This document shows, in pieces, positions 1 through 32,765 of a stretch of 32,765 nt of DNA; the first letter of the stretch is position 1; every line of letters starts with the position of its first letter. This stretch comes from Gammaproteobacteria bacterium. Lineage in GTDB: Bacteria; Pseudomonadota; Gammaproteobacteria; Burkholderiales; SG8-39. The position numbers were made by a program, and so were the translations under genes. The DNA lies in assembly GCA_041499545.1 (NCBI GenBank), contig JBGQKK010000003.1, positions 1 to 32,765 on the forward strand. The letters are read 5' to 3'. A model generated the notes under the pieces. The model ran no database searches. It saw only the letters and a list, made by a program, of their open reading frames with translations, and was not told the DNA's origin.

Positions 1-1
1 C

Positions 2-856
2 TACAAGAAGATCTACTTCAACTGGCAGAGCGGCAAGGCCGAGAAGTGCATCTTCTGCTACCCGCGCATCGAGGCCGGCCAGCCGACGGTGTGCTCGGAA
101 ACCTGCGTCGGGCGCATCCGCTACCTGGGCGTGCTCCTGTACGACGCCGACGGCATCGAGCAGGCGGCGAGCGTCGAGGATCCCAAGGACCTGTACCAGG
201 CGCAGCTCGGGCTGTTCCTCGACCCGCACGACCGGAAAGTGATCGAACTGGCGCGCCGGGACGGCGTGCCCGAAGCCTGGATCACTGCCGCCCAGGGCTC
301 GCCTGTATACAAGATGGCGATGGACTGGAAGATCGCCTTTCCGCTGCACCCCGAGTACCGCACGCTGCCCATGGTCTGGTACGTCCCGCCGCTCTCGCCG
401 ATCAGCGCCGCCGCCAACAGCGGCCAGATCGGCGCCAACGGCGAGATTCCCGACGTATCGCAGCTGCGCATTCCGCTCAAGTATCTCGCCAACCTGCTCA
501 CCGCGGGCGACGAGGCGCCGGTGAAGCTCGCGCTGGAGAGGATGCTGGCCATGCGCGCCTACATGCGCTCGCTCCATGTGGACAAGCGCGGCAACGTCGC
601 GGCGCTGCAGCAGGTGGGCTTGAGCCTTGCGCAGGTCGAGGACATGTACCGCTATATGGCGATCGCCAACTACGAAGACCGCTTCGTCATCCCGACCTCG
701 CACCGCGAGCATGCGGAGGACGCGTACGACCTGCGCGGCGCGTGCGGCTTCTCCTTCGGCAACGGCTGCTCGGACGGCACCTCCGAAGCGAGCCTGTTCG
801 GCGGCAAGAAGCGCGTCATTCCCCTGAAGGCGCTGAGCGCCAAGGCATCGCCATGA
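2..856 (+). CDS. narH: Respiratory nitrate reductase beta (Fe-S) subunit, 5'-truncated by the window edge
   Basis: Frame is open from base 2: YKKIYFNWQSGKAEKCIFCYPRIEAGQPTVCSETCVGRIRY...PLHPEYRTLPMVWYVPPLSP...YMAIANYEDRFVIP, all typical NarH motifs. Followed by narJ and narI. Confidence 0.97.
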   Translation, partial: YKKIYFNWQSGKAEKCIFCYPRIEAGQPTVCSETCVGRIRYLGVLLYDADGIEQAASVEDPKDLYQAQLGLFLDPHDRKVIELARRDGVPEAWITAAQGSPVYKMAMDWKIAFPLHPEYRTLPMVWYVPPLSPISAAANSGQIGANGEIPDVSQLRIPLKYLANLLTAGDEAPVKLALERMLAMRAYMRSLHVDKRGNVAALQQVGLSLAQVEDMYRYMAIANYEDRFVIPTSHREHAEDAYDLRGACGFSFGNGCSDGTSEASLFGGKKRVIPLKALSAKASP

Positions 857-1503
857 AAACCTATCTCGCGCTGTCGGCCCTGCTGTCGCATCCCGAGCCC
901 GCGCTCCTCGAGGCGCTCGCCGAGATCGGCGCGGCGCTCGACGCGGAAGCGCTGCTCCCACGCGCGGCGCGGCGCGAGGTCGAAGCGCTGATCGGCGAGC
1001 TCGCGAGCGGCGACCTGTACGGCCTGCAGGAACGTTACGTGTCGCTGTTCGACCGCAGCCGGGCTTTGTCGCTGCACCTCTTCGAGCACGTGCACGGCGA
1101 ATCGCGCGACCGCGGCCAGGCGATGGTCGACCTGCTCGCGACGTACGCCAAGCGCGGCGTGCGCGTGGCCGACGGCGAGCTTCCGGACTATCTTCCGGCG
1201 TTCCTGGAATTTCTTTCGCTCGCCTCGCTCGACGAGGCGAAGGGCTTGCTCGGAGAAGGCGCGGACATCCTTCGCGGCGTGGGCGACCGGCTCGCCGAGC
1301 GCGGCAGCCGCTATTCGGCCGTGTTCGGCGCGCTGCTCGCCATCGCCGGGGAGCCGGGGCTGACGAAAAAGCTCGCCGAGGGATCCTCCCCGGCGGAGGA
1401 TTTGGCGGTGCTGGATCGCGAATGGAAAGACCCGGAAGTCACCTTCGGCGGGCCGCAGCCGGTCCAGCCTGTTCAGTTCTATCCCAAGAGGACGTCCGCA
1501 TGA
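853..1503 (+). CDS. narJ: Nitrate reductase molybdenum cofactor assembly chaperone
   Basis: ATG at 853 overlaps the narH stop (ATGA). Motifs YVSLFDRSRALSLHLFEHVHGESRDRGQAMVDL and ELPDYLPAFLEF. The ORF-track start at 46 is a spurious extension. Confidence 0.96.
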   Translation: MKTYLALSALLSHPEPALLEALAEIGAALDAEALLPRAARREVEALIGELASGDLYGLQERYVSLFDRSRALSLHLFEHVHGESRDRGQAMVDLLATYAKRGVRVADGELPDYLPAFLEFLSLASLDEAKGLLGEGADILRGVGDRLAERGSRYSAVFGALLAIAGEPGLTKKLAEGSSPAEDLAVLDREWKDPEVTFGGPQPVQPVQFYPKRTSA

Positions 1504-2189
1504 GCGACTTCGTGCATCAACTGTTGTTCGGCATCTACCCGTACGTCTGTCTCGCGGTGTTTCTGCTCGGGTCGCTGGTGCGCTTCGAGCGCGAGCAGTA
1601 CACGTGGAAAAGCGATTCGTCGCAGATGCTACGCACCGGGCAGCTGCGCTGGGGCTCCAATCTTTTCCACGTCGGCATCCTGATGCTGTTCTTCGGGCAT
1701 CTCTTCGGACTGCTGACGCCGGCGGAGCTGTATCACGCACTCGGCCTCTCCACCGAAGCCAAGCAGATGCTCGCGGTCGCGGCCGGCGGCATCTTCGGCT
1801 CCATGTGCCTCGTGGGACTCGTCCTGCTCGTGCATCGGCGGCTCGCCGAGGCGCGCATCCGCGCCACCTCGACGCCCATGGACATCTTCATCCTGCTGTG
1901 GATCCTGGCGACGCTGCTCCTGGGCCTCGTCTCGATCTTCTCCTCGCTGCAGCACCGCGAAGGCGGGGTCATGCTGCTGCTCGGCCAGTGGGCGCAGCAC
2001 ATCGTGACGTTCCGCGGCGGCGCGGCCGACTTCATCCTCGAGGCTCCCCTGATCTACCGGGTGCACCTCTTCTTCGGGCTGACGATGTTCCTCCTGTTCC
2101 CGTTCTCGCGCCTGGTGCACGTCTGGAGCGGCTTCGCCGCCGTGGGCTACCTGACGCGCGCCTATCAGATCGTGCGCCCGAGAGGCTGA
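1500..2189 (+). CDS. narI: Respiratory nitrate reductase gamma subunit (di-heme b membrane anchor)
   Basis: ATG at 1500 overlaps the narJ stop. FGIYPY, QYTWKSDSSQML, LFHVGI...GH and VHLFFG...PFSRLVHVW carry the heme-ligand His residues. Confidence 0.97.
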   Translation: MSDFVHQLLFGIYPYVCLAVFLLGSLVRFEREQYTWKSDSSQMLRTGQLRWGSNLFHVGILMLFFGHLFGLLTPAELYHALGLSTEAKQMLAVAAGGIFGSMCLVGLVLLVHRRLAEARIRATSTPMDIFILLWILATLLLGLVSIFSSLQHREGGVMLLLGQWAQHIVTFRGGAADFILEAPLIYRVHLFFGLTMFLLFPFSRLVHVWSGFAAVGYLTRAYQIVRPRG

Positions 2190-2193
2190 GGCC

Positions 2194-2826
2194 GTGGAAT
2201 CCGGGCCGCCGAGTCTCGACGAGGTGCGGGCGCTGCTGCTCAAGCGGGCCTTGGAGCTCGGGCTTGCGCACGGGTCCGAGGACGAGGTACTCGAGCGGCT
2301 GCTCGAGCTCGAAGTGAAGACACCCGAGCCGACCGGCGAGGAGTGCCGCCGCTATTACGACCGCAACGCCGCCCGGTTCAGCTCGGGCGATCTGGCCGAG
2401 GCGAGCCATATCCTGTTCGCCATCACGCCGCGCGTCCCGCCTGGCGCATTGCGCGCCAAGGCGGCCGAAGTGCATGCCATGGCGACGAGAGATCCTTCGC
2501 GCTTTGCCGAGCTCGCCGCGCAGTATTCGAACTGCCCGTCCGCGGCGCAGGGCGGCTCGCTCGGGCAGATCGGCCGCGGCGATACCGCTCCGGAGTTCGA
2601 GGCCGCGCTGTTCGGGGACGCCCGCCTCGGCGTGCTGCCCGACCTGGTCACCACGCGCCACGGGTTTCACGTGGTGCTCGTAGCGCGCCGCATCGCCGGC
2701 CGCACCGTGCCGTTCGAGGAGGTGCGCGCCACGATCGAAGCCTTCCTGCGCGAGCGCTCCACCGAGCGCGCGCTCGCGCAATACCTGCAGATTCTCGCCG
2801 AAGGCGCGTCGCCGCTGGTGCAGTAG
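2194..2826 (+). CDS. PpiC/parvulin-type peptidyl-prolyl isomerase (NifM-like, nar-cluster associated)
   Basis: ASHILF...[21 protein letters not shown]...PEFEAALF...TRHGFHVV rotamase motifs, directly after narI. GTG start is uncertain. Confidence 0.88.
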
Positions 2827-2851
2827 CGCGCCTCGACGCGGAGGAACGACG

Positions 2852-3214
2852 ATGAAACTGGCCGGAAAGATTGCCGCCATCACCGGCGGCGCGCGCGGAA
2901 TCGGGCACTCGACCGCCGTCAAGTTCGCCGCCGAGGGGGCACGGGTCGCGGTGTGCGACATCAATCTGAAAGGCGTCTACAACTGCACCCGGGCGGTCGT
3001 CGACATCATGCTTGCGCAGCAATCGGGCTTCATCGCGACGCCGATCCTCAAGCAGATGCCCGAGAAGGTGCTGCAGGACATGGCGGGCAAGGTGCCGCTC
3101 GGGCGGCTGGGCCTGCCCGAGGAGATCGCGAACGTATTCGCCTTCCTCGCCTCGGACGAAGCGAGCTACATCAACGGCGCCGTCATCAGCGTCGACGGCG
3201 GCATGACGCTCTGA
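2852..3214 (+). pseudogene. FabG-like short-chain dehydrogenase with two in-frame internal deletions (120 aa)
   Basis: Keeps the [11 protein letters not shown](P) motif and the C-terminal [31 protein letters not shown], but lacks NNAG, the catalytic Ser and YxxxK. RBS GGAGGA is intact. Confidence 0.8.
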
Positions 3215-3232
3215 TTTTTTCCTGCTGCGTCC

Positions 3233-3568
3233 TCAACCGACGCGCCCATCGCAGCCCGGAAGCGGGCACGGCATGTCGTAGAACAGCCGGTTCAGGTACG
3301 CGGCCACGTCGTTGATCTCTTCCCGGCTCCAGTCCTGGCCGGCGATTCTCTGCCAGCGCGACACCTGGAAGAGCAGGTCTTCCCACGATTTCACCAGGCG
3401 CTTCTCGCGCCAGTGCACCTGCGCGGTGTGGCAGGCGATGCAGGCGGTGCGGTAAAGCTCACCGCCGCGCGCCTGGTCGGGCGGGGACGACTTGTCGGCG
3501 GGCGCCGCGCAGCCTGCGGCGAGGGCGAGCGCGAACACCGGCAGCCAGCTTCGAATTCTATTCGCCAT
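3233..3568 (-). CDS. Small monoheme c-type cytochrome, probable lipoprotein
   Basis: Signal peptide ending in lipobox LAAGC, single CIACH heme-binding motif preceded by RGGELY, C-terminal helix EEINDVAAYL, purine-rich RBS. Confidence 0.85.
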   Translation of the reverse strand: MANRIRSWLPVFALALAAGCAAPADKSSPPDQARGGELYRTACIACHTAQVHWREKRLVKSWEDLLFQVSRWQRIAGQDWSREEINDVAAYLNRLFYDMPCPLPGCDGRVG

Positions 3569-3605
3569 CTGACTTCCCTCGTAGTTGCAGAACCAATGAT
3601 ACGGG

Positions 3606-4793
3606 CTAACCGGGCTTTCCGTCTGCGCGCGCCAGCATCAGGATCGGCGCGTAGACGACCAGGTATACGGCGAACGCCGCCGTCCACAGCGACCCCGAGG
3701 CGAGAAGGGTCCAAAGATAGTGCGAGGGCCACAAAGCCGGAGCGAAGACCCGCGTGGCGACAGCGACGGCGAGAAGGACGTAGGCTGCGGCGATCGCGCC
3801 GCCTACCGCCAGCTCCCGGCCCGTGTGGCCGAGCGCCGCGCGCGTCATCACGGCAAGTATCATCGTCCCGAAGACGCCCATGGTCAGCGCGTGCAGCCAG
3901 TGCGCCGCCCATCCGGCGCCCGCGAGCAGCCACAGCGCCTTGAGGGCGAAGCCGACCGGCATCCACGCGTAGCCCAGGTGAAGCACCCACAGGATCGCCT
4001 CGCCGCGCGTGCGCAGGCTGCGCCATCCGGAGAGCCGCGCGCCTTGAGCGATCGCGACCAGCGCCGCGAGCCATCCCGCTAGAGCGCCGTCGGGCTGCCA
4101 GAGATCGACCACGGCGACCGCGACCATCAGCGCGATCACCCCACGCTCGAGCCACGGCCGGCTGCGTATTTCGGGCGCCTCCCCGCGGCGGCGCAAGGCG
4201 TTCGCGGTGAACGACGGCACGATGCGCCCGCCGATCACCGTCACGACGATCAGCATCAGGTCGATCGCGACGCGCAGGCTGCCGCTCGCAAGCACCGGGT
4301 CCCGGCGCGCGAGCCCTGCGATAAAGACCGCATCGGTGATCCACAGCGCCGCGAGGACGAAGAGCAGCGGCGTATTGCGATTGCGCGAGCGCACGAGCGG
4401 GGGAGCGAGCAGGATCGCGACGCCGGGCAGGAACGCCAGCTCCGCAGCGGCGAGCGCCCACAAAGGCACGAGGTTCGCGAGCGCAAAGGCCAGGCGCCCG
4501 AGAAGCCAGGCCGAGGCCACCGCGGCGAGCGGCCAGCCGGCGAATCCTTTCGCGCCGGTCCAGCTGGGAACAGCGGTGAGCAGAAAGCCGGCGAGCGCCG
4601 GGCCGACGAAGCCGTAGAACAGCTCGTGCGCGTGCCACAGCTGCGGAGGCAGCGCGGCGAGCGGCATCGTCCCTCGAGCGACCATGAGGAGCCACGCGGG
4701 GACCACGAGCACCGCGCTCAGGCCGGCGGCGAGGAAGAACGGCCGGAAGCCGTAGGCGAACAGCGCGAGGCGGGGAGGCGCGGATGCCGTCAA
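3606..4793 (-). CDS. nnrS: NnrS family membrane protein (NO/nitrosative stress)
   Basis: GFRPFFL, WHAHELFYGF, GFLLTAVPSWTG, IGGRIVPSFT, LWVLHLGY, HALTMG, MTRAALGHTGR. TTG start overlaps the upstream stop. Confidence 0.95.
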   Translation of the reverse strand: MTASAPPRLALFAYGFRPFFLAAGLSAVLVVPAWLLMVARGTMPLAALPPQLWHAHELFYGFVGPALAGFLLTAVPSWTGAKGFAGWPLAAVASAWLLGRLAFALANLVPLWALAAAELAFLPGVAILLAPPLVRSRNRNTPLLFVLAALWITDAVFIAGLARRDPVLASGSLRVAIDLMLIVVTVIGGRIVPSFTANALRRRGEAPEIRSRPWLERGVIALMVAVAVVDLWQPDGALAGWLAALVAIAQGARLSGWRSLRTRGEAILWVLHLGYAWMPVGFALKALWLLAGAGWAAHWLHALTMGVFGTMILAVMTRAALGHTGRELAVGGAIAAAYVLLAVAVATRVFAPALWPSHYLWTLLASGSLWTAAFAVYLVVYAPILMLARADGKPG

Positions 4794-5167
4794 AGCGATG
4801 GGCTGCGGGTAAGGGCTACCCCGACAATGTAGCCGAACACCGCGAGCGCGGCGAGCCAGGCGCCGACGCGCAGGCGTTTCGACCGCCCCGGCCGAAGAGC
4901 GACAATCCCGAGCGCGATATAGACGGGCAGCGCCACGATCTTCGCCGTAAGCCAGGAGCTCGCCCCGGGCGCCTCGCGCAGCATGAACGCGAGCCAGATC
5001 CCCGCCGCGAGCAGCACGGTGTCGTTGACATGCGGCACGATCCGCGCCCAGCGCCGGCTCAGTTGCGCCGAGTCGAGCATCATCCAGACCCCGCGAAGGA
5101 AGAACAGGCTGAAGCTTATCGCCACCGCCGCGAGATGGACGAGCTTGATCGCTACGATGTGCGTCAA
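4790..5167 (-). CDS. SirB2/YchQ-family small membrane protein (125 aa)
   Basis: C-terminal part of ORF 4790..5920: IKLVHL...SFSLFFLRG...IVPHVNDTVLLAAG...WLTAKIVAL..YIALG. Proposed TTG start at 5167 overlaps the radical SAM stop. Confidence 0.85.
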   Translation of the reverse strand: MTHIVAIKLVHLAAVAISFSLFFLRGVWMMLDSAQLSRRWARIVPHVNDTVLLAAGIWLAFMLREAPGASSWLTAKIVALPVYIALGIVALRPGRSKRLRVGAWLAALAVFGYIVGVALTRSPSL

Positions 5168-6636
5168 AGGCGCTCGGCCACCGCGCGGAAGTGATGGCCG
5201 ATGATGGCGAGCTCCATCGCGACGCGGAACTTGCGCGGGCGCACGATCAGCGTCCCCCAGAACAGCCGCCAGAACGCGAGCCGCCCGCGGCGCAGGATGC
5301 CGAGCGCCCACAGCGAGCGGAGGAACGCGCTCACGTCCGACCCGGCGAGCCGCATGCTGGGGCCGCGCGGTCGCCAAGTCGACAGGAAGGCGCGCACCCG
5401 GCGGTAGTAATTGTCCGGCGCGTAGAGCGAGCGCATCAACTCGCGGTAGCCGTCGAACAGGTGAGCGCGGTCCAGCCGCGGGACGAAGTTGAGCACGGCG
5501 GCGGTGTTGTCGCCGATGCTGTCGGCGAGCATGCGGCCCTCGCGCGCGAGCCGCTCGTACAGCCGCGTCTGCGGCAGCGCCGTGAGCAATCCCACCATCG
5601 CGGTCACCACGCCGGAGCGCTGGATGAACTCGAACTGGCGGCGGAAGATGTCGAGCGGATCGTTGTCGAAGCCGACGATGAAGCCGCCCATCACCTCGAG
5701 CCCCGCGCCCTGGATGACGCGCACCGCGTCGGCAAGATCGCGCTTGCTGTTCTGCACCTTGTGGCATTCCTCCAGGGACTCCGTCACGGGAGTCTCGAGG
5801 CCGACGAACACCTTCTTGAAGCCGGCGCGCACCATCAGCTCGAGCAGATCGTCCTGGTCGGCGAGATTGACCGAGGCTTCCGTGAGGAAGCCGATATCCG
5901 GCCGCGTGCGCTCGCGCCATTCGACCAGCGCGCCGAGCAGCTCGCGCACGCGCTTCTTGTTGCCGATGAAATTGTCGTCGACGATGAACACCATGTCACG
6001 CCAGCCGGCGCGGCGCAGGACCTCGAGCTCGGCGATGACCTGCTCGGGCTTCTTTGTGCGCGGCACCCGGCCGTTCATCACGACGATGTCGCAGAATTCG
6101 CAATCGAACGGGCAGCCTCGCGAGAACTGCACCGGCATGGTCACGTAGTGGCGCAGTTCGACCAGGTCCCAGCGCGGCACGGGCGCGCGACTCACGTCGG
6201 GAAAGGCAGTCGCGCGATAGGTCCCTTTCACCTGTCGGGCGCGCATGTCGGCGACCAGGGTGTCGACGAGGTCCTCGGCTTCGCCGAGCACGAAGTGCGG
6301 AATTTCGGGAAAGTCCTTGTGTCCGGTCGTGAACAGCGGTCCGCCGGCGACAACCGTACGGCCCAGCGCGGCGCAGCGCAGCGCGATCTCGCGCGCCGAG
6401 TCCTTGTGCACGATCATGCCGGAGAGAAACACCCAGTCGGCCCAGGCGATGTCGCGGTCCTCGAGCGGCTCGATGTTGGTGTCGACGAGCTTCAGGTCCC
6501 AGTCGGGCGGTAGCAGCGCGGCGACCGTCAGCAGGCCGAGCGGCGGGAAGGCCGCGCGCTTCGAGACGAAGCTGAGCACGTGCTTGAAGCTCCAGAACGT
6601 GTCCGGGCTGCGGGGATAGACCAGCAGGATCTTCAT
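5164..6636 (-). CDS. Cobalamin-binding radical SAM protein with DUF4070-type C-terminus (HpnP-related family)
   Basis: Start MKILLVYP with strong RBS (GGAGGAGG). PPLGLLTVAA and VVAGGP (B12 domain), RGCPFDCEFC (CxxxCxxC), FIVDDNFIGN, GGFIVGFDND. Confidence 0.9.
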   Translation of the reverse strand: MKILLVYPRSPDTFWSFKHVLSFVSKRAAFPPLGLLTVAALLPPDWDLKLVDTNIEPLEDRDIAWADWVFLSGMIVHKDSAREIALRCAALGRTVVAGGPLFTTGHKDFPEIPHFVLGEAEDLVDTLVADMRARQVKGTYRATAFPDVSRAPVPRWDLVELRHYVTMPVQFSRGCPFDCEFCDIVVMNGRVPRTKKPEQVIAELEVLRRAGWRDMVFIVDDNFIGNKKRVRELLGALVEWRERTRPDIGFLTEASVNLADQDDLLELMVRAGFKKVFVGLETPVTESLEECHKVQNSKRDLADAVRVIQGAGLEVMGGFIVGFDNDPLDIFRRQFEFIQRSGVVTAMVGLLTALPQTRLYERLAREGRMLADSIGDNTAAVLNFVPRLDRAHLFDGYRELMRSLYAPDNYYRRVRAFLSTWRPRGPSMRLAGSDVSAFLRSLWALGILRRGRLAFWRLFWGTLIVRPRKFRVAMELAIIGHHFRAVAERL

Positions 6637-6721
6637 TTTCCTCCTCCGTGGGCTCGGTACGGCTAACCCACGATCATCCACGGAAAGCGCCGGGCCGTGG
6701 ACGGGAAAATCTGCTCGCTAT

Positions 6722-6735
6722 TTGATCTGGATCAA
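6722..6735. promoter_or_regulatory. FNR/Anr box, perfect consensus
   Basis: TTGAT-CTGG-ATCAA (extends to TTTGAT..ATCAAA), about 86 bp upstream of the radical SAM start. Confidence 0.88.
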
Positions 6736-6760
6736 AACGCCAGACGGAACTTGGGCCCGC

Positions 6761-7936
6761 TCAGGCATAACTGCGCAGGCGCTGCGAAAAGTCCATCAAG
6801 GGCCGGATGCCGCTCGTTTCGGCTCGCCTGCACCAATCCTGGAACTGCCTGACGAGCTGGTCCCTCGGAGCCGCGGAGCGCTCCCACAATGCCGCGAGCT
6901 CCCGGCGCATCGAAACCATCGTATACAGCACCTGCGACTTCGGCAGCGCCTCGTTCAACTTCGCGCGCTCGGCGTCGCGGAGTATGCGTTCGTCCGACGT
7001 CAACGAGCGCTCGATATCCTGCAGCAGGAGCGCTTCAGCCGGAGCGTGGTGTCGCAGCCGGTCCAGCTCTTTCAGGTAAATTCCCTTCAGGGACTTGGCG
7101 TACTGCGCGAGCACTTCGTATCGGTTGGCGATCACCGCCTGCAGCGTCTGGAGGTCGGCCAAGGGCTTGGGCTGTGCGAAGTGGGGCCTCGGCGCCACGT
7201 GCTTCACTCTTGCCAGCCGCAGAGCTTGCAAGACGCGGATATACAGCCAGCCGATGTCGATCTCGTACCACTTGTTCGAGAGCTTGGCCGAGGTCGGATA
7301 GGCGTGATGATTGTTGTGCAGCTCCTCTCCGCCGATGATGATGCCCCAGGGCACGATGTTCGTGCTCCAGTCGGGCGTGGACCAGTTGCGATAGCCCCAA
7401 TAGTGGCCCACGCCGTTGATGACGCCGGCCGCCCAGAACGGGATCCACGCGAGCTGCGTCAGCAGGATCAGGCCGCCGGGCGCGAGGCCGAACAGGACGA
7501 CGTCGATCACGCCCATCAAGGTGATCCCCAATAGCTGAAACTTCGAGTAGACCTTGCTCTCGAGCCAGTCGTCGGGCGTGCCGGCGCCGTAGCGTTCGAG
7601 CGTTTCGGGATCGCGCGCGGCCTTGACGTACAGGAACACTCCGCCCCAGAGCACGCGGGCGAGGCCGTAGATCTGCGGGCTGTGCGGGTCCTCGGGCGTA
7701 TCGCACTTGGCGTGGTGCTTGCGATGCACAGCGGCCCATTCCCGGGTCACCATGCCGGTCGTCATCCACAACCAGAGCCGGAAGAAATGGGCGAGCGCCG
7801 GATGGAGATCGAGCGCTCGGTGCGCTTGCTGCCGGTGCAGGAACACCGTAACCGAGACGATCGTGATATGGGTGAGGACTGCGGCGACGATCGTGTAGCC
7901 CCACCACGGTAAGTTCAATACGCCGTAATAAAACAC
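6761..7936 (-). CDS. desA: Membrane-bound delta-9-type fatty acyl desaturase (DesA/Ole1-like)
   Basis: Three His boxes HRQQAH, HRKHH and EELHNNHH. GTG start with AAGGA RBS. Confidence 0.88.
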   Translation of the reverse strand: MFYYGVLNLPWWGYTIVAAVLTHITIVSVTVFLHRQQAHRALDLHPALAHFFRLWLWMTTGMVTREWAAVHRKHHAKCDTPEDPHSPQIYGLARVLWGGVFLYVKAARDPETLERYGAGTPDDWLESKVYSKFQLLGITLMGVIDVVLFGLAPGGLILLTQLAWIPFWAAGVINGVGHYWGYRNWSTPDWSTNIVPWGIIIGGEELHNNHHAYPTSAKLSNKWYEIDIGWLYIRVLQALRLARVKHVAPRPHFAQPKPLADLQTLQAVIANRYEVLAQYAKSLKGIYLKELDRLRHHAPAEALLLQDIERSLTSDERILRDAERAKLNEALPKSQVLYTMVSMRRELAALWERSAAPRDQLVRQFQDWCRRAETSGIRPLMDFSQRLRSYA

Positions 7937-7995
7937 GATGGATTCCTTTTTTCCTGGGCCTACTCGACAATCTAGGCCGACGGCAAGGCGTTTTT

Positions 7996-8009
7996 TTGAC
8001 TTAGCTCAA
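7996..8009 (-). promoter_or_regulatory. FNR-like box upstream of the desaturase
   Basis: TTGAC-TTAG-CTCAA (8/10 match). A minus-strand TAGATT -10-like hexamer at 7974-7969 places the box centre near -41. Confidence 0.65.
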
Positions 8010-8033
8010 GCCTTGTGCATGCGGCGAGCGGCC

Positions 8034-10652
8034 CTAGTCGAGTCCGAAGCGACGGACGAGCGCAGCTTTCACCGACTGGGTAAGCAGCAGATAGCAAACC
8101 AGGATCGCCGTGAGGGCGACCCAGTACGCCGGGGGCAGCGGCGTCAGCCCCAGCAAGGGCGCGAACCCGGAGAAGGGCAGCCATAGGGCCGCGGCGCACA
8201 CGGCGATCGTCGTGGCGAGCAAGGGCGCGGAGGGCGGGCTGTCGCGAAACGGAACGCCGGCCGTGCGGATCACGTGCACGATCAGCGTCTGCGACAGCAC
8301 CGACTCGACGAACCAGCCCGATTGGAACAGGCTGTCGCGCGCCTGGAACACGTACAGCAGCGTGAAGAAGGTGGCGTAGTCGAACAGCGAGCTGATCGGC
8401 CCGAAGGCGAGCATGTAGCGGCCGATATTGCCGATGTCCCATCTGCGCGGCTGCGCCAGAGTGCTGCTGTCGACGCTGTCGGTCGCGAGCGCGGTCTGGG
8501 AAAAGTCGTACAGCAGGTTGTTCAGCAGCACCTGCACCGGCGCCATCGGCAGGAAGGGCAGGAAGGCGCTCGCCCCGACGACGGAGAGCATGTTGCCGAA
8601 GCTCGAGCTCGCGCCCATGCGGATGTACTTCATCACGTTCGCAAACACGCGCCTGCCTTCGATCACGCCTTCACCCAGCACGAGCAAGCTCTTCTCCATG
8701 AGAATGATGTCGGCGGACTCTTTGGCGATGTCCGTGGCGCCATTTACCGACACGCCGACGTCGGCGGCCCGTAGCGCGGGCCCGTCGTTGATGCCGTCGC
8801 CGAGATAGCCGACGACACCGCCACCTCCTCGCAGCGCGGCGATGATACGCGCCTTCTGCTCCGGCGCGAGCTTCGCGAACACCGCCGTTCGCGCCGCCAC
8901 TTGGGCCAGCGTTGCGTCGTCCATGTGCTCGAGCTCGCTTCCGAGTACGACCGTGCCGGTCTCGATTCCCACCATGGCGCAGACTTTTCTCGTCACGACT
9001 TCGTTGTCGCCGGTCAGGACTTTCACCTGCACCCCGCGCTCGTGCAGCGCCCGAACGGCGCCGGCCGCGCTCTCCTTGGGCGGATCGAGAAACGCGACGT
9101 AGCCGGCGAGGACCAGCCCTGACTCATCCGCGCCGCTGCACACAGTTTTCGCAACCGGGATGTGCTTGTACGCGACCGCGATCACGCGAAAGCCCTCCTC
9201 GTTCAGGCCGCGGACGACGGGAAGCAGGTCAACGCGGCGCGCGGCGGTGAGAGGAACGACCTTGTCCTTTTCCTCGAAGTGCTCGCACACCGCGATGGTT
9301 TCCTCCGGCGCGCCCTTGCAGATCAGGATGTGGTGCGTCGGATCACGCGCGACCATCACCGACATGCGCCGGCGCCTGAAGTCGAAAGGCACTTCGTCGA
9401 TCTTGCGATAGCTGCGCGGGACATGGACGTGCTCGCGCATCTCGGCGTGCTCGAGGATGGCGACGTCGAGGAGGTTCTTCAGGCCCGATTGGAAATGACT
9501 GTTGAGATAGGCGAGCTCGAGCACGTGCCGGCTTTCGTCACCGAGAATGTCCACGTGCTTCTCGAGGATCACCTTGTTCTGGGTGAGCGTCCCGGTCTTG
9601 TCGGTGCACAGCACGTTCATCGCACCCAGGTTCTGGATCGCGCTCAGGCGCTTGACGATCACCCTCTTGCGCGACATCGCGAGCGCGCCCTTGGCGAGAT
9701 TGATGGTCACCACCATCGGCAGCATCTCGGGCGTGAGGCCGACCGCGACCGCCACGGCGAAGAGGAACGCTTCGATCCAGTTGCCTTTCGAGAGGCCGTT
9801 GACGAGGAACACCAGCGGCACCATCACCAGCATGAAGCGCAGCATCAGCCCGATGAAGCGCTTCACGCCCAGATCGAAGCTCGTCGGCTGGCCCTCGGCC
9901 GCGATCGAAGCCGCGATCGCGCCGAAACGGGTGTGCGCGCCCGTTGCGATCACGAGCGCGGTGGCCGCACCGCTCACCACGTGCGTGCCCAGGAAGGCGA
10001 TGTTGGGCAATTCGAGCTCCGGCACGGCGCCCGGCGGCGCGGCGGCGTGCTTTTCCGCGGGCATCGATTCACCGGTAAGTGCGGACTGGTCGACGAACAA
10101 GTCCTTGGACTCGAGCAGCCGCACGTCGGCCGGAACGAGATCTCCTGCGGCGAGGTGCACGATGTCCCCCGGGACCAGGTGCGCGATGGGAATCTCGTGC
10201 AGGCGGCCTTCGGCGACGACGGGGTTCTTCGCCGTCGTCTTGCCGCGGTCGCGTCGCGATACGGTCGCCGTCGTGTGCACCATCGCGCGCAGGCGCTCGG
10301 CCGCCTTGCCCGAGCGTACTTCCTGAAACCAGGAGAGCAAGGTGGAAAGGACGACTATCACCGCGATGACCAGGGCGCCGCCCGCTTCGCCGCTCAGCTG
10401 CGCGAGGGCGGCGAGCACGAGGAGAAGAAGCGAAAGGGGGCTCAGGAAGAGCTTGAGAAGGCGCGTCAGCGGCGCGAGAGGCCGCTCGTGCGCGACCGCA
10501 TTGGGGCCGAAGCGCGCGATACGCGCGGCGGCTTCGTGCCGCGTCAGTCCCGCCGGCGAGGCACCCAGGCGGGAGAACAGGGACTCGGGATCGAGCTGCG
10601 CCGCTTCCTCGACGCCCGGCTGGGCGTGATCGAGTCTATTTTCGGTCTTCAA
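8034..10652 (-). CDS. mgtA: Magnesium-translocating P-type ATPase
   Basis: LTGES, GLTPEMLP, DKTGTLT, GDGIND, ASSSFGNMLS..FLPFLPM..NNLLYDFSQ. Proposed TTG start at 10652 overlaps the upstream stop and gives 872 aa. The 1108-aa ORF is over-extended. Confidence 0.9.
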   Translation of the reverse strand: MKTENRLDHAQPGVEEAAQLDPESLFSRLGASPAGLTRHEAAARIARFGPNAVAHERPLAPLTRLLKLFLSPLSLLLLVLAALAQLSGEAGGALVIAVIVVLSTLLSWFQEVRSGKAAERLRAMVHTTATVSRRDRGKTTAKNPVVAEGRLHEIPIAHLVPGDIVHLAAGDLVPADVRLLESKDLFVDQSALTGESMPAEKHAAAPPGAVPELELPNIAFLGTHVVSGAATALVIATGAHTRFGAIAASIAAEGQPTSFDLGVKRFIGLMLRFMLVMVPLVFLVNGLSKGNWIEAFLFAVAVAVGLTPEMLPMVVTINLAKGALAMSRKRVIVKRLSAIQNLGAMNVLCTDKTGTLTQNKVILEKHVDILGDESRHVLELAYLNSHFQSGLKNLLDVAILEHAEMREHVHVPRSYRKIDEVPFDFRRRRMSVMVARDPTHHILICKGAPEETIAVCEHFEEKDKVVPLTAARRVDLLPVVRGLNEEGFRVIAVAYKHIPVAKTVCSGADESGLVLAGYVAFLDPPKESAAGAVRALHERGVQVKVLTGDNEVVTRKVCAMVGIETGTVVLGSELEHMDDATLAQVAARTAVFAKLAPEQKARIIAALRGGGGVVGYLGDGINDGPALRAADVGVSVNGATDIAKESADIILMEKSLLVLGEGVIEGRRVFANVMKYIRMGASSSFGNMLSVVGASAFLPFLPMAPVQVLLNNLLYDFSQTALATDSVDSSTLAQPRRWDIGNIGRYMLAFGPISSLFDYATFFTLLYVFQARDSLFQSGWFVESVLSQTLIVHVIRTAGVPFRDSPPSAPLLATTIAVCAAALWLPFSGFAPLLGLTPLPPAYWVALTAILVCYLLLTQSVKAALVRRFGLD

Positions 10653-11152
10653 CGCGTCCAGGTCGCGCGCAGGAGATTCTCTTCCTTGTTGTATTGCAGC
10701 GCGAGGCTGCCCTTGCAGGCGTCGTGGATGTTCTCGGCAATGCGCCGCGCCAGGTGCGCGTCGGTGGTGGTGACCATCACGCCGCCTTCGATATCCTTGA
10801 TCGCGATGATCCTCTGCATGGGATGCTCGGCCTTCTCTTTCGCCTCGCAGTTCTTGGCGAGGTTGAGGATCTCGTCGCGGTGGGCCGCGAGATACTCTCC
10901 GATCAGGCTTACGTATCCCGCGGGATAGCCGTCGCGGATGCGCTGGCATGCGGGGCACAGTTGCTCGTGCGCGGCCTCGCCCGGCTCGCCGCTCCAGGTC
11001 CAGCGGCCCTTGCGGAACATGACGCCGCACTCGGGGCAGCGCGTCGGATCGGGCAGCTTGCCCTTGGCCTTGTAGCTGTCGTGCCTCGGGTCGTCCTGCA
11101 GCTGCTCGCGACGCTGCGAGCGGGATCCGCCTCCGCTTCGTCCGCTTTTCAT
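10649..11152 (-). CDS. BCAM0308-family protein with two CxxC pairs (putative Zn ribbon)
   Basis: CPECG...W.W...CPACQRIRDGYPAG...EHPMQRI...TTDAHLARRI...LRATW. ATG overlaps the upstream stop. Confidence 0.75.
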   Translation of the reverse strand: MKSGRSGGGSRSQRREQLQDDPRHDSYKAKGKLPDPTRCPECGVMFRKGRWTWSGEPGEAAHEQLCPACQRIRDGYPAGYVSLIGEYLAAHRDEILNLAKNCEAKEKAEHPMQRIIAIKDIEGGVMVTTTDAHLARRIAENIHDACKGSLALQYNKEENLLRATWTR

Positions 11153-11514
11153 GATGCCTCCGTCCGCGCCGTGCGCACCCGCCGCGTCGCCGGCCGCTTC
11201 GCCTTGCCGCGGGTGACGCGCGTGCTGTCCTCGAGCTGGCGCCTGAGCGAGAGGAAGGTGTCGCGCAGGGCGAGGTAGGGATCCTTGTCATGCCGGTGGT
11301 TCGACACGATTTCCCTGCCTGGAATGCGCAGGTCGACGCGGACGTGAAAAAGGCGACCACTAGAGCGGTGCCTACGCAATTCCTCGATGCTGACGCGGCA
11401 GCTCACGATGCGCGTGTGAAATTTCTCCAGCTTCTCGGCTATTTTCCGCACTCGCGCCTCTAGCGCCGCCGAGCGCGGCAGGTTGAGGACGGTAATCTGA
11501 AGGGGGACTCGCAT
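11149..11514 (-). CDS. HPF/RaiA (S30AE) family ribosome-associated protein
   Basis: MRVPLQIT...SAALEARVR..EKLEKF..RIVSCRV...FHVRVDL.IPG.EIV...DPYLALRDTF..LRRQL. No cold-shock domain is appended. Confidence 0.85.
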   Translation of the reverse strand: MRVPLQITVLNLPRSAALEARVRKIAEKLEKFHTRIVSCRVSIEELRRHRSSGRLFHVRVDLRIPGREIVSNHRHDKDPYLALRDTFLSLRRQLEDSTRVTRGKAKRPATRRVRTARTEAS

Positions 11515-11524
11515 AGTCGCCAGT

Positions 11525-11980
11525 CTAACCGCGACGGCTGGAACGGACCAGCAGCACCGGCACCGGCGAGTTGCGCACCACCAGATCGGCGTCGCTGCCG
11601 AGCAGCATGCGGTTGACCCCGCGCCGCCCGTGCGTGCCCATCACGATCAGGTCGGCCCGCCAGCGCTTCGCCCGTGCGACGAGGACATCCGCGACCCGGC
11701 TGGTGACGTTTTCCCACAGCTCGGTTTCCGGCCGGATTCCCCGCGCCGCCGCGAGCTTTGCGGCCCGGTCGAGCACGCGCTTTCCGCCACGCTTCATCGA
11801 CTCGATGACCGGCTCGATGTCGAAGCCGGCCTCGCTCGAGCTGAAGATCATCATCTCATCGACGATGTGCAGGAGCTTGAGCTTCGCTCCCTGATTCTTG
11901 GCGAGCCGCAAGGCTTCGTTCAGCCCGGCGATTGAGGTCGGGCTTCCGTCCACCGGGACCAGGATTCGTTTGTAGACCAT
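11525..11980 (-). CDS. Universal stress protein (ATP-binding type)
   Basis: YKRILVPVDGS...ADLIVMGTHGRRGVNRMLLGSDA..VVRNSPVPVLLVR. Confidence 0.95.
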   Translation of the reverse strand: MVYKRILVPVDGSPTSIAGLNEALRLAKNQGAKLKLLHIVDEMMIFSSSEAGFDIEPVIESMKRGGKRVLDRAAKLAAARGIRPETELWENVTSRVADVLVARAKRWRADLIVMGTHGRRGVNRMLLGSDADLVVRNSPVPVLLVRSSRRG

Positions 11981-12046
11981 GATTTGCTCCCGCTTGCTTG
12001 TAGACCGTCATTGTATTCAAGCTAACCGCGACCCTGGGGGAGGCTG

Positions 12047-12060
12047 TTGATCTGCGTCAA
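12047..12060. promoter_or_regulatory. FNR box in the divergent promoter region
   Basis: TTGAT-CTGC-GTCAA (9/10). Plus-strand TACGAT at 12083-12088 gives -41.5 geometry. Minus-strand TACAAT at 12015-12010 lies ahead of the usp gene. Confidence 0.85.
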
Positions 12061-12126
12061 GCCAATGCCGCGCGTCATTCCGTACGATCTGGGTGAGGGC
12101 ATCGTCCTCCAGCAAGGAAATCCCCA

Positions 12127-14649
12127 GTGGGGGATCAAGACAGCGCACTGAAGGGCCCCCTGGCGGGATTGTCGGCCGCCGAGGTCGCGAAGCGCCTCCG
12201 GGAGGAAGGGCCGAACAGCCTTCCCGCGGCGAAGCGTCCCGGCGTCGCTCGCCTCGTGCTCGAGGTCTTGCGCGAGCCGATGCTGCTGCTCCTGTGCGCC
12301 GCGTCGGCGGTCTACCTCCTGATCGGCGACCTCGTCGAAGCGCTCATCCTGGCGGCCTCTATGCTCGTCGTGATCGGGATCAGCGTCGGCCAGAGAGCCA
12401 AGACCGAACGCGCGCTCGAGGCCTTGCGCGACCTGTCGAGCCCGCGCGCGCGTGTCGTGCGTGACGGCGTGCAGCAACGCGTCGCCGGCGCCGAGGTGGT
12501 GCGCGGCGATGTGCTGATTCTCTCCGAAGGAGACAGGGTCGCCGCGGACGCGCGCCTGCACGCGGCCAACGACCTGACGGTAGACGAGTCCTTACTCACC
12601 GGAGAATCCCTGCCCGTCGCGAAGAGCCTTTCCGCGGGGCCCGAGGCGGCGGGCAAGGTGTTCTCCGGGACGCTCGTCGTCCGGGGGCACGGCTACGCCG
12701 AGGTCGTCGCCACCGGGGCGCGCAGCGAGCTCGGGCGGATCGGCCGGATGCTCGGCGAGATCGAGTCCGAAAAAACCTCGCTCGAGATCGAGACCGGCAG
12801 GATCGTGAGGGTGGTCGCCGTATTCGCAATCGGCTTGAGCGCGCTCATCGCCCTACTTCATGTTGCATTCGGCGACAGCTGGGTGGAGAGCATTCTTTCG
12901 GGGCTCACCCTCGCCATGGCGATACTGCCCGAGGAGTTTCCCGTCGTGCTGACCGTGTTCCTCGCACTCGGCGCCTGGCGCATCGCGCGCCGCGACGTGC
13001 TGACCCGGCGCATGCCCGCGATCGAGATGCTCGGGGCCGCGACGGTGCTGTGCGTGGACAAGACCGGAACGCTGACGGAGAACCGCATGGCGGTGAAGGA
13101 GCTGTTCGCCGACGGGAGCTGGGCCGGCGTCGGTCCCGGCGGGCGGCTTTCCGCGAACCAGCGAGGCGTCCTCGCCCACGCGGCGCTCGCGAGCGAGCTC
13201 GCGCCCTTCGATCCCATGGAGAACGCCATTCTCGCCGCGGCGGCTTCCCACGCGCCCGAAGCCGTGGAATGGCGCAAAGCCTGGCGGCTCGATCACGACT
13301 ACTCGCTGAGCGAAGCCTTCCTCGCCGTGTGCCATGCGTGGCGCGACGCCGGGGGCCGCGCCGTCGTTGCGATCAAGGGCGCGCCCGAGACCGTAGTCGC
13401 CGCATGCCGGCTGGAGCCGGACGAGGCGCAAGCGCTGCTCTCCCAGGCGCGCGTCGGGGCGGAACGCGGGATGCGGATCCTGGGCGTCGCCGCCGCGCAA
13501 TGGTCTTCGGAGGACTGGCCCGCGGACCCGCGGGAATTTCCCTACCGCTGGCTCGGCTTCGTGGCGCTCGCCGACCCGCTGCGGCCCGCGGTGCCCGCCG
13601 CCGTCGCAGAGTGCCGGCGCGCGGGCATACGCGTGGTCATGATCACCGGAGACCACCGGGGCACCGCGCTCGCCGTCGCGCGCGAAGCGGGCATCCGCAC
13701 CGAGGGCGGAGCGCTCACCGGCACGGACCTGGATTCGCTCCCCGAGGTCGAGCTGGCGCGGGCGGTGCGCGGCGTCGACGTGTTTGCCCGCGTGCTGCCC
13801 GAGCAGAAGCTGCGGCTGGTCGTGGCGCTGAAGGCGGCGGGAGAGGTCGTCGCCATGACGGGCGACGGCGTGAACGACGCGCCGGCCCTGAGGGCCGCGC
13901 ACATCGGGGTGGCGATGGGCGGCCGCGGCACCGACGTCGCGCGCGAAGCCGCGTCGCTCGTGCTCCTGCGCGACGATTTCGGCTCGATCGTCGATACCGT
14001 GCGGCTGGGCAGGCGCATCTACGACAACCTGCGCAACGCCATGGGCTACCTGCTCGCCGTTCACGTGCCGATCGCCGGCATTTCGTTCCTGCCCCTGGTG
14101 CTGGGCGGGCCGATCGTGCTCTTTCCCGTTCATGTCGTCTTTCTCGAGTTCGTGATCGATCCCGCCTGCTCGGTGGTCTTCGAAGCGGAGAGCGGGGAGC
14201 GCGAGGCGATGGAGCGTCCCCCGCGCGACCCGCGCGAGCCCCTGTTCGACGGCGCGATGCTCGCGGTGAGCCTCGGCCTCGGAGCGACGGTCCTGCTCGC
14301 GGTGATGTTAGTTTACGGGTGGGCTATGCTTGCCGGTCGGAGCGAGGGTGAGATGAGGGCGCTGAGCTTTGCGGTGATCGTGATCGGAAACCTGGCGCTG
14401 ATCTTCGCCCATCGCTCGCGATCGCAGACCATCCTCGCCACGCTCGCGCGACCCAACCCGATGCTGTGGTGGATGACGCTCGCGGCGCTCGCCGCTCTCG
14501 GCCTCGCGATCTACCTGCCGCCGGTGGCGGCCGTGTTCCGCTTTGCGCCCCTCGGGACGACGGAGATCGGACTGGCCCTCGCCGCCGGCCTCGCCGGTGT
14601 GCTGTGGAGCGAAGTCTGGAAGCGCCACGCCGGGCGCCGCGGATCATGA
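12127..14649 (+). CDS. Cation-translocating P-type ATPase (P2/Ca2+-like, PEEFP)
   Basis: VDESLLTGES, ILPEEFP, DKTGTLTEN, KGAPE, MITGD, TGDGVNDAPAL. GTG start with AAGGA RBS. Confidence 0.92.
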   Translation: MGDQDSALKGPLAGLSAAEVAKRLREEGPNSLPAAKRPGVARLVLEVLREPMLLLLCAASAVYLLIGDLVEALILAASMLVVIGISVGQRAKTERALEALRDLSSPRARVVRDGVQQRVAGAEVVRGDVLILSEGDRVAADARLHAANDLTVDESLLTGESLPVAKSLSAGPEAAGKVFSGTLVVRGHGYAEVVATGARSELGRIGRMLGEIESEKTSLEIETGRIVRVVAVFAIGLSALIALLHVAFGDSWVESILSGLTLAMAILPEEFPVVLTVFLALGAWRIARRDVLTRRMPAIEMLGAATVLCVDKTGTLTENRMAVKELFADGSWAGVGPGGRLSANQRGVLAHAALASELAPFDPMENAILAAAASHAPEAVEWRKAWRLDHDYSLSEAFLAVCHAWRDAGGRAVVAIKGAPETVVAACRLEPDEAQALLSQARVGAERGMRILGVAAAQWSSEDWPADPREFPYRWLGFVALADPLRPAVPAAVAECRRAGIRVVMITGDHRGTALAVAREAGIRTEGGALTGTDLDSLPEVELARAVRGVDVFARVLPEQKLRLVVALKAAGEVVAMTGDGVNDAPALRAAHIGVAMGGRGTDVAREAASLVLLRDDFGSIVDTVRLGRRIYDNLRNAMGYLLAVHVPIAGISFLPLVLGGPIVLFPVHVVFLEFVIDPACSVVFEAESGEREAMERPPRDPREPLFDGAMLAVSLGLGATVLLAVMLVYGWAMLAGRSEGEMRALSFAVIVIGNLALIFAHRSRSQTILATLARPNPMLWWMTLAALAALGLAIYLPPVAAVFRFAPLGTTEIGLALAAGLAGVLWSEVWKRHAGRRGS

Positions 14650-17372
14650 GCCGGGTGAGCTCGATGAGGGAGATTTCGGGCAAGCACTATCTGACGCCGC
14701 TGTTCGAGCCGGGCTCGGTCGCCGTCGTCGGCGCAAGCGAGGCGCCCGGCAAGGTGGGCAGCGTGCTCCTTTCCAACTTGCTCGCCGCCGGTTACCGGGG
14801 GGCGCTGTTCGCGGTCAATCCGAAGTACTCGACGGTAAGAGGGGTGCCTTGCTACGCGTCGGTCGGCAAGGTTCCCGCGCATATCGATCTCGCCGTCGTG
14901 GCGACGCCCGCGGGTACCGTGCCGGGAGTGATCGACGAGTGCGGCAGGGCGGGCGTGCGCTCCGCGGTCGTCATCACGGCCGGTTTCTCCGAGGCCGGGT
15001 CCGAAGGCGCGAAGCTCGAGCAGGCGCTGCTCGACAGCGCGCACCGCTGGGGAGTGCGTCTCATCGGTCCGAATTGCCTGGGCATCGCGCGCCCCGAGCT
15101 GGGGCTCAACGCCACCTTCGCACGCGGCGCGGCGCTGCCCGGGTCGCTCGGCCTGGTGTCGCAGTCCGGCGCCGTGTGCGCGGCCATGCTCGACTGGGCC
15201 GCGCCGAATAAGATCGGCTTTTCCTGCATCGTGTCGCTCGGGGGCTCGAGCGACATCGATTTCGGCGAGATCATCGACTATCTCGCGAACGACTCCAAGA
15301 CCGAGCACATCCTGCTCTACATCGAGGGAATCCGCGACGCGCGCCGCTTCCTCTCATCCTTGCGCGCGGCGGCGCGCACGAAGCCGGTCATCGTCATGAA
15401 AGTCGGGCGCCATCCCGCGGGGTCGCGGGCCGCGGTGTCGCACACCGGCGCGATCGTGGGCACGGACGACGTGTTCGACGCGGCGATGGAGCGTGCCGGG
15501 GTGGTGCGCGTCTTGAGTGTCGGCCAGCTGGTGGCCGCCGCGCAGGCGCTCGCTTCGCACGTGCGCCCGAAGGGCGACCGGCTCGCCGTGATCACCAACG
15601 GCGGCGGGCCCGGCGTGATGGCCGCGGACCGGCTTGCCGACCTCGGACTTTCGCTCGCCGAGCTTGCCCCCGACACGGTGCAAGCCCTGCACCAGGCGCT
15701 TCCGTCCAACTGGTCCCACGGGAATCCGATCGACCTGATCGGCGATGCCGACAGTGCGCGCTACAAGGCTGCGGTTTCCGCCTGCCTCGCCGATCAGGGC
15801 GTCGACGGGATCCTGGTGATTCTCACGCCGCAGGCGATCACCGAGGCCGATGCGACGGCCCGCGCGGTGGCCGATGCGGCGCGCGGCGCCTCCAAACCGC
15901 TCATCGCCTGCTGGATGGGCGAGGCGAGCGTGGCCGCCGCGCGCAAGCTCCTGCACGATGGCTCGATCCCGGTGTTCCGAACGCCCGACCCCGCGGTCGA
16001 GATGTTCGCGCACCTCGCCGCCTACTACCGCAATCAGCGCACCCTGCTCCAGGCGCCGGGACCGCTCGCGCACCAGGCCGCGCCGGACGTCGGGGGAGCG
16101 CGGCTCGTCATCGACAGCGCTCTCGCCGAGCGTCGCAAGCTGCTCTCCGAAACGGAATCCAAGGCACTGCTCGCAGCGTTTCACATCCCGATCGCGCAGA
16201 CCGTCCTCGCGCGCTCGGCGAACGACGCCATGCTGATGGCGCAGGAAATGGGCTTTCCGGTCGCCATGAAGATCGATTCGCCCGATATCCCGCACAAGAG
16301 CGACGTCGGCGGCGTCCAGCTCAACCTCATGGACGCGGAAGGCGTGCGCTCCGGCTACCGGCGCATGATCGAGGAGGTCGGCGGCAAGCGGCCGGACGCG
16401 CGCCTGAACGGCGTCACGGTCGAGCCGATGATCACGCGGCCTCACGGGCGCGAGCTCATCGTCGGCGTCATCCGGGACTCGGTCTTCGGGCCCGCGATCA
16501 CCGTCGGCATGGGCGGCAGGGCGGTGGAAGTCCTTCGCGACCGCGCTGTGGCACTGCCGCCGCTCAATCCGTTTCTCGTCAGGGCCATGATCGGGCGCAC
16601 GCGGGTTTCCCGGCTGCTCGGAACGTTCCGCAGGATGCCGGCGGCCGACATGCAGGCGCTCGAATCGGTGCTGCTCAGGATCTCGGAGATGGTGTGCGAG
16701 CTGCCGCAGATCGAGGAGTTCGAGATCAACCCGCTCATCGCGGACGAGAGCGGTGAGATTGCGGTGGATGCGCGCGCCGTGGTGAGGGAGGTGCCGCCGA
16801 CGCGCAACCGCTACGCGCACATGGCGATTCATCCCTACCCCACCGATCTCGTGGCGAAGTGGGAGCTTTCCGACGGCACGACCGTCGAGACCCGGCCGAT
16901 ACGCCCGGAAGACGCCGAAATGGAGCAGCAGTTCGTGCGGAGCCTCTCGGAGCGCAGCCGCTACTTTCGTTTCATGAACTCGGTGCGCGAGCTGACGCCA
17001 GCGATGCTGATGCGCTTCACCCAGATCGATTACGATCGCGAAATGGCGTTCGTGTCGGTGCGCGGCGAGGCGGGCCGGGAGGAGGAAATCGCGGTGGCGC
17101 GCTACGTGACCAACCCCGACGGAAGGACCTGCGAGTTCGCCGTCGCCGTCGCCGACGCGTGGCAGGGCAAGGGGCTCGGCCGGCGCATGCTCGAGAACCT
17201 CGTCGCCGTGGCGCGCTCGCGAGGGCTCGAGGTGATGATCGGCCACGTTCTTGCGGCCAACGAGCCGATGCTCGCCATGTGCGCGAAGCTGGGCTTCCGG
17301 ATATCCGACCATCCGGAGGATGCGACGCTGAGGCGCGCCACGCTGGATCTCGCCACGTCCCGGCGGGGTTGA
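14646..17372 (+). CDS. pat: Acyl-CoA synthetase (ADP-forming)-like/GNAT fusion, Pat/Pka-type protein lysine acetyltransferase
   Basis: ATG at 14646 overlaps the ATPase stop. CoA-binding domain (VAVVGAS, GPNCLG), SQSGA, SHTGA, TNGGGPG, ATP-grasp HKSDVGGV, and C-terminal GNAT (RPIRPED, EFAVAVADAWQGKGLG). Confidence 0.9.
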   Translation: MSRVSSMREISGKHYLTPLFEPGSVAVVGASEAPGKVGSVLLSNLLAAGYRGALFAVNPKYSTVRGVPCYASVGKVPAHIDLAVVATPAGTVPGVIDECGRAGVRSAVVITAGFSEAGSEGAKLEQALLDSAHRWGVRLIGPNCLGIARPELGLNATFARGAALPGSLGLVSQSGAVCAAMLDWAAPNKIGFSCIVSLGGSSDIDFGEIIDYLANDSKTEHILLYIEGIRDARRFLSSLRAAARTKPVIVMKVGRHPAGSRAAVSHTGAIVGTDDVFDAAMERAGVVRVLSVGQLVAAAQALASHVRPKGDRLAVITNGGGPGVMAADRLADLGLSLAELAPDTVQALHQALPSNWSHGNPIDLIGDADSARYKAAVSACLADQGVDGILVILTPQAITEADATARAVADAARGASKPLIACWMGEASVAAARKLLHDGSIPVFRTPDPAVEMFAHLAAYYRNQRTLLQAPGPLAHQAAPDVGGARLVIDSALAERRKLLSETESKALLAAFHIPIAQTVLARSANDAMLMAQEMGFPVAMKIDSPDIPHKSDVGGVQLNLMDAEGVRSGYRRMIEEVGGKRPDARLNGVTVEPMITRPHGRELIVGVIRDSVFGPAITVGMGGRAVEVLRDRAVALPPLNPFLVRAMIGRTRVSRLLGTFRRMPAADMQALESVLLRISEMVCELPQIEEFEINPLIADESGEIAVDARAVVREVPPTRNRYAHMAIHPYPTDLVAKWELSDGTTVETRPIRPEDAEMEQQFVRSLSERSRYFRFMNSVRELTPAMLMRFTQIDYDREMAFVSVRGEAGREEEIAVARYVTNPDGRTCEFAVAVADAWQGKGLGRRMLENLVAVARSRGLEVMIGHVLAANEPMLAMCAKLGFRISDHPEDATLRRATLDLATSRRG

Positions 17373-17382
17373 TCCAGGTCAA
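17369..17382 (+). promoter_or_regulatory. FNR box overlapping the pat stop codon
   Basis: TTGAT-CCAG-GTCAA (9/10), centred about 41 bp upstream of the next gene's GTG. Confidence 0.78.
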
Positions 17383-17415
17383 GCCGGGAAACGCCGGGTC
17401 GCTCACCATGGGCGT

Positions 17416-18648
17416 GTGGCACCCAACGCGCTACTGAAAAAGCCCGGGTGGCTCGTGCTCGCCTTGGCGGCGGCGGGAGCCGCGGCCTTCTTTTCCCGCG
17501 ATGCGATCCTGGGCAAGCCGGTCGAGGCCCACGAAGCGATCCGTGGCGACCTCGTTCAGACGGTGGTGGCGAGCGGACGCATCATCACGCCGCAGCGTGT
17601 CTCGATCGGAGCGGTGATCACCGAGCGCGTGGCGCGCATCCCGGTGCAGGAGGGGCAGAGGGTGCGCCGCAACGACGTTCTGATCGAGCTGGACGACAGG
17701 GACGAGCGCGCTGCGCTCGAGCAGGCGCGCGCGGCCCTGGCGCAGGCGGAAGCCAAGCTGCGGCAGCTGCGCGAAGTCGCGTTGCCCGCGGCGGAGCAGT
17801 CCCTGCTGCAGGCGCAGGCCAACGAGCTGCAGGCACGCCAGGCCTACGATCGCACCCAATCGCTGCGCTCGCAGGGTTTCGTCGGCCAGTCCCAGCTCGA
17901 TGACGCCAAGCGAAACCTGGACGTCGCGGCGAGCCAATTGCGTGCCGCGCGCATTCAGGTGGAGACGAACGGGCCCTCGGGGAGCGATTTCGCTCTGGCG
18001 CAAACGGCCCTCGAGCAGGCGCGCGCAAACCTGCGCGCGGCGCAGGCGAAGCTCGAGCAGACAGTGATCCACGCGCCGGCCGGCGGCGTGCTCATCGGGC
18101 GCAGCGTCGAGCCGGGAAATGTCGTTCAACCGGGAAAGGAGCTGATGGCGCTCGCGCCTTCGGGCGAGACCCAGGTCGTCGTGCAGATCGACGAGCGCCA
18201 GCTCTCGCGGCTCGCGCTCGGGCAGAAGGCGCTCGGGTCGGCCGACGCCTTTCCGAACCAGCGCTTCGCGGCGGAGCTCGTCTACGTCAACCCCGCGGTC
18301 GATCCGCTGCGCGGCTCGGTCGAGGTGAAGCTGCGGGTGCCTGAGCCGCCGGCGTATCTGGTGCAGGACATGACCGCGTCGGTGGACATCGAGGTGGCGC
18401 GGCGCGCCGACACGGTCTACGTTCCGACCGAGACCGTGCACGACGTGAACGGAACCCAGCCCTGGGTGCTCGCGATCCGCGGGTTCCGTGCCGCGCGCCA
18501 GCCGGTGAAGCTGGGCTTGCGCGGCGACGGGCGGATCGAGATCCTCGACGGCGTCGAGGCGGGCGACAAATTGATCCCCGCGACCAACGCGGTCGTGAGA
18601 GCCGGGCAGCGCGTGCGCGCGGTCGCTCCGCAGAATTCGCCCCGATGA
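17416..18648 (+). CDS. Efflux membrane fusion (periplasmic adaptor) protein, HlyD/MacA-like
   Basis: N-terminal TM, lipoyl half-motifs (VQEGQRV...LIELD; IHAPAGGV...VEPG..VQPG), long Ala/Gln-rich hairpin. Confidence 0.9.
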   Translation: MAPNALLKKPGWLVLALAAAGAAAFFSRDAILGKPVEAHEAIRGDLVQTVVASGRIITPQRVSIGAVITERVARIPVQEGQRVRRNDVLIELDDRDERAALEQARAALAQAEAKLRQLREVALPAAEQSLLQAQANELQARQAYDRTQSLRSQGFVGQSQLDDAKRNLDVAASQLRAARIQVETNGPSGSDFALAQTALEQARANLRAAQAKLEQTVIHAPAGGVLIGRSVEPGNVVQPGKELMALAPSGETQVVVQIDERQLSRLALGQKALGSADAFPNQRFAAELVYVNPAVDPLRGSVEVKLRVPEPPAYLVQDMTASVDIEVARRADTVYVPTETVHDVNGTQPWVLAIRGFRAARQPVKLGLRGDGRIEILDGVEAGDKLIPATNAVVRAGQRVRAVAPQNSPR

Positions 18649-19868
18649 ATCGCTTCACTCCTTTCGAATGGATCGCAGCGACGCGCTTCATGCGCGAGGG
18701 GCTGGTGCAGACGCTGCTGATCGTCGCCGGCGTCGCTCTGGGCGTTGCGGTCATCGTATTCATGTCCGCGGCGCTCGCCGGCTTGCAGACCAACATCATC
18801 CGCCGCACGCTCAACTACATGGCGCCCATCGTCGTCATTCCGCCGCAGCAGGTCGCGCGGCCGCTTCGGGAAGACGGGAAAGGGTCGGCGGTCCTGGTGC
18901 AGCCCAGGTCGCAGCAATTGCGTTCGATCGACCAGTGGCAGAAAGTGCGCGCGCAGATCGAGCGGCTCCCGGATGTGACCGCCGTCACCCCCGTGGTGTC
19001 CGGGCCCGGCTTCGCCCTGCGAGGGGACGCCAACAAGGCCGTCAACATCACGGGCATCGAGCCCGACACCTACCTCAACGTCATTTCCCTCGGCGACAAG
19101 ATCGTCGACGGGAAGCTGAGCGTCTCGAGCTCCGACATCATCATCGGCACCGAGCTGGCGCAGGACCTCGGCGCCGGCGTGGGCGACAAGCTGCGGCTGA
19201 CGACCGCGAGCGGCGCTTCGGCGACGCTCAACGTGACCGGAATTTTCGATTTCGGCAACAAGCGGGTCAACGAGGCCAACGTCTACATCAGCCTGCACGT
19301 CGCGCAAAGCCTGCTCAACCTCGTCGGCGGCGTGTCGAGCATCGAGCTGAGGGTGCGCGACCCGTTCGACGCTGAAACCGTCGCACGGATCATCCAGGAC
19401 GAGACCGGCCAGGAGGCCGACAGCTGGATCAAGACCAACGCGCAGTTCTTCACGGCGATGCTGGCGCAAACGCTCACCAACCGCCTGATACGCTTTTTCG
19501 TCGGCCTGACCGCGGCGCTCGGGATTGCGAGCGTGCTGGTCGTCTCGGTCGTGCAAAAGTCCAAGGAGATCGGCATCCTGCGCGCCATGGGCACCTCGCG
19601 CGGCCAGGTGCTGCGCGTGTTCCTGCTGCAGGGGGCGGTCATGGCGCTCGCCGGCTCCATTCTCGGCTCGGGCCTGTCGTTCGTGTTCATCGCCTTCTTC
19701 CGCAGCATCGCGAGGAATCCGGACGGCACGCTGATGTTCGTGATCGAGATCGACGCGCCTCTGATCGCGGTGACCGCGATCGGGGCCACGCTGGTCGGGC
19801 TTCTCGCCGCGGCGCTGCCGGCGCGGCTCGCGTCACGGCTCGATCCGGCGGTGGCCATTCGGGGATGA
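18645..19868 (+). CDS. ABC transporter permease (FtsX/MacB/LolC-E type)
   Basis: [10 protein letters not shown], large periplasmic domain ([14 protein letters not shown]), [36 protein letters not shown] overlap. Confidence 0.92.
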
Positions 19869-20635
19869 ACGTGGCCGAGACGGCTTCCGCCGAAACCCTG
19901 CGCCTCGAGGGCGTGCGCAAGTCCTACGGGGTCGGCACGCCCGTCGAGACCGAGGTGCTGCACGGGATCGATCTGCGCGTCAAGTCCGGCGAGTTCGCCG
20001 CGCTGATCGGACCGTCGGGAGGCGGCAAGAGCACGCTGCTGAACCTCATCGGTTTGCTCGATCAGCCCACCCGCGGGAAGGTGTGGATAGAGGGAGTCGA
20101 GTCGGACAGACTGGGCGACGCGGAGCGTACGCGCCTGCGAGGCCGGTCGATCGGCTTCGTGTTCCAGTATCACTATCTCCTGCCGGCGTTCACCGCGCTC
20201 GAGAACGTCATGATGCCCATGCTCGCCGTGCGGGGATTTCCCGATGACGCGATGCGCGAGCGCGCCGCGACGCTGCTCGATCAGGTCGGGCTCACGCCCT
20301 GGAAGGATCAGAAGACGAACGACATCTCCGGCGGCCAGCAGCAGCGGGTCGCGGTGGCGCGCTCGCTTGCCATGAAGCCGGCGCTGGTGCTCGCCGACGA
20401 GCCCACGGGAAACCTCGATACCAACACCGCCGACGGCGTGTTCGACGTCCTGCGCGCGGTCAACGAAGCGAGCGGAACGACCTTTCTCATCGTGACGCAC
20501 GACCCGCGGCTGGCGCAACGCTGCGACCGCATCATCGAGCTGGTCGACGGCCGTTTCGTGGCCGACCGGCTCAACCCCAACGTGGTCCGGCGCAGCGGGG
20601 CGACGTTTTCGGAGAGCGCGCAACGGGCTTCGTGA
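19865..20635 (+). CDS. ABC transporter ATP-binding protein (LolD/MacB type)
   Basis: Walker [37 protein letters not shown]. Confidence 0.94.
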
Positions 20636-20669
20636 CGCGCCGAATAGAATACGCTTTGGAGGAATTCAA

Positions 20670-20972
20670 ATGACCAAGCATTCGAAGCAGACTTCGGAGG
20701 AAATCGATTTCGCGGAAGTGACCAAGCTGATCCACGCGCTGGAGCGCGATCTCGCCAGCGTGCGCAAGGGCTCCCGCGACGTGCAGCTCCTGCGCGACGA
20801 AGTGGAGACGCTGAAGAACGTGCTCAACTCGCCGATCCGCAGGCATCATTGGGTGCGGGAGGGCCTGCATGCGGTGCGCGAGGCGGTCGAGAATGGAATG
20901 GAAACCGTTGTCGCGGACGGCCTGAAGGCGGGACAATACATCGCCGAGATCGGCAGAATACTCGGCATGTGA
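20670..20972 (+). CDS. Small helical hypothetical protein (100 aa)
   Basis: Strong GGAGG RBS, GC3-rich codons, fills the gap exactly. TAGAAT -10-like hexamer at 20645-20650. Confidence 0.8.
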   Translation: MTKHSKQTSEEIDFAEVTKLIHALERDLASVRKGSRDVQLLRDEVETLKNVLNSPIRRHHWVREGLHAVREAVENGMETVVADGLKAGQYIAEIGRILGM

Positions 20973-21009
20973 GCGCGTCCTCCGCGCTCGACTTCGAGGG
21001 AGGAGAGGC

Positions 21010-22041
21010 ATGCAGCAACAGTCTGCAGTCACGCGCTCGCGCTTAGGGCTGTGGGTCGGCGCTTTCGTCGGCTTCTACCGTCCCGGGGTCGAGGAAGTAC
21101 GGCGCCTGGACGCCGTCTCCAAATTCCTCTACTCCGCCCGCAGCGTGATTCTGGTCATATCCGCGCAGGCCGCGATCATCGCCGGGCTGCTTGCGCTCGC
21201 CGCCCGGCGGTTCGATGCGCTCGCGTTCGTGCTGGTTCTCGCCGGCTTCGTCGCCGCGCACATGATCAGCAACCTGAGCAACGATTACTTCGGCTACCGG
21301 CGCGGCCACGACACGCCCGATTCGCCGCGCATGCGCTACACGGTTCATCCGCTCGCGAGCGGCGTGCTCGAGGCGCGGACGCTCCTGACCGGGCTCGCGA
21401 TCCTCGCCGCGATCGGCCTGGGCATCGCCGCGTTCTTCATCGCCGAGCGAGGCTGGCCGGCCCTGGTCTTCGCCCTGGCGGGCATCGCGCTGCTCTTCCT
21501 CTACGACGCGGCGCCGGTGCCGCTGAAGAGCGTCGGCCTGGGAGAACCGGCGGTGTTTCTCGTGTGGGGGCCGCTGATGATAGGCGGCGGATACGCCATG
21601 ATCGCCGGAGAGATCTCGCCCGGCGCGTTCACCGCATCGGTTCCCTATGGGCTGGGCGTGATGGCGATCCTCGTCGGCAAGCACATCGATCAGAGGGACT
21701 TCGACGCGGGGAAGGGCATTCGTACGCTGCCGGTGCTTCTGGGCGAACGGGCGGCTCGCGCGCTCAACGTCGCGACCATCGTGCTCATCTATGTCGTCAC
21801 CGCGGCGCTGATCGCCTTCGGGCAGCTGACGCCGTTCGCCGCGTTCATCGCGGTCGCGCTCCCACGCGCCTGGCGCGCCGTGAAGCTCATGAGTCAACCC
21901 CGTCCGCAGGCGCCGCCCGAAGGCTACGTCGGCTGGCCCCTGTGGTATCACCGGGCGTGCCTCGCCCACAACCGGGTGTTCGGCTGGGCCTATATCCTGG
22001 GATTGGCGGGCGGCGCTGCCTGGCCCGGCGTGCGGCTCTGA
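21010..22041 (+). CDS. UbiA-family prenyltransferase, MenA-like
   Basis: SNLSNDYFGYRRGHD, PLKSVGLGE..VFLVWGPL, HIDQRDFD..KGIRTLPVLLG, multiple TMs, GGAGG RBS. Confidence 0.82.
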   Translation: MQQQSAVTRSRLGLWVGAFVGFYRPGVEEVRRLDAVSKFLYSARSVILVISAQAAIIAGLLALAARRFDALAFVLVLAGFVAAHMISNLSNDYFGYRRGHDTPDSPRMRYTVHPLASGVLEARTLLTGLAILAAIGLGIAAFFIAERGWPALVFALAGIALLFLYDAAPVPLKSVGLGEPAVFLVWGPLMIGGGYAMIAGEISPGAFTASVPYGLGVMAILVGKHIDQRDFDAGKGIRTLPVLLGERAARALNVATIVLIYVVTAALIAFGQLTPFAAFIAVALPRAWRAVKLMSQPRPQAPPEGYVGWPLWYHRACLAHNRVFGWAYILGLAGGAAWPGVRL

Positions 22042-22514
22042 GAGGGCTGCGCGAAAGACGCGCGGCCGAATCGGAGCTCGATATAGCTCCCGAGAATCGC
22101 CACGGCCGGATAGAGCACCCGTTCCTCGAGGTCGGCGTGGTGAACCAGCCGGAGCGCGAGCTCGGCGTATTCGACCCGGTTCTGTGCCTTCGCGGCCGCC
22201 ACGAGCTCCTCCACGGCCGCGGTGATCATGCGGTGCTCCGCGAGCATGTCGAGGATGCCGTTGCGCAAGCGCTCGCTCATCGCGAGGGCCTCGCTGAGCT
22301 CCGTGTCGCTCGGCCTCAGGCCCCGCGATACTTCCTCCAGCAGCCCGAGCGGGGGGTGCGCGAATACCTCTTCCTTCTCCATATGCGGAGTCATGACGCG
22401 CAACAGCCGCTTCGCGGCGGCGCCGATCGCGCCGACCTCCCGGGAGGCGCGCGCGACGCCATCGTGCAGCTCTTCGTGGTCGAGCTTGAGCACCTGTGGA
22501 ATGGCGAGCGGCAT
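21990..22514 (-). CDS. Hemerythrin/HHE-domain protein
   Basis: DHEELH, HMEKEE, MLAEH and HADLEERVLYP give an H/HxxxE di-metal ligand pattern. Start is probably the ATG at 22514 (MPLAIP). Confidence 0.78.
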   Translation of the reverse strand: MPLAIPQVLKLDHEELHDGVARASREVGAIGAAAKRLLRVMTPHMEKEEVFAHPPLGLLEEVSRGLRPSDTELSEALAMSERLRNGILDMLAEHRMITAAVEELVAAAKAQNRVEYAELALRLVHHADLEERVLYPAVAILGSYIELRFGRASFAQPSQSRTPGQAAPPANPRI

Positions 22515-22575
22515 TAAGGCCTCGAGTTCAGCCGGCGGTATGCCGTGCCGCCGCACGCGCCCGGCGCCTCTCGCC

Positions 22576-23364
22576 TCAGTGCGACTGCCCCAGCACCTTG
22601 CGCAGCCCGTCCACGTCGAGAATGTGGATGCGCTTCTGCTGGACGCTGATCAGGCCGTCGTCCTGGAAGCGGGAGAAGGCACGGCTCACGGTTTCGAGCT
22701 TCAGGCCGAGATAGCTGCCGATCTCCTCGCGCGTCATGCGCAGGTTGAACTCCGAAGGGGAGTAGCCGCGCGCGGCGAAGCGCTGCGAGAGATTCATGAG
22801 GAAGGTCGCCAGGCGCTCCTCTGCGCGCATCGTGCCGAGCAGCAGCATCACGCCGTGCTCGCGCACGATCTCGCGGCTCATGACCTTGTGAAACTGGTGC
22901 CGCAACTCGTGCATGTCGCGGCCGAGGCTCTCCAGCCGCGAATATGGGATCACGCACACCTCGCTGTCTTCCAGCGCGACCGCGTTGAGGACGTGCGCGT
23001 CGGGACCGATTCCGTCCATGCCCATGATCTCGCCGGCCATGTTGAAACCGGTCACCTGGTCCCGCCCGTCCTCGAGCGTCTGCACCGTCTTGAAGAATCC
23101 GCTGCGGACCGCGTAGATCGAGCTGAACTCGTCTCCCGCCCGGTACAGGCTCTCTCCGCGCTTCACGCGGCGCCGGGTGTAGATCAGCTGGTCGACCCGG
23201 TCGACTTCCTGCCCGGAGAGGCCGCAGGGCAGGCACATTTCGCGCAGGCCGCAGGTGGAGCAGCGGGTCTGGACCTTCGCGACGTTCCCGTACGTCGCTT
23301 CGCGGACCGGGGTCGCGGGCCCGAGAATCGGGACGAACACGGCTGCGCTTGCTGTGGCTGTCAT
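22576..23364 (-). CDS. fnr: O2-sensing [4Fe-4S] Crp/Fnr transcription regulator
   Basis: CSTCGLREMC plus VCVIP Cys ligands, AEERLATFL, MTREEIGSYLGLKLETVSR (ExxSR recognition helix). ATG at 23364 with AAGGA RBS. Confidence 0.95.
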   Translation of the reverse strand: MTATASAAVFVPILGPATPVREATYGNVAKVQTRCSTCGLREMCLPCGLSGQEVDRVDQLIYTRRRVKRGESLYRAGDEFSSIYAVRSGFFKTVQTLEDGRDQVTGFNMAGEIMGMDGIGPDAHVLNAVALEDSEVCVIPYSRLESLGRDMHELRHQFHKVMSREIVREHGVMLLLGTMRAEERLATFLMNLSQRFAARGYSPSEFNLRMTREEIGSYLGLKLETVSRAFSRFQDDGLISVQQKRIHILDVDGLRKVLGQSH

Positions 23365-23401
23365 GGTGGTTTCCTTTCTCAATTTCGGATTTTTTGCTGT
23401 T

Positions 23402-23797
23402 CTAGTGACGTGTGGCGCCGAGCCCCGCGATGACCTCGCGGACCTTGGCGATTTCGCTGCTCTTGTCGAAGAAGTACGCGGCTCCCGCCTCCATGCAGAC
23501 GCGGCGGTACTGCGCATTCGGGTGGTTGGTCAGGACGATGAACACCGTGTCCGGCGTCTGCGGGTGCGCCCGGCGCAGCACGTCCAGCCCGCTGCCCCCG
23601 ATGAGGTGGATGTCGAGCACGACCGAGTCCGGCCGCGTGCGCAGGATGCCTTCGAGCGCCTCTGCGGGCGTTTCCGCCTGGCCCACCACGGTCACGCCCT
23701 CGATGCCGCCGAGCATCGCGGCCAAGCGCTCGCGGACCGAGGCCGAGTCCTCGACGATGAAGACGTTCATCTCGGCTTCGGACGGGGCGGTCTGCAT
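23402..23797 (-). CDS. Single-domain response regulator (receiver only)
   Basis: VFIVEDS, VVLDIHL..GSG, IVLTN, FFDK, with no output domain. Start is at 23797 or 23770. Confidence 0.88.
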   Translation of the reverse strand: MQTAPSEAEMNVFIVEDSASVRERLAAMLGGIEGVTVVGQAETPAEALEGILRTRPDSVVLDIHLIGGSGLDVLRRAHPQTPDTVFIVLTNHPNAQYRRVCMEAGAAYFFDKSSEIAKVREVIAGLGATRH

Positions 23798-23877
23798 GCC
23801 TACAGTATGCAAAGCGACGCCGTATCGGGCCATCAGCGGCGGCCTAAATGGGCGGTCGGAAAGCGCTGAAATGCGCT

Positions 23878-23914
23878 GTAGGAGGAGTCCCCTGGCGACT
23901 GGGAATCGTCCTAC
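23878..23914. promoter_or_regulatory. Imperfect inverted repeat, candidate operator upstream of receiver-fnr
   Basis: GTAGGAGGAGTCCC-N9-GGGAATCGTCCTAC, with 12 of 14 positions complementary. Confidence 0.45.
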
Positions 23915-24011
23915 CACCGGAGAACTGCGCGCAGGGACGGATCGCGAGTTCCGCGGCAAGACAAGGACTGCGGCGAGCGCGCTCCCGGCTGCTCCCGAAA
24001 GAACTCTGGAA

Positions 24012-24938
24012 TCAACGGCTACCGGCACGTTCGGCCTTCCGGCCGTACATGGCGGAGTCGGCGGAATTCAGGAGTGTGGCGCCATCCATGCCGTCCTCGG
24101 GGAAGAAGCTCATCCCGACGCTGCAGGCGATGCGAATGGCTCCGCGCGTCGTCGGCACCTCCCCCCGCAGGGATACGAGAACCCGGTTCATCGCCTGGGC
24201 TATCCCGTTCCGGCTTTCGGTCTCGTCGAGCAGCAGGACGAACTCGTCGCCGCCGAAGCGCGCCGCTATGTCGCCCGCGCGGACCTGCCCGGCGAGGCGC
24301 TCGGCCACGTGCCTCAGGATCTCGTCGCCGACGGCATGGCCGAAACGGTCGTTCACGCGCTTGAGCCCGTCGACATCGACCATCGCCACAGCGAAACTCC
24401 GGCCGTGCCGCTGCGCGCGAGCGATCATCTGCGACAGGCGCTCATTGAGCAGATACCGGTTGGGCAGGCCGGTCAGCGCGTCATGGTTGGCCTTGCGTTC
24501 GAGCCGCTCCCGCTCGGCGCGGGCCTCGGTGACGTCGTCGAGCACCGCAACGTAGTGCGTGAGCTTGCCGCCATCGTCCGGAACCGGCGCGATCATGAGA
24601 TGGTTCCAGAACAGGCTGCCGTTCCTGCGGTAATTGCGCAGCAGGACGCTCGCCGGACGCTTCTCCGCCAATGCCGCGCGCAGCGCATCCAGCTCGGGCT
24701 GCTCGCGGTCGTCGCCCTGCAGGAAGCGGCAGTTGCGCCCTAGGATTTCGTGCAGCAGGTAACCGGTCAGGCGCTCGAAGGCGACGTTCGCGAATACGAT
24801 CGGGTGATCCGCTACGGTGACGTCGGCCACGACGACCGGAATGACGCTGGCCCGCAGGGCGCGCTCCAGCAGCGTCGACTGCGACCCGATCGCAGCGGCG
24901 GACTTACCGGGGTTCCTCGCCGGATTCAGTAAGCGCAC
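24012..24938 (-). CDS. LOV(PAS)-GGDEF diguanylate cyclase
   Basis: PIVFAN.AF..LTGY...GRNCRFLQG...RNYRRNG..FWN, then HDALTGLPNR, DVDGLKRVNDRFGH, RAGD I-site and RFGGDEF. GTG start is uncertain (no clear RBS). Confidence 0.9.
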   Translation of the reverse strand: MRLLNPARNPGKSAAAIGSQSTLLERALRASVIPVVVADVTVADHPIVFANVAFERLTGYLLHEILGRNCRFLQGDDREQPELDALRAALAEKRPASVLLRNYRRNGSLFWNHLMIAPVPDDGGKLTHYVAVLDDVTEARAERERLERKANHDALTGLPNRYLLNERLSQMIARAQRHGRSFAVAMVDVDGLKRVNDRFGHAVGDEILRHVAERLAGQVRAGDIAARFGGDEFVLLLDETESRNGIAQAMNRVLVSLRGEVPTTRGAIRIACSVGMSFFPEDGMDGATLLNSADSAMYGRKAERAGSR

Positions 24939-25224
24939 GGCGGAGTCAGGAAGAAAAAGGCCGCGCAGGGGCCCGCACCGGCAGACCCCCGCGCGCCAAG
25001 GCCCTAGGGAAGGGCCACGAAATCGGCCATTGCGGGGTCAGGGAGAAGAGGGCCCACAACGACCGAGAAGCCTTGCTCGCGGCATCGCTCAAGTTCTCGC
25101 CACTCCTGTGGAAAATTCGGGTTTTACCCGTTTCATTTCGCATCGTGATGACGAAAGCATGGCCGGACAATACGCGCGAACGCGTACGTGGCAGCACGTA
25201 GGGGGTTGCCTGACAGGTTGAGAA

Positions 25225-25872
25225 CTAGGGGTTCGAAATGCGCTTGCGACGTGCCGCCGGCGCGGCCTGGAACAGGCCCGCGGCACGGGCAATGGCGGCA
25301 AGTCCGACGAGCGTCTTGGCTCCGGCCTTGCGCATAATGCGCGCGCGATGGATCTCGACGGTGCGGTGGCTGATTGCCAGGCGGCGTGCGATGTCCTTGC
25401 TGGAGTGTCCGGCCACGATGAAGGGCAACACATCGCGCTCACGGCTCGTCAACTCCTGCAGCGCCTTGCGCGCCGCCTCTCGCGACGCGCGTTCCGAGCG
25501 CCGGGCCGCGTCCTGTGCCAGCGCCTCGCCGACGCGGGCGAGCAGGGTGCGGCTGTCGGCGGGCTTTTGCAGGAAATCGATCGCGCCGGCCCGCAGCGCG
25601 CGCACCGAGCTCGGCACATCGCCGTGCCCGGTGAGAAAGATGATGGGAAGCTCGACGCCGCGCGCGGCGAGCGCTCCTTGCAGCTCGATGCCGCTCATTC
25701 CGGGAAGACGCATGTCCAACACGAGGCAGCCGGCCTGCCCGGGCTCGCAGGCCTCGAGGAAGCGCTCGGCGCTCTCGAAGAGCTTCACGCGGAAACGTCT
25801 GCCCTCGAGGAGCTGGGCCAGCGCGTCGCGCACCGCCGCGTCGTCCTCCACCACGTAGACGGTCCCGGTCAC
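25225..25872 (-). CDS. fixJ: FixJ-family response regulator (REC + LuxR HTH)
   Basis: VYVVEDD, CLVLDMRLPGMSG, IIFLTGHGDV, DFLQKP, LTSRE, ISHRTVEIHRARIMRK. GTG at 25872 overlaps the kinase stop (GTGA). Confidence 0.85.
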   Translation of the reverse strand: MTGTVYVVEDDAAVRDALAQLLEGRRFRVKLFESAERFLEACEPGQAGCLVLDMRLPGMSGIELQGALAARGVELPIIFLTGHGDVPSSVRALRAGAIDFLQKPADSRTLLARVGEALAQDAARRSERASREAARKALQELTSRERDVLPFIVAGHSSKDIARRLAISHRTVEIHRARIMRKAGAKTLVGLAAIARAAGLFQAAPAARRKRISNP

Positions 25873-28800
25873 GACGTCGCCGGTAAGGTGAAGTGAATCA
25901 CTCCGCACGGGCCGGCCTCGGCCCAGATGCGGCCTCCGTGCGCCTCGACGATCGAGCGGCTAATGCGCAATCCCATGCCCAGGCCGTCCTGCTTGGTCGT
26001 GTAAAACGGCTCGAAGATCTTCTCGGCGACGTCCGGGGCTATGCCGCGCCCGGTGTCGGTCACCGTGATCCGGATCGAGCCGTTCTCGGCCCGAGTACGA
26101 ATGGCGACCGTGCCTTCGCCTGCGCCGCCGGCACGGACCGCCTCGATGCCGTTGCTCACGAGGTTCACCAGCACGTGCTCGATGCTGAGCGCGGAGGCCA
26201 TGACCTTGGGCAGCGTATGGGCGAGATCGAACTCGAGCCTGACGTTGCGCGCCCGCGCGTCTGCGGCGAGAAGGCCGAAGGCCTGGCGTGCGAGCGCGTT
26301 GGCGTCCATCGGCTCTTTTTGCAGCTCGCCCTTGGTGAGGAACGAGCGCAGCTCGCGGATGACCTTGCCGGCGCGCTGCGCCTGCGTCGAGATCTGCTCG
26401 AGGTTCCGCGCGAGGTTGTCCGACGAAACGTCGCCCGCGCGCAGCTTGTCCAGGCAGGCGTCGCTGTAGCCGGCGATCGCTGCAAGCGGCTGGTTGAGCT
26501 CGTGTGCGAGCGCGGTCGCAAGCTCGCCCGCGGTATGCAGCCGGTGCATGTGCGCGAGCTCGGCGAGGCGCTGGCGCGCCTCGTCCTCGGCGAGGCGCTG
26601 CTCGGTGATGTCGATGCCGGTGCGGATGATGTATTCCACCCGGCCCGCGCCGTCGTGCAGGACATTGTTCGACCAGGCGATGAGCCGCCGGGTGCCGTCC
26701 GCGCGCTGCCAGGCGCTTTGGGTTCGGTTGGGACCGCCCCCCGCCGCCAGCTCGGCGAAAGTCCGCCTGACATTCCTGACGTCCTCCGGGTGGAGCAGCA
26801 GGTCGAACACGCTCGTGCCCTGAACCTGCTCGAAGCTGCGGCCGGAAGCTTCTTCGCATGCGCGGTTGAAGCGCACCACCACCCCGTCTCGGTCGGTCAC
26901 CATCACGAGGGCTGGCATGGTCGCCAGCACTTCGGAAACGAAGTTGCGTTCGGCCAGCAGCTTCGCGTCGGCGTCTTCGCGAACATGCACCTCCGCCGCC
27001 AGCTCCGACGTCCGTTCCGCCACGCGCTCCTCGAGCGTGCCCGCGAGCCGGCGCAGCTCCGCCTCGAGGTTTTTCAGCGGCGTCACCTCGGTAAAGGCCA
27101 CGACCACGCCCTCGATCCGGTTGTCGAGCGTGCGGTACGGGGTGATGCGCCTGAGGTACCAGTGGCCGTCCTCGCTGCGGACTTCCTTCTCGCGCGCGGC
27201 AAGCTCGCCGATCACCGCGTCCACGTCACCGTGCAGCTCCGGGTCGGCGAAGCGCGCGACGATGTCCCCGATCGGCCGCCCTATGTCGCCCGGGATGAGC
27301 TTGAACAACCGCGTTGCGGCGGCACTGAAGCGCTTGATCCGGTAGTCCGCACCGAGGAACAGCGTCGCGATGTCCGCGCTGGACAGCAGGTTGGCGAGAT
27401 CGTTGTTCGTGGACTCCAGCTCTTCGAGCTTTTCCTGGAGCTGGCTGTTCACGGAGTTCAATTCCTCGTTGAGCGACTGCAGCTCCTCTTTCGAGGTTTC
27501 GAGCTCCTCGTTGGCCGATTGCAGCTCCTCGTTCATCGACATCGCCTCCTCGTTGGAGGCCTTCAGCTCCTCGTTGGCGCTCTCCAGCTCCTCGATCGCG
27601 CTCTGCAGCTCCTCGCGCGTGCTCTTCAGCTCGAATTCGAGCTGCTTGACGGTGCCTTCCTCGGCGCGGCTCGAAGCCGCCTTTGCGGCGGTCCGCTTTT
27701 GCTTCGATTCGTCCTCGAAGGTGACGAGCAGCAGCTCCTCTCCTCCCCGCGGCCCGCGCACCGGACGCGCGCCGACCCGCACCGTGACGGTGCTGCCGTC
27801 GCGCTTGACGCCCGGTGCGCTCAGAACCACCCTTCGGCCTTGCCGGCGTGTCTCCTGGACGGCGGCGCGGACGCGCGGCCGGAGCCCCTCGCGCGCGAGC
27901 GCGATCAGGTCGAGCGTCGGCGCGCCGCCCGGCTGCCTCAGGTACCGGTGAGTGGGCCCGTGGAAATACAGGATCTCGTAGTTTCGATTGATCAGCGCTG
28001 CGGCGGGCGCGTAGTCCTCGAGCAGCAAGCCCCTCGCTAGTTCCGCAACGCCGGCCGCCGGCGCGGGGGATGCAGACGCCTGCCCCGGGCGGAGCTCATC
28101 GCCCGAGCGGCCGGCCTGAATCGGAAATTCCATGCGCCCGCGCCGGGACGCCGCGGCACCGCCCCCGCGGCGGCGATAGATACGCCATTTCTTCGAGACC
28201 GGCTCGAACAGGTCGATCTCCCGGCCTACCGTCTCGGATGGCCCGAGCGCGAGGAAACCGCCTTCCCGGAGCGCGAAATGCAGCAGCAGCACCACTTTCC
28301 GCTGCACTTCGGGCTCGAGGTAGATGAGGAGATTGCGGCAGCTGATCAAGTCGAGCTTGGAAAACGGAGCGTCGCGCAGGATATCTTGCGACGCGAACAG
28401 CACCGAGTCGCGCACCTGCTTGTTCACCTGGTAGGTGTGATCGTCGAGCCGGACGAAGAAGCGGCTGGTCCGCTCGTCGCCCACCTCGGCGAGCTCGCTG
28501 GCGGTGTAGACGCCGCGGCGCGCGAACGCCAGCGCGCTCTCGTCGATGTCCGTGGCGAAGATCTGCAGCGGCCAGGTCTTTTGTGTCGCCGCGATCTGCT
28601 CGATGAACAGCATGGCGATCGAATAGGCTTCTTCGCCTGTAGCGCAGCCCGGCACCCAGATGCGCAAGGGCGTATCGGCGACTTTCTCCTGCAGCAGTTC
28701 CGGAACCACCTGTGCCTCGAGCACCCGGAACATCTCGCGGTCGCGGAAGAAATTCGTCACGCTAATGAGCAGGTCCTGCGACAGCAGCTTCAGCTCTTCG

Positions 28801-29720
28801 GGCCGGTCGCGCAGCAGTTTCGCGTAGTCGGCGAGGCGCTCGATGCGGCTGAGCCCCATGCGGCGCTGCACGCGCCGCAGCAGCATCCCCTTGCGGTAGG
28901 AACGGAAGTCGAACTTGGTGCGCGTGCGCAGCAGCGCCAGGATCGGGGTGAGGTCGGGAGAAACGCTCGCCGGCGCGATGCCGGGCTGGCCCGGAGGAAC
29001 GAAGTGCCTCACGTACTTGATCAGCGCCGCCGGCATCTCCTCGACCGGAAGGACGAAGTCGGCGAGGCCCGAGGCGACCGCGCTGCGCGGCATGGCGTCG
29101 TACTCGGCCGATCGGGGCTCCTGGACCATGGCCATGCCGCCGTTCGCCTTGATCGCCTTCAAGCCCAGCGTGCCGTGGGACCCCGTGCCGGAGAGGATGA
29201 TGCAGAGCGCGCGCTCCTGCTGGTCTTCCCCCAGCGAGCGCAGAAAGATGTCGAGCGACGTATGCACGGCGCTGGGCTCCAGCGGATCGGACAAGGACAA
29301 AATGCCGTCCTTGATGCGCATGTACTTGTTCGGCGGCACCACATAGACGTGATCGGGTTGCACCCGGACGCCCTCGGCGGCCTCGCTGACGGCCATCGCG
29401 GTCTGCTTCTCGAGCAGCGGCACCATGTAGCTCTCGTGTCGGCGATCGAGGTGCGGCACGAGAACGAAGGCGATGCCGCTGTCGGCCGGCATGGCGTGGA
29501 AGAATCTCTTGAAAGCATCCAGTCCGCCGGCGGAGGCGACCATGCCGACCACGGCGAGCGCGGTGCTCGTCCCCGGGCCGTGCTGCAAATCCTGCTGGGA
29601 CGCGGCGAGGTGAACGGCCGGCGCGGCGGCGCGGCGCCCCGCGTCCGGAGGCGGAACGGCGAGCCGGGAGCGCGCGCGGCCGGCCCCTTTCGCGCGCTGG
29701 GTCGGCCTGGGCTTGTTCAT
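25869..29720 (-). CDS. CheB-CheR-coiled coil-PAS-PAS-histidine kinase fusion (1283 aa)
   Basis: CheB ASAGGL/VPHL/ILSGTGSHG; CheR ISVTNFFRD, WVPGCATGEEAYS, ATDID, DLISCRNLLIY; EEL heptads; PAS domains; H-box LAHELNQPL; N, G1, F and G2 boxes. Confidence 0.93.
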   Translation of the reverse strand: MNKPRPTQRAKGAGRARSRLAVPPPDAGRRAAAPAVHLAASQQDLQHGPGTSTALAVVGMVASAGGLDAFKRFFHAMPADSGIAFVLVPHLDRRHESYMVPLLEKQTAMAVSEAAEGVRVQPDHVYVVPPNKYMRIKDGILSLSDPLEPSAVHTSLDIFLRSLGEDQQERALCIILSGTGSHGTLGLKAIKANGGMAMVQEPRSAEYDAMPRSAVASGLADFVLPVEEMPAALIKYVRHFVPPGQPGIAPASVSPDLTPILALLRTRTKFDFRSYRKGMLLRRVQRRMGLSRIERLADYAKLLRDRPEELKLLSQDLLISVTNFFRDREMFRVLEAQVVPELLQEKVADTPLRIWVPGCATGEEAYSIAMLFIEQIAATQKTWPLQIFATDIDESALAFARRGVYTASELAEVGDERTSRFFVRLDDHTYQVNKQVRDSVLFASQDILRDAPFSKLDLISCRNLLIYLEPEVQRKVVLLLHFALREGGFLALGPSETVGREIDLFEPVSKKWRIYRRRGGGAAASRRGRMEFPIQAGRSGDELRPGQASASPAPAAGVAELARGLLLEDYAPAAALINRNYEILYFHGPTHRYLRQPGGAPTLDLIALAREGLRPRVRAAVQETRRQGRRVVLSAPGVKRDGSTVTVRVGARPVRGPRGGEELLLVTFEDESKQKRTAAKAASSRAEEGTVKQLEFELKSTREELQSAIEELESANEELKASNEEAMSMNEELQSANEELETSKEELQSLNEELNSVNSQLQEKLEELESTNNDLANLLSSADIATLFLGADYRIKRFSAAATRLFKLIPGDIGRPIGDIVARFADPELHGDVDAVIGELAAREKEVRSEDGHWYLRRITPYRTLDNRIEGVVVAFTEVTPLKNLEAELRRLAGTLEERVAERTSELAAEVHVREDADAKLLAERNFVSEVLATMPALVMVTDRDGVVVRFNRACEEASGRSFEQVQGTSVFDLLLHPEDVRNVRRTFAELAAGGGPNRTQSAWQRADGTRRLIAWSNNVLHDGAGRVEYIIRTGIDITEQRLAEDEARQRLAELAHMHRLHTAGELATALAHELNQPLAAIAGYSDACLDKLRAGDVSSDNLARNLEQISTQAQRAGKVIRELRSFLTKGELQKEPMDANALARQAFGLLAADARARNVRLEFDLAHTLPKVMASALSIEHVLVNLVSNGIEAVRAGGAGEGTVAIRTRAENGSIRITVTDTGRGIAPDVAEKIFEPFYTTKQDGLGMGLRISRSIVEAHGGRIWAEAGPCGVIHFTLPATS
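27415..27635 (-). repeat. Degenerate 21-bp coding periodicity (EEL heptad coiled coil)
   Basis: Recurrent 'agctcctcg' on the + strand encodes REELQSAIEELESANEELKASNEEAMSMNEELQSANEELETSKEELQSLNEEL. Confidence 0.8.
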
Positions 29721-29741
29721 CGGAACCAGCCTAGGACAGGC

Positions 29742-30395
29742 TCAGGCACTGTCCCTGTCCGGGTCGTCGACCAGCCGGTGGTGGATGGCGTAGCGAATGA
29801 GCTCGGCGGGGTTGCTCATATTCATTTTCTGCATGATGCGCGCCTTGTGCGTGCTCACCGTCTTCACCGAGAGGTTGAGCTCCGCAGCGATGTCCGACAC
29901 GGCCTTGCCGGAGACCAGCTCCCGGAACACCTGGAATTCGCGATCGGAGAGCGCCGCGTGCGGGGGGCCGTCGGTTTGCGGCATCGCGCCGAGGGCGAGC
30001 TGCTGCGCCACCGAGTCGGTGATGAAGGCGCCGCCGGCCGCGACCTTGCGGATCGCCGAGACGAGCTGCGCCGAGGCGCTGTCCTTGGTGAGATAGCCGG
30101 AGGCGCCGGCCTTGATCGCGCGCACCGCGTACTGCTCCTCCTCGTGCATGCTGAGCACGAGGACGCGCAGCTTGGGTTTTTCCGCGCGCACCTGCTTGAT
30201 GAGCTCGATGCCGCTCCTTCCAGGCATCGACATGTCGAGCAGGAGCACGTCGAAGTCGAGGGCGCGCACCCGCTCGAGCACCTCGTGCCCGTTCTGCGCC
30301 TCCCCGATCACCGACAGATCCGATGCCGCGGAGAGGAGTTGCTTGAGACCCTCCCGGACGATCGTATGGTCGTCGGCGACGACGATGCGGATCAT
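29742..30395 (-). CDS. NarL/UvrY-family response regulator
   Basis: MIRIVVADDH, LLDMSMPG, VLSMH.E.QYAVRAIKAGASGYLTK, LSDREFQV, LSVKTVSTHK. ATG at 30395 overlaps the kinase stop. Confidence 0.93.
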   Translation of the reverse strand: MIRIVVADDHTIVREGLKQLLSAASDLSVIGEAQNGHEVLERVRALDFDVLLLDMSMPGRSGIELIKQVRAEKPKLRVLVLSMHEEEQYAVRAIKAGASGYLTKDSASAQLVSAIRKVAAGGAFITDSVAQQLALGAMPQTDGPPHAALSDREFQVFRELVSGKAVSDIAAELNLSVKTVSTHKARIMQKMNMSNPAELIRYAIHHRLVDDPDRDSA

Positions 30396-31708
30396 GGCTT
30401 GGCCGCCTCCGGCTCCAGGGGAATCGACACCTCGATGCTCGTGCCGCGGCCAGGCTCGCTCGCGATGCGCGTCTCCCCCCCCAGCAGGACGGTGCGCTCG
30501 CGCAGGCCGAGCAGGCCGTAGGTCTTGTGCGTGCGCGCCTCGGCGGGGCTGAATCCCAGCCCGTCGTCCCGCACGGTGAGCTTCAGGACGCCGTCGGTCC
30601 GCTCGAGGGCGATCTCGACCCGCCTGGCCTTGGCGTGCCGCGCCACGTTGGTGAGCGATTCCTGCAGAATGCGGTACAGGGCGCTTGCGCGCGGTTCCGC
30701 GAGCTCGAGATCGGGCGGGTCGATCTGCAGAGCGCAGGAGATTCCGGTCCGCTCGCTGAAGTTCTGCGCGAGCCACTCGGTCGCCGGGACTAGGCCGAGG
30801 TCGTCGAGCATCAAGGGCCTCAGGTCCGCCGAAATGCGCCGTGTCGCGGCCACCGTGGCGTCGAGCTGCGCCTGCATCGTGTCGAGCTTGTCGGCGAGCG
30901 AGGGCGCGCCCGCCGAGAGGTTTCCCTGCATCCAGGCCACGTCCATCTTGAGCGCGGTGAGAGACTGTCCCAGCTCGTCGTGGATCTCCCGGGCGATGCG
31001 GCGCTGCTCCTGTTCCCTGACCGTGTGCGCGGCGACCGAAAGTTCGCGCAGCTCCTCCCGGGACCGCCTGAGCTCCTCGTCCGCCTGCACGCGCTTGGTC
31101 ACGTCGCGCAGGATCACGGTGAAGAGCTTTCTCCCGTTCTCGACGTGCTGGGAGATCGACGCCTCGATCGGAAATTCCTCTGCGCTCGCGCGCAATCCGT
31201 AGAGCACGCGCGGATCGCCCATGCGCCGCGAGCTCGTGCCGCTCAGGCTGAACTGCTCGAGGTGGCTGCGGTGGGCGGCGCGCAGGCGCTGCGGGATGAG
31301 CGTGTCGAGCGGCCGCCCCAGGACGGCGGCGCGGGGCCAGAGAAACACCTTTTCGGCCGCTTGGTTGTAGAGCACGATGCGCTGCGATTCGTCCACCGAA
31401 ATGATCGCGTCCATCGCCGAATGGACGAGGTCGCCGACCCGGGCTTCGGCGCTTTGCAGCGCGGTGTCGGCCGCCCTGCGCTCGTCGGTTTGCCGGTAGA
31501 AGAGCACGACCGCGAGCAGCATCACCAGCGCGCCGACGACGGTGGCGACCGCGTACATTTCGTGCCGGTAAAAGCCGAAAAGGCCGGCGGCGAGCGCGAG
31601 CAGGACGGTGAAGACCCCGAGCGCGAGCACCGGCCCGAAGATGATCAGCAGCCTGCCCCGGACGTACCGGCCGTTGCCGTTAGGCAACGCGTCGTCGGGT
31701 ATTCTCAT
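30392..31708 (-). CDS. Membrane PAS sensor histidine kinase (HisKA_3)
   Basis: Two closely spaced TMs, PAS domain, IAREIHDELGQSLT, LRP.MLDDLGL, RILQESLTNVARH, DDGLG, GLLGLRER. Probable ATG at 31708 (MRIPDD). Confidence 0.9.
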   Translation of the reverse strand: MRIPDDALPNGNGRYVRGRLLIIFGPVLALGVFTVLLALAAGLFGFYRHEMYAVATVVGALVMLLAVVLFYRQTDERRAADTALQSAEARVGDLVHSAMDAIISVDESQRIVLYNQAAEKVFLWPRAAVLGRPLDTLIPQRLRAAHRSHLEQFSLSGTSSRRMGDPRVLYGLRASAEEFPIEASISQHVENGRKLFTVILRDVTKRVQADEELRRSREELRELSVAAHTVREQEQRRIAREIHDELGQSLTALKMDVAWMQGNLSAGAPSLADKLDTMQAQLDATVAATRRISADLRPLMLDDLGLVPATEWLAQNFSERTGISCALQIDPPDLELAEPRASALYRILQESLTNVARHAKARRVEIALERTDGVLKLTVRDDGLGFSPAEARTHKTYGLLGLRERTVLLGGETRIASEPGRGTSIEVSIPLEPEAAKP

Positions 31709-31714
31709 CGGGAT

Positions 31715-31728
31715 TTGACCCACGTCAA
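31715..31728 (+). promoter_or_regulatory. FNR box upstream of hemN
   Basis: TTGAC-CCAC-GTCAA, a perfect palindrome extending to TTTGAC..GTCAAA. CATAGT -10-like hexamer at 31750-31755 gives about -41 geometry. Confidence 0.85.
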
Positions 31729-31799
31729 ACTTTCCGGGCTTGCCGGCTCCATAGTGACGCATGGTCGAACTGCTCGTCCGGCCCCATGCCGAACAATTC

Positions 31800-32765
31800 A
31801 TGTCTTCCGATCTCGTCGTCGATCCCGAGCTGATCCGGAAGTACGGAGGGAGCGGGCCGCGCTACACGTCCTACCCGACCGCCGACCGGTTCGTCGAGGC
31901 ATTCAATTCGGCGGCATACGGACATTGGCTCGCAAACCGCAATGTCGGAGGAGAGGTTAGACCGCTTGCATTATACGTACACCTGCCGTTCTGCGACACG
32001 ATCTGCTATTACTGCGCCTGCAACAAGATCATCACCAAGGATCACGGTCGCTCGGCCAAGTACCTGAAACACCTGGGCCGGGAAATCCGGCTCACCGCGG
32101 CCTGCCTCGGCGAGGACCGCGCGGTGGGGCAGATGCACTGGGGCGGCGGCACTCCGACCTTCCTGAGCGAGGCCGAGCTCTCGGAGCTGATGGAGATCAT
32201 CCGCTCCGAATTCAAGCTCGACCCCTCGGGCGAGTACGCGATCGAGGTCGATCCGCGCAAGGTCGGCGCCGAGAAGATCGCGCTGCTCGGGCGGCTCGGA
32301 TTCAACCGCCTGAGCCTGGGCGTGCAGGACTTCAACCCCGAGGTGCAAAAGGCCGTGCACCGCGTGCAGTCCATCGACGAGTCGATGCAGGTCGTTCTCG
32401 CCGCGAGGCGCAACGGGTTCAAGTCGGTCAACATCGACCTCATCTACGGCCTGCCCAAGCAGAGCGTGGCGAGCTTCGCGCGCACGCTCGACACGGTGAT
32501 CGAGAGCGACCCGGACCGGATCGCGCTCTACTCCTACGCCCACCTGCCGACGGTGTTCAAGCCGCAGCGGCGCATCGCCGAGGCCGACCTGCCGCATCCC
32601 GAGGAAAAGCTCGCCATCCTCATCGGCTCGATCGAGCGGCTGCAGGCCGCCGGCTACCTCTACATCGGCATGGACCATTTCGCCAAGCCCGGCGACGATC
32701 TCGCCGTGGCGCAGCGCCAGGGACGGCTCACGCGCAACTTCCAGGGCTACTCGAGCGTAGGCGAC
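31800..32765 (+). CDS. hemN: Oxygen-independent coproporphyrinogen III oxidase, 3'-truncated by the window edge
   Basis: Absent from the ORF track because there is no stop; translated by hand: GPRYTSYPTA, LYVHLPFCDTICYYCACNK, HWGGGTPT, FNRLSLGVQDF, DLIYGLP, IGMDHFA, RNFQGYS. Alternative in-frame ATG at 31761. Confidence 0.96.
   Translation, partial: MSSDLVVDPELIRKYGGSGPRYTSYPTADRFVEAFNSAAYGHWLANRNVGGEVRPLALYVHLPFCDTICYYCACNKIITKDHGRSAKYLKHLGREIRLTAACLGEDRAVGQMHWGGGTPTFLSEAELSELMEIIRSEFKLDPSGEYAIEVDPRKVGAEKIALLGRLGFNRLSLGVQDFNPEVQKAVHRVQSIDESMQVVLAARRNGFKSVNIDLIYGLPKQSVASFARTLDTVIESDPDRIALYSYAHLPTVFKPQRRIAEADLPHPEEKLAILIGSIERLQAAGYLYIGMDHFAKPGDDLAVAQRQGRLTRNFQGYSSVGD

Follow-up and report, generated by a model that had tools for sequence, protein, structure and literature searches.

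A putative glutamine-less LOV-GGDEF protein of the short-linker LadC type in a low-oxygen gene island of an uncultured Burkholderiales lineage

LOV receptors without the active-site glutamine occur in nature and can signal, as an earlier reading of the locus described here (the first-pass annotation) had stated. Dietler et al. (2022, Nat Commun 13:2618, PMC9098866) describe approximately 350 natural glutamine-less LOV receptors, mainly with Leu or Ile in place of the glutamine, report that one natural Met-type LOV-GGDEF is regulated by blue light, and find that Q-to-L variants of YF1, NmPAL and AsLOV2 retain signalling. The filter used to define these LOV-deltaQ receptors retains proteins with at least 8 of the 9 YtvA residues G59, N61, C62, R63, F64, L65, Q66, N94 and N104 in which the residue matching YtvA Q123 is other than Gln (PMC9098866). 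A second class, the LadC proteins, is characterized by five motifs, i.e., FxxxT(G/E)Y, Gx(N/D)C(R/H)(F/I)L(Q/A), N(Y/F)xxx(G/D)xx(F/L)xN, DxLT and GG(D/E)EF, and is divided into subfamilies by the length of the linker (21 aa, short, versus 35 aa, long), with approx. 15-fold light activation in the short-linker subfamily (PMC10396304). The only Gln-less LOV-GGDEF protein tested is light-repressed, opposite to the LadCs.

Here we describe a LOV-GGDEF gene found in a 32,765-nucleotide stretch of DNA (the window; assembly GCA_041499545.1, contig JBGQKK010000003.1, positions 1 to 32,765) from an uncultured Burkholderiales lineage, together with its orthologues and its genomic surroundings.

Architecture and motifs of the LOV-GGDEF gene

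The gene (24012-24938, minus strand) is an open reading frame encoding 308 aa, in which Pfam places two domains and no other, i.e., PAS_9 at residues 41-138 (71.5 bits, cut-off 27) and GGDEF at residues 150-304 (145.2 bits, cut-off 23.8; profile positions 1-158 of 161 covered). All parts being encoded on the minus strand, the LOV core (residues 23-137; 24528-24872), delimited by the PAS_9 match and by phmmer searches against the PDB, is followed by a helical sensor-effector linker (approx. residues 137-151; 24486-24530), which appears as a helix at residues 137-151 in the AF2 model, and by the GGDEF domain (24027-24491). The closest PDB relative was 8c05, both by sequence (phmmer, E = 2.8e-46) and by fold (Foldseek with the AF2 model, E = 1.5e-26; 33% identity). 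The AF2 model has a mean pLDDT of 91.7; its LOV part superposes on 6hmj with an rmsd of 1.6 A over 134 columns and its GGDEF part on 4urg with an rmsd of 1.2 A.

Translation of the reading frame recovered every motif that the first-pass annotation had listed. The signature GRNCRFLQG (24740-24714; GGG CGC AAC TGC CGC TTC CTG CAG GGC) includes the photoactive Cys70 (codon 24731-24729), the flavin-contacting Asn pair of the LOV domain consists of N102 (in RNY) and N112 (in FWN), and the I-beta strand reads HYVAVLDDVT, with Leu133 within it. The GGDEF motif (24254-24240) and the RxxD I-site (RAGD, 24281-24270), located 5 residues ahead of GGDEF, are both intact.

The protein carries 9 of the 9 residues used in the LOV-deltaQ filter (G67, N69, C70, R71, F72, L73, Q74, N102 and N112) together with Leu133, the mapping to YtvA being by motif order rather than by direct alignment. 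It also shows all five LadC motifs, i.e., F54ERLTGY, GRNCRFLQ, N102YRRNGSLFWN112, D153ALT (residues 153-156) and G229GDEF. In the phmmer alignment MsLadC has 14 more linker residues than the window protein (two gaps, of 10 and 4 residues); as the MsLadC linker is 35 aa long, the resulting length of 21 aa is that of the short-linker LadC subfamily.

Leucine 133 and the predicted light response

The claim that Leu replaces the signalling Gln was confirmed against solved structures. Among the phmmer alignments printed for the PDB search, the fifth spans the GGDEF domain only, and the 4 that include the LOV domain (8c05, 6hmj, 7r5n and 9vf7) all place a Gln opposite Leu133 (codon CTC, 24540-24542, minus strand). 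In 6hmj (NmPAL) Leu133 aligns to index 347, and Q347 is the active-site glutamine of NmPAL in Dietler et al. (PMC9098866). The chains of YtvA, YF1 and AsLOV2, with which the first-pass annotation had proposed an alignment, rank below these five, and NmPAL and MsLadC took their place.

As the source is a metagenome-assembled genome that is 64% complete and split into 357 contigs, we considered whether Leu133 could be an assembly or sequencing error, or a sign of a decaying gene. This explanation is refuted by several observations and retains next to no probability. Reaching either Gln codon from CTC takes 2 base changes, which excludes a single-base error. Leu was found in all 6 independent orthologous metagenome loci under three synonymous codons (CTC in three, CTG in two and TTG in one), which indicates that it was inherited, and in 18 of 18 database orthologues with identities of 74-99%. 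All 9 LOV-filter residues are likewise kept in the window and in each of the 6 loci, no break interrupts the reading frame, and dN/dS stays below 1, with values of 0.20-0.43 for the LOV part of the orthologous loci; the overall range of 0.2-0.58 nevertheless indicates moderate constraint only.

To place Leu133 among related proteins, we used an alignment of 121 rows, which covers the 120 nearest LOV-GGDEF proteins. Among the 107 Cys-bearing rows, the residue at the site is Q in 72, L in 34 and I in 1. The window protein falls into an all-Leu clade of 18 rows (support 100), which is nested in a clade of 32 rows (28 L and 4 Q; support 96). The columns of N102, R71 and Q74 show the same residue in all 72 Gln-type homologues, and the N112 column shows N in 71 of the 72.

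Three further positions in the orthologue clade depart from the Gln-type pattern. Position 34, at the start of A-beta, is P34 in 19 of 19 rows of the orthologue clade and Gly in 63 of the 72 Gln-type rows; position 33 is S, I, V or C in the clade and Asn in 44 of the 72 Gln-type rows; and position 131, near Leu133, is A131 in the clade and Gly in 71 of the 72. Given these departures in A-beta and I-beta, erosion of the hydrogen-bond relay may have gone further in the orthologue clade than it has in the engineered Q-to-L variants.

Taken at the level of sequence, the gene product is probably a flavin-binding LOV photoreceptor joined through a short helical linker of approx. 21 residues to a GGDEF cyclase, i.e., a LadC-type LOV-deltaQ protein with a natural Leu133 that would make c-di-GMP in a light-dependent manner. 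By homology, the protein would bind FMN as a parallel homodimer. Blue light would generate the Cys70-C4a adduct with protonation of flavin N5, and, without the glutamine, the change would pass to the I-beta/A-beta sheet via transient water or steric effects, as has been proposed for Q-to-L variants. The signal would then alter the register of the coiled-coil linker and thereby the way in which the two GGDEF half-sites meet, so that c-di-GMP synthesis would depend on light and would be capped by the product at RAGD. Light may activate the cyclase more probably than repress it, given that all 4 LadCs characterised so far are activated by light.

The accessory block, its leader and the low-oxygen island

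The LOV gene is the last member of a three-gene accessory block that has been inserted in a Fnr/FixL-like low-oxygen island. The other two members are a CheB-CheR-PAS_10-PAS-HisKA-HATPase hybrid sensor kinase of 1283 aa (25869-29720, minus strand) and a FixJ-family response regulator with REC and GerE/LuxR HTH domains (25225-25908, minus strand), both identified with Pfam. The first-pass annotation had placed the LOV gene between fixJ and a receiver-fnr gene. The order holds; the name fixJ does not, as the gene reaches 203.8 bits with the NCBIfam FixJ model, for which the cut-off is 255, and the receiver and fnr are two separate genes. The neighbour belongs to the FixJ/NarL family of regulators and has the CheB/CheR-PAS kinase as its partner.

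In each of the 5 orthologous loci with upstream sequence, the FixJ-family regulator precedes the LOV gene, and copies of the CheB/CheR-PAS kinase with 87-90% identity lie upstream of the regulator in loci L108, L109 and L110. The conserved partner of the LOV gene is thus this kinase together with this regulator, and of the two neighbours for which the first-pass annotation had proposed a synteny survey of homologues, the FixJ-family regulator is conserved, while REC-Fnr varies (REC-Fnr follows the LOV gene in 2 of 6 orthologous metagenome loci, and in the window). A search of 30 same-genus genomes gave no orthologue of the kinase, the best match reaching 44%. Similarly, no orthologue of the LOV-GGDEF protein was found in 60 relatives (best match 49%, from other families) or in a collection of 185,579 species (best match 51%, Cognatilysobacter bugurensis). 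The flanks of Leu-type relatives with 44-51% identity, several of which are loci of only 3.8 kb, contained no Fnr- or FixJ-like neighbours at E <= 1e-10. GC content is flat (0.64-0.69) across the inserted block and thus gives no compositional sign of recent transfer.

The region between the FixJ-family gene and the start of the LOV-GGDEF gene (24939-25224, minus strand) aligns as a conserved, structured leader in 6 loci. Its minimum free energy of -129.2 kcal/mol corresponds to z = -4.14, with 0 of 200 shuffles as stable, and the consensus for the 3' part of the leader holds 39 pairs, of which 5, three of them in the terminator stem, keep their pairing through two-sided changes. This stem belongs to an intrinsic-terminator-like hairpin with a T-run (24953-24995, minus strand; 15 pairs, 12 of them G-C), which ends approx. 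15-20 nt ahead of the start codon. At the other end of the leader, the palindrome TACGTGCTGCCACGTA (25185-25200, not assigned to a strand) is a candidate regulator-binding site, its arms TACGT and ACGTA being invariant in the 6 loci and its centre variable; an exact TACGT-N6-ACGTA occurs only once in the 2.93-Mb assembly. Expression of the LOV-GGDEF gene probably runs from the regulator-bound palindrome through the terminator-bearing structured leader. Among the data sets listed for 23400-25950, none was of RNA.

Several other identities were considered for the leader and rejected. A repeat was ruled out, as the leader DNA is single-copy in the assembled genome. At gathering thresholds, Rfam returned 0 matches for the window as a whole, and a known riboswitch, including GEMM, was rejected after a search of 23700-25300 at E <= 5, which returned only a 17.7-bit Bcj11 match in a coding region that we regard as noise. 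A leader peptide was rejected because the sole short ORF lies in the indel-rich variable part. A widespread element was rejected as well, since a covariance model built from the 6 sequences gave only matches of 21.6 and 18.6 bits over 150 genomes of the order, one of them inside long ORFs and both with broken stems. The leader DNA had no match in the 30 same-genus genomes, and its sole other match among the 60 relatives was 30 nt in G040 (E = 7e-4). Inspection by eye found no conserved alternative pairing that could serve as an anti-terminator.

The strong conservation of the leader, with its terminator and palindrome, points to tight transcriptional control, and this is one of the observations that would fit a constitutive enzyme whose control lies solely in its expression, set by the FixJ-family regulator and the terminator-bearing leader, and in inhibition by its product, with the LOV domain serving as a light-blind flavin or dimerisation scaffold. 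Short-linker LadCs with high dark activity and without a caged dark state have been described (PMC10396304, PMC12805367), and the clade shows derived residues at each of the four relay positions (33, 34, 131 and 133). Nevertheless, we regard a light-blind scaffold as distinctly unlikely, given that the orthologues keep the photoactive Cys together with the two flavin-contacting Asn, that light responses survive the Q-to-L change in three engineered receptors (PMC9098866), and that short-linker LadCs are still activated by light (PMC10396304).

The island itself is real, in agreement with the first-pass annotation, which had spoken of an anoxia regulatory cluster. It includes a single-domain receiver protein of 131 aa (23402-23797, minus strand; Pfam Response_reg, start set by a conserved ATG), Fnr (262 aa; 22576-23364, minus strand; NCBIfam Fnr 248.4 bits, cut-off 228), a FixL-like haem-PAS HisKA_3 kinase (30392-31801, minus strand) and the NarL-type regulator of this kinase (29742-30395, minus strand). 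The best PDB matches of the kinase are FixL haem domains, with which its proximal His and Arg align. Fnr has an N-terminal Cys cluster and one central Cys (Cys35, 38, 44 and 137; spacings of 3, 6 and 93), spacings that we take to be those of E. coli Fnr Cys20/23/29/122, and its homologues carry the name Fnr in Burkholderiales MAGs. FNR boxes number 16 in the island against 3.26 expected. In 5 same-genus genomes the FixL-like kinase and the NarL-type regulator lie directly ahead of REC-Fnr.

This setting lends some weight to the alternative, named first in the first-pass annotation, that the flavin is mainly a redox sensor (and indirectly an O2 sensor), in which two-electron reduction of FMN in a reducing and anoxic environment would protonate N5 and switch the cyclase without light, tying c-di-GMP to the low-oxygen island. 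The gene lies among genes for Fnr, the FixL-like kinase, hemerythrin, USP, a hibernation factor and NnrS, with the excess of FNR boxes given above, and one same-genus genome has, at the corresponding fnr-adjacent place, a PAS-(A)GDEF gene of non-LOV type. LOV midpoint potentials are near cytosolic potentials, which bears out the background of redox-responsive LOV flavins that had been invoked for this gene, and a Gln to Met change in AsLOV2 raised E0 (PMC11151830); Dietler et al. also suggest that LOV receptors arose from redox-active flavoproteins (PMC9098866). As to light, a search of 31 genomes of the genus, of which 12 are 90% complete or more, turned up no photolyase/cryptochrome domain (PF03441), the 64%-complete assembly showed neither a BLUF nor a PHY domain, and the metagenomes carrying DNA of the locus are labelled sediment and soil; together, these observations make light a less obvious cue.

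On the other hand, Cys70 and the full set of photochemical residues are kept in 6 of 6 orthologues, and a pure redox sensor needs no cysteine. Counting the window, just 3 of 7 loci have REC-Fnr next to the LOV gene, the 286-nt region upstream of the LOV gene contains no FNR box with up to 2 mismatches, and the three-gene block was not found in the 30 same-genus genomes, five of which have the O2 operon without it. Moreover, the redox shift of LovK was not reproduced, according to PMC11151830. A mainly redox-sensing flavin thus appears unlikely, and of the proposed link to the anaerobic switch the island context stands, while the tie of the LOV gene itself to that switch is weak.

A broader reading, which we offer as a long shot, would combine these elements around the predicted cyclase. 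The three-gene block would be a mobile cassette in which a LOV-deltaQ cyclase, gated by the FixJ-family regulator at TACGT-N6-ACGTA and by an undescribed leader of approx. 200 nt (a riboswitch or attenuator) with its terminator close to the start codon, would report both blue light and cytoplasmic reduction by virtue of its Leu-type flavin pocket and, once placed in the Fnr/FixL-like operon, would set c-di-GMP at the oxic-anoxic and light-dark boundary of sediments.

Comparison with known systems

As a LadC of the short-linker form with a naturally fixed Leu, found in an uncultured Burkholderiales lineage, the predicted light-dependent cyclase would provide a natural test case for water-mediated signalling in a pocket where A-beta has also lost its initial polar or small residues, and for whether the flavin potential moves far enough, once the glutamine is gone, to allow redox sensing. 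Two leads arise from its surroundings, i.e., a photoreceptor-type cyclase cassette in a Fnr/FixL-like operon of a genus without detected photolyase, and an unannotated conserved leader with a terminator ahead of the LOV-GGDEF gene. None of these findings overturns current understanding.

Like the LOV-deltaQ receptors, the window protein has the conserved LOV residues without the active-site Gln, Leu being one of the two commonest substitutes, and, like the tested example, it is a LOV-GGDEF protein (PMC9098866). However, the tested protein, Mesorhizobium loti WP_140774521.1, has Met at the site and an extra EAL domain and is repressed by blue light, whereas the window protein has Leu and is a stand-alone protein of 308 aa (PMC9098866). 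With the LadCs (Vide et al. 2023, PMC10396304; MsLadC, structure 8c05, and the short-linker AoLadC and DpLadC) it shares one LOV domain and one C-terminal GGDEF domain, as well as the RxxD site that is present in most LadC members. It differs from them in having Leu rather than Gln on I-beta, in its derived P34 and A131, and in its overall sequence, with 33% identity to 8c05.

The engineered variants YF1 Q123L, NmPAL Q347L and AsLOV2 Q513L carry the same change at the same structural site as Leu133, but these are single substitutions in Gln-adapted backgrounds, whereas Leu133 is ancestral to its clade and comes with additional departures on both of these strands, A-beta and I-beta. Caulobacter LovK and the proposed light/redox LOV sensors resemble the window protein as cases of bacterial flavin-LOV signalling with a possible response to reduction; LovK is reportedly a histidine kinase with the canonical Gln. 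The class of Gln-less LOV receptors had already been described (2022), and the window protein adds a member, rather than a new kind, to a class defined in 2022-2023.

The LOV-GGDEF protein and its leucine at the glutamine site

The LOV-GGDEF open reading frame (24012-24938, reverse strand) encodes 308 residues. The GRNCRFLQG motif (24740-24714) reported in the first-pass annotation, with its photoactive cysteine (Cys70, 24731-24729) and the flavin-pocket asparagines N102 (in RNY) and N112 (in FWN), could each be read from the DNA, and the diguanylate cyclase half was likewise as described, i.e., the GGDEF motif (24254-24240) is preceded at five residues by an RxxD I-site, RAGD (24281-24270). 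Pfam searches placed a full-length GGDEF domain at residues 150-304 (145.2 bits; cut-off 23.8) and a PAS_9 domain at residues 41-138 (71.5 bits). A phmmer search of PDB sequences returned 210 distinct chains (E up to 0.001), headed by 8c05, the LOV-activated diguanylate cyclase MsLadC (E = 2.8e-46). An AlphaFold2 model built on a 56-sequence alignment (mean pLDDT 91.7) shows a PAS core of five strands and a GGDEF fold, together with helices at the N-terminus (10-30) and at residues 137-151; Foldseek again placed 8c05 first (E = 1.5e-26), with a global TM-score of only 0.45 because the domain arrangement of the model is unlike that of the caged dark-state crystal. Taken separately, the LOV part superposed on 6hmj at 1.6 Å over 134 columns and the GGDEF part on 4urg at 1.2 Å over 153 columns.

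As defined by Vide et al. (2023; PMC10396304), LadC homologues combine a single LOV domain with a single GGDEF domain at the C-terminus and carry five motifs; both domains and all five motifs were found in LOV-GGDEF. Its phmmer alignment with MsLadC shows linker gaps of 10 and 4 residues, and subtraction of these from the 35-aa MsLadC linker yields a linker of 21 aa and thus a place in the short-linker subfamily, whose members AoLadC and DpLadC are described as dimeric, without a caged dark state and approximately 15-fold activated by light (PMC10396304, PMC12805367).

Leu133 (codon CTC, 24542-24540, reverse strand), in HYVAVLDDVT, had been proposed to occupy the canonical glutamine site. This assignment held: among the five phmmer alignments printed, Leu133 is opposite Gln in all four that span the LOV domain (8c05, 6hmj, 7r5n and 9vf7), and the facing residue in 6hmj (NmPAL) has index 347, Q347 being the active-site glutamine of NmPAL in Dietler et al. 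(2022; PMC9098866). Natural receptors of this kind exist, as the first-pass annotation had stated; Dietler et al. describe approximately 350 "LOV-deltaQ" receptors, mostly with Leu or Ile, picked out by a filter that requires eight or more of nine conserved residues and the absence of Gln (PMC9098866), which LOV-GGDEF passes with 9/9. In the literature searched, the term "glutamine-deficient" together with LOV was found in Dietler et al. only, and no later characterization of a natural Leu-type LOV-GGDEF was found; the clade may already be included in Supplementary Data 3 of that paper. By sequence, the protein belongs to the LOV-deltaQ class as a LOV-GGDEF of LadC type with a short linker, and thus adds a member to an already published class rather than establishing a new one.

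Two base changes separate the CTC codon from a Gln codon. A search of 5.8 billion proteins identified 18 full-length relatives with 74-99% identity, all metagenomic, and all 18 carry Leu at site 133. Leu is also kept in each of six orthologous metagenome loci (L108-L113), encoded by CTC (three loci), CTG (two) and TTG (one); sequencing or assembly error at Leu133 is ruled out by these 18 relatives, six loci and three codons. All nine conserved flavin-pocket residues are present in the six loci as well, and in pairwise comparisons with the window dN/dS ranged from 0.20 to 0.43 over the LOV part and from 0.22 to 0.58 over the GGDEF part. Leu133 is thus an old substitution that has been passed on and is tolerated, with purifying selection at a moderate level. 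In an alignment of 121 rows (the window and 120 listed matches), 107 rows have Cys at the adduct position, and among these site 133 is Gln in 72, Leu in 34 and Ile in 1, counts that are uninformative on overall frequency as the sample is skewed towards relatives of a Leu-type query. A FastTree phylogeny of 106 rows (excluding the 14 Cys-less rows, the near-identical row P0001 and the column of site 133) placed the window inside an 18-row all-Leu clade (support 100), nested in a 32-row clade (support 96) in which 28 rows have Leu and 4 have Gln; the well-supported branches require three or more changes of state at this site.

An accessory cassette within a low-oxygen island

The cassette carrying this LOV-deltaQ cyclase lies in an island of low-oxygen regulatory genes. 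The bacterium is uncultured, and its placement in the Burkholderiales is based on the names given to homologues. On the reverse strand, a FixL-like kinase (31801-30392), whose best PDB matches, FixL haem domains, align with it at both the proximal His and the Arg, is followed by a NarL-type regulator (30395-29742), a CheB-CheR-PAS-HisKA kinase (29720-25869), a FixJ-family regulator (25908-25225), a 286-nt leader (24939-25224), LOV-GGDEF, a 131-aa receiver (23797-23402), a 262-aa Fnr (23364-22576; 248.4 bits, cut-off 228; Cys spacing 3, 6 and 93) and a hemerythrin (22556-21990). The kinase core of the FixL-like protein is HisKA_3 (NarX/DesK-type), not FixL's own. Farther along the contig are genes for a universal stress protein (USP), a ribosome hibernation factor, two P-type ATPases, NnrS and a B12-radical-SAM protein.

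The window contains 16 FNR boxes (TTGAT-N4-ATCAA, up to 2 mismatches); 3.26 would be expected, and none of 100 shuffles had more than 9. These include a perfect box (6722-6735) upstream of the B12-radical-SAM/DUF4070 gene (5164-6681), boxes with one mismatch in the divergent USP/P-type ATPase promoter region (12047-12060) and ahead of the gene at 17416 (17369-17382), and an FNR/Anr-type box at 31715-31728. Together with the Fnr and FixL-like gene set, this enrichment indicates that the "anoxia cluster" of the first-pass annotation is real. The placement of the cyclase "between fixJ and receiver-fnr" was correct in gene order; the upstream regulator scores below the FixJ cut-off (203.8 vs. 255 bits), and receiver and Fnr are two genes, 34 nt apart. 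They are also separate, in different frames, in L108 and L112. Single Response_reg plus Crp/Fnr proteins of 386-418 aa represent 26 of the 120 Fnr homologues listed, and this natural fusion implies that receiver and Fnr work together.

Two further open reading frames on the reverse strand had unusual structures. A 391-aa frame (6761-7936) joins the N-terminal part of a desaturase (residues 11-215) to part of an ISL3-type DDE transposase (269-390), and looks like a fatty-acid-desaturase gene truncated by an IS remnant. The 1108-aa P-type ATPase frame (8034-11360) starts approximately 250 residues ahead of its first Pfam domain and overlaps better-supported frames at 10649-11152 and 11149-11514 (the hibernation factor); the true start probably lies downstream of the annotated one.

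Of the synteny with fixJ and fnr that the first-pass annotation had named as a check, the link to a FixJ-family regulator was constant and that to Fnr variable. All five loci with upstream sequence (L108, L109, L110, L112 and L113; L111 begins 57 nt ahead of the gene) have a FixJ-family regulator ahead of the LOV gene, and in 3/3 loci of sufficient length the CheB/CheR kinase lies ahead of this regulator. The receiver-Fnr pair follows the LOV gene in just two of the six, L108 and L112; the next gene is hyp100, a small conserved gene, in L109 and L110 and acetyl-CoA-synthetase-like in L111, and in L113 neither was found within 1.9 kb. No Fnr or FixJ neighbors were found in the flanks fetched for Leu-type relatives with 44-51% identity. 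Among 30 same-genus genomes, no orthologue of LOV-GGDEF (best approx. 40%) or of the CheB/CheR kinase (best 44%) was found. Five of these genomes (G002, G007, G008, G011 and G025) show the order FixL-like kinase, NarL-type regulator, receiver, Fnr, (UbiA), hyp100, with the kinase-regulator pair directly ahead of receiver-Fnr and the LOV block absent. The kinase-regulator pair probably serves as the island's actual O2 sensor. Synteny and these absences thus define 29720-24012 as a 5.7-kb accessory cassette which, by gene order, is inserted between the O2-operon regulator and its receiver-Fnr pair; its GC content is even throughout. The presence of hyp100 (20670-20972, forward strand; 100 aa; no Pfam or NCBIfam match) in 24/30 genomes at 52-91% identity shows that the contig is in keeping with the genus. 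hyp100 also marks the boundary of the variable receiver-Fnr/LOV region. In G025, the spot taken by the LOV cassette in the window is occupied, between a second hyp100 copy and fnr, by a gene (L225 12454-13458, G025:C195) for a 334-aa non-LOV PAS-AGDEF protein with AGDEF for GGDEF, Leu at the I-beta site and no NCRFL motif, which hints that c-di-GMP enzymes recur beside fnr.

The conserved leader

The least explained feature of the locus is the leader, which is strongly conserved in the six loci and was found next to LOV-GGDEF orthologues only. Its palindrome TACGTGCTGCCACGTA (25185-25200), unique in the 2.93-Mb assembly, has invariant arms and a variable center among the six loci, a layout which we take to resemble the 7-2-7 inverted sites of NarL/LuxR-type regulators; a TATTGT element lies just 3' of it. 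No FNR box with up to 2 mismatches occurs at 24939-25224. The leader folds with z = -4.14 and contains two conserved hairpins besides a terminator-like hairpin with a T-run (24995-24953, reverse strand; 15 bp, 12 of them GC), which ends approximately 15-20 nt before the LOV-GGDEF start codon. Of the 39 base pairs in the consensus fold of its 3'-terminal 150 nt, five are preserved through changes on both sides, three of them in the terminator stem; coming from six related sequences only, these covarying pairs are suggestive and no more. As the stretch between the predicted terminator and the LOV start has no room for a promoter, and no Shine-Dalgarno sequence is evident, transcription of LOV-GGDEF probably reads through this terminator. 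Riboswitches and attenuators typically have such a layout, as do small RNA genes that are read through, and the leader may be any of these. It matched no Rfam family, its DNA had no match in 30 same-genus genomes, and a search of 150 genomes of the order with a covariance model of the six sequences (R1) gave no convincing hit.

Light, redox or scaffold

Overall, the earlier interpretation of a glutamine-less LOV cyclase in an anoxia setting was partly supported. From its residues, LOV-GGDEF is likely to be a light-regulated cyclase: it has kept the cysteine along with every other residue of the photochemical set, and it is a full sequence-level member of the LadC family, all four tested members of which are light-activated. 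Signaling by Q-to-L variants was also counted in favor of light. In YF1, the glutamine can be replaced by nearly any residue (exceptions are Pro, His, Trp, Tyr and Arg); light responses survive Q-to-L in YF1, NmPAL (17-fold) and AsLOV2, and in crystal structures of AsLOV2 Q513L the changes induced by light match those of the wild type (PMC9098866).

That the flavin acts mainly as a redox sensor is, in our assessment, unlikely. The position of the gene within the Fnr island favors this explanation, as do LOV midpoint potentials close to cytosolic values and the raised E0 of AsLOV2 Q513M (PMC11151830). In the same direction, a search for PF03441 (photolyase/cryptochrome) that was positive in 8/14 control genomes found it in 0/31 genomes from the genus, of which 12 have a completeness of 90% or more, and no BLUF domain, PHY domain or second LOV motif was found in the 64%-complete assembly. 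Light and redox sensing are compatible and not mutually exclusive.

We regard it as quite improbable that the LOV domain is a light-blind scaffold. Both this and the redox alternative nevertheless draw weight from further changes around the pocket, where 19 orthologue rows were compared to 72 Gln-type rows. Position 34 is Pro in 19/19 orthologue rows (Gly in 63/72 Gln-type rows), position 33 is Ser, Ile, Val or Cys in the orthologue clade (Asn in 44/72), and position 131 is Ala in 17/19 (Gly in 71/72). Asn414 of AsLOV2, a signal relay at the location of these changes, is not strictly conserved (PMC9098866). As compared to the single Q-to-L mutants, the canonical polar relay thus appears more eroded in the LOV-GGDEF clade.
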